64,000 nucleotides of DNA, from the NCBI GenBank assembly GCA_947629325.1, contig CANRDE010000002.1:785-64784 (forward strand), given 5' to 3'. The notes under the pieces are model-generated. The model was not told where the DNA came from, ran no database searches, and saw nothing but the letters and a program-made list of their open reading frames with translations. Position 1 is the stretch's first letter. Each line of letters opens with the position of its first letter. The stretch is from an uncultured Bacilli bacterium (GTDB lineage: Bacteria; Bacillota_I; Bacilli_A; RF39; UBA660). Below, one piece after another: positions 1-64,000 of the stretch. The translations under genes and the position numbers were made by a program.

Positions 1-174
1 GCTAAAGAAGCAATCATGAAAGCTTTGTCTAATACTAAAAATTTAAGTTTTAGAGATATAGAAATATTAACTAATAATGATGGGAGTCCAAATGTAACAA
101 AGCCTTCTAAGCTTAAAGTTTCTATTTCTCATGAAAAAAAATATACAATTGCTATAGCAATTGTATACAAATAA
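1..174 (+). CDS. acpS: holo-[acyl-carrier-protein] synthase, C-terminal fragment (5' end outside window)
   Basis: Own frame-1 translation AKEAIMKALSNTKNLSFRDIEILTNNDGSPNV...KVSISHEKKYTIAIAIVYK*, stop TAA at 172-174. The pattern AKEA..KA, LSF.DIEI, .DG.P and S(I)SH is as remembered for the AcpS C-terminus. Not in the ORF track because it is truncated. Confidence 0.75.
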   Translation, partial: AKEAIMKALSNTKNLSFRDIEILTNNDGSPNVTKPSKLKVSISHEKKYTIAIAIVYK

Positions 175-177
175 TTT

Positions 178-900
178 TCATTTGGCTTTTCTTTTCAATT
201 TCCTTATTTTAAACATAAACTTAACATTATTATTATAAAATCTTTTTAACCTTTTAGGTTCTTTAATTATTCTATATAACCATTCTAAATTTAATTTTTG
301 AAATATTTTAGGGGCTCTTTTCTTAGTTCCACTCATTACATCAAAAGAACCACCTACTCCAACAAATATTCCTTTCTTAAATTTATCTAAATGTTTATAA
401 ATCAATAGTTCTTGATCCGGAATACCTAAAGCCACTAAACAAACGTCAACTTCGGTATTACTCAATTTTTCAAAAAATTCATCTTTGTTTTTTATATACC
501 CATTGGCGGTTTTAATTAACTTAATTCCTGGATATTCCTTTTTTATTTTCTCCTTTAAAGATTTTAACACCTCTTCTTTTGCTCCTAGTAAAGCCACTTT
601 ATATTTATTTTCACTACATATTTTTAATAAATGCTCTGATAAATCTATACCCGTAATTCTTTCTTTAACTCTATAGTTTAACATATTACTGGCTTTAACT
701 ATGCCAATCCCATCAGGAATTAAAGTTGTTTTTTTATTTAATAACATTTCATCTATAATTTTATCATTTGATCCATAAGTAAATGTTTCTGGATTAGCAG
801 TAATAATAAACATTTTCCGTTCATTCTTTAAATTTTGTTCTACGTCCTTATAAAAATCATTGGCACTTTTTGTATATAATTTTTCAAAATATTCAATCAT
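178..900 (-). CDS. tagA: WecB/TagA/CpsF-family (GT26) glycosyltransferase, TagA-like
   Basis: 240 aa. Motifs ITANPE, LLGAKEE, VALGIPDQE, GVGGSFDV.SG..KRAP and LEWLYRI..EPKR. Lies in the wall-polymer cluster. Confidence 0.8.
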   Translation of the reverse strand: MIEYFEKLYTKSANDFYKDVEQNLKNERKMFIITANPETFTYGSNDKIIDEMLLNKKTTLIPDGIGIVKASNMLNYRVKERITGIDLSEHLLKICSENKYKVALLGAKEEVLKSLKEKIKKEYPGIKLIKTANGYIKNKDEFFEKLSNTEVDVCLVALGIPDQELLIYKHLDKFKKGIFVGVGGSFDVMSGTKKRAPKIFQKLNLEWLYRIIKEPKRLKRFYNNNVKFMFKIRKLKRKAK

Positions 901-2767
901 TCATTTCACTCTTTCTATAATAATCAGTTTTTAAAATATATTGATTGTAAGTAATCATTTCTTGGCCTTTACTATTTTTACTACTGTCAACAAATGTACC
1001 ATCGCTATTTAATTGAAAACCATATTGAAAATATACATAATTATCATGATACGAAGAAAAAACATCTGTTGATAAATAATTATGACTATCAAACTCTAAT
1101 CCAAACAAATTAGCTAAAGTTGGAACTAAATCTGCCGTATCCATTAAAACATCAATATCTTTATGTTTTATATCTTTACTCCATATTATCAGTGGAGTCT
1201 TTTGTTGCAGATATAAATAATCAGTACCTTTAACTTCACTTAAATATTCTTTGTCAGAAAAACCATAAGTATTATGATCTGCAAAGACTACAATTACAGT
1301 ATCATCAAGTAACTTATCTTTTTTTAATCTATCTAATAATTCTTTAAACATTAAATCTGATTTAGTTGATAAATAATGTAAACAAATTTCCTCTCTTTGC
1401 TCCCATGGTTCATAAGATATTTCACCATTTCTAATGGCCTGATCACATAAACTATTATTAAAATATGGCAAATGCATTGAATAAGTTATCAAAAAACTCA
1501 TAAACTTTTTATTTTTAGGAACTAATAAGTTATAAGTTTCATCATTTAATATCCAATTAGAATCATCAACATAATCATATCCTTGCTTTATATATTTTTT
1601 AGTATTATATCCACCATAATATTTTGTATAACCAAACGTTTTATGATAAGTCCCTCTTTCATAGTATTTAGCATCATTCATATGAAATGAATTAACAGTA
1701 TATCCGGCTTTTTTAAATAAATTTGGCAAAGAATATGGATAGTAATTATCTATAGAATTCTCAAAACTATCGGTTAAATATATTCCTGTATTTGCAGCAA
1801 ATTCAGCATTAAAAGTATATCCTCCGTAAAAGAATGGTGCATACCTATTGGTAAAATTCCATCCTTCTTGAGACATTTTATACAAAGTAGGCATATACTC
1901 TTTTGTTATTAACCAATCATCGCCACTTTCTAAAAGAATATAAATTAAATTTTTATCTTTAAACAAATTTGTATATTCATTATTTTCTTCATAATCAGGA
2001 ATGGTTGCAAAATATTCATTTAGTGTTTGATAATTTTTAGGTATAGTCATTTTATCATAAATTATTTTATAAAAATAATAAAATATATCTTGAATATTAT
2101 ATTGTATCGTTCCTAAAACTTGAATAGAACGATATGGGGCCTCAATATGGGTATAATTATAAATAGGAGAATAATTACTTTTATAATCATAACCATTATT
2201 AAAAATTAATAATGAACTTATCCCCAAAAATTGCAAAAGGATACTTAAACAAATAATAATTAAAATTTTCTTTAATTTTAATTTTTCCTTTGGCATTTTA
2301 TACAAAATAATTATTGATAATATAAAAAGTAAAATGTAAATTACACTAACTAATATAATTTTAAAATTTATATTCTCTAGTATTACATTAAAATAAGCAA
2401 CCCCCTCTTTAGATAAAAAAATCTCAGAAAAGGTAAAAAAGTTACCTAAAATTTTAAAATGAAAATATTGAACCAATGCTAAAATATAATTAAATATTGA
2501 AGATATAATATAGTAAATCATTGCCCATTTTTTACTCATTAATTTTATTATTAAAATATTAATCATAATAATAGATAAACTGAAAAGCATTGGCGCTACA
2601 TTTTTTATGGAATAAAAATAAGTTGATTTAATAATAACAATATCTAAAAATAAATAGGAAATTATTATAATACTCCACTGAAAACATTTATTTTTAAATA
2701 GTTTATTTATCAAAGATTTCATTTTTATTTTTTTGCTTTTAAAATATTCTCTATTAATTTTAACCAC
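893..2767 (-). CDS. LTA-synthase/sulfatase-family polyol-phosphate transferase (polytopic N-terminus plus extracellular domain)
   Basis: 624 aa. Hydrophobic helices fill the first ~190 aa, followed by a sulfatase-like domain (LLESGDDW, SMHLPY, VVFADHNTYG). Start is uncertain: the listed GTG start overlaps the upstream gene by 43 nt, and an in-frame ATG at 2722 sits 2 nt after that gene's stop. Confidence 0.7.
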   Translation of the reverse strand: MVKINREYFKSKKIKMKSLINKLFKNKCFQWSIIIISYLFLDIVIIKSTYFYSIKNVAPMLFSLSIIMINILIIKLMSKKWAMIYYIISSIFNYILALVQYFHFKILGNFFTFSEIFLSKEGVAYFNVILENINFKIILVSVIYILLFILSIIILYKMPKEKLKLKKILIIICLSILLQFLGISSLLIFNNGYDYKSNYSPIYNYTHIEAPYRSIQVLGTIQYNIQDIFYYFYKIIYDKMTIPKNYQTLNEYFATIPDYEENNEYTNLFKDKNLIYILLESGDDWLITKEYMPTLYKMSQEGWNFTNRYAPFFYGGYTFNAEFAANTGIYLTDSFENSIDNYYPYSLPNLFKKAGYTVNSFHMNDAKYYERGTYHKTFGYTKYYGGYNTKKYIKQGYDYVDDSNWILNDETYNLLVPKNKKFMSFLITYSMHLPYFNNSLCDQAIRNGEISYEPWEQREEICLHYLSTKSDLMFKELLDRLKKDKLLDDTVIVVFADHNTYGFSDKEYLSEVKGTDYLYLQQKTPLIIWSKDIKHKDIDVLMDTADLVPTLANLFGLEFDSHNYLSTDVFSSYHDNYVYFQYGFQLNSDGTFVDSSKNSKGQEMITYNQYILKTDYYRKSEMND

Positions 2768-3879
2768 CTCATCTTTATAGTATTAAAAGTATAATTTTTA
2801 GCGATATTTCTACTATTTTTACTAAATTCTTGTAATAATTCTTTATTACTAATTAAATTTAATACTTTTTCCGCCATTAAATTCTTATCACGATTATCAA
2901 TTAAATAGCCACTTTTATTATTATCTATTATCTCTTTAGCACCTTGGGCAGTGCTAAAAGCTATTTGCGGAATTCCAAAAGAACCTGCTTCAATTAAAAC
3001 TATTCCAAAGGATTCTTCATGAGAACACATCAAATATAATGATGAATTTAATAAACATTTATTAATGTATTCCCTATTTTGAAAGCCATGGATTTTTACA
3101 TTATCCTTTAAATTCAAATCTTGTATTTTTACTTTAAGATTATTAAATTCATTTCCATCACCAATTATATCTAAATGAAATTCGCTATCTTTATCATGAA
3201 GTATTTTAAATACATCAATTAAATCGGCAAAGCCCTTCTCTCTAGACAATCTACCAATAGAAATTAAATTTTTATTATTTAGTTTAGAAACTTTATTTGG
3301 CCAATAATTTAATGAATTTGGAATATATAGGCATTTTATATTAGGAATTTCTTTAGTATAAAAGTCATTTAATTCAGATGATACTGAAACTAAATAATCA
3401 ATATTTTTACAAGCTTTTTTTAATTTTTTAATATATTTCATATCATTATTATGATGACGATGTTCTTCAGTAATAGTTATTGGCTTAGACGATTTATTCT
3501 TAGAAACATATTTATTTAAAATTTTTGTTATATCAACTCTACTAGAAATTATAATATCAGCATTTGAAGACATAATATATTTTTTCATAGTACTATATTT
3601 CTGATATAAAATTTTAATGCTTTTTAAACCAGATTTAAAAGCCTTATAAAATTTTTTATTATGAAGATAATTTTTAAATTCTTCTCGATTAGGAACGCAA
3701 TTAGTTAAATATTTAATTTTAACCTTGGAATTAATAGCAAATGCGGGTGTATTTACCATTTTATATGTAATAGCAAGTTCCACTTCATACCTTTCGCTAA
3801 GAGCATTGGCTTGATTAATTATTGATTGTTCAACTCCACCATAATTTAAATGTAATCCTAAAATGGCAATTTTTTTCAT
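2725..3879 (-). CDS. GT4-family (GT-B) glycosyltransferase
   Basis: 384 aa. Motifs GRLSREKG and EESFGIVLIEAGSFGIPQIAF are the typical GT4 C-terminal signature. Confidence 0.8.
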   Translation of the reverse strand: MKKIAILGLHLNYGGVEQSIINQANALSERYEVELAITYKMVNTPAFAINSKVKIKYLTNCVPNREEFKNYLHNKKFYKAFKSGLKSIKILYQKYSTMKKYIMSSNADIIISSRVDITKILNKYVSKNKSSKPITITEEHRHHNNDMKYIKKLKKACKNIDYLVSVSSELNDFYTKEIPNIKCLYIPNSLNYWPNKVSKLNNKNLISIGRLSREKGFADLIDVFKILHDKDSEFHLDIIGDGNEFNNLKVKIQDLNLKDNVKIHGFQNREYINKCLLNSSLYLMCSHEESFGIVLIEAGSFGIPQIAFSTAQGAKEIIDNNKSGYLIDNRDKNLMAEKVLNLISNKELLQEFSKNSRNIAKNYTFNTIKMRWLKLIENILKAKK

Positions 3880-3884
3880 CTAAA

Positions 3885-4592
3885 TCATCCTTTATTTCTA
3901 AACAGTTTGTTATACAATTGCGCTTTATTTTTTGTATTTAATCGTAATTTTAAAAATTTGATAATTTTATATTTTAAAGATTTTTTATCTCCTAACCAAG
4001 AACCAGTAAATATATGAATTGAAACCGAATCTTTAGAAGGATTGCATAGTATATTATCTGGATATACTACTAAACCATCTTTTAATTCTTGATATTTATT
4101 TCCTAATTTACATTTGTAGTCTTTAATTAGTATATCTGATACTGATATCGTATTATTGTTATTAAAATTAAATTCATAACTATCCAATTTATCGTAGTAT
4201 TCCAATATCCTTTTAATAAAGGAATGATGCGGCTTAGCACCAAATACTGCCGTAAATGGATGAGTAGCATTTTCATAGCCAACAAATGCATCATGTTTTA
4301 AAAATTTGTCAAAATTATCTAGTATAATTACATCTGTATCTAAATAAATCCCGCCTTCATTATAAATTACATAGGCTCTTATATAATCGCTAACAAAAGC
4401 CCATTTCTTGGCTTTATAAGCTGCTTTTAAAAAAGGATGAGAATCCATATCAAAATTATTTTCATTCCATTCTTTAATTTCATAGCCACTTAAATGCTTT
4501 TTCCATGTTTTCATGCATTTTTGGATATCATTAGGTTTTTTGTTTCCTCCTACCCATACATAGTGAATAATCTTCGGTATTTTATTTTTCAT
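3885..4592 (-). CDS. DXD-motif glycosyltransferase (Gly_transf_sug / GT32-like)
   Basis: 235 aa. Motifs IPKIIHYVWVGG and GGIYLDTDV. Confidence 0.7.
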   Translation of the reverse strand: MKNKIPKIIHYVWVGGNKKPNDIQKCMKTWKKHLSGYEIKEWNENNFDMDSHPFLKAAYKAKKWAFVSDYIRAYVIYNEGGIYLDTDVIILDNFDKFLKHDAFVGYENATHPFTAVFGAKPHHSFIKRILEYYDKLDSYEFNFNNNNTISVSDILIKDYKCKLGNKYQELKDGLVVYPDNILCNPSKDSVSIHIFTGSWLGDKKSLKYKIIKFLKLRLNTKNKAQLYNKLFRNKG

Positions 4593-4663
4593 AGTACTCC
4601 ATTTCTATTAATATTCTAGCATAAAAAAAAACAGATAACAAATATTTATCTGCTTTTAAAAAA

Positions 4664-7456
4664 TTATTTTTGTTTATTATTTAATTGAATCGTTACATAA
4701 GGCTGAATACATAAAAATTTGGCTACTATGTTTACTTTTTCAACATCTTCCTTATTGGCTACTATTATTTTATCAAAACCTATATGCATTTCATCGATAA
4801 TAAATTTATATATTTCTGAAAGATTATTATTTAATAAATCATTATTAAACTTTCGCATGTCTTTGCCATAATAAATAAAGTCATTCTTGTTTATTGAATT
4901 TATCTCTATACTTCTTTTTTTATTGTTGTTATAAAATAAAATTAAATTGTTTAAAAATTTATTATTTTTTATTTCATCCTCTGTAAATCTTTTATTTAAA
5001 ATAAATTCTATTATTTTACCTTTTTCTTGAGTTTCTTTATTAAAGTATAAAGGAACATAAGATAAATGCATCTTATTAAATACCCTATAAATTAAATATT
5101 GTTTTTCATAACAAGGAATATAAAAATATTTCATTAAAGATACAGCAGTTCTTATTTCACCATTTACAACATTTAATTTGCCAATCATATTATTAATATA
5201 ATTATTTTCGTATATTCTATATTTAAAAGATGGGAAATAAACATTAGAAACATTTAACATTTTTGGCTTGTCTTTTATTGTAAGCCAAAAAGGCATATTC
5301 CAAATTAAATAATTATCTTTTACCTCGGTAATAAACGTTTCTTTTTTATGAAAAGCTACATCGACGTATAAATTTCGTCCAAGCCATAATAATTGTAAAG
5401 CCATAGTTGATCTTTTAGGATTATAATTATTTACTCTTTGTAAACCAACTTTCTTTGAATTTTCATCAATTACATAATAATCTGAAATTATGGCATCGAC
5501 ATCGTTATATTTTAAATAATTATTTGCTTTTGACAAAGCATTTCGACAAATTAAATCATCAGAATGTAAAACATATACATAATCACCACTTATTTCATCA
5601 ATAACATTTAAAATGGCATTTAATTGATCTCTATTTTCTTCATAAAAATATCGAATATTTTTATCCTTATGATCTTTTATAAATTTTTTGACTATTTTCT
5701 CAGTATTATCACTAGAACCATCATTAGATATTAAAAGTTCCCAATTAGAATAATCCAAATCTATAACACTTTCTAATGATTCCTCTATGGTATCAGCATC
5801 ATTATAAGTTGGCATAATAATGGTAAATTTTACATCTTCTTTTGGCTTTCTAAAAACATTGGCCACAAATTGACCGATAAAGAATCCTAAAATTAATGTA
5901 ACAATCAACCCGTCTAAAACATTACCAGAATAATAGGCAGCGCATAAAGAAATGCCTATTCCTAATAAATAAAAGACATTTTTCAAATTTAAATTATCTT
6001 TTAAGTTAATAAAAATCTTGATTATACATATTAGTATTATAATTAGATATGGCATAACTAATAAAATTACTCCAAATATTCCCATAGTATAATATTGAGA
6101 AACAAAATCTCTTTCTAAATCAAATATATTGCCCATTCGAGTAAAAGTAATGCCCAAATAATCATCATATTTATTGTTATTAATTTCTTTAACTCGTTTG
6201 AGCATAAGTTCTTCAATATATCTAAAATTTGTTCTTTCTTCTAATGGTTTATTCATTATGTTAAACCAAAATTCCACATCATATTGATAAGGATAAGAAA
6301 GAATAATAAATTGAGGGTTAATTCTATAAAATTCATAATTTTTAGCAATATAATCTAATAATAATTCTTTCTTTTCAGCTTCATTTAACTCTTTTAACAT
6401 TTCCTCAATTGTTTTTTCTTCAACGACTTCGTGATTTTCAACTTTTTTATCTTTATAATTTTTTTCAATATTTTTAGATATTTCTGTTAAATCTTTATCT
6501 ATAACTTCTTCATTTTTAGCTTTATATTCTTTAATAGTTTCTTTTTCTACTAAAGTTCTATTTATTGCAGGAGATAAAGGAACAGTATAAATTGTTAAAG
6601 CAATCATTATTAATAAAAACAAACCAACTGAATGCTTATAACATAATTCTTTTTTTATAAAAGTAAAAAATAAATATATTATAAAAGCTAAAATAGTAAT
6701 AATTGTAAAACCATAAGTACTAACTTTAGTTCCTAATATAAATGTTCCTAAAAATGTGGCAAATACTAACAAAGCATTTTTTAAATTAGATTTTTTAATA
6801 AATATATAATAAGTAATTGATGATAATAATACTAAAAGAGAAGCTAATCTATTCGGATCATTAAAAAAGGCTTTACTTGCTAAATCATAGTAACTTAAAT
6901 TGCAACGTTCAGTTTGAAACCAACAAAATATATTTCCTTTTATAGTTTCTTTACTGTATGATCCTAATGATATAGTAAATAAATTAGTTACAATTATACT
7001 ACCACAAATAATAATTATTAAGTAGGTAAGCAATTTTTCTATTTTCTTATCGTCAAAATTATAATGCCAAGAAATATAAATTATACTTAAAGGTAATAAC
7101 ATACGTAATATATAAAATAATTCACTTATTAAATTATAGCCAAAATCATATCCATTATAAAAATCTGTAAAATTTAAGGCATTTAAATGATGACAAATAG
7201 CATACAATAACACTAATACTCCGTAAATTATCAAATATTTATATTCTTTTTTATTTTTATTAACTAGCAAAAACATTAAACAAATAATGAATATTCCTAA
7301 AATTCTAATAATCGTAGACGGGGAAAAAGATAAAAAACTAACAAAATCTTTATTAAATAAAAAATAAAAGTCAAGTAATGGTTGAATTATTAAAAATATT
7401 AACAATATTTTTTCGATTAAATTATGTTTAATTATATAATTGTTTATTTTTTCCAT
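4664..7456 (-). CDS. fusion protein: polytopic O-antigen polymerase/ligase-like membrane domain, GT2 glycosyltransferase domain and an unassigned C-terminal domain
   Basis: 930 aa. Residues ~1-300 and ~455-540 are multi-pass hydrophobic. Residues ~300-375 form a K/E-rich coiled-coil-like insert. Residues ~545-760 are GT2 (FTIIMPTYNDADTIEESL, SNDGSSDNT, HSDD). The polymerase call rests only on topology and context. Confidence 0.6.
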   Translation of the reverse strand: MEKINNYIIKHNLIEKILLIFLIIQPLLDFYFLFNKDFVSFLSFSPSTIIRILGIFIICLMFLLVNKNKKEYKYLIIYGVLVLLYAICHHLNALNFTDFYNGYDFGYNLISELFYILRMLLPLSIIYISWHYNFDDKKIEKLLTYLIIIICGSIIVTNLFTISLGSYSKETIKGNIFCWFQTERCNLSYYDLASKAFFNDPNRLASLLVLLSSITYYIFIKKSNLKNALLVFATFLGTFILGTKVSTYGFTIITILAFIIYLFFTFIKKELCYKHSVGLFLLIMIALTIYTVPLSPAINRTLVEKETIKEYKAKNEEVIDKDLTEISKNIEKNYKDKKVENHEVVEEKTIEEMLKELNEAEKKELLLDYIAKNYEFYRINPQFIILSYPYQYDVEFWFNIMNKPLEERTNFRYIEELMLKRVKEINNNKYDDYLGITFTRMGNIFDLERDFVSQYYTMGIFGVILLVMPYLIIILICIIKIFINLKDNLNLKNVFYLLGIGISLCAAYYSGNVLDGLIVTLILGFFIGQFVANVFRKPKEDVKFTIIMPTYNDADTIEESLESVIDLDYSNWELLISNDGSSDNTEKIVKKFIKDHKDKNIRYFYEENRDQLNAILNVIDEISGDYVYVLHSDDLICRNALSKANNYLKYNDVDAIISDYYVIDENSKKVGLQRVNNYNPKRSTMALQLLWLGRNLYVDVAFHKKETFITEVKDNYLIWNMPFWLTIKDKPKMLNVSNVYFPSFKYRIYENNYINNMIGKLNVVNGEIRTAVSLMKYFYIPCYEKQYLIYRVFNKMHLSYVPLYFNKETQEKGKIIEFILNKRFTEDEIKNNKFLNNLILFYNNNKKRSIEINSINKNDFIYYGKDMRKFNNDLLNNNLSEIYKFIIDEMHIGFDKIIVANKEDVEKVNIVAKFLCIQPYVTIQLNNKQK

Positions 7457-7473
7457 ATATTTACCTCATTTCA

Positions 7474-8991
7474 TCATTCACTATATTTTCCCTTAACTTT
7501 TATAAATTCTATTCCTCTATTAAATAAAACTCTAAAAGATTTAAATATTAACATATAAATTATAAACAATATAACAAAAATAATGATTGCAACAATAACA
7601 ACGTTCAATACCCATGTAAATATGCCATTAATGTGCAATGGAATATTACCTACAGCCAGCATTAATAAACAGGTAAATATAATTGATAGTCCATAAGTTA
7701 AATAGTATTTTAAAACTGACTTTTTAAATAAATTTTTATATATATATAATGGTGCTTCTATATAATAGGTTAATTGTAATGCAATTACACTGCCAATCAA
7801 CACTCCTAGTATACCATACTTAAATATTAATAATAAAGACAAAAATATATTTAATATGGCCTCAAAAATTGCCGATTTTTTTGTTTCTTTAAATAATCCT
7901 TTACTATTTACAGTTATTACTAGTGCTCTTTGAGCTATTGTTTGAAATGTTACTAAACAGAAGAAGAACAATGTTAAATTACTAACCAAATATTCTTTTC
8001 CCACCCAAAGAATAATCAAATTATTTAAAAAACCATATAGCATAATACTTACAAAACTAGATAAAAATAGAAAAAGAACATTTGCCTCACAAAATACTCC
8101 ATAAGATTTTTCAGAAGACTCTTTATTTAAAAGATTAGCAAAACTAGGTGTAATAGCACTAGCAACAAGATAAATTGTATCAGAGATAAATTTTGTGACA
8201 TAAGAATATGACGTATAAATAACAACACTTAAAGGGTTTACAAATGTTGATAATAGAACAACATTTGTATTTACATTAACTAATCCAGATAATTTTTGAT
8301 AAATGACATCTTTAGTTCCAGATAAATATTTTTTATCAAACGTTTTATCATTCTTAAGCCACTCATACATTTTATATATTTTATTATTTATATAAATATT
8401 CATAATTATAGTAATAATTATTCCTGGAATTAAAATCAACATATAATCAAATCCAAGAGTAACTAATAACATTTCAATTAATGTTTCAATTATTTTAATA
8501 CCTTTTACTAAATAATTAATTTTGTATGATTTTTGGTCTGCTTCTAAAATCGATTTTGGCGCTGCAAAAAAATATTCAATCACATTTCGCACTATAAAAA
8601 TTAGAAAAACAATTTGAATGTAAACAGCAGATACATTAGCTTTGGTAAAATATTTGACGAAAAAACTTAAAATTGTTGCAATTAATAACATAAATACGCC
8701 AATAATATTATAAAATTTTTTAGACGTACTGAAAATTCTATTAATTTCTTTTTTATTCTTTTTACTAAAAGCTGCATATAATTTTTTATTTAAAATTAAA
8801 CCAAATCCTATGTCGGCAATAGCTATGTAACCAAAGATTTGATAAAACAATTGATTTAAAGAATATATATCGGTTGATAACCCATTAACAAAAACTTTTA
8901 CTTTTAAAAATCCCAACAAACCAATTATTAAATTAAATAATACTATGGAAACTATATTTTTTAATGAGTTTTTTGTTCTCAAATTTACCAC
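7474..8991 (-). CDS. Wzx/MOP-type polysaccharide flippase
   Basis: 505 aa, hydrophobic throughout (about 12-14 helices), adjacent to the polymerase-like gene. Call is from topology and context. Confidence 0.65.
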   Translation of the reverse strand: MVNLRTKNSLKNIVSIVLFNLIIGLLGFLKVKVFVNGLSTDIYSLNQLFYQIFGYIAIADIGFGLILNKKLYAAFSKKNKKEINRIFSTSKKFYNIIGVFMLLIATILSFFVKYFTKANVSAVYIQIVFLIFIVRNVIEYFFAAPKSILEADQKSYKINYLVKGIKIIETLIEMLLVTLGFDYMLILIPGIIITIIMNIYINNKIYKMYEWLKNDKTFDKKYLSGTKDVIYQKLSGLVNVNTNVVLLSTFVNPLSVVIYTSYSYVTKFISDTIYLVASAITPSFANLLNKESSEKSYGVFCEANVLFLFLSSFVSIMLYGFLNNLIILWVGKEYLVSNLTLFFFCLVTFQTIAQRALVITVNSKGLFKETKKSAIFEAILNIFLSLLLIFKYGILGVLIGSVIALQLTYYIEAPLYIYKNLFKKSVLKYYLTYGLSIIFTCLLMLAVGNIPLHINGIFTWVLNVVIVAIIIFVILFIIYMLIFKSFRVLFNRGIEFIKVKGKYSE

Positions 8992-9047
8992 TCCATTTTT
9001 TAATTATAACAAAAAAAATAATTATATTCAATTTTTTACTTATTTAT

Positions 9048-10163
9048 TTATGGAGTAAATTCTTTATTAATTATCTTTTTTACTATTCTTTCACAAACAT
9101 GACCGTCATTTAAATAATTAAATTCTTTATTGGCATAATCAATTTTCTTTTTATAATCTGCATACCACTGATCGGATTTAATATATTTCATTAATTCTTT
9201 GGCATTATAAGCAATGGGACCGGGTAATTCAGTATTAATATCTAAATCAAAGCCTCCTCTTTCCATTAAATATTCTTTCAAATCATGCATATAAAATATT
9301 GTAGGTCTTTCTAAAAGAGAAAATTCAAACACTATTGTTGAATAATCAGAAATTAATATATCACTTATTAAAAGTAAATCTTGAACATCAGGATAATAAG
9401 ACAAATCTATAACGTTTTTTGGCAATTTAATTTTAGGATCAACTCCCTTTGCTTGTGGATGTAATTTAATTATAAATAAATCGTTTTTCTGCTTTTCAAA
9501 TTCTTTAATAGGTAATTTAGTAGTATATTCAGTTAAATCTTTTTCTCTAAATGTTGGTGCATACATTATAATTCTTTTGTTACTATAATCAAGGTTTAAT
9601 TTTTTCAAAATTTTATCTACCATTTCTTTAGTATGATTAACCAACTCATCTGATCGAGCAAGGCCAATAGTTTCGACTTTTCCTTCGTATCCAGTTGCAC
9701 TTACCATAACTTTAGCGTTTCTTCTATCAGACGCTATATAATAAGTCCATTCTTTAACAAAATCTACTGGTACACCGGGATAATATCCTTTTATATCATA
9801 ACCACATTTTTTAAAAACAGCACCACCGTGTTCCACTTGCAAATATATTTGATCTTTTCTCTTTTTTATAAGACTTGATGTACTTTGACTTTTAATCCAA
9901 TATTTAGCTGTAGCTTGATGAAAATAAGAATTAATTTTGTAATAATAATATACATCTTTAGCCTCTAAATTTGATATATCTGTATTTTTAGATACTAACC
10001 ATATACATCTAAACTTATCAGGATAATTTTTTTTTATATATAAATAAAGAGCAAGGGGATTACCATCAGCTTTATTAAATCCAGATTCAAATATTATCTT
10101 ATTATCTTTAATTTTAAATAACTCAAATAATTTATTTAAAATAGCACTTATAATTTTTTTCAT
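9048..10163 (-). CDS. CDP-glycerol glycerophosphotransferase (TagB/TagF family)
   Basis: 371 aa. Motifs IMYAPTFRE and IIKLHPQ are typical of the Glyphos_transf family. Confidence 0.75.
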   Translation of the reverse strand: MKKIISAILNKLFELFKIKDNKIIFESGFNKADGNPLALYLYIKKNYPDKFRCIWLVSKNTDISNLEAKDVYYYYKINSYFHQATAKYWIKSQSTSSLIKKRKDQIYLQVEHGGAVFKKCGYDIKGYYPGVPVDFVKEWTYYIASDRRNAKVMVSATGYEGKVETIGLARSDELVNHTKEMVDKILKKLNLDYSNKRIIMYAPTFREKDLTEYTTKLPIKEFEKQKNDLFIIKLHPQAKGVDPKIKLPKNVIDLSYYPDVQDLLLISDILISDYSTIVFEFSLLERPTIFYMHDLKEYLMERGGFDLDINTELPGPIAYNAKELMKYIKSDQWYADYKKKIDYANKEFNYLNDGHVCERIVKKIINKEFTP

Positions 10164-10315
10164 TTAAACCTCCTAATAAAGAAATTTTAATTTTCTCGAC
10201 TAGGTTAAGTATATAATAATCCCCCCCCGAAAATCAAGTTTCGGGAGGGAAGAAATTATCATTAATGGTAAAATTATGTATTTTTAATTGTATATAATTG
10301 TAATATATTCCCCAA

Positions 10316-10345
10316 TAAAAAAAGGAAAATATATTTATTTTCCTT
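10316..10345 (-). terminator. intrinsic terminator after the LCP gene
   Basis: Hairpin AAGGAAAAT / ATTTTCCTT (10322-10330 / 10337-10345) followed on the minus strand by a T-run. It overlaps the stop codon. Confidence 0.5.
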
Positions 10346-11771
10346 CTGCAGTTATTCTTATTTTTTCTTTCGCCTCATTAATTGTATTTTCGTCAGGAAG
10401 CATTACATATAGTTCTTGAGTTGGATAAGTATAAGTAAAGCTTTTAAAATCACTACCATTAACACTAGTTGATTCAATATTCCAATTTGGCATTTTATCT
10501 ATTTGAGTACTTATTAAGTTCATAATTTTTTCGGAACTCATATTAGTAGTAAAACAATCATCTAAAGCCTTTAACAATTCATTATATTTTATTAATATAG
10601 AAGGTGAATAAGCTTTTTTGAAAATAGCTTGAATCATGGCTTGTTGGTTTTCTCCTCTAACTCGATCCCCTTCTAAAAAGGCTTTTCTTGTTCTAACAAA
10701 CTCTAGGGCTTGATCACCATTTACATGGTTGTATCCTTCATTAAAACGATAATACTTGAAAGTACTAGTAAATGAATGATTAGAATAAACATCAACTCCA
10801 TCTAAAGCATCAACTAATTTAACTAAAGCATTATAATTTACTTTTATATAATAATTTATCTCTAGGTCAAATAAATTTTCTATAGTTCCAACACTAGTTT
10901 CAACTCCATACATTCCTGCATGGGTTAATTTATCTTTTTGGCCAATGCCCGCTAATTCGACGAAATAGTCTCTAGGAATATTAACCATTAAAACATTATG
11001 AGTTTTAGGATTAATTGTTATGAGCATATTAACATCACTTAAAGCTTTTGAATTAACACTGCCATAAGAACCAATTCCAGACAAATAAACATTAAATGTT
11101 TCTTTGGTAACATCTACATCTTTACTTATGTCATTAATTTCCTCTTTGATAGAAAATTTATATAAAACCTGAGTCTTACTTAGTAAATTTTCATCTTCTT
11201 CTCTTAACATATCATAAAAACTTTCAATAATTAAAATAGCTTGCGAATTATTATTATATAAATCATCAAAAGCTTCAGAAAAGCCACTATATTCTTTACG
11301 ACTAAAATCTATTTTCTTGCTTAAGTCTTTTAAAGCTTTATCAATACTTGTATCGAGACTAGCAACATAACCTATTTGTTTTTGGGAAAGATCGTTAAGC
11401 TTCTTATAATTTGAATCTTTTAAAGTTACAACATAATAATTTTTCATTTCATAATTATTATTATTGGTAAAATTATCAATAAAATTAAAGGTAGTATTTA
11501 AATACATAAAAACCGCTATTAAAATAGCAATAAATAACCCCTCTAAAACTATTAAAAGATAATATAGCCATATTTTTAATCTTTTAAATATTGTCAAAAA
11601 AATTAATATTAAAGGTATTACTAAAACAATAATAGAATAAATTATCCAATATTTTAAGGGCAAAAGATTATATTTTAATAATAAAAAGGTATTTAAATAT
11701 ATTGCTGTTAATAAAATTATTCCAACTAAGACAGCTAAAATTTTTTTGAAATGTCGTTTTATTATTTTCAT
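10335..11771 (-). CDS. LytR-CpsA-Psr (LCP) family glycopolymer-to-peptidoglycan ligase
   Basis: 478 aa. N-terminal TM helices precede the LCP core motifs NIPRDYFV, KLTHAGMYG, FVRTRK and GDRVRGENQQ. Confidence 0.8.
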   Translation of the reverse strand: MKIIKRHFKKILAVLVGIILLTAIYLNTFLLLKYNLLPLKYWIIYSIIVLVIPLILIFLTIFKRLKIWLYYLLIVLEGLFIAILIAVFMYLNTTFNFIDNFTNNNNYEMKNYYVVTLKDSNYKKLNDLSQKQIGYVASLDTSIDKALKDLSKKIDFSRKEYSGFSEAFDDLYNNNSQAILIIESFYDMLREEDENLLSKTQVLYKFSIKEEINDISKDVDVTKETFNVYLSGIGSYGSVNSKALSDVNMLITINPKTHNVLMVNIPRDYFVELAGIGQKDKLTHAGMYGVETSVGTIENLFDLEINYYIKVNYNALVKLVDALDGVDVYSNHSFTSTFKYYRFNEGYNHVNGDQALEFVRTRKAFLEGDRVRGENQQAMIQAIFKKAYSPSILIKYNELLKALDDCFTTNMSSEKIMNLISTQIDKMPNWNIESTSVNGSDFKSFTYTYPTQELYVMLPDENTINEAKEKIRITAEGK

Positions 11772-12124
11772 TTTTTCCTCCCTTTTTCTTTTTTTAAATC
11801 ATACTCTAAAATAGAAATATCTTGTATTATATTCTTATTATTCTCGTTTATTTTAGAAATATTAGCATAAACACTAAATACTAAATAAAATAATAAAAAT
11901 ATTGCAATTAAAAATAACATATTTGGAGCTTCTTTAAAACCTAATAAAGATGCACATGTTTCAATTATATTAGGAAATAATATTAATATTAACATTAATA
12001 TAAAAATTATAGTCCAATATAAGCCAAATTTCATCGATAATTTTTTGGCTTTTATTGTTTTAAAAATTATATAAATACTTACTATTAATAATAAAATTAA
12101 TGAAAATTTTAGATTTAAAGACAT
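11768..12124 (-). CDS. small polytopic membrane protein (DUF2304-like partner of the upstream GT2)
   Basis: 118 aa with 3-4 hydrophobic helices. Shares a 1-nt junction with the GT2 gene and a 4-nt overlap with the LCP gene. The family name is recollection-level only. Confidence 0.45.
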   Translation of the reverse strand: MSLNLKFSLILLLIVSIYIIFKTIKAKKLSMKFGLYWTIIFILMLILILFPNIIETCASLLGFKEAPNMLFLIAIFLLFYLVFSVYANISKINENNKNIIQDISILEYDLKKEKGRKK

Positions 12125-12840
12125 TATTTATTCCTACTTTCAATAATACTTCTTACTATAATAGAATATGAAACTTTAATCATATAATAAATACTTTTTA
12201 AAGGTGTTATAGAAGATGATCCATTTAGTCTTTCGTGCATTTTAACTGGAATTTCTTTTACGGTATATCCTTTTTTTAAAATTAAAGCAATTGTTTCAGG
12301 CTCAGGATAATCATTAGGATAATCTTGAGAAAATAATTCAATTACTTTTTTGTCTATTGCTCTAAAACCGGAAGTTACATCATAAATTCTTTTTCCAGTT
12401 GTTAAAAATAAAATATTGGACAAAAATTTAATCCCTACTCTTCGCATTTTGGTTGATTGAAAATTACTTAGACCCCCAATATATCTTGAACCAATAACCA
12501 TAGAATATTTATTTTCCCCAATTTCAGTAATTAAATTATCAATATAATGGTAGTCATGTTGACCATCCCCATCAAATTGAATTACAATATCATAATCTTT
12601 TTTTAAAGCATATTTGTATCCTGTTTGCACCGCCCCACCAATTCCTAAATTTCTAATTAAATTAATGACGGGAATATTATTACGTTCACACACAAGTTTA
12701 GTATTATCAGTGGAACCATCATTAATTACAATGTAGTCGATAGAATATTTAGAAATTGTCTTTAATTTTTCTAAATTTTTACTAACTTCTAAAATATTTT
12801 TTTCTTCATTATAAGCTGGTACTACTACTAATATTTTCAT
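12124..12840 (-). CDS. GT2 polyprenol-phosphate glycosyltransferase
   Basis: 238 aa. Motifs VVVPAYNEEKNI, INDGSTDNT and QFDGDGQHD. Confidence 0.8.
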   Translation of the reverse strand: MKILVVVPAYNEEKNILEVSKNLEKLKTISKYSIDYIVINDGSTDNTKLVCERNNIPVINLIRNLGIGGAVQTGYKYALKKDYDIVIQFDGDGQHDYHYIDNLITEIGENKYSMVIGSRYIGGLSNFQSTKMRRVGIKFLSNILFLTTGKRIYDVTSGFRAIDKKVIELFSQDYPNDYPEPETIALILKKGYTVKEIPVKMHERLNGSSSITPLKSIYYMIKVSYSIIVRSIIESRNK

Positions 12841-12951
12841 ATTTTTTCCCTTTTATAAAATTATATATAACAAAATTAGTGACCAAGTTCATTCGCCATT
12901 TATTATTTAAAATCTTAATCCAATTTCCAACATCCAATTTTGACATAAACT

Positions 12952-14025
12952 TCATTTTAAAATCCCTTTCTTTTTTTTCGGCTTATGTTTATATAAAATA
13001 TCAGTTTTTAATATCATAAATAATAATAATAGCATTAAAATTAAATATAAAACTATTCCTTCTTTAGCATGACCTATAACATAGAAAATTGAAACAATGG
13101 AAAACATTATATTTATTAAATAGACGATAATAATGCTTACTCGGGGAGAAAACTTTAATTTTAATAGTTGATGATGAAAGTGTTCCTTATCGGGCGTCCC
13201 AATGCTTTCTCCTTTTAATAAGCGCCTAAATATCGCTAAAACTGTATCAAAAATAGGGATAGCTAAAATAACAACTGGAATTACTAAAGAAGTTAAAGTA
13301 GCAACTTTAAAACTCATTAATGCTATAACGGAAATCATAAATCCTAAAAATAAGCTGCCGGAATCTCCCATAAATATTTTCGCCGGAGGAAAATTGAATA
13401 CTAAAAATCCCAATGTGGCTCCTAACATAATTAAAGATAAAATAATATCAAGTCCACCTAATTTGGATAAAATAATAGCTATAACACTAATAGTTAAAAA
13501 ATAAATGCTACTAATACCACCTGCTAAACCATCCAAGCCATCAATTAAATTGATAGCATTAGAGATAGCTACAATGAAAAATGTTGATAAAACATAACTT
13601 GTTAACAAATTAAATTTTAAATGAAGCCCCAAAAAAGTTATTTCGGAAAAATATACTTGACCATAAATAACTACTATTAAAGCCGATATTATTTGTACTA
13701 AAAATTTATATCTTGCTTTGATAGGCTTAATATCATCAAACACTCCAATTAAAAAAATAATAAAAGATCCAATTAAAATTGAAAGCATTTGGGTAGTAAT
13801 TTCTCCATATAAAATATAACCCATTAAAAAAGCTCCATAAATTGCTATTCCTCCTAATCGGGGCATAGGTTTAGTATGTACTTTTCTTTCGTTAGGGATA
13901 TCAATTGCTCCCACATGATAAGCTATTTTTTTAGCTATAGGAACTAAAATTAAGCTAGTTATAAAAGTTATCATTATTATTTCTACAATATTATGTCCAT
14001 TAACTATCCAATTCATTTTTAACAC
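12952..14025 (-). CDS. tagO: UDP-GlcNAc:undecaprenyl-phosphate GlcNAc-1-phosphate transferase (MraY/WecA/TagO family)
   Basis: 357 aa, polytopic. Motifs NAINLIDGLDGLAGG and FMGDSGSLFLGF. Confidence 0.8.
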   Translation of the reverse strand: MLKMNWIVNGHNIVEIIMITFITSLILVPIAKKIAYHVGAIDIPNERKVHTKPMPRLGGIAIYGAFLMGYILYGEITTQMLSILIGSFIIFLIGVFDDIKPIKARYKFLVQIISALIVVIYGQVYFSEITFLGLHLKFNLLTSYVLSTFFIVAISNAINLIDGLDGLAGGISSIYFLTISVIAIILSKLGGLDIILSLIMLGATLGFLVFNFPPAKIFMGDSGSLFLGFMISVIALMSFKVATLTSLVIPVVILAIPIFDTVLAIFRRLLKGESIGTPDKEHFHHQLLKLKFSPRVSIIIVYLINIMFSIVSIFYVIGHAKEGIVLYLILMLLLLFMILKTDILYKHKPKKKKGILK

Positions 14026-14081
14026 CTATTTTAATTATACCTTATAAACAATAAAAAAGGAAGAATTTAAATTATTTTAAA

Positions 14082-15512
14082 TTATTTCTTCCTTTTATTT
14101 TTTTTCTTTTTATTACCTAAAAAGTCATATTCTTCATATTCATCGTCAATATCAGAATCATTTGCTATTATTTCTTTTAATTCATTAACATCTTCTTTAA
14201 TGATATTTTCCTTTATTTCTTCATCCATCTTTTCTTTTTTGGCTTTTTTACTTTTCTTTGAAGGCTCATTATTAAAATTTTCTTCTTCTGATTTAACATT
14301 AAGCTTCTTTTTTCTTTTTGATAAACTAATAATACAAATTAAGGATAATAATAATCCAATTCCAAAAGCAATAATAACATATAAATATATCTCATTTAAT
14401 TTAGATAATTCTTCTAAAGGCTTAGTATCATATAACGCGAATGTTTTATTAATTGAATCATAAATATAATAATCTTTTTTACCGGTTGCCACATTTAAAC
14501 CATACACAATATAACTTGTCGAAGTATTTTCAAAAGTCATTGCTGAATAAGATGTCCCATTAATCAAAGATTTTGTTTTCTTTAATCCAATTAAGTCATC
14601 ATCAGCTTCTAATATAACTATCCTCAAAGAATTTCCCATTAATTCATTATATTTTTCGTATTTACCATTATTATAGATAAAGCTTTCGATTGTACCATCT
14701 TCACTTTTTAATCCTACTAACGTATAATTTATTTTTTCATTATAACAAGCAGGAATAGGAATATTTTCGATAACAATTTCTTTATCAGTATATAACTCTG
14801 GACATTTAAAATTATCTTTTAATTTTACTATAGAATATGTTTTATCATCAACTGTTACATTAATAGGATTTTGGTCTATAACATTGACTACTAAAGTATA
14901 TACTTTGTCTTTACCACTTTCTGATTTAACTACAATACTTAAATTATTAATGCCTTGCACTATATCTATGTTTCCTGTTCCAGTTACTGTGGCATGAGAC
15001 TCATTAGCTAAAGCATTAATCTTGATATTCGTAACTCCCTCTTGAACCGTTACTTGATAATCGGTTACATCTTTACTAAAGGAGGGCGTTATTTCATAGC
15101 CTTCGACACTTAAACTTTTTAAATTATTATCAGTGGATTTTTCTCTTGGTAATGAAACTGTTATTTGAACTGATTTAGCCCCTAAACTAGTAGAATTACC
15201 ATTACTATCACTTACGCCGCTTGGTGTTATTGTAATCGTCGCTGTTCCAACTTTTAAAGCACTTAAATTAATAGTATAAGAATCGTTTTCAATCCAAGCA
15301 CGGTCTTCACTAACAGAAATTATAGATGGATCAGAAGATGTGATATTAAATCTTCCCGTAACATCATTACCAGAAATAGTTAGTTTGGTAGAACCACCTT
15401 TAGTTAAACTTTTGCTTCCAACATTAATAGAAAAAGAAGCGGCCTTTACTACACTAACGTTTAAAAACATTACAAAGATTAATAACAGTATTTTTCTAAT
15501 ATTTTTTTTCAT
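14082..15512 (-). CDS. cell-surface protein: signal peptide, Big_2-like domain, cadherin-like beta-sandwich domain, C-terminal TM anchor and K/E/D-rich tail
   Basis: 476 aa. N-terminal signal VSVVKA/AS. SSDPSIISVS..KVGTATITIT is Big_2-like. LKSLSVEGYEITPSFSKDVTDYQVTV is the cadherin-like beta-sandwich signature. A TM helix YVIIAFGIGLLLSLICIISL is followed by a charged tail. Confidence 0.6.
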   Translation of the reverse strand: MKKNIRKILLLIFVMFLNVSVVKAASFSINVGSKSLTKGGSTKLTISGNDVTGRFNITSSDPSIISVSEDRAWIENDSYTINLSALKVGTATITITPSGVSDSNGNSTSLGAKSVQITVSLPREKSTDNNLKSLSVEGYEITPSFSKDVTDYQVTVQEGVTNIKINALANESHATVTGTGNIDIVQGINNLSIVVKSESGKDKVYTLVVNVIDQNPINVTVDDKTYSIVKLKDNFKCPELYTDKEIVIENIPIPACYNEKINYTLVGLKSEDGTIESFIYNNGKYEKYNELMGNSLRIVILEADDDLIGLKKTKSLINGTSYSAMTFENTSTSYIVYGLNVATGKKDYYIYDSINKTFALYDTKPLEELSKLNEIYLYVIIAFGIGLLLSLICIISLSKRKKKLNVKSEEENFNNEPSKKSKKAKKEKMDEEIKENIIKEDVNELKEIIANDSDIDDEYEEYDFLGNKKKKNKRKK

Positions 15513-15515
15513 AAA

Positions 15516-17234
15516 TTACCTCCCCATAATACTATTTTTAATTTTAACATAATCTGTAGCTCCTATTGAATTACTATTATCGACATCAGCAGCTAAACTT
15601 TGCGCTAAGTCAAGTTCACTTCCGGCTTTTTCCATAATATAATTTTTAATTTTGACATAATCTGTAGCGCCAATAACTCCATCACCATCGACATCACCAC
15701 TAACAATAATTGTATAACTATAAGTGGTATCATTCAAAGTTATTGTTATAGTTTGACCAGTTTTTATAATATCGTTATCTTCTCCATTAACTGTCACAGA
15801 ATAACCGTTTAATTTGGCCTTTATTTCGCCAATTGTCATTCCTGGATTTAACCCTATAATACAGTCTTGATTTTTAATAACATTTAATGTTGCTAAAATT
15901 ACATTTTCATCTACACTAGTTTCGTTTGGAGAGCCTACTATGACATTATCATAACCACCGCTAGCCCAAACAAGTCCTTCCAAAATAGGACTTTCGGCCC
16001 CACTAGATGCGCCAATATTAAAGAAATTATATAATCCTTTATATGTTACGCCTTTATAAGTAAACTCATCTCCACTAGTAGCTCTAGAACCGTTATTCCC
16101 TGATTCTTGTTTAGCTAAACTGGCTAAATATACTGAACTCATATTAGCTGTACGACCAGCTTCTACAAAAATAGCCGAATATAATTGGTTATCTAAAATG
16201 GAATAATTATCCATAAAAGTATTTTTTAAAACTGATTGAACAACTTCTTCGGTAAAATTTTCACTATATCCTAAAGTTTCAAACATTAAAATTCTTTCTA
16301 CATTTAAGAAATTACGCGGATCTAAATAATATCCTACTGTAGCAGTATTAGCCTTATACCAGCCATTTTCCGTTTGAACTCTTTGACCACTTGACAAATC
16401 ATAATAACTATCTCCACCTTGAATGGAACTAACACTTTGCTCAGCAATTATAGATTTATTAAAGTCTAAGTTAGTAATTAATGATTTAAACGTCCAATTA
16501 GGATAACTATTATGAATTAATCTTAATTTACATTTATAAGACTCGGGAAAACTTTGAGCATCTAATAAATTTTCAAAATTTTGATCTGTTATCTCCGCTT
16601 GACATGATGTATCAATATCTTTACCAGGAAGTTGCGTGTAATCCGGCATATCTAAAAAGATGGGAATAGTAAATTCTAAGGGCAATGCTAATAGACCATT
16701 ATCCCGATAACTTTTATAACTAGAATAAGCTTCCGAATAAGGCGCAGCTAAATTGGCCATATATTGATGATTATAAACTTTATTAGCACTATTTGGATTA
16801 ACATTAAATTTTTTTAAATAAGAAGTAAATTGACCTTTGTTTATATAAGAAGCAGAAATAAACTTAGCACCTCCAACTATTGCAGCTTTAGGCGTAGTCC
16901 AAGGTCTATCATAAATATCAGTTATTGTACCATCACTATTAATTATACTAACATAATCGCCACATACATAACCACTAGTAGTACTATCATAATAAATACG
17001 ATACCAACCATTGGAACAGCCTTGTTCGCTTGTTACTTTATCTTTACTAATTAAAGAATAATTGGTAGATTTAGTCAATATTTTAATAACAGTATAATTA
17101 GTTCCAGGACCACTTCGCAAATTAACATCATTTGCTGTTATTCGAGCCCAATTTTCTTCAGCATAAGAAATATTCATTTTAAAAATGAAGAGAAAAATAA
17201 AAAATATAATAATTCTAAAATATTTATTTTTCAT
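15516..17234 (-). CDS. secreted peptidoglycan hydrolase: SH3b, GH73-like glucosaminidase and a C-terminal dockerin pair
   Basis: 572 aa with a signal peptide. SH3b-like segment: ARITANDVNLRSGPGTNYTVI. GH73-like segment: YLASLAKQESGNNGS...YNFFNIGA. Two 22-residue dockerin segments: GDVDGDGVIGATDYVKIKNYIM and ADVDNSNSIGATDYVKIKNSIM. Confidence 0.6.
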   Translation of the reverse strand: MKNKYFRIIIFFIFLFIFKMNISYAEENWARITANDVNLRSGPGTNYTVIKILTKSTNYSLISKDKVTSEQGCSNGWYRIYYDSTTSGYVCGDYVSIINSDGTITDIYDRPWTTPKAAIVGGAKFISASYINKGQFTSYLKKFNVNPNSANKVYNHQYMANLAAPYSEAYSSYKSYRDNGLLALPLEFTIPIFLDMPDYTQLPGKDIDTSCQAEITDQNFENLLDAQSFPESYKCKLRLIHNSYPNWTFKSLITNLDFNKSIIAEQSVSSIQGGDSYYDLSSGQRVQTENGWYKANTATVGYYLDPRNFLNVERILMFETLGYSENFTEEVVQSVLKNTFMDNYSILDNQLYSAIFVEAGRTANMSSVYLASLAKQESGNNGSRATSGDEFTYKGVTYKGLYNFFNIGASSGAESPILEGLVWASGGYDNVIVGSPNETSVDENVILATLNVIKNQDCIIGLNPGMTIGEIKAKLNGYSVTVNGEDNDIIKTGQTITITLNDTTYSYTIIVSGDVDGDGVIGATDYVKIKNYIMEKAGSELDLAQSLAADVDNSNSIGATDYVKIKNSIMGR

Positions 17235-17385
17235 TTATGCCTACTTTCTACCTTTTATTTTACCATATTTTCTCTTAAATTGGTTATTCTTATTCTATTT
17301 ATGTCAAATATTACCACCAAATTTACATTTTTCGACTATTATTTTTTAAAAACATATAATATAATAATGACGAGGTCGAATTAAA

Positions 17386-17757
17386 ATGAATAAAACATTT
17401 GATGCCATCGATATATTTTTTATAGTAATAATTTTAATATATTTTAGTGTTCTTATTACTTTTATTATCATTTTTCTAAATAAATATTTTAAATTAGAAA
17501 AAGAGGAAAAAGAAAAAATAGAAAATATTTCTAAAACTTTAACAACTAATTTAAATTTAGTACCAAAAAAAGAAGAAAAATCAGAAGTTAAAAAAGTTTC
17601 AAAAACTAGTAAGGCTAAAACGACAACTAAAAAAAATAGTAAGAAAACAGCTAAAACTCCAACCAAGAAAACTAGCACCAAGAACTCTAGCCAAAAGAAA
17701 AATAAAAGTACTTCATCTAAAAAGAAGCAAAGTTCTAAAAAAGGGAAAAACAAATAA
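17386..17757 (+). CDS. small membrane protein with a K/S/T-rich basic tail
   Basis: 123 aa. GAGGT lies 8 nt upstream of the ATG. One TM helix is followed by a ~70-aa Lys/Ser/Thr-rich low-complexity tail. The mirror ORF 17346..17753(-) is its antisense shadow. Confidence 0.5.
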   Translation: MNKTFDAIDIFFIVIILIYFSVLITFIIIFLNKYFKLEKEEKEKIENISKTLTTNLNLVPKKEEKSEVKKVSKTSKAKTTTKKNSKKTAKTPTKKTSTKNSSQKKNKSTSSKKKQSSKKGKNK

Positions 17758-17773
17758 TTATTTTTCCCTTTTT
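17737..17773. terminator. bidirectional hairpin shared by convergent genes
   Basis: AAAAAAGGGAAAAA (17737-17750) pairs with TTTTTCCCTTTTT (17761-17773). The two stop codons abut at 17757/17758, so both 3' coding ends lie inside the stem. Confidence 0.5.
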
Positions 17774-18087
17774 AAATGCATACTAGTTGATGATGCCTTT
17801 AATATTTTTTGAATTTTTTTACCTTTTACACTAAAATGCGTAACCACTTCTATAAGTTCACTTTCATCACTCTCAAATAATTTTATTACCGCTTGATCAA
17901 TTCTTTCGGTAACTAAATTAATAAGAATAAATGCTAGATTATTTGCCAAAAGTAAAGCCTCATAATTGGTTACGGTATCACAAAGATATTTTTCCCATTC
18001 ATCTTGTAAATCCTTTTTTATTGCTCCAAAGCTTACTGTATAATTAATTAAATTTTCAATTGCTCTATAAAAGTTATTTACAGCCAT
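17758..18087 (-). CDS. hypothetical cytoplasmic protein (109 aa)
   Basis: ORF with a GGTGAG RBS 5 nt upstream and a consensus promoter. I recognise no family. Confidence 0.5.
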   Translation of the reverse strand: MAVNNFYRAIENLINYTVSFGAIKKDLQDEWEKYLCDTVTNYEALLLANNLAFILINLVTERIDQAVIKLFESDESELIEVVTHFSVKGKKIQKILKASSTSMHLKREK

Positions 18088-18106
18088 TATTACTCACCGA
18101 AAATAG

Positions 18107-18135
18107 ATTATAGTTAAGAATTTTTATAATGTCAA
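18107..18135 (-). promoter_or_regulatory. consensus sigma-A-type promoter TTGACA-17-TATAAT
   Basis: On the minus strand the -35 TTGACA is at 18135..18130, the spacer is 17 nt, and the -10 TATAAT is at 18112..18107. It sits just downstream of the lipoprotein gene's hairpin terminator (AAATAGAC/GTCTATTT, ~18140-18160). Confidence 0.55.
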
Positions 18136-18158
18136 TAAAAAATAGACATATAGTCTAT

Positions 18159-18698
18159 TTAATCTAAATCATAATTATAAACGCCATGAATTTTAAGTAA
18201 ATCATTTTCTGTTGGTTGTTCAACGTAATACTTATCTTTTTCTTTTGTTACTGTGAATACTATAGTATGAGATATTTTATCTGTAACATTTTTCATTTTA
18301 TCTAATTTATAATCCATAAATTTTTCAACACTATAGACTCCATTTTCATCATTAAACTCATCATGATGATCCTCTAAATAAATACTAGCATCTGCTTGGG
18401 GTTTATATAAATCATAAACCGTTACTTCTACAGTTATATAACTAATATCGTCGTCATATTCTTCTTCCACTATTTTATAAGCTAAATCTTTATATTGTTT
18501 CTTTAAAATCTCACGATATTTTTCTTCTTGATCTCTAGTTAAATTTTCGGCTTCCACAACGCTTTCTAAATCTACTAAGACTTCACTATCTAATGTTTTA
18601 TATTTTTTTAAATAGTTCTCTACCGCATCTCGAGCGGTATTATTGCCACATCCAGTCAATAAAAGAATCATAAGTAATAATACTCCAATTTTTTTCAT
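18159..18698 (-). CDS. lipoprotein of unknown function
   Basis: Lipobox LLLTGC follows MKKIGVLLLMI. AGGAGA lies 6 nt upstream of this internal ATG, so the start is placed at 18698 rather than the ORF-track 18716. Confidence 0.65.
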   Translation of the reverse strand: MKKIGVLLLMILLLTGCGNNTARDAVENYLKKYKTLDSEVLVDLESVVEAENLTRDQEEKYREILKKQYKDLAYKIVEEEYDDDISYITVEVTVYDLYKPQADASIYLEDHHDEFNDENGVYSVEKFMDYKLDKMKNVTDKISHTIVFTVTKEKDKYYVEQPTENDLLKIHGVYNYDLD

Positions 18699-18742
18699 TC
18701 CATCTCTCCTAATCATTTCTATTATTCACGTTTTATACTATT

Positions 18743-19375
18743 TTATACATTGTTATACGATAATTTTATTAATTCATAAATTGAATATTCTTTATCAGTT
18801 AAATGACTATTTAATTTGTTTAACATATTATCTTTCATTAAATTTATATCTTCTAAAAGTTCATTAAACCACTCTAAATATAAATATTTTAATTTACTAT
18901 ACTCTTTATTCTCATATATTTTAATAATTTCGGCCTTTAATACTTTTTTTACTTTTATTTCTTGTCTCGTTTCTAAAAGGCATTTTTCTTTATCAATTAT
19001 TTCGTATTCAATTTTCTTTATGTTAATATTATATATAAATTCGTTTATATTAAGTTCATCATCCAATATTAAACTACTTTTATTGATTTCTAGGCCATCA
19101 TCATTAAATTCAAGCGCAAGAGAATTTTTGCCATCACTAAACAAAGCAGTATACTTTAAGTATTTATTTTGTTTTAATTTAGTCTTATTTTCTATAGTAG
19201 TTAAGAATTCTTTCGTTACTTTAACTACTTTGGAATAAAAATTAATAAACGTTTTTTGATCAACATGAATTAAAGGAATTTTTTTAATAAATTCTAAATT
19301 ATCAGATTCATCCCATTCATAAAACATGCAATAAGAATCTTGAAAATTCAGTAATATATCATAGTAATAATCCAT
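18743..19375 (-). CDS. hypothetical protein (210 aa)
   Basis: Clean ORF abutting the 65-aa membrane ORF with a 0-nt gap. No recognisable motif. Confidence 0.5.
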   Translation of the reverse strand: MDYYYDILLNFQDSYCMFYEWDESDNLEFIKKIPLIHVDQKTFINFYSKVVKVTKEFLTTIENKTKLKQNKYLKYTALFSDGKNSLALEFNDDGLEINKSSLILDDELNINEFIYNINIKKIEYEIIDKEKCLLETRQEIKVKKVLKAEIIKIYENKEYSKLKYLYLEWFNELLEDINLMKDNMLNKLNSHLTDKEYSIYELIKLSYNNV

Positions 19376-19573
19376 TTATCTTTTCCTCCTTAACGATAAA
19401 AAAAGCAAAAAAATTCCAATAAAGAAAAAATCACACCATATACTTCTAATAATAAAATAAACAAATTCTAAAAAACTATACCCCATAACAAATAAATTTA
19501 AATGTAAAAAAATAAAAAATAATCCTAAAGTAGCTAAAACAAAGCCTAAAATAAATATTCCAATATTTAACAT
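19376..19573 (-). CDS. small two-TM membrane protein
   Basis: 65 aa with two hydrophobic helices, contiguous with the downstream ORF. Confidence 0.4.
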   Translation of the reverse strand: MLNIGIFILGFVLATLGLFFIFLHLNLFVMGYSFLEFVYFIIRSIWCDFFFIGIFLLFLSLRRKR

Positions 19574-19637
19574 ACTATCTATAATATTTTATTTATAATT
19601 TATGAAAAATATTATATAATTAATTAAGGTGAATAAA

Positions 19638-20447
19638 ATGGATTATATAAAATATATTATTTTAGGTTTAATACAAGGAATTACAGAACCTTTACCTATA
19701 TCTAGTAGTGGCCATGTTTTCTTATTTAAAAATTTATTCGAAACTCAGATTTTTGAAGATTCTTTCATTTTTGAGATTATTTCTAATTTTGGTTCTTTTT
19801 TGGCAATTTTATTTATTTTTAGAAAAGATATTATTAAATTAATTAAAAATTTCTTTTCATTTCTTTTTAACAAAGAAAAACGTAATAATAATAAAGATGG
19901 CTTTTTATACATTATTAAATTGCTAGTAAGTACTATCCCCGTAGGAATAACAGGAATTTTATTTAATGATTACTTAGAAGCCCATTTTAATTCCGTTAAA
20001 TTATTAGGTTTTACTTTCCTATTTACCGCTTTAATGTTATACATTGTTCGAAATATTAAAGGAACTAAAGATAGTAAAGACATAACTTTTCTTGACGCTC
20101 TAATTATTGGTTTATTTCAAGCCATCACAATTATTCCCGGAATTAGTCGAAGCGGAACTGTTTTAGTAGCATGCTTAATATGTAAGTTAAAAAGAGACGA
20201 TGCCTTAAAATACACTTTTATGCTTTACTTTCCAGTTAGTTTAGGCACAATGCTTTTAAAAGCTCCTGATTTAATAAACGCTGAGGTATCCCTTTTACTT
20301 CCATATTTAATTGGAATGGTAGTAGCATTAATAGTGACTTACTTTTCATATCAATGGTTAAGTAACATTGTTAAAAAAGGAAAGCTATGGAAATTTTCAA
20401 TCTATTGTTTAATACTAGCATTATTTATTTTTATTTATTTTAGATAA
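19638..20447 (+). CDS. uppP: undecaprenyl-diphosphate phosphatase
   Basis: Motifs GITEPLPISSSGH and PGISRSG. The ATG at 19638 has AAGGTGA 5 nt upstream, whereas the ORF track begins at GTG 19629. Confidence 0.85.
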   Translation: MDYIKYIILGLIQGITEPLPISSSGHVFLFKNLFETQIFEDSFIFEIISNFGSFLAILFIFRKDIIKLIKNFFSFLFNKEKRNNNKDGFLYIIKLLVSTIPVGITGILFNDYLEAHFNSVKLLGFTFLFTALMLYIVRNIKGTKDSKDITFLDALIIGLFQAITIIPGISRSGTVLVACLICKLKRDDALKYTFMLYFPVSLGTMLLKAPDLINAEVSLLLPYLIGMVVALIVTYFSYQWLSNIVKKGKLWKFSIYCLILALFIFIYFR

Positions 20448-20562
20448 AAGGTCAAATAATATTATATTTGCCCTTTTTTATGATTTCAATTTGATACAAT
20501 TGTCTTTGTTTTTCCAAAATTATTATCCCCCTAATAAGATAATGTTACCCTCAATATTAAGA

Positions 20563-20586
20563 TTAAAAAAAGATGCTAATGCATCT
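20563..20586 (-). terminator. intrinsic terminator of the HD-domain gene
   Basis: Hairpin AGATGC/GCATCT (20570-20575 / 20581-20586) followed on the minus strand by T7. It overlaps the TAG stop. Confidence 0.5.
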
Positions 20587-21277
20587 ATAAGTTTTTATTT
20601 ATTCCTGTTATACAAGCTAAAACACTACTAAAACTATTTAATTCTCCTCCAATGGATATATATTTATCGGCAGAAGAAACAATTCTTCCCTCTTTATATT
20701 TACTTTTGCAAAATGAAAGATTTTTAAATTTAAAACGATTAGTAGATTTTAGAATAGATTTTTTAACATCTAAATTTAATTTTTTATATTTTTCCAAATT
20801 ATTCAATTCTAAATCATTAATATTGTTAATTGCTCTAACTGGAAAGGGATACATATGGTGGATTATGCCATCAACTAAAACATCTAAATCATTTCCAACA
20901 AAGTATTCTGGAAACCAGGTTGCAGCATTTATTACAGCCTCTATTGGATGGATAAATCCATGATAATTAACTTTCTTTCTTTTTTTTATAGAAGAATTTT
21001 GCCATGGCAATTCATATAAATCATGAAATAAAGCAATTAAAACTGCTGTTTTATAATTAACTTTCTTTTTTATTTTACACTTTTTATAAGTAATTATGGC
21101 ATCACAAATTAAGTGTCTTCCTAAACTGACATAACCATGATGAGGATAAACTTCTCTGTTATACCTCCTAATAAATTCTTCATGATTAATCACAGGAAAA
21201 ATAATATTTTTAAAAATCTCTTTGTCTTCTTCGGTAAATCTATAATATTGTAATAATTTTTCTATATCATCTATCAT
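20585..21277 (-). CDS. HD-domain phosphohydrolase
   Basis: 230 aa. Contains LGRHL, LFHDLYE and a HH pair spaced as in the HD superfamily. Confidence 0.6.
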   Translation of the reverse strand: MIDDIEKLLQYYRFTEEDKEIFKNIIFPVINHEEFIRRYNREVYPHHGYVSLGRHLICDAIITYKKCKIKKKVNYKTAVLIALFHDLYELPWQNSSIKKRKKVNYHGFIHPIEAVINAATWFPEYFVGNDLDVLVDGIIHHMYPFPVRAINNINDLELNNLEKYKKLNLDVKKSILKSTNRFKFKNLSFCKSKYKEGRIVSSADKYISIGGELNSFSSVLACITGINKNL

Positions 21278-21371
21278 TGTTACACCTATTTTAATTATAT
21301 ATTAAAAGAGAATAAAAATGTTAAAAAAGTATTATTTAAGAAAAATTATTACTAAAATTAGACATTTTTAA

Positions 21372-22604
21372 TTAAGACCAAATTCCTAAATAATATTTTT
21401 TCTTGCCCTTTTTAATTAAATATACCTTACCATCTATAGCTTTGTCTTTAGTTACTAAATAATTGTTATCCATTATTTTTTGATTATTCAAAGAAATAGC
21501 ATTATTACTAATTAACTCTCTAGCTTCTCTTTTGCTCGTACAAATATGGTTGTTGACTAATAAATCTTCTAAAGACATTTCACTATCTATTTTAAATTGC
21601 TCCATATCTTTAAAATTGTTCAATATATCTTCACTTGATAATTCATTTATTTTTTCTGTAAATAAAGCCTCACTCATCATTTCAGCTTTTTTAAACTCAT
21701 TACTGCCATGTAAGTCTGTAATAATGCATTTTGCTAACATTTTTTGGCCAATTCTTAGATGAGGCATTTTATTATGTTCAGAAACCGTATTCATAATTTC
21801 TTCTGGAGTTAAAAAAGTAAATACTTTTAAATAATGTTCAATTAAAGAATCATCTAAATTAATTAAATATTGATATAATTCATAACTAGTAGTTTTGTTT
21901 AAATCAAGCCATAAAGCATTACCTTCACTTTTACCGAATTTATTACCATTAGCATCTAAAATTAATGGCATTGTAAAAGCATATGCTTCTTTTCCCTCAA
22001 TTTTTTTAATTAAATCAATTCCTGTAGTAATATTTCCCCATTGATCGCTGCCTTCTACTTGCATTACACAATTATAATTTTTAAACATATGTAAAAAATC
22101 ATAGCCTTGAATTAACATATAACTAAATTCGGCATAAGTAATTCCTGTTTCTAGTCTTCTATCAATAATATCTTTAGCTAACATATAATTAACATTAATA
22201 TATTTACCAATATCTCTTAAGAAATCTAAAAATTCATAGCCTTTGAACCAATCATAATTATTTACTAAAAGTGCTTGACCATCAAATATCTTATCAATTT
22301 GTTTTCTAATACATTCAACATTTTTATCAATTTCTTCTAAACTGATTATTTCTCTTTCTGCAGTAGGGCGAGGATCACCAATTCTACCTGTCGCTCCCCC
22401 ACATAATAAAATTGGCTTATGCCCCATTTTCATCAGTCTTTTAGCAGTTACTAAAGAGGAATAATGCCCCAAATGTAAACTATCGGCTGTTGGATCAGTT
22501 CCCCAATAGAAAGTAACTCCCTTTCCATTAATTAATTTTTCAATATCTTCGCCAGCTACGTCTTTAACTAACCCTCTCCATTTTAATTCTTCCCAATTTG
22601 TCAT
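21372..22604 (-). CDS. tyrS: tyrosine--tRNA ligase
   Basis: 410 aa. Class I HIGH variant SLHLGH, KMSKS variant KFGKS, and a C-terminal S4-like domain. A T-box leader lies upstream. Confidence 0.95.
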   Translation of the reverse strand: MTNWEELKWRGLVKDVAGEDIEKLINGKGVTFYWGTDPTADSLHLGHYSSLVTAKRLMKMGHKPILLCGGATGRIGDPRPTAEREIISLEEIDKNVECIRKQIDKIFDGQALLVNNYDWFKGYEFLDFLRDIGKYINVNYMLAKDIIDRRLETGITYAEFSYMLIQGYDFLHMFKNYNCVMQVEGSDQWGNITTGIDLIKKIEGKEAYAFTMPLILDANGNKFGKSEGNALWLDLNKTTSYELYQYLINLDDSLIEHYLKVFTFLTPEEIMNTVSEHNKMPHLRIGQKMLAKCIITDLHGSNEFKKAEMMSEALFTEKINELSSEDILNNFKDMEQFKIDSEMSLEDLLVNNHICTSKREARELISNNAISLNNQKIMDNNYLVTKDKAIDGKVYLIKKGKKKYYLGIWS

Positions 22605-22763
22605 TTTATATCTCCTTTTTATTTAAATAAAAAAATTCAAAAATCAAGATAAGGACGAGTTTCCCCGCGGTACCACCTTAATTTATGAATTAATTCATAC
22701 TCTTTCTTACTATATCGTTGTAAACGTTTTAGCTCCGGAGTTGTAAATTCCTTCATCACTAAT
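22605..22763 (-). promoter_or_regulatory. T-box leader (tyrosine-specific) of tyrS
   Basis: The minus strand reads AAGGTGGTACCGCGGGG (about 22663-22679), which is the conserved T-box sequence with UGGU complementary to an ACCA tRNA end. It is preceded by hairpin TATGAATT/AATTCATA. A K-turn-like GTGATGA and the UAC Tyr codon (in GAAUUUACAAC) lie near the 5' end. I could not fold the expression platform by eye. Confidence 0.7.
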
Positions 22764-22769
22764 AATTAA

Positions 22770-22798
22770 ATTATAAAATAATATTTTTTATAAATCAA
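22770..22798 (-). promoter_or_regulatory. promoter of the tyrS leader (TTGATT-17-TATAAT)
   Basis: On the minus strand the -10 TATAAT is at 22775..22770. The -35 TTGATT is at 22798..22793, inside the last codons of yebC. Confidence 0.45.
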
Positions 22799-23510
22799 TG
22801 TCAACATTATGAAATATCTCAGTAACGTCATCAATTGCATCTAGCATATTATAAAGTTTTTTAAATATCTCTAAATCTTCTTGACTTAATTGTACTTTAT
22901 CTTTTGGAAACATTCCAATTTGATCTATTTCATAATCAACGCTTGGTAATATTTTCTCAATAACATCTTTTACTTTGTCATGATCATTTGGTTTCATTGT
23001 TATTGTTATTTCATCATTTTCCGTTTCAAAATCAATTATTTCAATTCCTTCATTTAATAGGGCCTCAAATATTTTATCACTTTCTGGTGATTTAAATGTA
23101 AGTATGCCTATATAATCATAATTATAAGAAACTGAATTAGTTACTCCTAAACTTTTACCAACTTTATTAAAGGCTGCTCTTACTTCACCAACTGTTCTAT
23201 TGACATTGTCGGTTAATGTTTTAATAATAAGAGTTGAAGCTCCTGGGCCAAAACCTTCATAGACTATTTCTTGATAATCTTCGCCCCCAACACCTTTAGC
23301 TTTTTCAATAGCCCTATTTATAATATCGCTTGGTACTTGTTGCTTTTTAGCTTTTTCAATAACTCTCTTTAAAGTTATATTAGCATCAGGATCAGGTAAT
23401 CCCTTTTTAGCAGCTAAATAAATTTCTTTAGCAAAAGTAGTATAAATCTTTCCTCTTGCAGCTCCTGTTTTTTGAATACTATATTTTCTTACTTCATATG
23501 CTCTTCCCAT
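22788..23510 (-). CDS. yebC: YebC/PmpR-family transcriptional regulator
   Basis: 240 aa. Contains MGRAYEVRK...GKIYT and AKK..(V/M)P.D.I.RAI, as in the YebC family. Confidence 0.9.
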   Translation of the reverse strand: MGRAYEVRKYSIQKTGAARGKIYTTFAKEIYLAAKKGLPDPDANITLKRVIEKAKKQQVPSDIINRAIEKAKGVGGEDYQEIVYEGFGPGASTLIIKTLTDNVNRTVGEVRAAFNKVGKSLGVTNSVSYNYDYIGILTFKSPESDKIFEALLNEGIEIIDFETENDEITITMKPNDHDKVKDVIEKILPSVDYEIDQIGMFPKDKVQLSQEDLEIFKKLYNMLDAIDDVTEIFHNVDIDL

Positions 23511-23518
23511 AAATCCTC

Positions 23519-24562
23519 CTAAATAATTTTCAAACTTTTGATAAATTCATATATAAAATGTTTACTTTTCGTATTTTTCTTAACATAATTTATTTCTTTA
23601 AAAATACTATAAATACTAAAATAAGTTTTTTTCTCTTTTAACAGCATATATTCTAATGATTTTATAATTGCATCCTTATTATTAGAAACATTAAAATATT
23701 TTTTTATCTTTTTTAATAAATTATCATCTACTCCCCTTGCTAAAGTATTATACACTATAAGTGGATATTTTTTAAAGATAAAATTATCACCATCATATTT
23801 TTTTAATACTTTTAAAGTATCATAATATCCTAATTTAATATTTTCATTAATTTTACTTTTATTGACACTTAATGTACTTCCTAAAAATTTGGAAGGAACT
23901 ATTCTAATTACCTTTGAGGAATCTTTTACTTTTTTCTTGAATCCAAGGCCTTGAACTTCAACCGAATATATTTTATCGTATCCTTTATCAATCAACATAT
24001 TAATAGGATTATTATCATAAAATCCGCCATCAAGATAATATTTATTATCAATATATTTTTCCATTTTAAATAAAGGTAAATTACAGCTAGCTAAAATATA
24101 TTCAGCCATTTTGCCTTTTTTCATATCTTCCTTAAATAAATATAAAGGTTTTAAATCCTGAACACGCAAAGTAACTAAACCATAATCCATCTTACTTTTT
24201 CTAATTGCCTCTTCATCAATCAAATTATTTAATAACTTTTTGAGTTTATTTAAATCAATTCCTTTATTTTTTACAATAGTAGATAATTCCTCAATACCAT
24301 AAATAAATTCTTTAAAATATTCTTGATTATTAACACTTTCGGTAAATTCAGAATTAAAGTTTAATAATTCTCCTACGTTAACATTTTTCCAAAAATCATA
24401 TAATACATCTTCTTTACCACTAACAATCATAGCGGCATTAAATGATCCAATTGAAGTGCCTACAATTCCATCAACTTTTATTCCACATTTTTTAAAAGCC
24501 AAATAAGATCCTATTTGATACGATCCTTTTACGCCACCTCCAGCTAGTACTAAACCCGTCAT
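23519..24562 (-). CDS. patatin-like phospholipase
   Basis: 347 aa. GGGVKGSYQIG oxyanion motif, GTSIGS nucleophile elbow and a DGG(F) Asp motif. Confidence 0.8.
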   Translation of the reverse strand: MTGLVLAGGGVKGSYQIGSYLAFKKCGIKVDGIVGTSIGSFNAAMIVSGKEDVLYDFWKNVNVGELLNFNSEFTESVNNQEYFKEFIYGIEELSTIVKNKGIDLNKLKKLLNNLIDEEAIRKSKMDYGLVTLRVQDLKPLYLFKEDMKKGKMAEYILASCNLPLFKMEKYIDNKYYLDGGFYDNNPINMLIDKGYDKIYSVEVQGLGFKKKVKDSSKVIRIVPSKFLGSTLSVNKSKINENIKLGYYDTLKVLKKYDGDNFIFKKYPLIVYNTLARGVDDNLLKKIKKYFNVSNNKDAIIKSLEYMLLKEKKTYFSIYSIFKEINYVKKNTKSKHFIYEFIKSLKII

Positions 24563-24574
24563 TTACATCACCTT

Positions 24575-25504
24575 TTATTCTTTATTTTTAAAATATAATA
24601 ATGGTTTTGCTAATAATTTTCTAATAATTCTTTTTTTACCTTTCTTTTCTAATCTTCTATAATAATTATATAATGAATCATTTCGATAATGAATTAAATC
24701 TTCTAAAGCATCACTATCATTTAAAATTGGACTTTTAAAATTCTTTTCTAAAAATATTCTGGATAATACATAGCGAAAACTTAAACCATTATATTTCAAA
24801 ATATTTTTTAATATTTCATTATAAACAACTCTACCGCCACTTCCTAGGCCAACATTAAAGACTTTTTTATTCAACTCTTTTTGATGTTCAATTGCCTTTA
24901 CAAAAGCATAAGCAGCATCTTTATCAGTCGTAACTTCTACCACTAAATTTCGCTTTACCCCAAATATAAAAGCCTCATTATTAATATTATTTAATACGAT
25001 TGGTAATCTTAATATAGTATAATTTTTTAATTTATTTTTTATTAAACACTCGGTATTATATTTACTAAAACTATAATTATTTAAATCACTTTCTATTATT
25101 TTTTCATTAACACTACCTGTTAAACTATTATCATAAACACATGTAGTAGATGCATATATTAAAAAACACTTCTCATTATAATAGTTTATTGCTTTAATTA
25201 TATTTTCAGTCCCTTTATATTCTACAATTTCTCCTAAACTTTTACTAAATTCTCCTAAAGGGGGCATTATGCCTGCTAAATGAATAATATAATCATGATC
25301 TCTGACTAAAGCCTCCATTAATACAGAGTCACCAATATCCCCATATATAATATTTATTCTTCGATTATATTTTTTTAATCTTTTTTGAGTCTTTTTATTC
25401 TTTAAATCTAACGCTGTAATTTCATATTTTCCTTCACTTAATAAATATTTTATTACATAAAGGCCAATACTACCTGCAGCTCCTGTAACCAATACTTTCT
25501 TCAT
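24575..25504 (-). CDS. NAD-dependent epimerase/dehydratase-family protein
   Basis: 309 aa. N-terminal VTGAAGSIG Rossmann motif and a YSFSK (YxxxK) catalytic motif. Confidence 0.75.
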   Translation of the reverse strand: MKKVLVTGAAGSIGLYVIKYLLSEGKYEITALDLKNKKTQKRLKKYNRRINIIYGDIGDSVLMEALVRDHDYIIHLAGIMPPLGEFSKSLGEIVEYKGTENIIKAINYYNEKCFLIYASTTCVYDNSLTGSVNEKIIESDLNNYSFSKYNTECLIKNKLKNYTILRLPIVLNNINNEAFIFGVKRNLVVEVTTDKDAAYAFVKAIEHQKELNKKVFNVGLGSGGRVVYNEILKNILKYNGLSFRYVLSRIFLEKNFKSPILNDSDALEDLIHYRNDSLYNYYRRLEKKGKKRIIRKLLAKPLLYFKNKE

Positions 25505-25520
25505 TTCATCACCAAACTAT

Positions 25521-26261
25521 TTATATTAGATAAGTAAATAATAATATTACTATCCCTATCATTATACCATATAATGTCATTTTTTTCCTAAAAGAAGATT
25601 TAATTTCATTAAATAATTCAAAAATTAAAATATATAACAACATCCCGAATGTTAATGATAACAAAATATCTATTACAGCTTTATTTAAATTGCCAAAAAT
25701 AATAATTATCAAACTCCCAACCAAAGAGCTTAAACATAAAAATAATATTAGCAATTTACTATATTTCTTATTTTCTAAAGAATTACCAATTTGAAAACCT
25801 AAAGGAATATTATGAAAAGAAATACTGACCATCATAAGTAAACCAAATTTTATACTATTTAAGGTTATACTATAAAGAGTTAATCCCTCTAACATATTAT
25901 GAATAGCTAAAGCCAAAATTGTTATTATCCCAATATGATTTAAATGTAAATCATGATCATTTTTATCACAATGTTTTTCAGTATGTTCATGATGATGATG
26001 AGGGATTAACTTATCTAAAAAAATTAATATAAAAAATCCTAAACATACAGGAATTATTAAATAAATTTTATGAGTTTCTATTATTTCAGGTAATAAATCA
26101 AACAATAATAATCCTAGCATAACAACAAATGCCAAAGAAATAGTAAATAATGATAATGACTCTTTATTTTTGGCTTTTCGCAATGCCAATATGCCAATTA
26201 AAAAAAATAAACCTGTTAAAGTTGTAAAAATAAGCCCCAGTAACATTTCATAAATCACCAT
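25521..26261 (-). CDS. ZIP-family divalent metal transporter with a His-rich loop
   Basis: 246 aa, polytopic. Contains HNMLEGL and HNIPLGFQIG, plus the loop HHHHEHTEKHCDKNDHDLH. Confidence 0.75.
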   Translation of the reverse strand: MVIYEMLLGLIFTTLTGLFFLIGILALRKAKNKESLSLFTISLAFVVMLGLLLFDLLPEIIETHKIYLIIPVCLGFFILIFLDKLIPHHHHEHTEKHCDKNDHDLHLNHIGIITILALAIHNMLEGLTLYSITLNSIKFGLLMMVSISFHNIPLGFQIGNSLENKKYSKLLILFLCLSSLVGSLIIIIFGNLNKAVIDILLSLTFGMLLYILIFELFNEIKSSFRKKMTLYGIMIGIVILLFTYLI

Positions 26262-26330
26262 TTAAATTCTAACATTAATAGTAAATAAATAAAAGTATTT
26301 TTGGCTCATTTTCCCTTTTAATATTCCAAA

Positions 26331-26360
26331 AGAAAAAGTAGAATACTTTCTACTTTTTCT
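26331..26360 (-). terminator. hairpin terminator after the giant repeat gene
   Basis: AGAAAAAGTAGAA (26331-26343) pairs with TTCTACTTTTTCT (26348-26360), 4 nt past the stop codon. Confidence 0.45.
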
Positions 26361-26364
26361 CATA

Positions 26365-29300
26365 TTATCCTTCTTTTATTCTTTCACATGCTATTACGCT
26401 GAATTTCAAATTACCTTCTAAACTTTTACCAGCGTTAATAGTTTGATCATAATTACGATAATTTCTAAATAATAGTTTTACATCCCAATTTTGATCTGTA
26501 ATACTATTAGTTTTAACATTATTCTCGATTGTGAAAGTACCTAATTTATATTCTTTATTTTTAATTTCAACTAAATCAAGTCTATAAACTTTAGGTATCA
26601 TATTATTGTTATTTTCTTCAAAACCATTTATTTGTAAAATCAATTGTTCTTTTAAAGTACCATCACGATGTCTATTTTCAAAAGTATTTTTAATGGTTGT
26701 AAAGGTTGCCTCGTATGTACATCTAGTTATATCAGCATAAGATTGTAAAGAAACCTTAGAACGACTTTTATTACTTTCAAGTTCGATATATTCACTATCT
26801 CCTACTTTATCTTTAAGCATATCTTCTCTTTTGATATAAAGATTTACATTAGAGGTATTCATTACAGTAATTAAAGCATCAACTTTATCATCGTCATCGT
26901 CAGTTTCATGAGGTGGTTTATCATCACAATTTTTATCACATATTCCATCTCCATTAGTATCGATATTCTTATCCGGAATACCATCAGTTTCCGCTTTAAC
27001 GTCTGGATCGCCATCACCATCTGTATCGATATCAATATTTGGTTCAGGAGTAGTATCAATATTTAAATCGGCATCGCCGTCACCATCAACATCCACGTTA
27101 ATATCTGGCTTTTTATCTCCGTTAGTATCGATATTTAAATCTGGTAGACCATTTTTATTAGTATCGCAATTTAAATCACATTTGCCATCTTTATTAGTAT
27201 CAATATTAACATCGGGATTACCATCGCCATTTACATCACAATTTAAATCACATTCGCCATTAGTTTCCGCTTTAACATCCGGTAAACCATCACCATCTGT
27301 ATCAATATCCATATTTGGTACTTTAGTTACATCAATATTTAAATCGGGTTTTCTATCATTATTAGTATCTATATTGATATCTGGTTTTTTATCTCCATTA
27401 GTATCAATATTTAAATCTGGTAAACCATTATTATCCGTATCTATATTAATATCTGGTATTGAATCATTATTGGTATCTATATTGGTGTCTGGATTGCCAT
27501 CGCCATTTACATCACAATTTAAATCACATTTTCCATCATTATTGGTATCAATATTTAAATCGGGTTGACCATCACCATTGGTATCGACATTTTTATCAGC
27601 TTTACCATCAGTTTCTGCTTTGACATCCGGATCTCCATCACCATCAGTATCAATAGAAATGTTAGGAATTGGTGTTGTATCAACATTTACATCTGGTTTA
27701 TTATCACCATTTGTATCTATGTTGATGTCTGGTTTTTTATCTCCATTAGTATCAATATTTAAATCGGGTAAACCATTATTATCCGTATCTATATTAATAT
27801 CTGGTATTGAATCATTATTGGTATCTATATTGATATCTGGATTACCATCGCCATTTACATCACAATTTAAATCACATTTGCCATCAGTCTCGGCTTCAAC
27901 ATCTTTTTTACCATCGCCGTTTGTATCAATTTCGATATTTTTTTCAACGTTTCTATCAACATTTAAATCTGGTTTTTTATCTCCATTAGTATCACAATTT
28001 AAATCACATTTACCATCGGAATTAGTATCAATGTTTAAATCTGGTTTCATATTACCATCAGTATCAACATTAATATCGGGATTACCATCACCATCTATAT
28101 CAACATTAACATCGGGATAGCCATCTTTATTGACATCACAATTAAGATCACATTTACCATCTTTATTGGTATCTTGATTAGTTTTATTTTTATCAGGAAT
28201 ACCATCGGTTTCAGCATCAATGTCCGGATTGCCATCGCCATTAGTGTCTAGACCCATATTATGGTCAACTTGAGTATCTACATTAACATCTGGTTTGCCA
28301 TCCTTATCAATATCAATATTAATATCAGGAACACCATTATTATCGGTATCAATATTTAAATCAGGAAGCATATTATTATTCGCATCAATATTTATATCTG
28401 GTTTTAAATCATCATTAATATCGATATTATAATCCGGTACTAAATCACCATTTATATCACAATTAACATCGCATCTTTTATCCCCATCAGTATCAATATT
28501 AACATCCGGAATATTGTCGCCATCGATATCACAATTTAAATCACATCTACCGTCTTTATTGGTATCTTGATTTACTATATTTTTATCAGGGGTACCATCG
28601 GTTTCGGCTTCAACATCTTTTTTGCCATCCCCATTAGTGTCAATCATCATATTCTTATCAACATTGGTATCTATATTAATATCTGGTTTACCATCACCAT
28701 TAACATCAACATTAATATCTGGTTTACCATCAGAATTAGTATCAATATTTAAGTCTGGTTTCATATTACCATTATTATCAACATTAACATCTGGTTTGCC
28801 ATCACCATCTATATCAACATTAACATCTGGCCAACCGTCTTTATTAACATCACAATTAAGATTGCATTTACCATCGCCATCAGTGTCTTGATTAGTTAAA
28901 TTTTTATTTGGTTTACCATCATCATCCGTATCAACATTGATGTCTGGATTTAAATCATGATCATAATCAATATTTAAATCTGGAACACCATTTTTATCAG
29001 TATCAACATTTACATCCGGTTTGCCATCCCCATTAGTATCAATATTAACATCTGGAATATTATCATTGTTTATATCACAATTTAAATCACATCTACCATC
29101 TTTATTGGTATCTTGATTTAATTTGTTTTTATCTGGTTTACCATCAGTTTCCGCTTTTACATCATTTTTACCATCACCATTAGTATCGATATCGGTTTCT
29201 TTGTCTACACTTGTATCAATATTATAATCTGGTTTATTATCTCCATCAATATCTATATTAATATCTGGTTTGCCATCGGAATTAGTATCAATATTTAAGT

Positions 29301-30237
29301 CTGGTTTCATATTACCATTGGTATCGACATTAACATCAGGAATATTATTACCGTCTATATCGACATTAACATCTGGCCAACCATCTTTATTGACATCACA
29401 GTTAAGATCACACTTACCATCTTTATTAGTATCTCTATTACTTAAATTGCGATCTGGTTTACCATCACCATTAACATCTACATTAATATCGGGAATATAA
29501 TCATGGTTGTAATCAATATTTAAATCTGCTACTCCATTTTTATCAGTATCAATATTGATATCTGGTTTACCATCACCATCCATATCAATATTCAAATCTG
29601 GTAAATTATCCCCATTTAAATCACAATTTAAATCACATTTGCCATCATTATTTGTATCTTGATTAATTAAGTTACGATCTGGCTTACCATCAGTTTCTGC
29701 CTCAATATCTATATTATTATCTCCATCAGTATCAAGACCATATCTTTTATCTAAATTATTATCTATATTAAAATCGGGAATTCCATCACCATTCACATCA
29801 ATATTAATATCAGGAATTCCGTCACCATTAATATCAATATTAATATCTGGTAAGTTATTACCGTTAGTATCAATGTTTAAATCAGCTTTACCATCACCAT
29901 TAATATCTATATTATAATCGGGATGATTATCTTTATCAGCATCACAATTTAAATCACATTTACCATCATTATCAGTATCTTGATTTATAAAATTTTTATC
30001 TGGTTTTGAATCACCATTTAAATCCAAGTTAAATCGAGGAGTTTTCTTATCTTTTCCATAAGTAATATTAATATCTGGTAAACCATCACCATCAATATCA
30101 ATATTGACTCTTGACCTAAAGCCTCCCACTTCAAATATATAATAAGAAAGGATTAATATTAAACACAATATCATTATTATTAACATAATAACGATAGACA
30201 TTAATCTTTTTCTTTGTTTTTTATTTTGTACTTCCAT
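26365..30237 (-). CDS. giant membrane-anchored hyper-acidic repeat protein (DxDxDG-type Ca-loop array with C-x3-C pairs, plus a non-repetitive C-terminal beta-rich domain)
   Basis: Uninterrupted 1290-aa ORF. N-terminus is KKQRKR followed by one TM helix. Residues ~45-1090 are 12-residue D/N/G/P units. There are 14 C-x-x-N-C-D motifs and 8 AET[DN]G markers. A DDDDD run precedes the ~195-aa C-terminal domain. Confidence 0.85.
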   Translation of the reverse strand: MEVQNKKQRKRLMSIVIMLIIMILCLILILSYYIFEVGGFRSRVNIDIDGDGLPDINITYGKDKKTPRFNLDLNGDSKPDKNFINQDTDNDGKCDLNCDADKDNHPDYNIDINGDGKADLNIDTNGNNLPDINIDINGDGIPDINIDVNGDGIPDFNIDNNLDKRYGLDTDGDNNIDIEAETDGKPDRNLINQDTNNDGKCDLNCDLNGDNLPDLNIDMDGDGKPDINIDTDKNGVADLNIDYNHDYIPDINVDVNGDGKPDRNLSNRDTNKDGKCDLNCDVNKDGWPDVNVDIDGNNIPDVNVDTNGNMKPDLNIDTNSDGKPDINIDIDGDNKPDYNIDTSVDKETDIDTNGDGKNDVKAETDGKPDKNKLNQDTNKDGRCDLNCDINNDNIPDVNIDTNGDGKPDVNVDTDKNGVPDLNIDYDHDLNPDINVDTDDDGKPNKNLTNQDTDGDGKCNLNCDVNKDGWPDVNVDIDGDGKPDVNVDNNGNMKPDLNIDTNSDGKPDINVDVNGDGKPDINIDTNVDKNMMIDTNGDGKKDVEAETDGTPDKNIVNQDTNKDGRCDLNCDIDGDNIPDVNIDTDGDKRCDVNCDINGDLVPDYNIDINDDLKPDINIDANNNMLPDLNIDTDNNGVPDINIDIDKDGKPDVNVDTQVDHNMGLDTNGDGNPDIDAETDGIPDKNKTNQDTNKDGKCDLNCDVNKDGYPDVNVDIDGDGNPDINVDTDGNMKPDLNIDTNSDGKCDLNCDTNGDKKPDLNVDRNVEKNIEIDTNGDGKKDVEAETDGKCDLNCDVNGDGNPDINIDTNNDSIPDINIDTDNNGLPDLNIDTNGDKKPDINIDTNGDNKPDVNVDTTPIPNISIDTDGDGDPDVKAETDGKADKNVDTNGDGQPDLNIDTNNDGKCDLNCDVNGDGNPDTNIDTNNDSIPDINIDTDNNGLPDLNIDTNGDKKPDINIDTNNDRKPDLNIDVTKVPNMDIDTDGDGLPDVKAETNGECDLNCDVNGDGNPDVNIDTNKDGKCDLNCDTNKNGLPDLNIDTNGDKKPDINVDVDGDGDADLNIDTTPEPNIDIDTDGDGDPDVKAETDGIPDKNIDTNGDGICDKNCDDKPPHETDDDDDKVDALITVMNTSNVNLYIKREDMLKDKVGDSEYIELESNKSRSKVSLQSYADITRCTYEATFTTIKNTFENRHRDGTLKEQLILQINGFEENNNNMIPKVYRLDLVEIKNKEYKLGTFTIENNVKTNSITDQNWDVKLLFRNYRNYDQTINAGKSLEGNLKFSVIACERIKEG
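26970..30100 (-). repeat. in-frame nested tandem repeats (36-nt units inside ~0.35-0.55 kb super-repeats)
   Basis: For example, 27381-27540 and 27729-27888 differ at about 5 positions over ~160 nt (348-nt offset). Copies at ~28733 and ~29278 share ggaattagtatcaatatttaagtctggtttcatattaccatt. Confidence 0.85.
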
Positions 30238-30240
30238 ATA

Positions 30241-30900
30241 TTAAGCCCCCTCAACTATTTCATCTATTCTTCCATTTATAGTTGCACTTTGAACTTCTAG
30301 TTTTAAGTATACTAGCTTACCAACTTCAGTAGTTGGCGTATCTTCTGATAACCAAATATAAACACGATATTCTTTAGAATCACTATGATCTATAAAATCT
30401 CTTAAAACTGGATAAGATTCATCAGTCGGAGTAAAGGCAGTAATAGGAATATAATATTGATGCCCTCCATCTTCTGAAAAATCTACCCAGCCATGTTTTG
30501 TCTCATCATAAAGGCCTAAATTAATATAATCTAAATTTACTAATTCTGAAGTTTTGTGACCATTTTTAGATAAATTTTCATAATCATAGCCAATCGTTAT
30601 AACAAATTCTGCATCTAAAGAACCAGTATTTTTTAAGACTAATTTAGCATAGCTATCATTGACATTAGGATTATCATCAGTTGGCAAGTCAGATGTAGGC
30701 AACAAATCATTTGTATTCATCGCTGCTGAAGATGTATCAATTAAAACATTTAAAGTTCCCGTTGAAATTTCTTTGAAAGTTGTTGGAGTTTTAACTGAAA
30801 AAAAGGCAGAATAGGAAAAAGCCAAAGTAATTAAAGTTAAAATCAGAACAGATATAATAATTATTTGTGCATTGTGTTTAGTCTCTTTTCCTAATTTCAT
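30241..30900 (-). CDS. TasA/camelysin-like secreted protein (tentative)
   Basis: 219 aa. An N-terminal anchor is followed by AFSYSAFFS....TFKEISTGTLNV, which resembles the SipW-type signal/TasA N-terminus pattern (GT.AaF.d....F..GTL.l). An AGGTGA RBS is present. The gene lies 3 nt upstream of the giant ORF. Confidence 0.45.
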   Translation of the reverse strand: MKLGKETKHNAQIIIISVLILTLITLAFSYSAFFSVKTPTTFKEISTGTLNVLIDTSSAAMNTNDLLPTSDLPTDDNPNVNDSYAKLVLKNTGSLDAEFVITIGYDYENLSKNGHKTSELVNLDYINLGLYDETKHGWVDFSEDGGHQYYIPITAFTPTDESYPVLRDFIDHSDSKEYRVYIWLSEDTPTTEVGKLVYLKLEVQSATINGRIDEIVEGA

Positions 30901-31030
30901 CCTATGTCACCTTATTCTAAGTTTATCACATATTTTTTTAACAAACAATATAAAATTTTTGCTATTAATTAATATTGTTTACTTTTATAAAGAAATAATG
31001 CTATAATATCTTGGTTAAACGGGTGATTTT

Positions 31031-32839
31031 ATGAAAATAAGAAATGTAGCAATTATTGCACATGTCGATCATGGAAAAACGGCTTTGGTCGACGAAATTT
31101 TAAAATATGTAGGAACTTTTAGAGAAAATCAAGACATCACAAATTTTTCGATGGATTCTAATCAAATTGAAAAAGAAAGAGGCATTACCATTTTAGCAAA
31201 AACAACTTCAATTATTTATAATGATACTAAAATAAATATTCTTGATACTCCTGGTCATGCTGATTTTGGTGGCGAAGTTGAAAGAATAATGAAAATGGTT
31301 GATGGCGTTATATTAGTAGTTGATGCTTATGAAGGGCCAATGCCTCAAACACGCTTCGTCTTAAAAAAAGCTATAGATGCTGGTGTTAAACCTATTGTGG
31401 TTATTAATAAAGTTGATAAACCAACAGCTAGAATAAAAGAGGTAGTTGACGAAGTTTTAGAATTATTCTTAGATTTAGGAGCAAATGATGAACAACTAGA
31501 TTTTAAAGTAGCTTATACTAGTGCTTTAAATGGAACTTCTAGTTTAAATAGTGATCTATCCACTCAAGAAAAATCTTTTAAATGTGTCTTAGATTTAATT
31601 GTCGATGAAATAAGTGATCCAAGCGGTGATATTAATAAACCATTACAATTTCAACCCGCTCTTTTAGATTATAATGATTATGTTGGACGGATTGCAATTG
31701 GCAGAGTTTTCAATGGCAAGGTTAAAGTTGGACAAATGGTAAATTGTTTAAGATTGGATGGCACTGAAAAAAATTTCCGGGTTCAAAAATTATTTGGCTT
31801 TTCTGCTCTTTCCAAAATTGAAGTTCAAGAAGTAACGGCTGGAGATATTTGTGCTATAGCAGGATTAGAAGATATTTCAGTAGGAGAAACTATTACGGAA
31901 ATTGGTAACCATGATAGACTGCCTATAATACATATTGATGAACCTACTCTGCAAATGACATTTGGAGTTAACACTTCTCCCTTTTCCGGAAAAGATGGCA
32001 AATTATTAACATCCCGTAAAATTGGGGAAAGATTAATTAAAGAAACGCAAAAAGATGTCAGTTTAAAAATTGAACAAATTGATACGGAAAACTTTTTAGT
32101 TTCTGGCCGAGGAGAATTACATTTATCTATTTTAATAGAAAATATGCGCCGGGAAGGATTTGAGCTTCAAGTATCAAAACCAAAGGTTATTTTAAAAGAA
32201 ATTAATGGGCAACAATGCGAACCATATGAAGAATTACAAATTGAAGTTGATGATGAATATATGGGAGCTGTAATTGAAGAATTAAGTACTAGAGGAGCTA
32301 ATATGGAAAATATGACCCATATTGGAACTCTTACAAGAATTAACTATACCATTCCTTCTAGAGGTTTAATTGGCTTTTCCCAAAATTTCATGACTTTAAC
32401 TAAAGGCTACGGAATTATGAACCATAGTTTTAAAGAATATGGCCCTATAGCCTCTGTTAATTTAGGAGAAAGAAAATTAGGTGTTCTTGTTTCTAGCGAG
32501 ACAGGAAAAGCAACTGCTTATAGCATAGGTCAATTAGAAGACCGTGGTGTAATGTTCATTGAACCTAATGCTGAAGTTTATGAAGGCATGATTGTGGGAG
32601 AATGTAATCGCGATAATGATTTAGCTATCAATGTTGTTAAGGGCAAAGATCTTACCAATATAAGAGCAGCCTTTTCTGATAAAACGGTTGTTTTAAAACG
32701 ACCTCGTCCAATAACATTAGAATATGCCCTAGATTATATTAATTCAGATGAACTAGTAGAAATTACTCCTCACTTTATAAGATTAAGAAAAGTTATACTA
32801 AATACCGAATTAAGAAAAAAATATGATGCTAAAAAATAA
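31031..32839 (+). CDS. typA: translational GTPase TypA/BipA
   Basis: 602 aa. G1 AHVDHGKT, G3 DTPGH and G4 NKVD motifs. The overall EF-G-like layout is without domain IV. Confidence 0.95.
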   Translation: MKIRNVAIIAHVDHGKTALVDEILKYVGTFRENQDITNFSMDSNQIEKERGITILAKTTSIIYNDTKINILDTPGHADFGGEVERIMKMVDGVILVVDAYEGPMPQTRFVLKKAIDAGVKPIVVINKVDKPTARIKEVVDEVLELFLDLGANDEQLDFKVAYTSALNGTSSLNSDLSTQEKSFKCVLDLIVDEISDPSGDINKPLQFQPALLDYNDYVGRIAIGRVFNGKVKVGQMVNCLRLDGTEKNFRVQKLFGFSALSKIEVQEVTAGDICAIAGLEDISVGETITEIGNHDRLPIIHIDEPTLQMTFGVNTSPFSGKDGKLLTSRKIGERLIKETQKDVSLKIEQIDTENFLVSGRGELHLSILIENMRREGFELQVSKPKVILKEINGQQCEPYEELQIEVDDEYMGAVIEELSTRGANMENMTHIGTLTRINYTIPSRGLIGFSQNFMTLTKGYGIMNHSFKEYGPIASVNLGERKLGVLVSSETGKATAYSIGQLEDRGVMFIEPNAEVYEGMIVGECNRDNDLAINVVKGKDLTNIRAAFSDKTVVLKRPRPITLEYALDYINSDELVEITPHFIRLRKVILNTELRKKYDAKK

Positions 32840-32862
32840 CATCATATTTTTTTATTATAATT

Positions 32863-32939
32863 TGGTAACCCGTACGGGGTTCGAACCCGTGAATGCTGCG
32901 CTGAGAACGCAGTGTGTTAAGCCACTTCACCAACGGGCT
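32863..32939 (-). tRNA. tRNA-Glu (anticodon CUC)
   Basis: The minus strand reads AGCCCGTTGGTGAAGTGGCTTAACACACTGCGTTCTCAGCGCAGCATTCACGGGTTCGAACCCCGTACGGGTTACCA. The cloverleaf folds by hand. The anticodon stem is CTGCG/CGCAG with loop TTCTCAG. CCA is encoded. It is very similar to my recollection of Bacillus tRNA-Glu. Confidence 0.9.
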
Positions 32940-33055
32940 AAAATTTAAAGCCAAATTAAGTTTATCATGAACTTTGCTTTAAATCAATCAAAACATCAAA
33001 TCTTTTAGCACAAAACATGAAAGCCGAATATATTATATATGTAAGGAGTGTTTGT

Positions 33056-34051
33056 GTGAAGAAAAAGATTATATATATTATAACAGGTATTGTTTTGTTA
33101 ATAACTATTACTCTAATTATTGGGTTATTTATAAACAAAGATGATAAAAATACATCAAAAAGTCAAAATATAAAAGTAGCGGAAGTAACTCATAGTGTTT
33201 TTTATACACCTTTTTATGTCGCAATGGAAAAGGGATATTTTGAAGAAGAAAATATTAATATAGATTTATTATTAGTAAGTGGAAGCGATAATGTTGCGGC
33301 CGCTGTTTTATCAGGGGATACCGAAATAGGCTTAGCCGGACCAGAATCAGCTACATATGTTTATTTAGGTAAAGAGAAAGACTATTTGCAAGTTTTTGCC
33401 GGTTTGACAAAAAGAGATGGCCAATTTATACTGTCTCGAAAGGACGAAAACTTTACTTGGGATAATTTGATTGGAAAAGAAATTTTAATTGGCAGAAGTA
33501 CAGGAATGCCCGGATTAAGTTTTTTAAGAGCATTAGAAAATCAAGGAATAAGTAAAGATGATGTCAAAATTAATACCTCTATAGAATTTGCCGAATTATC
33601 TGGAGCTTTTATCGGAGGAGAAGGAGATTATGTTAATTTATTTGAGCCGTTAGCCTCAAGTTTAGAAGATAATAATCAAGGTTATGTTGTTACCAGTGTA
33701 GGAGCTGCTTCTGATGCCTTTCCTTATACGGCTTTTTATGCTCGTAAAAGTTATATAAATGCCAATACAGAATTACTAAAAAAATTTACTAAAGCCATTA
33801 AAAAAGGATTAGACTTTACATTTAATAATAATGATGATGAAGTTGCCAAAGTGATTCATAACCAATTTAGTGATAGCGATGTTAAAGATTTAGCCAGCAT
33901 GATTAAAAGATACAAAGAAGCAGATGCTTGGTTATCTACTCCATTTGTAGAAGAAGAATTTTTTAATACTTTAATAGATTTACTTAAAGAAAACAAATTA
34001 ATAGATGAAATTGTTTACTATGATGATTTGGTAAATAATATGTATGAATAA
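33056..34051 (+). CDS. ABC transporter substrate-binding lipoprotein-like protein (NMT1/THI5-like, NitT/TauT family)
   Basis: Preferred start is GTG 33056, with AGGAG 7 nt upstream. The ORF-track ATG 33017 has no RBS. An N-terminal anchor is followed by a periplasmic-binding fold, in context with the ATPase and permease. Confidence 0.7.
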   Translation: MKKKIIYIITGIVLLITITLIIGLFINKDDKNTSKSQNIKVAEVTHSVFYTPFYVAMEKGYFEEENINIDLLLVSGSDNVAAAVLSGDTEIGLAGPESATYVYLGKEKDYLQVFAGLTKRDGQFILSRKDENFTWDNLIGKEILIGRSTGMPGLSFLRALENQGISKDDVKINTSIEFAELSGAFIGGEGDYVNLFEPLASSLEDNNQGYVVTSVGAASDAFPYTAFYARKSYINANTELLKKFTKAIKKGLDFTFNNNDDEVAKVIHNQFSDSDVKDLASMIKRYKEADAWLSTPFVEEEFFNTLIDLLKENKLIDEIVYYDDLVNNMYE

Positions 34052-34793
34052 TATATTACATATCGAAAATTTAACTAAAAATTATCAAACTAAAGAAGGC
34101 ATAATTGCAGCGATTAAAAATCTAAATTTAGAAGTTAAAAAAGGAGAAATTATATCTTTAGTAGGTCCTTCAGGATGTGGAAAATCAACTCTACTATCTA
34201 TTATAGATGGGCTTGATAACGATTATAGTGGCTATATTCAAAAAGATAATAAATTAAAGATTGCTTATATGTTACAAAGTGATGCCCTACTTCCTTGGTT
34301 AACCATTTATGAAAATGCTATACTAGGGCTTAAAATAGAACATAATTTGAACCGACAAAATCTAGAATATGTTGATTATTTATTAGATTTATATAATTTG
34401 AAAGAATTTAAAAATAATTATCCCCAAAATTTATCTGGAGGTATGAAACAAAGACTTGCTCTTATTCGCACCCTCGCTTTAAAGCCTGATTTATTATTGT
34501 TGGATGAACCTTTTAGCGCTTTAGATCAACAATCAAGGCTTCTAATTAGCGATGATGTTTATAAAATAATTAAAAAAGAAAAGAAAACTGTTTTATTAGT
34601 AACTCACAATATAGAAGAAGCTATTACTTTCTCGGATAAAGTTATTATTCTTTCTAAAAGACCAGCGTCTATTAAAAAAATTTTAACAATTGATATTAAA
34701 AATGAATCATCTATTTATGAAAGAAGAAAAGACATAAATTTTAATAAATACTTTGATATTATTTGGAAGGACTTAGATATCAATGAAGAATAA
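34044..34793 (+). CDS. ABC transporter ATP-binding protein
   Basis: Walker A GPSGCGKST, signature LSGGMKQR and Walker B LLLLDEPFSALD. Confidence 0.9.
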   Translation: MNNILHIENLTKNYQTKEGIIAAIKNLNLEVKKGEIISLVGPSGCGKSTLLSIIDGLDNDYSGYIQKDNKLKIAYMLQSDALLPWLTIYENAILGLKIEHNLNRQNLEYVDYLLDLYNLKEFKNNYPQNLSGGMKQRLALIRTLALKPDLLLLDEPFSALDQQSRLLISDDVYKIIKKEKKTVLLVTHNIEEAITFSDKVIILSKRPASIKKILTIDIKNESSIYERRKDINFNKYFDIIWKDLDINEE

Positions 34794-35571
34794 TGAGCAA
34801 AAGTATTTAAAAACTATAAAAAAGCAAAAAATTAAAATTTTAATATGGCAATTATTTATATTATTTCTTTTTTTTAGCATATGGGAATATTTAACATCTA
34901 AAGAAATTATAAGCCCTTTTATTTATTCTAGTCCTACTAGGATAATTAAGTGTGTTATAGAATTAATTCATAATCATAATTTCTTTATTCACATTTATGT
35001 TACTTTAAAAGAAGTTATTATATCTTTTATACTCGGAATAAGTATTGGTTTCATTATAGCGTTATTATTATATGAATTTAAATTTTTAGCCCAAATTTTA
35101 GACCCTTTTTTAACTATGCTTAATTCACTACCCAAAGTAGCTTTAGGTCCATTAATAATAATCCTATGGGGAGCAAATATTAAAAGCGTGATAATTATGG
35201 CCCTATTAATTAATTTAATAGTTAGTATAATAACAATATATAATGGTTTTCAATGCACCGATGAGTATAGATTAAAACTTTTTAAATCCATGAAAGCATC
35301 TAAATTGCAAATAATGACGAAATTGGTCATTCCTAGTAGTTATCAAACAATTATTGCTTCTTTCAAATTATGCGTTGCTCAGACTTTAGTCGGGATCATC
35401 ATGGGAGAATTTTTAGTTAGTAAACAAGGTATAGGATATTTGATCGTTTATGGTAAACAAATTTTTAATTTAAATTTGGTTATGACCGGTATTATTCTAT
35501 TAGCTATTATTTCTTATCTTTTATATAAAATTATTACTTGTTTAGAAAAGAAACTATTAAAACATATATAA
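34783..35571 (+). CDS. ABC transporter permease (BPD_transp_1 type)
   Basis: 262 aa with six hydrophobic helices. Overlaps the ATPase gene by 11 nt. Confidence 0.8.
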   Translation: MKNNEQKYLKTIKKQKIKILIWQLFILFLFFSIWEYLTSKEIISPFIYSSPTRIIKCVIELIHNHNFFIHIYVTLKEVIISFILGISIGFIIALLLYEFKFLAQILDPFLTMLNSLPKVALGPLIIILWGANIKSVIIMALLINLIVSIITIYNGFQCTDEYRLKLFKSMKASKLQIMTKLVIPSSYQTIIASFKLCVAQTLVGIIMGEFLVSKQGIGYLIVYGKQIFNLNLVMTGIILLAIISYLLYKIITCLEKKLLKHI

Positions 35572-35612
35572 AAAAGAATGTTAGAAATTATTATATTTCT
35601 AACATTCTTTTT
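35571..35612. terminator. bidirectional intrinsic terminator
   Basis: A perfect 18-bp stem, AAAAAGAATGTTAGAAAT / ATTTCTAACATTCTTTTT, lies between the convergent permease and nusG genes. Confidence 0.75.
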
Positions 35613-36144
35613 AATTTTTACTTACTTGGAATAATTCAACATCAACTGATGTTTCTTGACCAAATAAATCTATAATAATATTTAGGCGGTTATTTTCAAG
35701 ATCAATATTATCAACTTTACCAATCATTCCTTTGAAAGGTCCATCAACAATACTTACAGAATCACCAACTTTTAAATCATTTTCGACATTAACTCTACTC
35801 ATACCCATATTAACTAAAATACGATCAATTTCTTGAGGTAATAAAGGAGTTGGTTTAGCTCCTTTTCCGCTTGAACCAATAAAGCCTGTTACTCCTGGAG
35901 TATTTCTGACAATATACCAAGCTTCATCAGACATTATCATTTCTACTAAAATATAACCAGGGAACATTTTTTTTATTTTTTCTTTTTTAACGCCATCTTT
36001 AACTTCTACTTCTTTTGTTTCCGGAATAACTACTCTAAAAATATAGTCTTGCATTCCCATTGATTCTATTTTAGCTTCTAATTTTTCTTTAACCTTACTT
36101 TCGTGTCCTGAATAAGTATTTACTACATACCATAATTTTTCCAT
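35611..36144 (-). CDS. nusG: transcription termination/antitermination factor NusG
   Basis: 177 aa. WYVV.TYSGHE NGN domain, a C-terminal KOW (GD.V.I..GPF.G..G.V), and a position downstream of secE. Confidence 0.95.
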   Translation of the reverse strand: MEKLWYVVNTYSGHESKVKEKLEAKIESMGMQDYIFRVVIPETKEVEVKDGVKKEKIKKMFPGYILVEMIMSDEAWYIVRNTPGVTGFIGSSGKGAKPTPLLPQEIDRILVNMGMSRVNVENDLKVGDSVSIVDGPFKGMIGKVDNIDLENNRLNIIIDLFGQETSVDVELFQVSKN

Positions 36145-36371
36145 TAATTAAAAATCCCCTTTACATATGCCATTATTAAATTTAATATTTCAAAGAATAT
36201 AACCAAAATAATACAAAAGACAATTGTTGCTAGTGTATATTTTACTATATCCTTAAAACTAGGCCACTTTACCATTTGTAACTCTTTTTTTAAAGTGCTA
36301 CTAGAATTCTTTTTAATATTTTTACTCTTTTTTGTTTTTTTTGGTTTTGTATCTTTTTTATCTTTAATCAT
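36144..36371 (-). CDS. secE: preprotein translocase subunit SecE
   Basis: Start is placed at the internal ATG (MIKDKK...) with GGGAGG 7 nt upstream. The basic N-terminus, KWPS motif and single C-terminal TM are typical of SecE. Confidence 0.8.
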   Translation of the reverse strand: MIKDKKDTKPKKTKKSKNIKKNSSSTLKKELQMVKWPSFKDIVKYTLATIVFCIILVIFFEILNLIMAYVKGIFN

Positions 36372-36462
36372 TATAAACCTCCCAAATATTTTAAACCAAT
36401 TAAAAAACACTTTCGTGTTCATTAATAATATAGCATAATTCTAATTTATAATCAATATAAAA

Positions 36463-37734
36463 TTATAATTTATTTTTTAAATGACTAACAGCAATCATAA
36501 CTGCCAACCTACCTTGTTCATAAGTAAGACTTCCTTGTTGATATGCTATAAATGGTTCTCTTAATGGCCCATCACAAGATATTTCGCTAGTTGATCCTTG
36601 GACAAAAGAGCCAGAAGCCATAATGACTTGATCAGGATAACCAGGCATATCTGTAGGTTCAGGTACTGCATTAGCATCAATGGCAGAGGCTTTTTGAATA
36701 CCTCGACAGTATTCTATTAAATCTTTACTATTACCAAAAATAATGTTTTGGACTATATCTGCTCGTTTATCATTATATTTTGGTTCAACATTATACCCCA
36801 TTTTTTCTAACACCTTACTAGTTAAAATAGCAACTTTTAAACTACTAGCTACTACATGGGGTGCATGATATAATCCCATTAAAATTTGTTTATTCATTCC
36901 TAAAGTAGGACCAACTTCTTTTCCTTCTCCAGGAAGAGTTAATCTTTCACTTGCTAATGAAACTAAGTCTTTTCTCCCAATAATATACCCTCCATTAGGA
37001 GCCATTCCCCCTCCTAAGTTTTTGATTAGAGATCCCACTATAATATCTGCTCCAACCTCTAAGGGCGATAATTCTTCTACAAATTCACAATAACAATTAT
37101 CCACCATTATAATTACATCTTTATCTATTTCTTTAATCATTTTAATAACTTTAGCCAATTTGTCAATTGTGAGACTCTTTCGAGTCGAATATCCTTTGCT
37201 TCTTTGAATTTCAATTACTTTAACCTTTTTTTCCATTAATATTTTTCTTATTTTATCATAGTCAAAATCATCATCTATTAAATCGATTTGTTCATAGTTT
37301 ATTTTAAAAGATTTTAAGGAACTAGCATTTTCTTTAATGCCTATTACTTCATGTAAGGTATCATATGGAAGTCCCGTAATGCTTAATAATAAATCATTAG
37401 GTCTTAATAAAGCAAAAAGACAAACAGTAAGAGCATGAGATCCCGATATAAATTGGGAACGTACTAAGGCATCTTCTCCTCCTAAAACTTTAGCAAAAAC
37501 TTTTTCTATTTTATCGCGACCAATATCATTATAACCATAACCTGTTGTTCCTTCAAAATCAGCTTCACTTATTTTTTCTTCATTAAAGGCTTTTAAAACT
37601 TTAGCCATATTTTTAAAAGCATTTTCATCTATTACTTTAAAAATATGATTTAATTCTTCTTCTTCGTTTCCAATTAATTCGTAAATTTCTTTTTCTATTT
37701 TAAAATATTCTAATATATCATTCATTTTTACCAT
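36463..37734 (-). CDS. YnbB / Met_gamma_lyase-family PLP-dependent enzyme (so-called aluminium-resistance protein)
   Basis: 423 aa. Contains GTTGYGYND.GRD and SGSHAL, and the length matches this family as I remember it. Confidence 0.7.
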   Translation of the reverse strand: MVKMNDILEYFKIEKEIYELIGNEEEELNHIFKVIDENAFKNMAKVLKAFNEEKISEADFEGTTGYGYNDIGRDKIEKVFAKVLGGEDALVRSQFISGSHALTVCLFALLRPNDLLLSITGLPYDTLHEVIGIKENASSLKSFKINYEQIDLIDDDFDYDKIRKILMEKKVKVIEIQRSKGYSTRKSLTIDKLAKVIKMIKEIDKDVIIMVDNCYCEFVEELSPLEVGADIIVGSLIKNLGGGMAPNGGYIIGRKDLVSLASERLTLPGEGKEVGPTLGMNKQILMGLYHAPHVVASSLKVAILTSKVLEKMGYNVEPKYNDKRADIVQNIIFGNSKDLIEYCRGIQKASAIDANAVPEPTDMPGYPDQVIMASGSFVQGSTSEISCDGPLREPFIAYQQGSLTYEQGRLAVMIAVSHLKNKL

Positions 37735-38410
37735 CCATAACTATAACTGTTCCACTTATTATATTTTCATCGATCATCATTGAAATAATCTTTTGAGCAA
37801 CATCTTCTTTTTTTAATAATTTTTTTTGTTTTATTCTTTTTAATTCAGTTTTTATATACTCGGGATTAGCATTTAATACGGAATCTGTATCAATCCAATT
37901 AGGAGCTAATGTTAAAAATTTTATTTTGGAAAATCGTAAAGCTAAATTTTGCGTCAAATTAATTACTCCGGCTTTAGATGCCGAATAATCTAGGCTTAGA
38001 GGGGAAAAAGTATTAATACCATCCGTAGAAGAAATATTTATAATTATTCCCTTATCTAGTATTAAAGACGCATATTTAGAAATTAAAAATGTTCCTCCTA
38101 AATTTACTCCTAAAACTGTCATAAAATCATCTAGAGATTTATCATAGATATCATCATCTAAGGATAAAGAGGCACAATTAATCACAATATCTAAAGTTTG
38201 ATATTTCTCCTTTAATTTTGTAAATAAAAGTTCAACTTCACTTTCTTTGCTTATATCACATTGATAGCAATCAATTAGATTGTTATCGATTTGGTGAGTA
38301 TTAAAAGTTCCCATAATTTTAACATTATAATGTTCTAATTTTTCTATTAACGCTTTCCCTAGACCACTACTAGCCCCAACAATTAATATTTTTTTATTTT
38401 CTAAAGGCAT
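37718..38410 (-). CDS. short-chain dehydrogenase/reductase (SDR)
   Basis: 230 aa. Contains VGASSGLG (TGxxxGxG variant), NCAS and a YSASK catalytic motif. Confidence 0.85.
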   Translation of the reverse strand: MPLENKKILIVGASSGLGKALIEKLEHYNVKIMGTFNTHQIDNNLIDCYQCDISKESEVELLFTKLKEKYQTLDIVINCASLSLDDDIYDKSLDDFMTVLGVNLGGTFLISKYASLILDKGIIINISSTDGINTFSPLSLDYSASKAGVINLTQNLALRFSKIKFLTLAPNWIDTDSVLNANPEYIKTELKRIKQKKLLKKEDVAQKIISMMIDENIISGTVIVMDGKNE

Positions 38411-38436
38411 AAAATCACCTGTTAATAATTATATAA

Positions 38437-38940
38437 TTATTTTAAAATTGATGCAATTATATCAATACCAAAAATTATACTAATTAACATTAATGATCTT
38501 TTAATCCATTTAATATTTATTTTTTTTAATATTTTTTCAATAAAAGGATAAATTAAATAAGTAATTATTAGGCCTCCAATACCAAAGCAAAAAGCACTTA
38601 AAAAACATACAAATCCCCCAATATTTAAAAAATAACCGGTATAATCCCAAAGACGCATTTTGCCAAATTTTAATAATAAAAAACCACTTATTCCTTCTAA
38701 AGTACCAGTTAAAAAGAAGGAAATGAAAAAGATTAATAAGGGATATTTTTTTAATTTATAAATTAACATAATAAGGAGGGCTCCTATTCCATAAATTGGT
38801 AACCAGGGTCCGAATAAGATACCATGATTAAATAATTTACCACTATAAATATAGGTTAATATCATTTCATAAACATATCCTATGATACTGCAAACATAAA
38901 ATAAAACTCCTAGTTTAATTATTAAATTTTCCTTTTCCAT
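38437..38940 (-). CDS. polytopic membrane protein (DUF1113 / 'putative ABC-transporter type IV'-like)
   Basis: 167 aa with 4-5 helices and a GPWLPIYGIG motif. The family name is from memory. Confidence 0.45.
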   Translation of the reverse strand: MEKENLIIKLGVLFYVCSIIGYVYEMILTYIYSGKLFNHGILFGPWLPIYGIGALLIMLIYKLKKYPLLIFFISFFLTGTLEGISGFLLLKFGKMRLWDYTGYFLNIGGFVCFLSAFCFGIGGLIITYLIYPFIEKILKKINIKWIKRSLMLISIIFGIDIIASILK

Positions 38941-39049
38941 ATTTGATCACTTTTTTAGTATATCCCAAATCTTTACTATAACTATTCCAAATATTAGTAA
39001 TCAATATTAGTATAATAATTTATTATCTAACCATAATAAATTTAGAAAG

Positions 39050-39286
39050 GTGATAAATATGAATACAGAAAATAAAAAGGCGCCCGAAATGATATCTGAA
39101 AAAGATTTAGACTATTTAAAAGATATCTTTGGTTGGAATCATACTGCATATAAAATGATGCAAGACGCCCTTAAAAATGTACAAGATCGTAAAGTCGAAA
39201 AAGTTATTTCTGATTGTGCTAAATTATTTTATAAAAATTTGACAAACGTTTTAACTATTATTAAGGAGGTCAAAAACAATGAATAA
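39050..39286 (+). CDS. small helical protein, partner of the Coat-F-like gene
   Basis: 78 aa. Overlaps the next ORF by 8 nt. Confidence 0.4.
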   Translation: MINMNTENKKAPEMISEKDLDYLKDIFGWNHTAYKMMQDALKNVQDRKVEKVISDCAKLFYKNLTNVLTIIKEVKNNE

Positions 39287-39593
39287 TAATAAGGTCTGTA
39301 ACCCCAAAAAAGAAGTACCAACGGGTATTGAATTAAATGATCAAGATTATATGACTATTCTTTTAACCCATTTAAAAGAATTAGAAAAAAATATGACAGT
39401 GGCTTTAACTGAAGCATCAAATGAAAAATTGTATCGCGAATATAAAAAAATGTTCGATGCCATTGCTGATGCACAAAGAAAAAGTTATGAATTAATGTTT
39501 TATTTAGGTTGGTATACTTTAGAAAAAGCCAAAGATACTAAAATAGATGCTTTAGAAAAGAATTTACAAACTCAATTAGATAATTTAAATTAA
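39279..39593 (+). CDS. Coat F-domain-like (spore-coat-F family) protein
   Basis: 104 aa. The pattern LNDQDYMTILLTHLKELEKNMTVALTEASNEKLYREY is as in Coat F domains. Confidence 0.45.
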   Translation: MNNNKVCNPKKEVPTGIELNDQDYMTILLTHLKELEKNMTVALTEASNEKLYREYKKMFDAIADAQRKSYELMFYLGWYTLEKAKDTKIDALEKNLQTQLDNLN

Positions 39594-39615
39594 AGAGCTT
39601 CAATAGCTCTTTTTT
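39594..39615 (+). terminator. intrinsic terminator
   Basis: AGAGCT-tcaat-AGCTCT followed by TTTTT. Confidence 0.6.
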
Positions 39616-39642
39616 ATAAAAAAAGGCTTTTTAAAAGCCTTT
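39616..39642 (-). terminator. intrinsic terminator of the pilin-like operon
   Basis: AAAGGC....GCCTTT hairpin followed on the minus strand by T7. Confidence 0.55.
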
Positions 39643-40117
39643 ATTCACAACTACAACTATTATATTCGTCTTTCCAAGAATCAGTAGATAATTCTCCATT
39701 ATTTTGATAGTCTCTATATTTTTGCCCTACAAAGCTAAATTCCGCTCCTTTTTGGAAATATAAAGTATAACTATTTGGCGTTCCAATTGTTATTTCTACT
39801 TTACCATTAAAGGTTCCTTTTTCAGCTTTATAAAAACCGGAATCTATTAATTTATTAACTGTTAAACATACTTTATTAGCTGACTTACAACTAGTTTCAT
39901 TGTTATCAATTTTAATATTATTTATTCCTAAATTATAAGAATCTAGAAAATCATCAGCCGCTTTAACAACATTTGAAGCTTCAATTCTAAAAGCGTCTTC
40001 TCTCACACCACTACCAGTGTAAGGCAAAATGGCACTTACTGCAATAGTGGTAACAATAGCTAATACTACTATAACTGCCAATAATTCTATTAAAGTAAAA
40101 CCTTTTTTATTTTTCAT
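39641..40117 (-). CDS. type IV pilin / pseudopilin-like protein
   Basis: 158 aa. Class III signal MKNKKG/FTLIELLAVIVVLAIVTT. Internal Cys pair plus C-terminal ..NSCSCE. Confidence 0.8.
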   Translation of the reverse strand: MKNKKGFTLIELLAVIVVLAIVTTIAVSAILPYTGSGVREDAFRIEASNVVKAADDFLDSYNLGINNIKIDNNETSCKSANKVCLTVNKLIDSGFYKAEKGTFNGKVEITIGTPNSYTLYFQKGAEFSFVGQKYRDYQNNGELSTDSWKDEYNSCSCE

Positions 40118-40132
40118 TTATATCAAACCTAA

Positions 40133-40651
40133 CTATTCACCACAAGTAAAACTACCTAATTCATCATGTTGGGATTTATCGTAATCTTTTAAATCTTCTT
40201 TCTTAACTTCACCGGAAGTTTTTGTTACATAATAGCTTTCGTTATGCATATTAATACTATATGTATAACCAGGGCTATCATTCTTACTTGTAACTTTTAC
40301 AACGCCTTCATATTTATCAGTAGCTATATCGGAAACATCTTTATTTTTCAAAAATCCTAATTCAATTAATTTAGTCATCGTAAAACAATAAACTGTTTCA
40401 CTATCACTGGTTGTAACTTTATAATTGCTATCTTGACTACCTGCTTGAACATATCCAAGACTAATTGCTGTTATAGCATCAGAAGCACCAGTTCTCAATG
40501 CGTTGGCTTCAACTACGAAAGCGTCTTGTTTCACAGATGGTATTTGAGGTAAAACAACACTAACGGCAATAGTAGTAACAATTGCTAGTACTACAATAAC
40601 TGCTAATAATTCAATTAAAGTAAAACCTTTCTCATTTCTAAAAGTTTTCAT
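40133..40651 (-). CDS. type IV pilin / pseudopilin-like protein (paralog of 39641..40117)
   Basis: Start is placed at MKTFRNEKG/FTLIELLAVIVVLAIVTT, with GAGGTGA upstream. The ORF-track start is 40708. The C-terminus reads ..GSFTCGE. Confidence 0.8.
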   Translation of the reverse strand: MKTFRNEKGFTLIELLAVIVVLAIVTTIAVSVVLPQIPSVKQDAFVVEANALRTGASDAITAISLGYVQAGSQDSNYKVTTSDSETVYCFTMTKLIELGFLKNKDVSDIATDKYEGVVKVTSKNDSPGYTYSINMHNESYYVTKTSGEVKKEDLKDYDKSQHDELGSFTCGE

Positions 40652-40736
40652 ACAACTTTCACCTCTATCTTCTAAATTAATCTTACAATAATTATGTTTT
40701 AATGTCAATTATTAAGAATTTATTTTACAATTATTC

Positions 40737-41717
40737 TTAATTTTCTATATGATTTATTATATAACTAGTACTGCTAATATTACCCACGGTATCTTTAACG
40801 CAGATTAAATAATTTCCGTTAGCACTTACTATAAATTTATTATTACTTTGATACTTATTTAAAATACTATTACTGGTACATAAAGTTCCTGAAGGAACAA
40901 TTCCCATAAAATATTCCTTAATTCCGGATCCATTACCATCGCTAGCTTCAATGGTTACTTCTTTAGTTTTAGTATTAACAAATTTATTAGAAACTTTTAT
41001 TTCATTTTCATAAATAACCGGACTCTCATTATCTATTTTTAAATTAACTATCTTATTATATCTTTTTATTTCTTTACTTTCTCCATCTAAAACTATGTAT
41101 TCAAAACTATATCTTGTTTGTAATATTCCTTTTATATCGTCTATTAAAATATTACTAACTCCGCTTTTGCTCGCCCCACTACTACTATGCCATAAACATT
41201 TACTACTACTACAATCAATATTTACAGTATTACTAAATGCACTTAAAGAAACTGTTCCTTTTAACCAAGCATTGGTATTTAATACGGAGGCTCCATTATT
41301 TATAATATCAATATTAATATCTTCATTATAATTATTTAGTTTTTGGGAATCACATTCACCATTTGCTTCATAACTTTCCCCATCAATAAATTGAGCGGTA
41401 TAATAATTTTTCTCTTTGGTCATTTCCACTAAATAACAATTCATTTTCATGTTATTTAAAGGGTCAATTATACTATCATCATCATCGCTATCTAAGTAGC
41501 CATTTTTAATAAGAGTATCAACAAAAACTAAAGTTTCTTTAGTATCATAAGCATATTTAGCTGCCGCAATTTCGATATTATTTATAATACTTTTTCGATG
41601 ATTTTCTCTTATTTTATTGGCAAAAATACTAATATTAGGAATTAAAAGGGCCATAAGTAAAGACAAAATGGCTATTGTCGCTAATAATTCAATTAAGGTA
41701 AACCCTTTATTATTCAT
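40737..41717 (-). CDS. large type IV pilin-like protein with an extended C-terminal (Ig-like?) region
   Basis: 326 aa. Begins MNNKG/FTLIELLATIAILSLL. AGGTGA RBS. A TTGAAT-17-TAAAAT promoter-like element lies at ~41735-41765. Confidence 0.75.
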   Translation of the reverse strand: MNNKGFTLIELLATIAILSLLMALLIPNISIFANKIRENHRKSIINNIEIAAAKYAYDTKETLVFVDTLIKNGYLDSDDDDSIIDPLNNMKMNCYLVEMTKEKNYYTAQFIDGESYEANGECDSQKLNNYNEDINIDIINNGASVLNTNAWLKGTVSLSAFSNTVNIDCSSSKCLWHSSSGASKSGVSNILIDDIKGILQTRYSFEYIVLDGESKEIKRYNKIVNLKIDNESPVIYENEIKVSNKFVNTKTKEVTIEASDGNGSGIKEYFMGIVPSGTLCTSNSILNKYQSNNKFIVSANGNYLICVKDTVGNISSTSYIINHIEN

Positions 41718-41794
41718 ATTGTCACCTAGAATAATTTTATCTCAAATATGTATTTAATTCAACCAAGAAAAAAGATAGAAATCTATCTTCAATT

Positions 41795-42646
41795 TTAACT
41801 AAAAGCTACATCCAACATCATCATAATAACAAAACCTAATAAAGTAAAAAAACTCATTAAATTTTTCTTTTTATTATTTTGACTTTCCGGAATTAACTCA
41901 CTAACAGCAACATATATCATAGCTCCAGCGGCAAAAGCCAAGAAAAAGGGCAAAATATTTTTAACATAAATAACTAAAAAGCATCCTATTAATCCCGCAA
42001 TTGGTTCAACAATTCCCGAAAGCATTCCTAAAACAAATGATTTTATGCGGCTAAAATTTTCTCTCCTTAAGGGAAGACTAACAGCAGTTCCTTCGGGAAA
42101 ATTTTGAATTCCTACTCCAACAGCTAACATAAAGGCCGCGGTCAAAGATGATAAATTATTATTTCCAACTATAGATCCAAAAGCAACACCAATAGCTAAT
42201 CCTTCGGGAATATTATGCAAAGTAATAGAAAACATTAACATTAAACTTCTTTTTAGGCCTTTTAAGTTTTTTTGTTTTCTTTTATTTAATATGTGAGCAA
42301 AAAAATTATCTCCCGCTATTAAGATAATGCTTCCGGCTAAAAAGCCAATTGAAACAACTAACCAAGCTACCATTCCTAACTCTTTGGCTTCCTCTATAGC
42401 CGGATTTAATAAGGACCAAAATGATGCCGCAATCATAACTCCTGCGGATAATCCTAACATAGCATCTAAAATAGTACCATTCACTTTTTTAAAAAAGAAA
42501 ACAATAGCAGCTCCTAAAGAGGTAATTGCCCAAGTCATAAGAGTAGCAATTAATACTTGAATGTAGACTCCTGAATTAATATAAAAATCAACCAATTTAA
42601 ACACCCTATTATAGTATAGGCTTTCTAAATTTCTTTGTGTAGGCAA
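41795..42646 (-). CDS. ZIP-family zinc/metal transporter (ZupT/GufA-like)
   Basis: Contains HNIPEGLAIGVAFG and QNFPEGTAVSLPL. The listed start is a TTG without an RBS, directly after the neighbour's terminator. The true start is probably within 42538-42595. Confidence 0.8.
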   Translation of the reverse strand: MPTQRNLESLYYNRVFKLVDFYINSGVYIQVLIATLMTWAITSLGAAIVFFFKKVNGTILDAMLGLSAGVMIAASFWSLLNPAIEEAKELGMVAWLVVSIGFLAGSIILIAGDNFFAHILNKRKQKNLKGLKRSLMLMFSITLHNIPEGLAIGVAFGSIVGNNNLSSLTAAFMLAVGVGIQNFPEGTAVSLPLRRENFSRIKSFVLGMLSGIVEPIAGLIGCFLVIYVKNILPFFLAFAAGAMIYVAVSELIPESQNNKKKNLMSFFTLLGFVIMMMLDVAFS

Positions 42647-42684
42647 ATAAAAAACTATTTATCTTAATTTAATAAATAGTTTTT
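42645..42684 (-). terminator. intrinsic terminator of the dehydrogenase gene
   Basis: AAAAACTATTTA (42650-42661) pairs with TAAATAGTTTTT (42673-42684). Confidence 0.55.
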
Positions 42685-42689
42685 AAACA

Positions 42690-43703
42690 TTATTTTTTAG
42701 GATTGACTAATATTTTAATACAGTCTGAGGTACCACTATAAAGTTCTTCATAGGCACTTTGAACTTCGTCTAATCCGATTTCTTTAGATATAAATTTTTT
42801 TACATCTATTTCTTTATTAGATATTAAATCTATACATTTTGCAAATTCATCTTTTTTATAAGCTATGGCTCCTATTACATTAATTTCTTTCATAACTGTT
42901 TGAATAGTAGCTAGATTAATAGGCGTCATAGAAACCCCAACTAAAATAACTTTTCCACCGGCTTTAACAAGATTCATGGCACTATTTACAGCAGGAGTAT
43001 TACCACAACATTCGATCACCTTATCAAATGTTGAACTACATTCGTTCATGGCTTTTTCATCTAAAGCGTTAATCCATTCATCAGCTACACCCAATTTAAC
43101 AGCTGCTTCACCTCGTTTAGGATTAGTTTCGGATACTACTACTTTACTAGCTCCATTTTTCTTAGCAAACATAGCAGAGACTAAACCAATTATTCCTCCA
43201 CCAACTACTAAGACATGATCTCCAATTTTAATGTATGCCAAATTAATTGCATGTAATCCCACTGCCGTAGGTTCTACAAGAGCTCCTTCTTCATCGGTCA
43301 TATTATCTGGGATTTTTAAAACCATATCGCTTCTTACACTTAGTTGAGGAGCTAGCCCTCCGGGATTATCTAATGACAATCCACTAGCATAAGTCCAAGT
43401 ATCTTTACAATAATGAATGTCTCCTCTTAAACAGGCCTCACATTTACCACATGGAGAAATAGGTAAAGCCGTAACGCGATCACCTACTTTTAAATCTTCA
43501 CGTCCTCCATTATCAATAACTGTTCCTGAATATTCATGGCCCATTACTAAACCAATGGGATTTCCTAACTCCCAATAATGAATATCGGAGCCACAAATTC
43601 CCGTTTTTTTAACATCAATTATTACTTTTCCTTGTTCTTTCTCGGGAACTTTAGAATCTTTAACTTCAAATTGTTTGACTCCTTTTATTACTACACTTTT
43701 CAT
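42690..43703 (-). CDS. zinc-dependent medium-chain alcohol/polyol dehydrogenase
   Basis: 337 aa. Contains GICGSDIHY, GHEYSG, the structural-Zn cluster CGKCEACLRGDIHYC and the GGGIIG Rossmann motif. Confidence 0.85.
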   Translation of the reverse strand: MKSVVIKGVKQFEVKDSKVPEKEQGKVIIDVKKTGICGSDIHYWELGNPIGLVMGHEYSGTVIDNGGREDLKVGDRVTALPISPCGKCEACLRGDIHYCKDTWTYASGLSLDNPGGLAPQLSVRSDMVLKIPDNMTDEEGALVEPTAVGLHAINLAYIKIGDHVLVVGGGIIGLVSAMFAKKNGASKVVVSETNPKRGEAAVKLGVADEWINALDEKAMNECSSTFDKVIECCGNTPAVNSAMNLVKAGGKVILVGVSMTPINLATIQTVMKEINVIGAIAYKKDEFAKCIDLISNKEIDVKKFISKEIGLDEVQSAYEELYSGTSDCIKILVNPKK

Positions 43704-43775
43704 ATATCCTCCTATTATTTAGTATAGCACAGGAAATTATTTTTATAAATTAATTTAACTTTCTTTTGACATTTT

Positions 43776-44957
43776 TTATTTATACATAATGTCAATATCA
43801 ACATCGCCATTTATGCCATCAATTTGGCCATTATTACACATTTGCCAAATTTGATAATCACCCTCATAATTTGTTTTAGAAGTATAATGGGCTAACCAAA
43901 TCGGAAAATTTAACTTGTTAGTCCAAATCGTCTCTAAATAAAATTTGCTACTATAAAGCATTCCTTCATAGCCTTTACTCTTTACAGTAGACATAAAAGT
44001 ATTAGCTATATCATTTATTTCGTAAAAACTTATTTTATAAGAATTCCAATTAGTCCAATTTTCCCAGTCAAAAACAATAGGTAAGTCTAATTTTTCACCA
44101 TCTAAAATATCTAGTACCCAATTTGCATGTTCTAAAGCCTCTTTTTTAGTGGTAGCAATACTATATAAATAAACTCCTACTTTTAACCCAGCCTCTTTGG
44201 CCTTTTTTAGATTTTCTTCATAAAATGAATCTAAGCTTAATTCACGAGTTTCTGATCCTTCTACCCCAATTCGAATCATAACAAAACTAGCTCCAGCATT
44301 TTTGACTTTTTCAAAATCGATATCACCTTGCCATTTTGATACATCAATACCGATTTCATTATTATCATTTTTATATTTTGCATATACATCTTGAAAAGAA
44401 GTTTTAACAACGTCTGTATTACTTCCACCATTGTTTGCTTTTTTTATTACATTTAAAGTAACATTAACTTTTTTAATATTATTACTACTATCACTTAATT
44501 CATATTTTAACTGATACTTTCCTTCTTTTCCTAAATCATAATCCCCGGTAATTGTACATTTTATATTTCCACTATAATTATCACCATAAGTAATTAAATT
44601 ACATAAATCACCTTTATAATTTATATTAACAGTTTTATTCGTGCCACTAAATACAATAGGAGGTTCACTATCTACAATATTGACCATAAATTTATAGACA
44701 TATTTCTTATCATCTTTTTTATAATAAACTTTGTATTCTTTTTGTCCCAATTTTTTTGTATCTATATCATAGTTTTTGCTTATAATTTCAGCATCTTTAA
44801 TAGATATGATATCATAAAGCTTCATTTCATTATAAACTTCGATATTATCTTGAATAACATTTATATAATTCTGATTTATATCTTCTTTAGCTATAATTGG
44901 AAGATAAGAATTTAAAAAACCAAATAATATTGCCATTATAATTTTCATAACAATCAC
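43776..44957 (-). CDS. secreted GH25 muramidase with N-terminal Ig-like domain(s)
   Basis: 393 aa. GIDVSKWQGDIDFEKVKNAGASFVMIRIG is the GH25 signature. Upstream, DSEPPIV...GKYQLKYELSDSSNN is an Ig-like repeat. The start may be the ATG at 44948. Confidence 0.8.
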   Translation of the reverse strand: MIVMKIIMAILFGFLNSYLPIIAKEDINQNYINVIQDNIEVYNEMKLYDIISIKDAEIISKNYDIDTKKLGQKEYKVYYKKDDKKYVYKFMVNIVDSEPPIVFSGTNKTVNINYKGDLCNLITYGDNYSGNIKCTITGDYDLGKEGKYQLKYELSDSSNNIKKVNVTLNVIKKANNGGSNTDVVKTSFQDVYAKYKNDNNEIGIDVSKWQGDIDFEKVKNAGASFVMIRIGVEGSETRELSLDSFYEENLKKAKEAGLKVGVYLYSIATTKKEALEHANWVLDILDGEKLDLPIVFDWENWTNWNSYKISFYEINDIANTFMSTVKSKGYEGMLYSSKFYLETIWTNKLNFPIWLAHYTSKTNYEGDYQIWQMCNNGQIDGINGDVDIDIMYK

Positions 44958-44983
44958 GTTTAAATTATAGCATTATTTCCACA

Positions 44984-45008
44984 TTAAAAAAAGATGCTCT
45001 TGCATCTT
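44984..45008 (-). terminator. intrinsic terminator of the three-gene unknown operon
   Basis: AAGATGC-tctt-GCATCTT followed on the minus strand by T7. Confidence 0.6.
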
Positions 45009-45292
45009 TATAAATACTCTACTACTTTTATTTGTTTTAATTTTTCAATTAAATCTTCAGGTTCATATTTAGAAAAAATTTGAACAAAATTACTATGGTC
45101 CATTAAGAACATATCATAATATTCTAAAAATATTTCTTTATAATTAGTAACTCCTAAATCTTTTAAATAATTAATATTTTCTCCTACTAATTTTTTATTA
45201 TCCTTAACGGCATCAATTAATTTTTTAGGTGAATTATTTAAAAATTCCGCTATTTCTTCTTTGGTAAAATCATACTTTTCTAAAAATTTCAT
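45008..45292 (-). CDS. hypothetical helical protein (94 aa)
   Basis: GGAGGT RBS. ATGA overlap with the upstream gene. Confidence 0.6.
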   Translation of the reverse strand: MKFLEKYDFTKEEIAEFLNNSPKKLIDAVKDNKKLVGENINYLKDLGVTNYKEIFLEYYDMFLMDHSNFVQIFSKYEPEDLIEKLKQIKVVEYL

Positions 45293-45972
45293 GCAACTCT
45301 ACCTCCAAAATTATTTTCTTCTTCTCCGTTAAATTCGAAATCTAAAATTCTTGCCATATTTTCTCTTGCATTATCTGGTCCTAATTGATCATTTAAATCT
45401 CCTGCGATTCCTTCAAAGGTAGTATTGGCTATTCCATTTGATTGATTATATTTTGCTAAATCTTCTCTCAAAGATTCTAATTCTTTTCTTTGATTATTAA
45501 TGCTTGACAAATCTTGATCATATGCATTTGTAGGCTGTATCCCAGCATTAACGTCTGGTTCTAATATTACCGTTTCCGGTTGCTTTTCATTTTGAATGCC
45601 AATAACTTGATTCCATTTATCATTAGAATAATTTAACATTGTTACATCAATATCCATTCCATTTTGGCGAAAATATTGAATTCTCTTTCTTAAATCAAAA
45701 AGATCTTTATTTAGCAAAATAGGATTTTGAACATAACATTCTAAGGCATTAATATCATTTTTCATTACATCAATTCTTGTTCTTAAAACATCTAATGAAT
45801 TTGCTAAAACTTTTAGTTCAGAAGCTCTATTTATTACAATACCATGCTCTCTTAATAATGCTAACTTTGCATATAAATCATCTATAAAAGATGCAACAGC
45901 TGGAAATTTTTTAATGAATTTTTGATATTCCTTTGCATTTAAAATAGATTGAAAATCTAATATGGTTGCCAT
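45289..45972 (-). CDS. hypothetical protein (227 aa), helical N-half and disordered acidic/N-Q-rich C-half
   Basis: AGGAGGT RBS 6 nt upstream. Lies 11 nt after the upstream gene. Confidence 0.6.
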   Translation of the reverse strand: MATILDFQSILNAKEYQKFIKKFPAVASFIDDLYAKLALLREHGIVINRASELKVLANSLDVLRTRIDVMKNDINALECYVQNPILLNKDLFDLRKRIQYFRQNGMDIDVTMLNYSNDKWNQVIGIQNEKQPETVILEPDVNAGIQPTNAYDQDLSSINNQRKELESLREDLAKYNQSNGIANTTFEGIAGDLNDQLGPDNARENMARILDFEFNGEEENNFGGRVA

Positions 45973-45983
45973 ATTCTTACCTC

Positions 45984-47090
45984 CTAATATGCAATTAGTG
46001 GAATTATTTTAGGATCTAATCCACTTTCTTGTAATTTATTAATTACATTTTCTAAATCATAACTATTATATTTCATTAAAATATGAGGATTTAAATATAT
46101 GTCAAATGGTTCTTTACCAATAGCAATTAATTTTTTTATTTTTGTTTCGAACTCTTTATCATATAATAGTTCAACATTCTCAACAAACATGTCTAATTTA
46201 AAGCCATTATCTTTTGCATATTGAACATTTTTTCTTAAATCTTTTTCATTGTAATTAGCTAGTACCTTTTCTAAATCACCATTAGTAAAATCTAAATAAT
46301 CAAAACCTAATTCTGTAAGTAAGTTAATTAACTCTTCTTTAGGGGAAATTGACTTTATATCAGAAGAAGCTCCTTCTTCTTTTTCTTCATTTATTTCAAC
46401 ATTTTCTTTTGCCTCTGCAAAAACTTCAGATATACTCTTACCTGATTGTTCCATTTCTTTTAATTTTCTCTCATATTCATATAGAGCATCTTCAGGGAAC
46501 ATCAATAATTTTGCGGCTTCTCGGCATTCATCTTCACTAAAATCAAATTTTTCTAGTAAAGCTGTTATTGAATCCCTAGTTATATTAATATTTCCATTTA
46601 AAGCTAATTCAAAATATTCATTAAGACGCGCTTGATTAGCTAAAGCTTCATCTTTTCTAATAGACAATTCTTCTATAGTAGCAATTGCTGTATTCATTTC
46701 TGATTCTACTTGAACTAATTCATCTTTGGCCGCAGCTGTCTCTTTTTGGACTTTTTCAATTGTTTTAGGAAGCATGTTATCTACTTCGGCACTCAATCTT
46801 TCAGGATTAAAATCAATATTTAATTTATCTAAAACAAATTTAAAATCTTCAGCTTTAATATGGCTAAGAGCATTCATTAATTTTTCGCCTTCTTCGGCTA
46901 AAATTGTTTCCTCTTCTATTAAATCTTCAATTCTATTTTGTAAGGTAGTTTTTTCATTACTTGTTCTTTCTTTTGTTTCAGTAGCTTTTATTCTGGATTT
47001 TTCCATGTCAGCTAATACTACACTATCTTCACCACGTAAATTATATAATTTATCTAATAGTTTTGTTATCTCTGAAGTTAACATCTTCAT
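45984..47090 (-). CDS. hypothetical coiled-coil protein (~368 aa)
   Basis: Start is placed at the ATG (MKMLTSE) with AGAGGGAG upstream. The ORF track begins at GTG 47099. The N-terminal ~170 aa are heptad-rich, with an acidic linker and a helical-repeat C-terminus. Confidence 0.6.
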   Translation of the reverse strand: MKMLTSEITKLLDKLYNLRGEDSVVLADMEKSRIKATETKERTSNEKTTLQNRIEDLIEEETILAEEGEKLMNALSHIKAEDFKFVLDKLNIDFNPERLSAEVDNMLPKTIEKVQKETAAAKDELVQVESEMNTAIATIEELSIRKDEALANQARLNEYFELALNGNINITRDSITALLEKFDFSEDECREAAKLLMFPEDALYEYERKLKEMEQSGKSISEVFAEAKENVEINEEKEEGASSDIKSISPKEELINLLTELGFDYLDFTNGDLEKVLANYNEKDLRKNVQYAKDNGFKLDMFVENVELLYDKEFETKIKKLIAIGKEPFDIYLNPHILMKYNSYDLENVINKLQESGLDPKIIPLIAY

Positions 47091-47118
47091 TAGAATCACT
47101 CCCTCTTATTATGTCTAA

Positions 47119-47147
47119 ATTATATCAAAACAGAAATATTTTGTAAA
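47119..47147 (-). promoter_or_regulatory. strong sigma-A-type promoter TTTACA-17-TGaTATAAT
   Basis: On the minus strand the -35 is at 47147..47142. The extended -10 TGATATAAT ends at 47119. It lies between the sigH terminator and the three-gene operon. Confidence 0.55.
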
Positions 47148-47164
47148 CTATTTAGAATTAAAAT

Positions 47165-47189
47165 AGAGAAAAATATTTTATTTTTCTCT
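47165..47189 (-). terminator. hairpin terminator after sigH
   Basis: AGAGAAAAATA (47165-47175) pairs with TATTTTTCTCT (47179-47189). Confidence 0.5.
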
Positions 47190-47818
47190 TAATTAACCTT
47201 TTCGTTCAAAATTTTCTTTATTTTACTTTTAATTCTTTGCATAGTATTATCAACTTGTTTAGAAGTATTATTAAGAATTTTAGCAATTTCTAAATAATTA
47301 AAACCACGTATCATTAAAACAAAAACATCGTTCTCTTTAACAGTTAAACAAGATTTTATTTTAGCAATTAATTCTTCACATCCTTCATCGTCAATAATAT
47401 TTTTTAACGGATCATTAATACTTTCATCACTTATAATATCCATTAACCGATTTTGACTTTCGTCATAAAAAAAATCTAACGAATATGTTTCTTGTAAGCC
47501 TTTATATTTTTCACGGCTATATTTTCTTATTACCCCTGTGATTCTTCTTTCTACACAAAGAGTAATAAATGTAGGTAAACTGGCCTCTTTATCATCTTGA
47601 TAGTTTTTTAGGGCATCACTAAAACCCACAGTACTTTCACTATAAATTTCTTGATAATCTATTTTTAAATTATTTAACCAAGCGCTATATTTTCGAATTA
47701 AAATATCAATAATAAACTTATACTTTAAATAAAGAATATTTTTAGCATTTTCATCATCTTCTCTATATAACATTATAAGTTCACTATCATTTGTTTCTAA
47801 AATTTCTTCATTAGTCAT
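47189..47818 (-). CDS. sigH: SigH-like sigma-70 family factor
   Basis: 209 aa. Region 2 (DKEASLPTFITLCVERRITGVIRKYSREK) and region 4 (NYLEIAKILNNTSKQVDNTMQRIKSKI) align well with my recollection of Bacillus SigH. The conserved rlmB-sigH context is present. Confidence 0.8.
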   Translation of the reverse strand: MTNEEILETNDSELIMLYREDDENAKNILYLKYKFIIDILIRKYSAWLNNLKIDYQEIYSESTVGFSDALKNYQDDKEASLPTFITLCVERRITGVIRKYSREKYKGLQETYSLDFFYDESQNRLMDIISDESINDPLKNIIDDEGCEELIAKIKSCLTVKENDVFVLMIRGFNYLEIAKILNNTSKQVDNTMQRIKSKIKKILNEKVN

Positions 47819-48476
47819 TTCGATTCATACCATAAATAAGTATAGCTGCAGATACGCTAGCATTTAAACTATTTATTTTTCCTTTCATAGGAATTTTTAT
47901 AATAAAATCACTATTATCTTTTATTATTTTACTAATACCTTTTCCTTCATTTCCTATTATCAAAACTTTTTTATCTGTATATTCTAAAGTTCGATAATCT
48001 TCTCCATCCATATTAGCCGCATATATAAAATAACCCATCTCTTTTAATTTATTAATAGCATTTACTAAGTTATTAACCATAATAATTCTTACATGTTCTA
48101 TAGCTCCAGCGCTTACTTTAGCTACTGTTTCGTTTACCGAAACGCTTCTATCACAGGGAATAATAATATCTTTAATTCCGGCACATTCACATGTTCTTAT
48201 GATTGCGCCAAAGTTATGAGGGTCTTCTAAATGATCAAGCATTACAACAAAATTGCCTTTAATATCTTGAAGGGAATAATAGTTATAGTCATATACATCA
48301 ATAACTATCCCTTGATGATTTCCTTTTACCATTTTGCTCAAAGCTTGTTTAGATACAAAATCATATTTTAGTTTTTCTTTTTTTAAATAGGGGATTAATT
48401 CTTTACTGCTAATATATATTTTTTTAATTTTTTTAGGGTCTAATTCTTTTAGAACATTCCTTCCATAAACTAGCAT
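47811..48476 (-). CDS. rlmB: TrmH/SpoU-family 23S rRNA 2'-O-methyltransferase (RlmB/YacO-like)
   Basis: 221 aa. Contains DHLEDPHNFGAIIRT, IGNEGKGIS and SLNASVSAAI. Confidence 0.85.
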   Translation of the reverse strand: MLVYGRNVLKELDPKKIKKIYISSKELIPYLKKEKLKYDFVSKQALSKMVKGNHQGIVIDVYDYNYYSLQDIKGNFVVMLDHLEDPHNFGAIIRTCECAGIKDIIIPCDRSVSVNETVAKVSAGAIEHVRIIMVNNLVNAINKLKEMGYFIYAANMDGEDYRTLEYTDKKVLIIGNEGKGISKIIKDNSDFIIKIPMKGKINSLNASVSAAILIYGMNRND

Positions 48477-48582
48477 TCTTTTTCACCTAGAAGTATTGTA
48501 TCAAATTACTAAATTAAAATCTATTATTAACTTGCATTACTAACGAATTTTCGCTATATTATTTTTATGTTTAGGAGTTTAT

Positions 48583-49500
48583 ATGTTTAAAAACACATTA
48601 GATAATAAAAGATATTATACCTTAAATTATTTTTACCGCCAAAAATTTAATAATAAAGTATTTAAAGTTCCTTTAGATGCTCATTTAAATTGCCCAAATA
48701 AAATAAATGGAAATGGTTGCATTTTTTGTAGCAATAATGCTAAGGCCAACATTATAGAAAGTAAAGATTCATTAGAAGAACAATTCTTAAAAAATATTAC
48801 TATTTTAGAAAATAAATGGCCTAATAGCTTTTATATTCCCTATTTTCAAGCCGGCACTAATACGAATGCCGATTTAAAAACCTTAAAATCTTTATACGAA
48901 AAATTACTAAATTATGAAAAGGTAGTAGGACTTGCTATTGCAACTAGACCTGATTGTTTAACGGAGGAAATTATTAAGTATTTGGGGACTCTTAATCGTC
49001 AAACTTTTTTAACAGTTGAATTAGGACTTCAAAGCAGTAATGAAAAAACCCTAAAATATATAAAACGAGGTCATAACGTAAAATGTTTTATCGATGCTGT
49101 CCAAAAACTTCATGACCAAAATATATTTGTTGTAGCCCATATCATAAATGGACTTCCCTATGAAAAAGAAAGCGACATGCTAAATACTGTGAAACTATTA
49201 AATGATATTAAAATAGATGGGGTGAAAATTCACATGCTATATATATCTAAACATACAGAATTAGCTAATATTTATGAAAAAGATAAATTTCCCTTACTAA
49301 ATAAGGAACAATATATTGATATTGTGATTAAACAATTAGAATTACTAAATGAAAACATAGTAATTGAAAGAATTACAGGTGATCCTATAAAAGAAGAGTT
49401 AATTGCCCCATCTTGGTTATTAAAAAAATTCTGTGTTTTAAATGAAATAGATAAAGAAATGGTCAAAAGAAATGCTTACCAAGGAGATAAAGTAAATTAA
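48583..49500 (+). CDS. TIGR01212-family radical SAM protein
   Basis: 305 aa. Contains the CPN...GCIFC cluster motif and the family-typical length. Confidence 0.75.
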   Translation: MFKNTLDNKRYYTLNYFYRQKFNNKVFKVPLDAHLNCPNKINGNGCIFCSNNAKANIIESKDSLEEQFLKNITILENKWPNSFYIPYFQAGTNTNADLKTLKSLYEKLLNYEKVVGLAIATRPDCLTEEIIKYLGTLNRQTFLTVELGLQSSNEKTLKYIKRGHNVKCFIDAVQKLHDQNIFVVAHIINGLPYEKESDMLNTVKLLNDIKIDGVKIHMLYISKHTELANIYEKDKFPLLNKEQYIDIVIKQLELLNENIVIERITGDPIKEELIAPSWLLKKFCVLNEIDKEMVKRNAYQGDKVN

Positions 49501-49512
49501 ACGAGCAAAAAG

Positions 49513-49541
49513 AAAAAAGATCAAAATAACATTGATCTTTT
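49513..49541. terminator. bidirectional terminator
   Basis: AAAAGATCAA (49515-49524) pairs with TTGATCTTTT (49532-49541), between convergent genes. Confidence 0.6.
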
Positions 49542-49552
49542 AATAATATAAT

Positions 49553-51349
49553 TTATTCTTCTATTTTTTCAAATTGGCTATTATAAAGTTCTGCATATTT
49601 ACCATTTAATTTCAATAATTCTTCATGAGTACCTGTCTCTACTATATTGCCTTCTTGCATCATTAGAATTAAATCAGCATTTTTGATTGTTGATAATCTA
49701 TGAGCAATTATAAATGAAGTTCTTCCTTCCGTTAATTTATCCATAGCTTTTTGAACTAGTTCTTCTGTTCGGGTATCAACACTACTTGTTGCTTCATCTA
49801 AAATCAAGAATGGAGCATCTTTAATCATTCCTCTAGCAATAGTTAATAATTGTTTTTGCCCTAAAGATAAAGAATCATTATCAGTTAAAATAGTATTATA
49901 TCCTTGGGGTAATGATTTTATAAAATGATGAAGCCCTACTATTTTACAAACTTCTTCAATTTTGGCATCAGATACATTTTCTTTATTATATTTGATATTT
50001 TCCTTAATAGTTCCTTCAAAAACCCAAGTATCTTGTAAAACCATAATGAATAAATCATGAATATTTTGACGAGATAATTCTTTAGTTGAAATTCCATCTA
50101 TTTTAATATCACCATCTTTAATGTCATAAAATTTCATCAGTAAATTAACCATGGTGGTTTTGCCTGCTCCTGTTGGACCAACTATTGCAATCTTTTCGCC
50201 CGGTTTTACCTTAACATTAAAATCTTTGATAATTATTTTATTGTCATCATAGCCAAATTTAACATGATTAAATTCTATTGCCCCTTGGACACTATCTTTA
50301 TTTAAAGTTTCTTTAATTTGATCCTCTTTTCCCATTTCTTCTTCCGCTAAGAATTCAAAAACTCTTTCACTGGCAGCCGCACAAGATTGTAAACTAGAAA
50401 AAGATTGTGCTATTTGTGATAATGGTTGAGTAAATAAACGTACATACAACATAAAAGCAACAATAACTCCAAAATCTATTACATTATTCATGGTTAAAAG
50501 AGCGCCAACTATACAAACACAAACATAACCAAAATTACTAATAAATCCCATAAAAGGATGCATCAATCCAGATAAAAATTGACCTTTACGAACATTTTCA
50601 TATAAGCGTTCATTAATTTCATCAAATTTATTATTTGCTTCAGCAGTTCCATTATATACTTTAACAACATTATGCCCTGCATACATTTCTTCGATATGGC
50701 CATTTAAATTTCCTAGTTCATCTTGCAATCTTTCAAAATACTTTTGACTCTTGCCAATAACAGCAAACATAAATACAAATCCTATTATACTAGAAGCCAT
50801 AGCAGTTAAAGCCATAATTCCATTAGTTATTATCATCATAAAAATAGAGCCAATTAATAAAGTTATCGAACTAACTAATGTTCCGAGACTTTGATTCATA
50901 GTCATACTTAAAGTATCAACATCGTTAGTTACTCGCGAAAGAATATCACCATAACTATTTTTATCAAAATATTTAAGAGGCATATTATTTATTTTTTCAC
51001 TAATTTCTTTTCTTAATTGTTTAGAAAATTTATTAGTTACTACGGCCATAATATATTGTTGCAAATAACCAAAAATGGCACTAATAAAATAAATGGTTAA
51101 TAATAATAAAGATATTCTTTTAACTTTATCCATATTAATACCAGTTAATAAACCATTAGTAATTAAATTGGTAATATCCCTTAGTTTATCAGGACCAATT
51201 ATAGATAAAATAGAACTAAACATTGCTAAGACAACAGCAATAAAAATTGGAATAATGTAAGGTCTACAATATTTAATTAGACTAAGCATAGATTTTTTAA
51301 AATCTTTAGCTTTTTCATTGTTGTTGCGATTTCTTCTTCCTGGATGCAT
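49553..51349 (-). CDS. ABC exporter, fused permease/ATPase (heterodimer subunit B)
   Basis: 598 aa. A 6-TM domain is followed by GPTGAGKTT, LSLGQKQ and ILDEATS. Confidence 0.9.
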   Translation of the reverse strand: MHPGRRNRNNNEKAKDFKKSMLSLIKYCRPYIIPIFIAVVLAMFSSILSIIGPDKLRDITNLITNGLLTGINMDKVKRISLLLLTIYFISAIFGYLQQYIMAVVTNKFSKQLRKEISEKINNMPLKYFDKNSYGDILSRVTNDVDTLSMTMNQSLGTLVSSITLLIGSIFMMIITNGIMALTAMASSIIGFVFMFAVIGKSQKYFERLQDELGNLNGHIEEMYAGHNVVKVYNGTAEANNKFDEINERLYENVRKGQFLSGLMHPFMGFISNFGYVCVCIVGALLTMNNVIDFGVIVAFMLYVRLFTQPLSQIAQSFSSLQSCAAASERVFEFLAEEEMGKEDQIKETLNKDSVQGAIEFNHVKFGYDDNKIIIKDFNVKVKPGEKIAIVGPTGAGKTTMVNLLMKFYDIKDGDIKIDGISTKELSRQNIHDLFIMVLQDTWVFEGTIKENIKYNKENVSDAKIEEVCKIVGLHHFIKSLPQGYNTILTDNDSLSLGQKQLLTIARGMIKDAPFLILDEATSSVDTRTEELVQKAMDKLTEGRTSFIIAHRLSTIKNADLILMMQEGNIVETGTHEELLKLNGKYAELYNSQFEKIEE

Positions 51350-51350
51350 T

Positions 51351-53120
51351 TTATTCGCCCCCTAAATCTTTCTCTAACTCACTACTAGATAATTGGGATA
51401 AAGCTATTTCTTTATAAATATTGCATTTTTGCAATAATTCTTTATGCGTTCCCATCCCAACTAATTTGCCTTCATCTAAAACTAAAATTTTATCAGCATC
51501 TTTTATAGTCCCAATTCTTTGGGCCACAATTAAATTAGTAGCATCTTTTGTATATTTTTTTAATTCTTTTCTTAATTTAAAATCCGTTTTATAGTCAAGA
51601 GCACTAAAAGAATCATCAAAAATATAAATTTCTGGTTCCCTTGCTATGGCTCGAGCTATAGAGATTCTTTGTTTTTGTCCTCCCGATAAATTAGTACCAC
51701 TTTGAGCAACATCCGATTCGTATTTTTGAGGCATTTTCTCTACAAAATCTTTTCCTTGCGCAACTTCAATAGCTTCTTTTATTTTATCTTTATTAGGTTT
51801 TTGGTGACCATTATCACCATAAGCAACATTTTCATTAATAGTCCCTCTAAATAAAACAGCCTTTTGAGAAACATAACCTAAAATATTATTTAAAGATTCC
51901 AATTTGTAGTCTTTAACATTAACCCCATCAACTAGAATTTCCCCTTCAGAAGCATCATAAAACCGCGGGATTAAATTTATTAATGTACTCTTACCACTCC
52001 CCGTTGAGCCAATAAAAGCTATAGTTTCTCCTCTATTAGCTTTAAAAGAAATGTTTTCTAACACATATTCTTCAGCGTCAGGATATTTAAAAGACACATT
52101 CTTAAATTCGACTGTTCCTACTTCTTTTCCTTTAATAATATTACCATCTTTTATTTTTTCCTCCGTATTTAAAACTTCTAAAATTCTCTTAGCAGAAACA
52201 GCAGCTCTAGGATAAATAATAAATATCATAATAAGCATCATAAATGACATTAATACTTGCATTGCATAAGAAGAAAATACTACCATATCGCCAAAAAGAG
52301 TTATTTTATCTAACATATTGGCTTTTTCAATCAACAAAGCACCGATAAAATAAATAGAAAGAGACAATGTAGACATAACTAAACTCATAACAGGCGATAA
52401 TATTCCCATCGTTTTTTGGTTAAATAATTGCAGATTTTTTAATTCTTCGTTAGCATTTTCAAATTTCTTTTGTTGATATTCTTCGGCATTAAAAGCTCTA
52501 ATAACTCTAATTCCTGTTAAATTTTCTCTGGTTATTCTATTTAAGTTATCAGTTAATTTTTGCACAATTTTAAACTTAGGAAATACTAACATCATAAGAA
52601 TAATAATCGTAATTAATAGCACAACTACACCACTAGCAGTAGCAATACTCCAAGTAAAATTTTTACCTAATATTTTCACTATGGCCCAGGTCGCCATAAT
52701 AGGGGCCTTAATCATCGCTTGAAGACCCATTCCAATTAACATTTGCACTTGAGTTACATCATTAGTTGTTCTAGTTATTAGACTACTTGTTGAAAATAAT
52801 TTAATCTCTTCGGTACCAAAGGCACCAACTTTTTCAAAAACTGATTTACGAGTGACCTTCCCAAAATAAGCAGCAACATTTGCAGCAAAATAGCCGACAA
52901 CAAAAGAGGCAATTAAGCTACCAAAAGCGCATAAAATCATATAGCCGCCCTCTTTTAATATGCTGCTCATTTTACTGCCTTCTGTTTGCACTAAAATAGT
53001 AATTTCTGACATATAATCAGGTATTTTTAATTCTAAATAAACGTTAATAGATATAAAAATTACACATATAAAAGCATATAATAATTCTCTTTTACCCATT
53101 CTCTTTAATAATTTATACAT
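51351..53120 (-). CDS. ABC exporter, fused permease/ATPase (heterodimer subunit A)
   Basis: 589 aa. Contains GSTGSGKST, LSGGQKQR and IFDDSFSALD. Lies 1 nt from its partner gene. Confidence 0.9.
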   Translation of the reverse strand: MYKLLKRMGKRELLYAFICVIFISINVYLELKIPDYMSEITILVQTEGSKMSSILKEGGYMILCAFGSLIASFVVGYFAANVAAYFGKVTRKSVFEKVGAFGTEEIKLFSTSSLITRTTNDVTQVQMLIGMGLQAMIKAPIMATWAIVKILGKNFTWSIATASGVVVLLITIIILMMLVFPKFKIVQKLTDNLNRITRENLTGIRVIRAFNAEEYQQKKFENANEELKNLQLFNQKTMGILSPVMSLVMSTLSLSIYFIGALLIEKANMLDKITLFGDMVVFSSYAMQVLMSFMMLIMIFIIYPRAAVSAKRILEVLNTEEKIKDGNIIKGKEVGTVEFKNVSFKYPDAEEYVLENISFKANRGETIAFIGSTGSGKSTLINLIPRFYDASEGEILVDGVNVKDYKLESLNNILGYVSQKAVLFRGTINENVAYGDNGHQKPNKDKIKEAIEVAQGKDFVEKMPQKYESDVAQSGTNLSGGQKQRISIARAIAREPEIYIFDDSFSALDYKTDFKLRKELKKYTKDATNLIVAQRIGTIKDADKILVLDEGKLVGMGTHKELLQKCNIYKEIALSQLSSSELEKDLGGE

Positions 53121-53268
53121 ATTTGCTTCCTTTCAAAATGACTCAATATTAATATATATTTTTCTTTTTAATAAACATTCCTTATTCTAATATTTCTATG
53201 TGAAAATATCATGAAATTTAAAAAGAACTTAACGTTCTATAATTTCATTTCTATATTATAACATTATC

Positions 53269-54006
53269 TTATTTTTTAGCAACTATTTTACTTTCTCCTG
53301 TCTTATAATCTATTTCAATACCATCTTGGACATTATAGACATAAATATTAAATTTAATTCCTTCTCCTTTATCTTCAATAGAATAACCTTCCATTTGAAC
53401 TCCACTTGCCACTAAATTATTATCTTCAAAAATTGGAGTTACTCTATATAAAACGTGATTATTAGTAGTTTTAATATAATCAGCTACTTTATTTTCATAC
53501 TCTAACATAACGCCAGTATTCATTTGTCTTGTACAGGTTATTAAATTTTGAGGATTAGCATTTTCACCAGTTAATTGATAGCCAATCAAATGACATCTAT
53601 TATATAAATATTTTCCTTCTACATTATCATATTTAACCGTATGCCAACCACTCGGTTTTATCATGCCAATACTTCCGCGCTCTTCGGTAGGCATTAACTC
53701 TTTCCCAATTTTTGCTAAAGCCACTCCACAACGATCTAAAATATCCAATTTACTATAATTCTCAAAATCCGCATCATCATATAAATCTTCATTAAAATTG
53801 GGCTCATTATTGTTAATAATAACAAAAGCTTGCCCATCATAAACAGGAATTTCCTCCATACTATAAGATTTTTGAGGAAAAAGATATTGATTAAGAAATC
53901 CTTTTATTTCCGTTTGAAAATTATAATAAATAGCTATTAAAACAATAAATAGCAAAACTACTAATATATTATTCTTCTTTTTTCTTTTGGCCATAATTAA
54001 CTTCAT
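53269..54006 (-). CDS. membrane-anchored DNA/RNA non-specific endonuclease (DNA-entry nuclease type)
   Basis: 245 aa. An N-terminal anchor (KRKKK plus TM) is followed by YNRCHLIGYQLTGENANPQNLITCTRQMN, the motif remembered from the Endonuclease_NS_2 / EndA-NucA-like family. Confidence 0.7.
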   Translation of the reverse strand: MKLIMAKRKKKNNILVVLLFIVLIAIYYNFQTEIKGFLNQYLFPQKSYSMEEIPVYDGQAFVIINNNEPNFNEDLYDDADFENYSKLDILDRCGVALAKIGKELMPTEERGSIGMIKPSGWHTVKYDNVEGKYLYNRCHLIGYQLTGENANPQNLITCTRQMNTGVMLEYENKVADYIKTTNNHVLYRVTPIFEDNNLVASGVQMEGYSIEDKGEGIKFNIYVYNVQDGIEIDYKTGESKIVAKK

Positions 54007-54543
54007 CGTTTTCCTTCCCTATTTTTAATTTTAATCTTTTGATATTATTTTCATTATCTTCTTTAAAAATATCATGAAATCCAAATTGGTAAAACAAGAG
54101 AAATTTTAAAAGGGTTAAATTTTGTTCTTTTAAACCCATTAAATACCAATCAATTTTTTCCTTATTGTTTAAATTAAAGGTTTGCAAAAATTTAATTCTA
54201 TCAAAATCACTACTATTTTTGATAATATTAATTACTATATCTCGCGTTAAAAATTTATTAATGGTAATTTCCTCTACTGCATACATGTCATAATAACCAT
54301 AATATTCATCATCAAATTTTGACATGTTTCCCGACCCGTTACTTCTGCTATACATATATCTTCCGTTAGATATTCATAATATCTAAAAACATCAGCCAAA
54401 TGAGTACATAAATGAAATCCATATCCCCAAGGACCAAATTTAACTTCTGATTGAGAAATTTGATAAGTTTGACCTTCTTCAAAATGCATACCATAACGAT
54501 TTGTTTGATCAATATTAAAAGCTTTATAACCTTTTACTTCCAT
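53969..54543 (-). pseudogene. frameshifted gene (two overlapping ORFs, 54274..54543 and 53969..54355)
   Basis: The N-frame reads ...DICIAEVTG and then runs into nonsense (RETCQNLMM..). The frame one step back reads SGNMSKFDDEYYGYYDMYAVEEITI... A single -1 shift near 54334 (acgggtcggg) joins them into one ~190-aa product. Confidence 0.55.
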
Positions 54544-54601
54544 ATCTCACCAATTATATTACATATTTATAATATCACAGAATAATTTAAAATAAAAGAA
54601 A

Positions 54602-54946
54602 CTATTGCTTGTTAGTAGCAGCAATAATTTCTTCATATAATTTTTGCTCTTCGTCTATTTCTTGTTTATATTTATTGATTGATTCTTCATAGTCTTTAAT
54701 AGTAGCTTCTAAATTATTTATTTCGTTTTGCCATTCTTCTGCACTTAAAGAATTTACCATAGCTTTTTCTAATTTTTCCTGTGCTGTTTCTAATTCTTTT
54801 TCTTTTTCTTTTAACTTACTATTTAAATTTTGTTCTTCTAAATAATCTCTATAATTTTTATATAATTTGATTACTTCTTTATATTGAAAAGATAAAGCTA
54901 CAATAAAACTAATTAATAAAATTATCACCATGTTTTTAATTTTCAT
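54602..54946 (-). CDS. small TM-anchored coiled-coil protein
   Basis: Start is placed at MKIKNMVIILLISF. The ORF-track start at 55003 overlaps the upstream gene by 68 nt. One TM is followed by an E/K-rich heptad region. Confidence 0.5.
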   Translation of the reverse strand: MKIKNMVIILLISFIVALSFQYKEVIKLYKNYRDYLEEQNLNSKLKEKEKELETAQEKLEKAMVNSLSAEEWQNEINNLEATIKDYEESINKYKQEIDEEQKLYEEIIAATNKQ

Positions 54947-55949
54947 AATATAATGCTCTCTTTCCAAATAAATTATACATTTTTTCAAATTGTTGTTTTT
55001 CATAATACTCTATTTTACCAGTATAAGGGTCAGAAACAATTATATTTTTATAATCATAGCCAAAAATAACCATACTATGCAAATCGCAAATCCATTCAAC
55101 TTTTTCCTTTGTATCTTCGTCAAGCCAACTAGTACAAACTGAAGTATCTTTTAAATTGATAGATGCCCAAACTTGTACTGGTTTATTTTCTTTAACTAAT
55201 TTTAAAATATCACCTAGTGATGTTCCCGTTTTATCAATCACACCACTTTTAAAATGCTCAGCCGTTTGTATTATAGGCTTTTCATACACGCCATAGCCAC
55301 TATATAATCTTGGATCACCTACAAATTCTCTTTCCGGATTTCCGCCATAACGAACCCCATTCACATAAAATGGACTACTTCCCATAGGTAAAATATCAAT
55401 TATTTCCGGCATAGTAACTTTAACCCCATTATATGTCAATAAAATCCACAAGGCTACACTTTCACAACCATTAGGATAATCTGGATATTGATGATAAGTT
55501 GGGGCATTATTAATAAGATGGGAAGTTTGGGCATATAAATCATCATATTTTTTCTTTAAATCGTTAAAAGTATCAGTTACACTTGTTAATTCTTGATTTT
55601 TAATACTTATATCATTATTCAATTTTTGATATTCATTTAGATAAGCTTCTCTTTCTTCCGCATTTAAATTACTATTTCCTTTATAATTTTTCTCTGCTTT
55701 GTTTATTTTCTGGATTTGCTCATCTATGTTAGAAATTTCTTCCTCTAAACGAGAATTCTCTTGGCCATTTACAAACTTCGAATTATAATACTGGATAAGA
55801 GGCTTAGTTAAGAAATTAGCCCAACAAATTGTAAGTATTAATATAATTAACATTGCAATTTTTTTATATTGCGGCCGGATTTTTTTAGCAATAATATATA
55901 AATAAATTATTAAGATTAAAAAGCTTACTATTAAAATAGTATTTAACAT
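54936..55949 (-). CDS. membrane-anchored Peptidase_C39_2 (YvpB/BtrH-like) cysteine peptidase-fold protein with a coiled-coil linker
   Basis: 337 aa with two N-terminal TM helices and a coiled coil. QYPDYPNGCESVALWILL is the catalytic Cys motif, followed by ..LHSMVIFGYD..VSDP (His/Asp). The start overlaps the asnB stop by 7 nt. Confidence 0.65.
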   Translation of the reverse strand: MLNTILIVSFLILIIYLYIIAKKIRPQYKKIAMLIILILTICWANFLTKPLIQYYNSKFVNGQENSRLEEEISNIDEQIQKINKAEKNYKGNSNLNAEEREAYLNEYQKLNNDISIKNQELTSVTDTFNDLKKKYDDLYAQTSHLINNAPTYHQYPDYPNGCESVALWILLTYNGVKVTMPEIIDILPMGSSPFYVNGVRYGGNPEREFVGDPRLYSGYGVYEKPIIQTAEHFKSGVIDKTGTSLGDILKLVKENKPVQVWASINLKDTSVCTSWLDEDTKEKVEWICDLHSMVIFGYDYKNIIVSDPYTGKIEYYEKQQFEKMYNLFGKRALYYEN

Positions 55950-57784
55950 ACTTCACCATTGCTTTCAAAGAACACTTCATACCAAATTATAAACATTAAA
56001 ACATTATATATTTCATGCATATGAGATATTTTGGTGTGATAATGTTCATCTAGTAATTGATTTAAATATGTTACATTAAAGAAATCTTTTACAAAAGGTT
56101 TATTAAACTTTTCTTTAACATAATTATAATACTTTGGTTCTCTAATCCATTTACTAAAAGGAACGGGAAAGCCAAGCTTTCTTCTATTTGCCCATTCTTC
56201 TGGTAATTCTTGATGAGCAATAGCTCTAAATAAATATTTAGTCTTTTTGTCTTTTATCCAAAATTTAGAAGGGATTTTTTTAGAGTAATTAAAAACATCT
56301 ATATCCAGTAAAGGAACCCTTAATTCTAAAGAATTAGCCATAGCCATTTTATCAGCTTTTAATAAAATATCTTCTGGTAGCCAAAAATGCATATCAATAT
56401 ACATTTTTTGCGTAACATCATCACAATCTTTGACCTCATCAATTAAAGGTTTAATAATATCTTTTAAACTTTCATCAGTTCTTAAGTTAGGATTTAATAA
56501 CTTATTAGCTTCTTCTTCTGACAAAGAAGAACCATGACCAATATATCTTTCATATAAAGGTTTACCATATTTTATTAAAGTATTTTGCCCTGGAAAATGA
56601 GGTAATGGTTTAATTACTTTGGCTACCCATTGGCGAATAAATAAAGGAATTTTAGTATAAATTTTTAAAATTACCGGCTCATAATATTCGTTATAGCCCC
56701 CAAACATTTCATCACTTCCCTCACCCGATAAAACCACTTTGACTTCTTGACTAGCTAGCTCGGATAAAAAATATAAAGGTACAGTAGAAATATTAGCATG
56801 AGGTTCATCAGTATGATACATAATAGTTGGTAAAATATTAAAAAATTCCTCACTACTGATATGTTTACGATAATTTTTAATTTTTAAGATATGTGATAAC
56901 TCTTGGGCCATTTTGGTCTCATCAAATCCTTCAATATCAAAACCAACACTGAAAGTTTTATCAGGTTTAGCTACACTTACTACATAAGAAGAATCGACTC
57001 CCCCGGAAAGATAAGCCCCTACTTCCACATCACTAGTGATTTGATGATATTTTACGGATTCTTTTAAAACTTTTTGTAATTCTTCTTTATAATAATTAAA
57101 ATCTTTTGGCTCTTTAGGATAATTTATTTTAAAATATTCTTGGGTTTTAAACTTACCATTTTGATACTTAAAAAAAGTTCCTGGTTTTAACTTATAAACA
57201 TTTTTAAAAAAAGTTTCATTATGAATAGAATATTGGAAGATCAAATACATTTTTAAAGCTTTAGTATTAACTTCTTTATGAAATTGAGGATGTTCTAAAA
57301 AAGATTTTATCTCGCTACCAAATAAAAATGCATCATCTGTTAAATAATAATAAAATGGTTTGATACCAAAATAATCTCTCGCCCCAATTAATTCTTTAGT
57401 TTTTAAATCATATATAACAAAAGCAAACATTCCTCTTAGTTTAGAATATAAATCATCTTGATATTCTTCATAACCATGTAGGATAACTTCTGTATCGGTA
57501 TTAGTACGAAATTTATGTCCTTTTTTTAATAAATCTTCTTTTAATTTTTCATAATTATAAATTTCCCCATTAAAAATAATAACTTTGGATTTATCTTCAT
57601 TAAAAATAGGTTGTTTTCCACTATTAATATCAATTATGGAAAGACGCCGATGACCTAAAGCAATGTAGGAATCAGTGAAATATCCTTCATCATCGGGACC
57701 ACGATGAATAATTCGATCCGCCATTTTTTTAATAATTTGCTTTTTATTTTTATCTTTACTAATAAAACCTGTGATTCCACACAT
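55943..57784 (-). CDS. asnB: asparagine synthetase B-family glutamine amidotransferase (copy 1)
   Basis: 613 aa. MCGITGF gives the Cys2 nucleophile. LSGGVDSS is the PP-loop. Also contains EGSDEMFGGY. Confidence 0.85.
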   Translation of the reverse strand: MCGITGFISKDKNKKQIIKKMADRIIHRGPDDEGYFTDSYIALGHRRLSIIDINSGKQPIFNEDKSKVIIFNGEIYNYEKLKEDLLKKGHKFRTNTDTEVILHGYEEYQDDLYSKLRGMFAFVIYDLKTKELIGARDYFGIKPFYYYLTDDAFLFGSEIKSFLEHPQFHKEVNTKALKMYLIFQYSIHNETFFKNVYKLKPGTFFKYQNGKFKTQEYFKINYPKEPKDFNYYKEELQKVLKESVKYHQITSDVEVGAYLSGGVDSSYVVSVAKPDKTFSVGFDIEGFDETKMAQELSHILKIKNYRKHISSEEFFNILPTIMYHTDEPHANISTVPLYFLSELASQEVKVVLSGEGSDEMFGGYNEYYEPVILKIYTKIPLFIRQWVAKVIKPLPHFPGQNTLIKYGKPLYERYIGHGSSLSEEEANKLLNPNLRTDESLKDIIKPLIDEVKDCDDVTQKMYIDMHFWLPEDILLKADKMAMANSLELRVPLLDIDVFNYSKKIPSKFWIKDKKTKYLFRAIAHQELPEEWANRRKLGFPVPFSKWIREPKYYNYVKEKFNKPFVKDFFNVTYLNQLLDEHYHTKISHMHEIYNVLMFIIWYEVFFESNGEVC

Positions 57785-57790
57785 TTATAA

Positions 57791-58996
57791 CTACCTCCAA
57801 TAACTATTTTTGTATTCTTTATAATAGTTAAACCATCTTTTTCTAAGCATTAAAAATCTTTTAAAATTTTTATCACAGGGAGCGTCCATCGGTTTAATAA
57901 CATTTTTCCACATCTTTAAAGCTTCTTTTTTAAAAATTTCGTTTTGAATATATTTTTTTACTATACCTTTAGGCACAAACGAAAGCAATACTTTTTTATC
58001 TAAAAAAACAAACTCATGTTGCTTTTTATTTATTAAATCATCAACTAAAACTTCAACTAAATTTTTACCTAGCTTGGCCACATAGTAACTGCTTCGGCCT
58101 TGTCTTGCGTTTATTTCTAATACTTTAAAAGTGTTATCTTTAGGATCGTATTTCATATCAACTTCCGCAAAGCCACGGTAATTAATATTTTCCATAAATT
58201 CTTTTAATATTTTTACTTGTTTTTTTACATCTCCCTTAATTGTATTAAAACCATTTATTAAGACAGCAGCATTTCCTACCATGCTTTTAGTTCTTTCTTG
58301 CAAACCAATTTGAGCAAAACTGATAAATTCTACTTTACCTTTAGTATTGACATAGAGAACTGCATCAAATAAATTATCATCACCACCGGCAATAAATTCT
58401 TGAATAATGACTTTATCATTATAACCACCATTTTTAATTAAAGATAAAGTATTAAGAAGTTCTGTTTCATTATTAATCTTATATATTTTATTTTTGCCCT
58501 CAAATTTTAAATGATTATATGTAACGACATTAGAAGGTTTTAAAACAAGGGGATAAGTTAAATTTGTCGTATCTAATTTAGCATCTAAATTATAATATAT
58601 TGTTTTGGGAAAAGATAGTTTATTATTGGCATATTTTTTATAAAAATTTTCTTTATTAGTTAAACTCATAATAACGTCTAAATCAGGAACATTGAAAAGA
58701 AAATCTTTAGCTAACTTGGTTTGATTTTTACTAATAAATTCTGTATATGTTTCATTTGTACTTATTAGTAATATCGGCTCATTGTGTTCTTTTTTAAATT
58801 TAGCTAAAATTTTTAAAAATCCTTTTTCATTCCAGATATCTTCTTCATAAGTAATATGAAGTATATTACTATAACTAGTAAATGATAAAGGAGCTCGCCC
58901 AATTAAGTAAGGCTTTTTCTTTAAAAATTCATAACAACATCTTGCCATATAATAAGCATTAGGATCACTTCCTAAAATTAATACTTCCAAATTCAT
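57791..58996 (-). CDS. ATP-grasp carboxylate-amine ligase (COG3919 / D-aspartate-ligase-like)
   Basis: 401 aa. Contains LILGSDPNAYYMARC, YPLVLKPS, IIQEFI.G and VLEINARQGRS. Confidence 0.7.
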   Translation of the reverse strand: MNLEVLILGSDPNAYYMARCCYEFLKKKPYLIGRAPLSFTSYSNILHITYEEDIWNEKGFLKILAKFKKEHNEPILLISTNETYTEFISKNQTKLAKDFLFNVPDLDVIMSLTNKENFYKKYANNKLSFPKTIYYNLDAKLDTTNLTYPLVLKPSNVVTYNHLKFEGKNKIYKINNETELLNTLSLIKNGGYNDKVIIQEFIAGGDDNLFDAVLYVNTKGKVEFISFAQIGLQERTKSMVGNAAVLINGFNTIKGDVKKQVKILKEFMENINYRGFAEVDMKYDPKDNTFKVLEINARQGRSSYYVAKLGKNLVEVLVDDLINKKQHEFVFLDKKVLLSFVPKGIVKKYIQNEIFKKEALKMWKNVIKPMDAPCDKNFKRFLMLRKRWFNYYKEYKNSYWR

Positions 58997-59008
58997 TACT
59001 AATCCTTT

Positions 59009-60184
59009 CTAATATTTAACTATTTTTTCTTTTCCCTTCTCTTGATGAATTCTTACCACTCTAGTTGTAATCATGTTAAACAAATGATAACTATTTGTAT
59101 TCAAAGTTCTCATTACTTCATTAAGCGAAATATGATTACCAAATATTTCTACCTGATCATTTATTTTAACTTTATCATCAACTAAAACCATTAACATATC
59201 CATCGTTTCACTAACTATTTCATATTTTTTATTATTAATAGAAACCCATCTAAATTTTTTAGTTACTCCGTCTGCATAACCAATAGGAATGGTGGCAAGA
59301 TAGCCATCATTTTGTATTTCATATTCAGCGTTATATCCGACTTTCTCCCCTTTTTTTACTTTTCTTAAGGCCAAAACTTCCGTATATAAACTAAAAGCAG
59401 TTTTTAATTTTAAATCTTGAGAAATAGAAGGACTAATATGATGCCATTTTAAATAAATATTTCTTTTTATTTTTCTTAAATGACCTTTTAAACTAGTATC
59501 AATATTAATATGATTATCAAAACCATACATCATTATCCCTAACCGGACTCCCGTCACATATTTCGGCCTTTTATGTCTTACTAAAGTAATACTGCGATCA
59601 AAATGAATAATAGGTATTTTAGCCAAATCAATATTTTGCAACATATCATATATTTTATTTAATTGTTTATCATAATAAATATCATAATAACCACTTGTTG
59701 CAAAATGAGTATAGATTCCTTCTAAAAAAATATTATCATGCTCACAAACTATTTTATAGGCTTCTTCTAAATCAATTTTATTTTTGAAACCAAGACGATT
59801 CATTCCTGAATCTATTTTAAAATGAACTTTTAAATTGAATTTATTATTTAAATTAACTATTTCTTTTAAATAGTCTACACTTTCAATTGTTAAAGTTAGA
59901 TTATTTTGCCAAGCAATTTTAACATGTTCAATATTAATTGGTTCTAAAATAAGAATGGGAACATCTTTATATAATGATCTTATTTCTAAGGCTTCGTCTA
60001 AACTAGAAACCGCTAAATAATTAATGCCTCCTTTTAATAACGAAGAAATAACATTTATCCCATGATGATAGCAATTATTTTTTACTACTCCAATATAATA
60101 TTGGTATTTAAATGTGGTTGTTATTTTGTGAACATTTTCTTCTAAAATATCATTATTAATTAAGGCATAAGTTTTTCGATACAA
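59009..60184 (-). CDS. alanine-racemase-fold (PLP fold type III) amino-acid racemase, divergent active-site motif
   Basis: 391 aa. GVVKNNCYHHG sits where the canonical motif is VVKANAYGHG. Also contains IDSGMNRLG and PIGYADG. Confidence 0.7.
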   Translation of the reverse strand: MYRKTYALINNDILEENVHKITTTFKYQYYIGVVKNNCYHHGINVISSLLKGGINYLAVSSLDEALEIRSLYKDVPILILEPINIEHVKIAWQNNLTLTIESVDYLKEIVNLNNKFNLKVHFKIDSGMNRLGFKNKIDLEEAYKIVCEHDNIFLEGIYTHFATSGYYDIYYDKQLNKIYDMLQNIDLAKIPIIHFDRSITLVRHKRPKYVTGVRLGIMMYGFDNHINIDTSLKGHLRKIKRNIYLKWHHISPSISQDLKLKTAFSLYTEVLALRKVKKGEKVGYNAEYEIQNDGYLATIPIGYADGVTKKFRWVSINNKKYEIVSETMDMLMVLVDDKVKINDQVEIFGNHISLNEVMRTLNTNSYHLFNMITTRVVRIHQEKGKEKIVKY

Positions 60185-60199
60185 TTTAATCCCCTCACT

Positions 60200-62029
60200 T
60201 TAAGCTTTTTTTTTATCTAAGAAAAATACTTCATACCATTTTAAAAAGGTATATATAGCCCATACTTTTTTATACGTGTCATGATCTTCTTTATGACATT
60301 TATTCAATAATTTAAGAATATAATCTTGATTGAAAAATAATTTAGCATGTTCACTTTTGAATGTTTTAGTTATTTCTTTTTGATATTCTTTTAAATTAAT
60401 CCAAGATCTTAGCGGAACCGGAAACCCTAATTTTTTCTTTTTATACGCCTCAGTAGGAATACTTTTTTTAGCGGCCTCTCTTAACGCTACTTTAGTATTT
60501 TCTTTGGTTACTTTCATATCCATTGTTAAAGAACTAGCCAAAGAAAATACTTCTTTATCAATAAATGGTACTCGTAATTCTAAAGAATTGGCCATACTCA
60601 TCCGATCAGCTTTTTGAAGAATATCTTTAACCAACCAAAAGTTAATATCGATTGCTTGCATTTTTATTAGATCATTTTTATTTTTATATTTTTGAAAAAT
60701 ATCTTTAGTTAAATCTTTATTTTTAATTTTACTAGTAAAATTAAGAACTTTTTGACATTCTTTATCACTAAAAACACGACTCATTCCAATATAATTATCT
60801 TCTAATTTCATTCCTCTTCGCACTAAAAAATTACGGCCTCTAAATTCAGGTAAAAAATTTAATATTAACGCTATGGCATGTCTAATAAAATAAGGAATTT
60901 TATTATAGAAATTCATATCAATTGTTTCGCGATAAGTATTATATCCTCCAAAAAATTCATCAGCACCCTCACCCGATAATACTACTTTTATATCTTTGCT
61001 AGCTATTTCCGAAAGAAAATATAAGGCAATAGCAGCTGGATCACTAATTGGTTCATCCATATGATACATAATTTTAGGAACAATTTTTAAATATTCTTTT
61101 TCATTAATTTTGCGATCAACATTTTCAATTTTTAATTTAGAAGCTAAATCTTTTGCATAATTGGTTTCTGTATATTTAGGAATATCATACCCTACCGTAT
61201 AGGTTTTATTAGGTTTAGCCAAAGCAACAATATATGAAGAATCAATTCCGCTTGATAAATATGATCCTACTTCTACATCACTTTCTAAGTGATGTTTTAC
61301 TGAATCCTTCATAACTTCATCAATTTTTTGAGCTGCTTCTGCCAAATTTAATTTTTCTTCTTGAAAATCTATTTCATAATATTTTTGTAAAGTTATTTCA
61401 TTATTTTCATATATTAAAGAATAACCCGGATCTAAACGATAAACATTTTTAAAGAAAGTTTCCGTAGTTGGCGTAAAACTAAAGGTTAAATATGGTCCTA
61501 ATAAATCTTTGTTAAATTCTTTTACAAAATCAGGGTGTTCTAAAAAAGATTTAATTTCACTGGCAAACATAAAAGTATTATTAAATTGGCAATAATAAAA
61601 AGGCTTAATTCCAAAATTATCGCGACTACAAAATAAAATCTTTTTTTTCTTATCATAAATGGCATAAGCAAACATTCCTCTTAACTTTTTAGGTAAATCA
61701 TAACCAAATTCCTCATAACCATGAACTAAAACTTCTGTATCAGTTGTCGTTTTAAATTGATGTTTTTTGGCCACTAATTCGTTTTTTAATTCTTTATAAT
61801 TATAAATTTCCCCATTAAAAACGACTACAACATCCTCCGTTTCATTAAAAATAGGTTGCTTTCCATTATTAAGATCGATAATAGATAAACGGCGATGTCC
61901 TAAGGCAATAAAGTCATCCACATAATACCCTTCATCATCGGGACCACGATGAATAATCCGGTCAGCCATTTTTTTAATTATTTTCTTTTTATTCTTTTGT
62001 GAATTTACAAATCCCACAATTCCACACAT
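60200..62029 (-). CDS. asnB: asparagine synthetase B-family glutamine amidotransferase (copy 2)
   Basis: 609 aa. Contains MCGIVGF, the PP-loop variant LSSGIDSS and EGADEFFGGY. It is clearly paralogous to copy 1 (shared KKMADRIIHRGPDDEGY, HRRLSIID). Confidence 0.85.
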   Translation of the reverse strand: MCGIVGFVNSQKNKKKIIKKMADRIIHRGPDDEGYYVDDFIALGHRRLSIIDLNNGKQPIFNETEDVVVVFNGEIYNYKELKNELVAKKHQFKTTTDTEVLVHGYEEFGYDLPKKLRGMFAYAIYDKKKKILFCSRDNFGIKPFYYCQFNNTFMFASEIKSFLEHPDFVKEFNKDLLGPYLTFSFTPTTETFFKNVYRLDPGYSLIYENNEITLQKYYEIDFQEEKLNLAEAAQKIDEVMKDSVKHHLESDVEVGSYLSSGIDSSYIVALAKPNKTYTVGYDIPKYTETNYAKDLASKLKIENVDRKINEKEYLKIVPKIMYHMDEPISDPAAIALYFLSEIASKDIKVVLSGEGADEFFGGYNTYRETIDMNFYNKIPYFIRHAIALILNFLPEFRGRNFLVRRGMKLEDNYIGMSRVFSDKECQKVLNFTSKIKNKDLTKDIFQKYKNKNDLIKMQAIDINFWLVKDILQKADRMSMANSLELRVPFIDKEVFSLASSLTMDMKVTKENTKVALREAAKKSIPTEAYKKKKLGFPVPLRSWINLKEYQKEITKTFKSEHAKLFFNQDYILKLLNKCHKEDHDTYKKVWAIYTFLKWYEVFFLDKKKA

Positions 62030-62084
62030 AAAGAATACCTCTTTCTTTTATCTTTCCTACTTGTTAATTATAACATAAAGGGAA

Positions 62085-63539
62085 TTAATTTCCTATATCT
62101 TTGTTAATCTTAATATCATTATTACTTGGACCTTTAATGCATTTTCCTTCTATATCGAACCGAGAAGCATGGCAAGGACAATCCCAAGTTTTATCAATTG
62201 GATTAAAAATTAAGCTGCATCCCATATGAGGACATTTATTAGAAACAATATATTTTTTATTTACATCATTATATATTGCAACGTTTTGACCTTTAATTTT
62301 TTGAAATTTTATATTGGCGGAATACCATTTTTTATTTTTAGCTATTTTATTTTGAATAAAACTTTTAAGATTACTACTTATATTGCTTAAATATTCTTTG
62401 CAATATTTTAAACTATTGGTTCTTAAGGGGCTAAATAATTTAATAAATTCATTATCTTGATTTAAAATAATATCGCTTAATATTTTACCAGCTAAAACCC
62501 CATTTGTCATACCCCAAGTATTATAACCAGTCGCAATTAATAAATCATTATTCTTCTTTTTTATAGAGCCAATATAAGGCATACCATCTAGAGTCATTAA
62601 ATCATCATTTTTCCAAATATATACAGGATTATAACCCTGCTCCTTTGTTTTAGAAATAATCTCTGCAAAATTCTTTTTTTCATTTAAATTATCACTTATT
62701 TTACTAGAATTATTTAAATATAAAATGTATTCTAAATAATCTTTATGATATCTTATTGATTCACACTTTTTAACAGGAGTGATCATACTTTTATTTTTAT
62801 ATTTGGCTAAAGATGCGGTTATATAAGATTTTTCAACATAAGTTTTTAAAGGCAAGCCAAAGGGGAAAACAAAATAAGGATAATGACAAGCTAAAATAAT
62901 TTTAGTAGCTAATATTTTATGGTTTTTAGTTTGACAAATATAGTAATCATCCTTTTTATTTATTTGTAAAATTTTAGTTTTTTCATAAATTTCTTTTCCC
63001 GAATTTTGACATGTCTCTTTAAGACCAAGTATAAATTTTAAAGGATGAAAAACATAGGTATCTACTACATAAATAAAATTATCTTGCGAAAAAGTTTTTA
63101 TTCCTAAATCTTCTAATATGTTTTTTTCTTTATTTATCTTTTTTAATTCCTCTTCATTTTGGGCATAAAGATAAGAATTTACTTTTTCCAAATTACAACT
63201 AATTTTCTCTTTTTTGATTATTTTGGTAATTTCCTCTATAGCAACTTTTTGAGAATCTAAATATAATTTAGCCACATCTAAAGAATATTTTTGCTCTAAA
63301 TCTTGATAAATTGTTTGTTGTAAATATGTTATTTTGCCGGTTGATTTTCCTGTTATGCCATTACCAACTAAATTACTTTCTACTAAACAAACTTTTTGAT
63401 TAGTATTTTTTAGATAATATAATGTTGAAAGCCCTGTTATTCCTCCTCCTATAATTAAAATATCCACTTTTAAATCTTGGTTTAAAACTTTATAATTAGG
63501 AGTGGAAATATTATCAAGCCATATACTTTTCTTTTTCAT
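62085..63539 (-). CDS. FAD-dependent oxidoreductase fused to a C-terminal Rieske [2Fe-2S] domain (YhfW-like)
   Basis: 484 aa. Contains the DILIIGGGITGLST dinucleotide fold and the Rieske motif CPHMGC...CPCHASRF. Confidence 0.8.
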   Translation of the reverse strand: MKKKSIWLDNISTPNYKVLNQDLKVDILIIGGGITGLSTLYYLKNTNQKVCLVESNLVGNGITGKSTGKITYLQQTIYQDLEQKYSLDVAKLYLDSQKVAIEEITKIIKKEKISCNLEKVNSYLYAQNEEELKKINKEKNILEDLGIKTFSQDNFIYVVDTYVFHPLKFILGLKETCQNSGKEIYEKTKILQINKKDDYYICQTKNHKILATKIILACHYPYFVFPFGLPLKTYVEKSYITASLAKYKNKSMITPVKKCESIRYHKDYLEYILYLNNSSKISDNLNEKKNFAEIISKTKEQGYNPVYIWKNDDLMTLDGMPYIGSIKKKNNDLLIATGYNTWGMTNGVLAGKILSDIILNQDNEFIKLFSPLRTNSLKYCKEYLSNISSNLKSFIQNKIAKNKKWYSANIKFQKIKGQNVAIYNDVNKKYIVSNKCPHMGCSLIFNPIDKTWDCPCHASRFDIEGKCIKGPSNNDIKINKDIGN

Positions 63540-63595
63540 AAATTCACCAATATTATTATGAACTTCTTCTTAAGAAATATTTATTAAGAAATTAA

Positions 63596-63624
63596 TTGAC
63601 TTTTTTTAAAATTCCTTTTATTAT
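63596..63624 (+). promoter_or_regulatory. sigma-A-type promoter TTGACT-17-TATTAT
   Basis: -35 at 63596-63601, 17-nt spacer, -10 at 63619-63624. It points away from the FAD/Rieske gene and into the structured region. Confidence 0.5.
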
Positions 63625-63630
63625 TAATTT

Positions 63631-63739
63631 ACCGGAGATACTATCTCGTCAGGTCGATAGTTAGGATACGATTATTTTAATTAAGTGTATTGTAAATACA
63701 CCGTCCTAACTGGAAAAAGCCATATAAATGGCTTTTTTC
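63631..63739 (+). ncRNA. candidate small structured RNA (~109 nt) ending in an intrinsic terminator
   Basis: The predicted TSS is ~63631. Hairpin A is ACTATC/GATAGT (63640-45 / 63656-61) with loop UCGUCAGGUC. The long hairpin is TTAGGA..TCCTAA (63661-66 / 63704-09) enclosing GTGTATT-gta-AATACAC (63685-63701). CCGG (63632-35) can pair with CTGG (63710-13). The terminator is AAAAAGCCAT-ataa-ATGGCTTTTTT (63714-63738). No ORF is present. Confidence 0.45.

Positions 63740-64000: not shown

Follow-up and report, generated by a model that had tools for sequence, protein, structure and literature searches.

In the tapA-sipW-tasA system of Bacillus subtilis, the donor strand of TasA starts immediately after the site of SipW cleavage and the first strand is supplied by TapA (PMC9674648, PMC10151520). 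TafF, a transmembrane helix with a jelly-roll domain, has been proposed as the membrane anchor of the haloarchaeal Tafi pili (PMC12337348), and AbpX carries calcium at the donor-strand interface and has no separate repeat wire (10.64898/2026.01.04.697558). In a stretch of 64,000 nucleotides from an uncultured bacterium of the Bacilli (the window) we analysed a pair of genes that we explain, with moderate confidence, as a reduced and highly divergent TasA/SipW-type surface module, composed of an anchor, a putative calcium-binding stalk, an acceptor domain at the tip and a subunit that docks or polymerises. An earlier reading of the same DNA (the sequence-only reading) had proposed a stalk or fibre anchor by which a TasA-like subunit is presented or nucleated, and this is still the best hypothesis. 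We read both proteins as very distant relatives, so far without annotation, of the family of TasA biofilm fibres.

The likeness to tapA-sipW-tasA, and to camelysin/CalY of B. cereus, lies in the secreted beta-sandwich (jelly-roll) subunits, in the long hydrophobic signal that ends in aromatic-Ala-aromatic-Phe and leads into a donor-strand-like segment, in an accessory protein at the cell envelope and, among distant relatives of the pair, in a SipW-type signal peptidase encoded within the cluster. Unlike that system, the window proteins stay below all curated similarity thresholds, no sipW lies near the pair in the window lineage and no free major subunit gene was seen at the window locus. The larger protein (the giant) carries a long Asp-rich repeat insertion, whereas TapA and TasA are both without such a stalk. 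In addition, TapA donates its N-terminal strand, whereas the giant, if it is the anchor, would be tethered at its N-terminal end and could therefore only accept one.

Both genes are on the minus strand; the small gene (219 aa, 30241-30900) precedes the giant gene (1290 aa, 26365-30237 including the stop codon) with a gap of 3 nt, as had been read before. As the giant gene has its own Shine-Dalgarno sequence (GAGGGGG) within the 3' end of its neighbour, translation of the two is probably coupled. The small gene is preceded by a Shine-Dalgarno sequence AGGTGA (30907-30912, minus strand), with the ATG 6 nt downstream, and by a promoter-like element (30920-30948, minus strand) with a -35 box TTGTTT (30948-30943), a spacer of 17 nt ending in TGa and a -10 box TAAACT (30925-30920). 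Both signals named by the sequence-only reading are thus present, but elements that resemble promoters are no commoner in this AT-rich DNA than expected (37 observed against 51 +/- 7 expected at 25-30% GC), so that the promoter is a plausible, unproven candidate. The terminator claimed at the 3' side of the pair was borne out as an intrinsic-terminator-like hairpin with a stem of 14 bp, a loop of 4 nt and a U-run (26328-26361, minus strand; dG -16.1 kcal/mol, z = -5.07, with none of 200 shuffled sequences as good).

The pair is kept in at least 11 distinct gut-metagenome or MAG loci, in agreement with the earlier claim of a self-contained two-gene unit. At ten loci the gene behind the small gene encodes a giant-type C-terminal domain, with gaps of -11 to +16 nt and large proteins of 582-1290 aa; at one locus (L031) the same spot is taken by a large protein of 251 aa (P0050) with only two repeats, and at another (L016) the small gene is paired with a Ca-repeat protein that bears a different C-terminal domain (P0075-type). 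The two genes form a tightly coupled and conserved unit, probably an operon, in uncultured low-GC gut bacteria. Since the large protein spans 251-1290 aa among orthologues, with about 2 to about 88 units in the stalk, the repeat block serves as a spacer whose length is hypervariable.

The hairpin separates the pair from a gene for a ZIP transporter, the next gene downstream both in the window and in relatives. This neighbourhood and the strongly acidic stalk, which is roughly 25% Asp with about 88 potential sites, are what would speak for the other option offered before, a cell-surface divalent-cation sink cooperating with the transporter, which we consider very improbable. A strong terminator stands between the giant and ZIP genes, and the ZIP, epimerase and patatin genes belong to a conserved chromosomal backbone, which reduces the ZIP link to backbone synteny. 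At L014 no giant stands between the small gene and the ZIP gene behind it, and at L027 the ZIP gene adjoins NMT1/ABC genes while the TasA-like cluster lies several kb upstream, past SpoU, SecE and NusG. Synteny is also kept around the two-repeat orthologue of 251 aa, which shows that the capacity for binding has not been conserved, and a sink would leave no role for the conserved C-terminal domain or for the partner.

The repeat block occupies residues ~44-1105 of the giant (26923-30108, minus strand) with about 88 contiguous 12-residue units of consensus P-D-[ILV]-N-[IV]-D-[TI]-[ND]-G-D-G-K, each made of three 4-residue sub-units with Asp at position 2 (x-D-x-N sub-period), and is predicted to be a calcium-binding stalk. 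The back-to-back arrangement of DxDxDG-type units described before is confirmed. The 12-residue period is far from random, with an identity at lag 12 of 0.40 in the giant against 0.125 +/- 0.0085 in shuffled sequences (about 32 sd); PD[ILV..]N[IV]D occurs 45 times, D-x-[DN]-x-[DN]-G 46 times, and a DDDDD run is found at residues ~1115-1119. That some 1040 residues consist almost only of D/N/G/P/K/I mildly overstates the composition: the six residues dominate residues 41-1095 (D 24.8%, N 17.2%, G 9.1%, I 8.8%, K 7.4% and P 6.1%) and amount to 73% in total, or 89% with T/V/L. The counts of 14 CxxNCD pairs (exactly CDLNCD in 11 of the 14) and of eight AET[DN]G markers, which delimit super-repeats of 182, 182, 131, 107, 92, 116 and 92 aa, were both reproduced. 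In these 14 units Cys replaces P1 and I5, giving C-x3-C inside a single unit. The number of pairs ranges from 0 to 35 per orthologue and several orthologues have none, so the pairs, seen earlier as characteristic staples, are optional.

Thrombospondin type-3 repeats had been named as the nearest design. The contiguous acidic DxDxDG-type loops, some copies of which are stapled by Cys pairs, are indeed like those of TSP_3 and bacterial TSP3, but the giant differs in its strict period of 12 residues with a 4-residue sub-period and in its C-x3-C pattern per unit, missing in several orthologues. TSP_3 and bacterial TSP3 models were absent among the matches listed to E=10 for the whole protein and for the isolated repeats, which leaves a likeness at the level of the motif. 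The repeats resemble FG-GAP and EF-hand loops only faintly, and the block has no sequence relative in the PDB. In the AF2 model pLDDT is below 50 across most of this segment, so the model does not capture the repeat structure or metal binding. A unit of 12 residues that has Cys pairs inside it is reminiscent of narrow beta-solenoids, such as the antifreeze protein of Tenebrio. The Ca-stiffened extender regions of giant RTX adhesins (e.g. MpIBP and LapA) offer a functional analogy, that of a long, repetitive, metal- or disulfide-stabilised extender holding a distal domain off the cell; their repeats are Ig-like domains of about 100 aa, unrelated to the units of the giant, which unlike these adhesins lacks a T1SS signal. 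As a spacer, this 12-residue repeat is also widespread, and unannotated, in other Bacillota surface proteins; in P0049 and P0119 it adjoins hydrophobic, basic-tailed C-terminal ends that, by eye, are probable anchors.

The C-terminal domain (residues ~1119-1290; 26368-26883, minus strand) measures ~172 aa rather than the ~195 aa given before and is modelled as a jelly-roll beta-sandwich with two conserved Cys (AF2 block-mean pLDDT mostly 73-92). Foldseek returned only generic jelly rolls for it, FimG and Bd1399, and the model also resembles CBM61, the C-terminal domains of phage tail spikes and TNF-like domains. Such binding jelly rolls would suit a rather unlikely reading, in which the giant alone is a stalked adhesin, comparable to long repeat adhesins elsewhere in bacteria, that joins an anchor and a Ca-stiffened extender to a ligand-binding, lectin-like domain at its distal end, and the small protein is a separate membrane or accessory protein, e.g. 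a folding or export helper, and no fibre subunit. The occurrence of the repeat, again as a spacer, in numerous surface proteins that are not related, the hypervariable stalk length (expected of a surface-exposed extender) and the lack of a SipW or major pilin gene near the pair would also fit. However, the kin of the domain is not a lectin family: its HMM matches a 227-aa protein of L027 (E=1.3e-5), and hhalign aligns it with free GxTFAFF proteins (89%, E=2.3e-6). Judged by these profiles and the model, the domain is a pilin-like jelly roll homologous to the free SipW-signal (GxTFAxF) proteins of SipW clusters, a point missed by the sequence-only reading. An adhesin acting alone is further opposed by the strict, tight pairing with the small gene in at least 11 loci, even when the C-domain subtype switches, and by the invariant SYSAFF motif of the partner.

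The small protein begins with a basic N-terminus and a hydrophobic segment of ~22 residues, which ends in SYSAFF, a SipW-signal-like motif, and continues as a beta-sandwich domain; Y30, S31, A32, F33 and F34 are invariant in its 44 homologues, and the family comprises 456 clusters at 50% identity. Profile searches gave no Pfam or NCBIfam model at cut-off for either window protein, including Peptidase_M73/TasA, camelysin, TSP_3 and SipW-signal, and the small protein fails both Pfam Peptidase_M73 and TIGR04088. Among 81 relatives, one matched Peptidase_M73 (E=2.4e-4), two TIGR04088 and one the TasA equivalog (E=0.08), all sub-threshold. The TasA fibre 8aur ranks first, weakly (E=7e-3, TM 0.32), in the Foldseek search with the AF2 model (pLDDT 72.8), and hhalign aligns the family with TasA (P=4e-4) over the signal, the donor strand and the first strands. 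Together with the SipW adjacency in distant relatives, these several weak signals suggest that the small protein is a remote relative of the TasA superfamily, in a family without a Pfam model. The earlier TasA/camelysin-like label thus holds as remote kinship, although all curated models fail, and the structural comparison points to TasA for the small protein and only to generic jelly rolls for the giant.

The SipW adjacency is found in clusters (L021, L029 and L027) that combine free GxTFA[YF]F proteins, one or more Ca-repeat proteins, SipW (TIGR02228, 103.7 bits at a cut-off of 51.85; NF046067, E=1e-31), a ~180-aa protein (p180) and a small-family protein; the A1 profile matches a 404-aa protein of L021 (97%, E=8e-11). 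At L017 and L018, TypA, QueH, SipW, p180 and a small-like gene occur together, and this cluster beside TypA has the same position as the window pair. By hhalign, the free GxTFAFF proteins are related to the P0075-type C-domain (91%), and the small family both to the P0133-type C-domain (74% across 141 columns) and to p180 (97.8%); the C-domain of the giant showed no direct similarity to the small family in this comparison. Neither the 64-kb window nor 163 kb from 12 related loci contains a SipW-like gene, and no free major-pilin gene was seen near the pair; processing in the window lineage, and the free donor strand that would follow from it, are conjectural.

As had been described, the N-terminus of the giant is basic and leads into a hydrophobic segment. 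This segment of ~23 residues (residues ~13-35; 30133-30201, minus strand) is a signal anchor or a SipW-type signal peptide. It ends in ILSYYIFE, and in the orthologues in [ST][ST]F[TV][FW][EQ]xxG; this conserved SipW-signal-like motif makes the claimed permanent anchoring uncertain. If the segment were a cleavable SipW-type signal, the giant could be a released matrix polymer, with a donor-strand-like start (TFxFE..FG), a Ca wire and an acceptor end, forming, with or without the small protein, a head-to-tail, beads-on-a-string network that is Ca-crosslinked and extracellular, in place of a stalk anchored to the cell. The presence of [ST][ST]F[TV][FW][EQ] after the hydrophobic segment in all giant orthologues, its resemblance to the GATFSYE, GTYAYL and GxTFAxF motifs of every other SipW-cluster family and the precedent for Ca-triggered assembly in the TasA superfamily (AbpX, 10.64898/2026.01.04.697558) fit this possibility. 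It is nevertheless improbable in our view, since no SipW is near the pair, the ~23-residue segment is TM-like, and relatives of the P0075 and P0133 types extend far into the cytoplasm at their N-termini, a feature commoner in anchors than in signal peptides.

In the anchored module that we favour, the giant would be exported, held in the membrane by its N-terminus, and would project a strongly acidic chain of about 88 DxDxDG-type units that may bind Ca2+ and stiffen, and the length of which would evolve freely among orthologues. Its tip would be a disulfide-containing jelly roll, the type of domain that also makes up the free pilin-like subunits of related SipW clusters. The small protein would be cleaved between SYSA and FF, and its N-terminal strand, in the segment behind the SipW-signal-like N-terminus, which aligns with the TasA donor strand, could dock into the terminal domain of the giant by donor-strand complementation, after which the small protein would cap the stalk or polymerise from it. 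The giant would then have the role of TapA in Bacillus, or that proposed for TafF in the haloarchaeal Tafi pili, plus a Ca-repeat spacer. In a possible use of calcium the pair is like some pili of the TasA superfamily (AbpA, AbpX and the Saci_0406 threads group), where calcium is used in AbpX and in cannulae. Unlike Tafi, the window proteins are presumably exported by a Sec-dependent rather than a Tat-dependent route, and the spacer between helix and jelly roll is a difference from Tafi as published; the 251-aa orthologue P0050, compared by description, has essentially the same architecture as TafF.

A conserved two-gene unit in this DNA is best read as a new, so far unannotated variant of the surface-fibre systems of the TasA superfamily; what is novel in it is a stalk of acidic 12-residue repeats, hypervariable in length, to which a pilin-like domain is fused. 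The unit itself had been recognised in the sequence-only reading and is confirmed here, while the interpretation then given to the pair is supported in part and has since been sharpened. The small gene (30241-30900, minus strand, 219 aa) and the giant gene (26365-30237, minus strand, 1290 aa) are both present as ORFs separated by 3 nt, and the Shine-Dalgarno sequence of the giant (GAGGGGG, minus strand) lies within the 3' end of the small gene. The hairpin terminator proposed downstream of the giant was also recovered (26328-26361, minus strand; 14-bp stem and U-run, -16.1 kcal/mol, z = -5.1). The elements of the proposed promoter upstream of the small gene are there (TTGTTT, 17 nt, TAAACT with TG before it, and then AGGTGA), but promoter-like matches are not enriched in this DNA of 25-30% GC and the promoter is therefore plausible but unproven.

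The pairing of the two genes was found conserved in relatives. Among the 44 close homologues of the small protein, none of which has a name, Y30-S31-A32-F33-F34 is invariant right after the hydrophobic segment. An HMM of the non-repetitive C-terminal domain of the giant (C-domain) finds a large gene immediately 3' of the small one both in the window and in nine other distinct loci, with gaps of -11 to +16 nt and a large protein of 582 to 1290 aa, the window giant being the longest copy seen here; a 251-aa version with two repeats only was found in L031. The recurrent gene order is TypA (divergent), small gene, large gene, ZIP, epimerase and patatin. The sequences come from MAGs of the goat, rabbit, chicken and human (Hadza) gut that bear the label 'Bacilli bacterium' or 'uncultured Mycoplasma sp.'; SVAK01, JAFSAI01 and CANRTI01 are among the MAGs with the pair. 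There are variations on the arrangement. In L016 (5978-7516) the gene after the small gene encodes a Ca-repeat protein of 513 aa whose C-domain is of another subtype (P0075 type), and in L014 (13460-14752) no giant follows the small gene, which is preceded by an ORF resembling a ~180-aa protein (p180) of the SipW clusters described below, and a Ca-repeat protein of a further subtype (P0133 type) is encoded 4 kb downstream. A scan of metagenome contigs with a narrow alignment returned 4 short loci only.

The gene directly downstream of the giant (25521-26261, minus strand) is a ZIP-like transporter candidate; it has an HHHHEH loop, and Pfam Zip matches the orthologues from related loci. A second ZIP-like candidate, judged by eye, was seen at 41795-42646 (minus strand). 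The suggestion that the giant serves as a cation sink working with the downstream ZIP transporter is not borne out. It is weak because the terminator intervenes, because ZIP belongs to the conserved backbone (in L014 it directly follows the small gene with no giant between, and in L027 it lies beside NMT1/ABC genes, away from the TasA-like cluster) and because the orthologue with two repeats retains the same synteny.

The motif counts reported earlier for the giant all reproduce, i.e. 14 CxxNCD pairs, 8 AET[DN]G markers, the DDDDD run and the non-repetitive tail. In addition we counted 45 matches to PD-x-N-x-D and 46 to D-x-[DN]-x-[DN]-G (DxDxDG-type), in contiguous copies. The identity at a lag of 12 residues is 0.40 in the repeat region versus 0.125 +/- 0.0085 in shuffles, and inside the 12-residue unit there is a sub-period of 4 residues, so that the unit reads (P-D-I-N)(I-D-T-N)(G-D-G-K). 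As DNA, the repeats are 70-85% alike and recur with periods of 36, 72, 276, 348 and 393 nt; these are old, diverged copies and not fresh duplications. We considered and rejected the possibility that the repeats are an ORF artefact in low-complexity DNA, since orthologues keep the frame together with an intact C-domain. On the opposite strand several ORFs of 60-180 aa, rich in S, L, P and F, run antisense to the repeats (27182-29500, plus strand; e.g. 27578-28120, plus strand), and these merely mirror the periodic coding sequence; they are artefacts and not genes.

The cysteine pairs are not a defining feature of the repeats: in the different orthologues CxxxC pairs number 0, 0, 0, 0, 8, 9, 14, 20, 27 and 35. 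The cysteines stand in for Pro1 and Ile5 of the ordinary unit (KPDLNID becomes KCDLNCD) and are therefore an optional staple. The proposed likeness to thrombospondin type-3 repeats stands as far as the motif is concerned, both having contiguous copies of a DxDxDG Ca motif (46 in the giant), but no match to a TSP_3 or bacterial TSP3 model was listed either for the whole giant (E<=1) or for isolated repeat segments of 182 and 41 aa (E<=10). Isolated repeats faintly matched the Ca loops of FG-GAP and EF-hand (E=0.06 to 4); strong matches in the curated libraries were confined to Ser-Asp repeat regions in MSCRAMM adhesins and are compositional. No meaningful match among PDB sequences came from a 304-aa block of repeats, and the AF2 model of the repeats has a pLDDT below 50 over most of the length. 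Judging from the DxDxDG motif and the high Asp content, the repeats would bind Ca and stiffen.

The same repeat, PD(L/I)N(I/V)DT(D/N)GDGK, occurs in >580 other database proteins; the motif was not found in any paper of the literature searched. These proteins (P0049-P0164, for instance P0049, P0068, P0069 and P0119) are mostly without any Pfam domain, and some carry cadherin-like, Flg_new or MBG_2 domains. A C-terminal hydrophobic, basic-tailed end, by eye probably an anchor, directly adjoins the repeat in P0049 and P0119. The position beside probable anchors and varied domains fits a generic spacer role, and the repeat appears to be a widespread, unannotated spacer of other surface proteins. 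With no family model and no solved relative, it is a promising subject for structural work and for the design of Ca-responsive biomaterials.

Searches of curated models with both proteins of the pair (M73/TasA, TSP_3 and SipW-signal) produced no match above cut-off. More generally, no Pfam or NCBIfam family was above threshold for the small protein, the giant, 26 aligned homologues, the C-domain or the repeats. Peptidase_M73 and BioflmMtrxTasA did not match the small protein or 25 aligned homologues even at E<=10, and TIGR04088, which models the SipW-dependent signal pattern ...G-T-[FYW]-A-[YAF]-F-[ST]-D, was not reported for the small protein of the window. Among 81 more distant relatives there are a few matches below threshold, one to PF12389 (Peptidase_M73; E=2.4e-4), one to NF046066, the TasA equivalog (E=0.08), and two to TIGR04088 (best E=0.004). 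A camelysin-type metalloprotease was unsupported, there being no model match, and a type IV pilin was rejected because the small protein lacks the G|FTLIE motif. A KGFTLIELLA start of the type IV prepilin or ComG-like kind is found elsewhere in the window, in three consecutive genes (39641-41717, minus strand; 158, 191 and 326 aa) that look like a pseudopilin or competence-pilus cluster and are unrelated in sequence to the TasA-like pair.

The claim that the small protein is TasA-like, for which no curated model passed, is weakly supported by profile and structure comparisons. When a 148-sequence profile of the small family was aligned with TasA by hhalign (67 columns, P=4e-4; the TasA sequence was verified against 8aur and 5of1), the invariant SYSAFFS of the family fell on GTWAAFND of TasA, and IGxSYAxFFxVKSNTNxQxITTGxLxV...LxPxSD...NTGTL was matched to GGGTWAAFNDIKSKDATFASGTLDL...LKPGDK...ENNGSL; the aligned TasA segment comprises the signal end, the donor strand and the first strands. 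The AF2 model of the small protein is a beta-sandwich (pLDDT 72.8), for which Foldseek ranked the TasA fibre 8aur_A first, weakly (E=7e-3, probability 0.80, TM 0.32), followed by other donor-strand subunits (FimA and Saci_0406); the small protein and its profile gave nothing meaningful against PDB sequences. The link of the small family to TasA proper is thus weak but consistent. The family profile finds 456 clusters at 50% identity among 1.84 billion representatives, with the domain always N-terminal and often followed by adhesin-like modules (CarboxypepD_reg, SdrD_B, SpaA, LysM, DUF6273).

The AF2 model of the C-domain of the giant is a jelly roll (query residues 115-285, block-mean pLDDT mostly 73-92), with structural matches to Bd1399, FimG, CBM61 and capsid and tail-spike domains, and not specifically to TasA. 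At its N-terminus the giant has a hydrophobic segment (residues ~13-35) followed by a conserved motif, [ST][ST]F[TV][FW][EQ], like those of all other SipW-cluster families.

A fuller system was found in more distant relatives. On contigs L021, L029 and L027, p180 and a small-family protein are encoded together with a signal peptidase, which scores above the TIGR02228 cut-off (103.7 bits versus 51.85) and matches the SipW equivalog at E=1e-31. The same contigs encode one to three free proteins of ~200-240 aa whose N-terminus has the pattern GxTFA[YF]F, as well as one or two Ca-repeat proteins anchored in the membrane (P0075 and P0133 types). TIGR04088 scored 16.8 bits on a 242-aa neighbour in L021, just below its cut-off of 19, and the small-family profile (A1) matched a 404-aa protein of L021 (97%, E=8e-11). 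In L017 and L018 the gene order is TypA, QueH, SipW, p180 and a small-like gene, at the same chromosomal position as the window pair. Adjacency to SipW was seen only in these more distant relatives (L017, L018, L021, L027 and L029), and no SipW-like ORF was found in the 64-kb window or in 163 kb from 12 related loci; either SipW is encoded elsewhere in these genomes or both proteins of the pair stay membrane-anchored. Pfam recognises none of the components of these clusters, be it the small family, p180, the Ca-repeat proteins or the free GxTFAxF proteins. Directly after SipW, p180 and the small-like gene, L017 encodes a 543-aa protein (10198-11826) that ends in NPQTG, a hydrophobic segment and KKNHK, resembling a sortase-type sorting signal, and that may be a further surface component of the cluster. 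In L019 (4314-7987) and L027 (3865-7474) a block of three genes is inserted between the Ca-repeat genes of the SipW cluster. It encodes proteins of ~355 and ~500 aa, the latter with a P-loop (GISGTGKT), and a DUF2357 protein, and looks like a McrBC-type restriction or defence insertion.

These families can be joined in a chain by hhalign: the C-domain of the giant with the free GxTFAFF proteins (89%, E=2.3e-6), the latter with the P0075-type C-domain (91%, E=1e-6), this with the P0133-type C-domain (98.8%, E=6.8e-17), and that in turn with the small family over 141 columns (74%, E=2.8e-5); p180 is also related to the small family (97.8%, E=1.3e-12). The C-domain HMM furthermore matches a free 227-aa protein of L027 (E=1.3e-5), with which the C-domain has the positions of T-C-x-Y and of a C-terminal Cys in common. 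No direct similarity to the small family was found by hhalign for the C-terminal alignment of the giant (A2) or its C-domain, and the two proteins are connected only via intermediate families.

In B. subtilis, SipW cleaves TasA and TapA, the donor strand of TasA starts at the SipW cleavage site and completes the next subunit, and TapA supplies the first strand in the TasA fibre (PMC9674648, PMC10151520); in other members of the superfamily Ca drives assembly (10.64898/2026.01.04.697558). The pair fits the TasA/TapA frame, since the giant combines an anchor with a jelly roll and the small protein is SipW-signal-like and donor-strand-like. In architecture the giant, with its hydrophobic segment, C-terminal jelly roll and adjacent TasA-like gene, also corresponds to the description of TafF (PMC12337348); in the giant a variable acidic spacer is inserted between the anchor helix and the jelly roll. 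We therefore favour a surface stalk whose terminal pilin-like domain would accept the N-terminal strand of the small protein, FFSVKTPTTFKEI being the candidate donor strand for the C-domain and the small protein either capping the stalk or starting a short fibre; both cleavage and docking are inferred. The main rival is that the giant acts alone as a stalked adhesin, to which the small protein would be an accessory. Alternatively, as the motif after the hydrophobic segment of the giant resembles those of the SipW-cluster families, the giant might be cleaved and released to form a 'beads-on-a-string' matrix. A stalk that accepts the small protein would be a new way to anchor or present a TasA-like subunit, on a variable length of contiguous DxDxDG units. 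With it the TasA superfamily, with its matrix fibres and pili built by donor strands, would reach into uncultured gut Bacilli with reduced genomes. For these organisms, which so far defy cultivation, testable predictions follow on how the surface is built and how the cells attach to host or mucus.

A bolder version, which we consider rather unlikely, is that a single polypeptide replaces the shaft of a TasA-type pilus, consisting of a Ca2+-loaded 12-residue chain, a pilin-like domain and a TasA-like cap without a dedicated SipW. The length would then be tuned by gain and loss of repeats, the cap would be attached via donor-strand complementation, and the chain might adopt a new fold, a narrow solenoid or 'wire' in which internal Cys staples are optional. 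If true, this would be a non-polymeric 'pseudo-pilus' in a reduced-genome gut lineage, and the repeat would be a new Ca-binding spacer, widespread in surface proteins of Bacillota and as yet unannotated.

Elsewhere in the window, two paralogous asparagine synthetase-like genes (613 and 609 aa) with an ATP-grasp-like gene and an alanine racemase-like gene between them, all judged by eye, may form a cluster for cell-wall peptide modification (55943-62029, minus strand); in that case peptidoglycan is probably present in the organism, although related MAGs are labelled 'Mycoplasma'. A 393-aa protein is encoded at 43776-44957 (minus strand), the C-terminal half of which we take, from its GIDVSKWQGDIDF motif, to resemble a GH25 muramidase.

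Follow-up and report, generated by a model that had tools for sequence, protein, structure and literature searches.

Gene content and spacing of the locus

The window analyzed here, a stretch of 64,000 nucleotides from an uncultured Bacilli bacterium, carries a run of seven minus-strand genes between positions 54,602 and 63,539. A first-pass annotation made from the sequence alone had read this run as a tightly coupled operon that builds and amidates a noncanonical peptidoglycan side chain. All seven ORFs are present at the coordinates it gave, and their domain content is as it described, by Pfam and NCBIfam searches and, for the ATP-grasp fold, by AlphaFold and Foldseek. From upstream to downstream, the features are as follows.

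63714..63738, minus strand: hairpin AAAAAAGCCATTTATATGGCTTTTT resembling a terminator; follows the upstream DUF3800 gene and bounds the region on that side
62085..63539, minus strand: FAD/Rieske oxidoreductase gene (484 aa); DAO family FAD domain and C-terminal Rieske domain
62067..62075, minus strand: promoter-like sequence of the extended −10 type, TGTTATAAT; sits in the 55-nt gap, with the AsnB-2 start codon ~35 nt downstream
60200..62029, minus strand: AsnB-2 (609 aa); glutamine-dependent AsnB-family amidotransferase, accessory paralogue
59009..60184, minus strand: alanine-racemase-fold racemase (391 aa); PLP fold type III, TTG start
57791..58996, minus strand: ATP-grasp carboxylate-amine ligase (401 aa)
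55943..57784, minus strand: AsnB-1 (613 aa); glutamine-dependent AsnB-family amidotransferase, third cassette gene
54936..55949, minus strand: C39-like peptidase, membrane-anchored, with coiled coil (337 aa); accessory
54602..55003, minus strand: small coiled-coil protein with a single TM segment (longest ORF 133 aa; called as 114 aa in public assemblies); accessory

The coordinates give gaps of 55, 15, 12, and 6 nt followed by two overlaps, and no hairpin terminator lies in any intergenic gap of the seven-gene locus, both as originally claimed. Two terminator-like matches on the minus strand fall within ORFs, and their number equals the shuffle expectation. The hairpin upstream of the FAD/Rieske gene folds strongly (z = −3.1 versus shuffles); it also overlaps a match to Rfam DUF3800-I on the opposite strand. 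No terminator was found 3′ of the last gene (54602-55003), which leaves the downstream operon boundary undefined. The extended −10 element TGTTATAAT matches the consensus within an AT-rich stretch and is a candidate only. In two related species (loci L015 and L016), in which AsnB-2 is the first gene, TGGTATAAT occupies the equivalent position upstream of AsnB-2. Because the same type of −10 element thus recurs at the same distance from AsnB-2 where that gene comes first, the FAD/Rieske gene may form a separate transcription unit from the rest of the locus and probably lies upstream of the operon's promoter.

A conserved three-gene cassette and its neighborhood

Across 80 species-level genomes, all from uncultured gut Bacillota, the conserved core consists of three genes, those for the racemase (59009-60184), the ligase (57791-58996), and AsnB-1 (55943-57784). 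The racemase gene lies directly upstream of the ligase gene in 66 of 70 judgeable loci, with a median gap of 10.5 nt, and an AsnB gene lies directly downstream of it in 52 of 65 (median gap 4 nt), about 13 of the 65 having no adjacent AsnB. The synteny check proposed in the first-pass annotation therefore bears out the order of the trio and the pairing of the ligase with a racemase and an amidotransferase. Because dozens of species repeat this order with proteins that share 41-74% identity with the window's own, the arrangement of the core genes is not chance. Carriers belong to RF39-like Bacilli, Acutalibacteraceae, and Lachnospiraceae, in two classes of gut Bacillota. Every close homologue comes from an uncultured organism, so there is no known wall chemotype to match with the cassette.

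The seven-gene set, on the other hand, is not one conserved unit, and the idea that all seven genes form one pathway is not supported by the comparison. The FAD/Rieske protein (Pfam DAO, 99.7 bits; Rieske, 51.7 bits; NCBIfam matches only below cutoff) is encoded beside the cassette only in L001-L004, all of the window's own species, and in none of the 80 other species-level loci; its gene is a lineage-specific neighbor with no conserved link to the cassette. Only the closest relatives have AsnB-2, the C39-like peptidase, or its coiled-coil partner alongside the trio. Among the 80 loci, a second AsnB is found in only four to five, with orthologues of AsnB-2 (52-67% identity) in L009, L015, L016, L029, and L062, and the C39-like peptidase has orthologues by the cassette in only two, L015 and L016. 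The latter protein has two hydrophobic segments at its N terminus, along with a coiled coil and a Peptidase_C39_2 domain (PF13529, 79.8 bits versus a gathering score of 24), and it matches PDB entry 3erv, a putative C39-like peptidase, with an E value of 6e-20. A lysine-rich loop between the two hydrophobic segments suggests that the peptidase domain lies outside the cell. The sole detectable orthologue of the small coiled-coil protein (54602-55003) is in L015, at 38% identity, and the protein gave no significant family match in Pfam or NCBIfam.

In relatives, the cassette is placed among genes for peptidoglycan precursors, as the proposed peptidoglycan role would have it. It is followed directly by murE in three loci (L070, L073, and L084), by a diaminobutyrate transaminase gene scoring above NCBIfam cutoffs together with murE in five (L094, L071, L074, L075, and L077), and in L082 by a Mur ligase (Mur_ligase_M and _C domains) that comes after the ligase gene, is 30% identical to the MurE of L094, and is adjoined by an arginase-family gene. 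A SpoVB/MurJ-like flippase gene follows AsnB in at least 11 loci, and in six loci, all from Clostridia, a canonical alanine racemase (Alr) gene follows the flippase gene, 3.5 kb downstream of the cassette racemase. Genes for MurB, SpoIID, an M23 peptidase, and MreB also lie close to the cassette in relatives. The organism of the window is walled; elsewhere in the window are genes for an LCP protein, a TagF-like and an LtaS-like enzyme, and a GH25 muramidase, and two ABC exporters lie 1.5 kb downstream. For RF39 and related orders, a diaminopimelate-type wall with missing steps has been predicted (PMC10868615).

These neighborhoods support a role in peptidoglycan side-chain synthesis and speak against an antibiotic pathway. 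Pairs of an AsnB-like protein and an ATP-grasp enzyme are known from pathways for small amidated peptides, and the cassette could in principle make a dapdiamide-like peptide or a solute like N-acetylglutaminylglutamine amide, or decorate a wall glycopolymer. The exporters in the window would fit such products, as would the fusion of some ligase relatives to DegT-type sugar aminotransferases, which indicates that the wider ligase family is not limited to peptidoglycan, and the match of the flippase to Polysacc_synt with a score under the SpoVB cutoff. ABC exporter genes, however, adjoin the ligase gene in just one of the 80 other loci (L050). No nonribosomal peptide synthetase (NRPS), immunity, exporter, or regulator gene is conserved with the cassette, which thus differs from dapdiamide-type pathways, and the recurring neighbors are murE, alr, and murB. 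The N-acetylglutaminylglutamine amidotransferase model gives scores of 358-364, short of its cutoff of 570, and a widespread, vertically distributed presence in two classes of gut Bacillota is atypical of an antibiotic cluster. We therefore consider a small-peptide or glycopolymer product very unlikely, and the dapdiamide-like alternative raised at the outset finds no support.

Relationships of the ligase, amidotransferases, and racemase

The ligase (57791-58996) has no Pfam match and only weak ATP-grasp matches in NCBIfam and the PDB. Its AlphaFold2 model (pLDDT 90.3, pTM 0.89) confirms, as far as a prediction can, membership in the ATP-grasp superfamily with a three-domain fold; the top 50 Foldseek matches in the PDB are all ATP-grasp enzymes, with a probability of 1.00 and TM scores of about 0.5-0.6. 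Glu294 and Asn296 (in LEINARQ), Lys153, and Lys170 are invariant in alignments of the family and, by analogy with the E-x-N motif and lysines of other members, would bind Mg-ATP. The best PDB match in both sequence and structure is BL00235 (3vot), yet BL00235, the dapdiamide enzymes DdaF and DdaH, RizA, and BacD share the ATP-grasp fold with the ligase at only 12-18% identity. Nor is the ligase of the Ddl/Van type, whose models match only at E values around 1e-3. Its relation to D-aspartate-type ligases, by comparison, extends over the full length, as had been proposed. Compared with L. curvatus, L. crispatus, and S. variabile as representatives of the Asl type, the ligase shows 28-32% identity to the Lactobacillales and S. 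variabile proteins in alignments that cover 95-98% of its length; those of the Lactobacillales belong to racD-ligase or asnB-ligase pairs. It is 29.4% identical to the racemase-linked ligase of L. curvatus over 98% of the length (tblastn E value 3e-42) and 31.7% identical to the asnB-linked ligase of L. crispatus (E value 3e-50). In a neighbor-joining (NJ) tree of 219 sequences without support values, all 75 Alr-linked ligases fall in one clade of 85 tips, so that the alanine-racemase-fold partner marks a whole clade, and all racD-linked and racD-fused ligases lie outside it. Homology to the racD-linked ligases thus stands, but orthology does not, and the sequences place the ligase in an Alr-linked sister clade of Asl-type enzymes. 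Some members of the wider family are fused to Asp/Glu racemase domains or to FemAB bridge-building domains.

Two AsnB paralogues had been described, and both are glutamine-dependent enzymes with GATase_7 and Asn_synthase domains that are 49% identical to each other. Each combines an N-terminal Cys glutaminase domain with a PP-loop synthetase domain and carries equivalents of Cys1, R49, N74, G75, E76, the SGGxDSS loop, E348, K429, and K449; both lack the E. coli TTIR segment, and their identity to the E. coli AsnB is no more than 29-31%. AsnB-1 is the cassette member, with 70% identity to the AsnB encoded after the L005 ligase, versus 50% for AsnB-2, and it is 43-50% identical to the AsnBs of the L. 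curvatus, L. crispatus, and S. variabile modules. In an NJ tree without support values, from which the characterized AsnH, L. plantarum AsnB1, and Corynebacterium LtsA sequences were left out, AsnB-1 orthologues cluster with AsnBs of S. variabile, C. aerofaciens, L. crispatus, L. curvatus, Planococcus, and Sporosarcina; in cultured species, these cluster mates are linked to ligase, murE, or murC genes. They lie apart from E. coli AsnB and from the metK-linked AsnB of Listeria and Bacillus (B. cereus), and AsnB-2 forms a small clade of its own. AsnB1 of Lactiplantibacillus plantarum, LtsA of Corynebacterium, and AsnB of Bacillus and Listeria amidate meso-diaminopimelate and have the same long AsnB architecture with Cys1 and a PP-loop. 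The L. plantarum asnB1 gene lies beside murE (PMC4155827), as the cassette does in several relatives, and by analogy with this arrangement AsnB-1 could amidate position 3 instead of a branch.

The racemase contains Pfam Ala_racemase_N and Ala_racemase_C domains, as do its counterparts in 66 of 70 related loci, in agreement with the initial assignment to the PLP-dependent alanine-racemase fold rather than the Asp/Glu type. It scores 227.9 bits against TIGR00492 (cutoff 168), and its best PDB matches are Bacillus-type Alr proteins (E value 4e-44). Of 72 family members, 62-72 retain equivalents of K39, Y43, K129, R136, H166, S204, R219, Y265, M312, and Y354; the conserved catalytic and small-pocket residues comprise K39, Y43, L85, R136, H166, R219, Y265, M312, and Y354, so that the small alanine pocket of Alr is retained, including the Tyr354 equivalent. 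The positions D171, R290, R309, and I352, which from the structural literature on Alr we take to be the substrate entryway of the canonical enzyme, are not conserved in the 72-member family. D171 is replaced by Gly in 71 of 72, R309 by Asp or Glu in 56, and I352 by Asn, Ser, or Thr in all 72; R290 is mostly Lys, N203 is replaced by Arg or Lys, G86 by Glu, and an insertion of about 25 residues is present family-wide. Judged from its sequence, with catalytic residues intact and the entryway remodeled, the racemase constitutes a specialized, distinct subfamily. Like Alr/DadX and the serine racemase VanT, it has the two-domain fold, the catalytic Lys and Tyr, and the PLP-binding residues. It differs from Alr in the middle layer of the entryway, in N203, in the insertion, and in coexisting with a canonical Alr, and from VanT in keeping the Tyr354 equivalent. 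In VanC-type clusters, too, an Alr-fold racemase occurs together with an ATP-grasp ligase.

The retained alanine-pocket residues and the score above the NCBI alanine racemase cutoff make D-Ala a possible product. The presence of canonical Alr in six of the loci argues for a role other than alanine racemization, and if D-Ala were attached by its own carboxyl group, AsnB would have no carboxyl left to amidate. Another conceivable substrate is a diamino acid, whether diaminobutyrate, ornithine, or lysine, in which case the cassette would build a D-diamino acid bridge of the group B peptidoglycan type and AsnB would amidate the α-carboxyl of the bridge. This is suggested by the diaminobutyrate transaminase gene that together with murE follows the cassette in five loci, by the adjacent arginase-family gene in another, by the acidic residues gained in the entryway (R309 to Asp/Glu, G86 to Glu), and by the alanine-racemase-fold lysine and broad-spectrum racemases in the PDB list. 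The latter match at E values of only 1e-11 to 1e-12, however, far behind Alr, and the entryway also gains a basic residue at N203. Moreover, the window and most other loci lack the diaminobutyrate and ornithine genes, for which supply of the position-3 residue to MurE is the simpler explanation. We regard a diamino acid bridge as quite unlikely.

That both flanking proteins exceed NCBIfam cutoffs, for alr and asparagine synthase, respectively, raises the question of whether a housekeeping alanine racemase and asparagine synthetase merely flank an unrelated ATP-grasp enzyme, since reduced genomes often have unrelated genes tightly packed. Such a lack of joint function is highly improbable, given an order and spacing of 4-10 nt kept at 41-74% protein identity in two classes, a racemase that is a divergent paralogue coexisting with canonical Alr, parallel cassettes with a nonhomologous racemase in S. 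variabile and B. mycoides, and ligase-racemase fusions in the wider family.

A proposed route to an amidated peptidoglycan branch

Judged by its sequences, the cassette resembles the known D-aspartate bridge pathway with another kind of racemase. In that pathway, represented by RacD, AslA, and AsnH (PMC4155827, PMC10829024, PMC13631041) and found in Enterococcus faecium, Lactococcus lactis, and lactobacilli, three activities are likewise encoded in one genetic module. Modules of cultured species include aspS, an Asp/Glu-type racemase, and a ligase in L. curvatus; asnB and a ligase in L. crispatus; and a ligase, an Asp/Glu-type racemase, and AsnB in S. variabile. The racemase of the D-aspartate pathway is of the cofactor-independent Asp/Glu type, whereas that of the cassette is PLP-dependent and of the alanine-racemase fold; the cassette differs further in its separate ligase clade, its racemase-ligase-AsnB order, and its exclusively uncultured carriers.

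On balance, we favor the view that the three-gene cassette adds an amidated D-amino acid branch, a cross-bridge, to the peptidoglycan precursor. Gene content, homologies, synteny, and neighborhoods are the observed basis of this proposal, and we infer every substrate and the order of reactions. The alanine-racemase-fold enzyme would produce a D-amino acid in the cytoplasm, whose carboxyl group the ATP-grasp ligase would convert to an acyl phosphate and couple to the precursor; the likeliest acceptor is the side-chain amino group of the position-3 diamino acid, as for D-aspartate ligase. AsnB-1 would then use glutamine and ATP to amidate the free carboxyl of the added residue, as AsnH does on D-Asp, yielding the amidated D-amino acid branch as a cross-bridge. 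The distinct ligase clade and the different fold of the racemase suggest that the added residue may be other than D-Asp. We propose more tentatively, and with rather less than even confidence, that the racemase has a specificity new for the Alr fold, possibly for an acidic or other nonalanine D-amino acid, and that together with the ligase clade and AsnB it forms an undescribed amidated branch.

The polarity of the ligation could also be reversed, with the ligase activating a carboxyl of the stem, for instance the free one on diaminopimelate or the α-carboxyl of the position-2 D-Glu, and adding D-Ala or another neutral D-amino acid whose new C terminus AsnB would amidate to a D-aminoacyl-amide. 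ATP-grasp enzymes can activate either partner, and D-alanine amide and glycine amide on D-Glu are said to have been described as chemotype variants by Schleifer and Kandler in 1972. Reversed polarity would agree with the full conservation of Alr-type catalytic and small-pocket residues and the score above the TIGR00492 cutoff, and it would account for an amidotransferase acting after a ligase that adds a monocarboxylic amino acid. Nevertheless, we consider it fairly unlikely. A second source of D-Ala would be redundant in the six loci with canonical Alr in the same array, AsnB-1 groups with the AsnBs of Asp/Glu-type racemase cassettes in the NJ tree without support values, and no relevant paper came up when the literature was searched for peptidoglycan containing D-alanine amide. 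The characterized homologue Aslfm/AslA, in addition, activates the free amino acid as β-aspartyl phosphate (PMC4155827).

Peptidoglycan side chains and their amidation affect cross-linking, sensitivity to lysozyme and antimicrobial peptides, and endolysin specificity, and they also set which muropeptides are seen by innate receptors of the host. The carriers of the cassette are abundant, never-cultured gut lineages whose wall chemistry is known from genome prediction alone, for which three genes encoding enzymes that can be assayed without culturing provide a concrete, testable handle. The racemase subfamily could show a new specificity in a well-studied drug-target fold. If that specificity is for a residue other than alanine, many uncultured gut Bacillota would have a new wall chemotype in common, in some of them together with diaminobutyrate or ornithine at position 3; if the added residue is D-Asp, the finding shrinks to a nonorthologous racemase replacement in a known pathway. 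In the species of the window and its closest relatives, AsnB-2 might carry out a second amidation or ordinary asparagine synthesis, and the extracytoplasmic C39-like peptidase with its coiled-coil partner would perhaps take part in wall remodeling.

Gene array and its conserved core

The first-pass annotation read seven minus-strand genes at 54602-63539 as a single operon that builds and amidates a non-canonical peptidoglycan side chain. The seven consecutive open reading frames are present with the spacing that it gave (gaps of 55, 15, 12 and 6 nt, then two overlaps), in a window of about 25% G+C, and encode the following:

62085-63539, minus strand: FAD/Rieske protein, a DAO-family FAD oxidoreductase fused to a Rieske domain (Pfam, NCBIfam)
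60200-62029, minus strand: AsnB-2, an AsnB-type glutamine amidotransferase (Pfam, NCBIfam)
59009-60184, minus strand: racemase with the two-domain alanine-racemase (Alr) fold (TIGR00492, 228 bits against a cutoff of 168)
57791-58996, minus strand: ligase, with weak ATP-grasp matches and no Pfam match
55943-57784, minus strand: AsnB-1, an AsnB-type glutamine amidotransferase (Pfam, NCBIfam)
54936-55949, minus strand: membrane-anchored C39-like peptidase (Pfam, NCBIfam)
54602-55003, minus strand: small transmembrane coiled-coil protein

The two amidotransferases are 49% identical. An AlphaFold model of the ligase, built from 34 homologues (pLDDT 90.3), has ATP-grasp ligases or carboxylases, without exception, as its best structural matches. 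No terminator-like hairpin was found in the intergenic gaps of the array, and a strong hairpin lies upstream of it, 3′ of a DUF3800 gene. Within the 55-nt gap, an extended −10 element is located about 30-35 nt 5′ of AsnB-2, and an element of the same type occupies the same position in two related loci (L015 and L016) in which AsnB-2 is the first gene. The operon therefore likely comprises six genes, with a conserved functional core of three: the racemase, the ligase and AsnB-1.

Several metagenome contigs in ENA carry a locus identical to that of the window. Database homologues of the ligase number more than 1,400; the best 120 listed are nearly all unnamed metagenome proteins, some bearing the automatic JGI label "D-aspartate ligase". 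Scanning one genome per species yielded 80 best loci, all from uncultured gut metagenome-assembled genomes labelled by their submitters as Bacilli, Tenericutes or Firmicutes and, farther away, as Acutalibacteraceae, Lachnospiraceae or Clostridia. The labels Muribaculaceae, Saccharibacteria and Ignavibacteriales on a few loci are probably binning or labelling errors; sporulation genes are present at one of these. No cultured carrier with a known wall chemotype appeared among the best 120 matches of each of two protein searches or among the 80 best loci. Conservation, counted by tblastn of the window proteins against all loci and at the level of open reading frames, bears on the rival explanation that unrelated genes are merely co-located. 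In 66 of 70 judgeable loci the gene directly upstream of the ligase is the racemase (median gap 10.5 nt), and in 52 of 65 the gene directly downstream is an AsnB (median gap 4 nt), with ligase identity to the window protein as low as 41%; this downstream AsnB is the orthologue of AsnB-1 (70% identity, versus 50% to AsnB-2). The remaining four genes are only sparsely linked to the trio: AsnB-2 accompanies it in L009, L015, L016, L029 and L062 only, the C39-like peptidase in L015 and L016 only, and the coiled-coil protein in L015 only, and tblastn against all loci placed the FAD/Rieske gene beside the trio in none outside the window's own species. The proposal that all seven genes serve one pathway is thus not upheld. 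The three-gene cassette is of moderate to good interest because it is widespread in uncultured gut lineages, and searches of the accessible literature turned up no description of an Alr-racemase/ligase/AsnB cassette.

Relation to the D-aspartate branch pathway

In the known pathway, RacD provides D-Asp, which AslA/Aslfm activates as β-aspartyl phosphate and joins to the L-Lys of the precursor, and AsnH amidates the α-carboxyl of D-Asp (PMC4155827, PMC10829024, PMC13631041). The window cassette is proposed to work in a similar way: on balance we favor a reading in which the stem peptide receives an amidated D-amino acid branch from the cassette, which lies outside the D-aspartate ligase orthologous group. 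The core idea of an amidated non-canonical side chain stands. Chromosome fragments deposited as plasmids, from L. curvatus, L. crispatus, L. fermentum, S. variabile, C. aerofaciens and Listeria, served as cultured references in place of E. faecium Aslfm, L. lactis AsnH, L. plantarum AsnB1 and Corynebacterium LtsA. L. curvatus has the order aspS, a 233-aa Asp/Glu-type racemase and a ligase 29% identical to that of the window over 98% of its length; L. crispatus has asnB followed by a ligase of 32% identity; and Subdoligranulum variabile has ligase, Asp/Glu-type racemase and an AsnB 49% identical to AsnB-1. These ligase, Asp/Glu racemase and AsnB modules agree with the RacD-AslA-AsnH pathway, whereas the window ligase belongs to a distinct lineage and its racemase is not homologous to RacD. 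In a neighbor-joining tree of 219 ligase sequences, which carries no support values, all 75 Alr-linked ligases fall within one clade of 85 tips, and every racD-linked or fused sequence lies outside it. The separate clade and the different racemase mark the cassette, as judged from sequence, as a parallel version of the known module. Fusions to Asp/Glu racemase, FemAB and DegT-type aminotransferase domains occur in the wider ligase family, and individual relatives (P0154, P0245, P0178, P0192, P0254 and P0169) are fused to FemAB-family, DegT/DnrJ-type sugar aminotransferase or, once, response-regulator receiver domains, which suggests that the family has other roles besides that of the cassette. 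Separately, the B. mycoides conjugative megaplasmid pl546 carries ligase, Asp/Glu-type racemase and AsnB genes (L092, 5956-9810), with both ligase and AsnB apparently interrupted by frameshifts.

The racemase bears on which D-amino acid would be supplied. Alignment of 72 cassette racemases with six co-resident canonical Alrs and the Geobacillus enzyme showed that the catalytic and PLP-contacting residues are kept (K39, Y43, K129, R136, H166, S204, R219, Y265, M312 and Y354). Four positions that we take to be the middle layer of the Alr entryway are altered (D171 to G, R309 to D/E, I352 to N/S/T and R290 mostly to K), as are N203 (to R/K) and G86 (to E), and about 25 extra residues are inserted after the MYG strand. 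This combination marks the enzyme as a specialised paralogue. That it occurs beside a canonical Alr in one gene array speaks for a non-alanine substrate; alanine nevertheless stays in play given the intact small pocket, and with it the rival possibility that D-Ala is ligated with the opposite polarity. A D-diamino-acid bridge is a further rival, and the active-site residues, an Alr-like catalytic shell with entryway changes of mixed charge, give no clear answer as to the substrate. A literature search on D-alanine amide, D-ornithine or ATP-grasp in peptidoglycan returned nothing relevant. A Van-type D-Ala-D-Ser resistance module, which also pairs an Alr-fold racemase with an ATP-grasp ligase, was rejected: the ligase is not Ddl-like and the racemase lacks the VanT-specific Asn at the Tyr354 position.

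Both amidotransferases retain Cys1 of the glutaminase domain as well as the residues of the PP-loop and of adenylation, and both lack the TTIR segment of E. coli AsnB. In a tree without support values and built without characterised AsnH, AsnB1 and LtsA, AsnB-1 orthologues group with AsnBs that are mur-linked or come from species with D-Asp-type cassettes, apart from the metK-linked Listeria/B. cereus type and E. coli AsnB, and AsnB-2 forms a separate small clade. The species whose AsnBs group with AsnB-1 have D-Asp or D-Glu bridges. This grouping favors amidation by AsnB-1 of a free α-carboxyl on the branch residue, in which case the D-amino acid would be dicarboxylic. An N-acetylglutaminylglutamine amide operon was also considered and rejected, as scores fell under the model cutoff and the GNAT fusion is absent.

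Cell-wall gene neighborhoods

The alternative that the product is not peptidoglycan has to be weighed against the genes near the trio in relatives. A SpoVB/MurJ-like flippase follows the trio in at least 11 loci, with a canonical alanine racemase next in six of these; murE follows in L070, L073 and L084; and murB, SpoIID, an M23 peptidase, MreB and a MraY-like gene also occur nearby. AsnBs 43-50% identical to AsnB-1 likewise adjoin wall genes in cultured organisms: in S. variabile the neighbor is the ligase, in Collinsella aerofaciens it is murE and in L. curvatus it is murC. These neighborhoods point to cytoplasmic steps of peptidoglycan precursor synthesis, specifically position 3 and the side chain. 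In five Lachnospiraceae-labelled loci, the trio is followed by an EctB-type diaminobutyrate-2-oxoglutarate transaminase (over NCBIfam cutoffs) and murE (L094, 11021-13737; L071, L074, L075 and L077, about 11100-13900), which suggests L-2,4-diaminobutyrate at stem-peptide position 3 in these uncultured Clostridia. In L082, a gene for a Mur ligase comes after the trio (Mur_ligase_M and _C domains; 30% identity to the L094 MurE), and the adjoining arginase-family gene suggests ornithine at that position. No murE, which would bear on position-3 specificity, lies within the 64-kb window. Since the window encodes LCP, TagF-like and LtaS-like proteins and a GH25 muramidase, its organism is walled, in accord with genome-based predictions for RF39-like orders (PMC10868615).

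Other features of the window

Just past the 3′ end of the minus-strand DUF3800 gene, which runs off the window end, a DUF3800-I RNA (RF02969, Rfam) matches at 63624-63747 on the plus strand along the whole of the model (68.3 bits; gathering threshold 44.2); it lies opposite the gene and takes in a palindromic terminator-like hairpin. At the other end of the array, no terminator separates the operon from the DUF7666 frame directly after it; this 89-aa open reading frame overlaps a 128-aa one, read in a different frame, by about 80 nt (53969-54543, minus strand), and the pair resembles a single gene broken by a frameshift. The window also encodes a membrane-anchored DNA/RNA non-specific endonuclease (Endonuclease_NS_2; 53269-54006, minus strand) and, at a distance of 12 kb, a protein carrying a type IV pilin N-methylation motif (40737-41717, minus strand); the two may belong to, or be left over from, a DNA-uptake apparatus. 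Two neighboring genes encode ABC exporters in which membrane and ATPase domains are fused (589 and 598 aa; 49553-53120, minus strand); they are probably unrelated to the cassette because L050 is the only other locus with homologues next to the ligase.

A wall-polymer block (893-14025, minus strand) encodes an LtaS-like sulfatase-family protein, a GT4 glycosyltransferase, a TagF-like glycerophosphotransferase, an LCP protein, a glycosyltransferase family 4 (MraY/TagO-like) transferase and a 930-aa fusion of an O-antigen-ligase-like membrane domain to a GT2 domain. Predicted surface proteins are encoded at 14082-17234 and 26365-30237 (both minus strand): one bears an SH3_3 domain and, at its C terminus, a type I dockerin, a second has a cadherin-like domain, and a third, of 1290 aa, gives a weak Ig-like match; the dockerin is a surprise in a genome that is small, low in GC and Bacilli-like.
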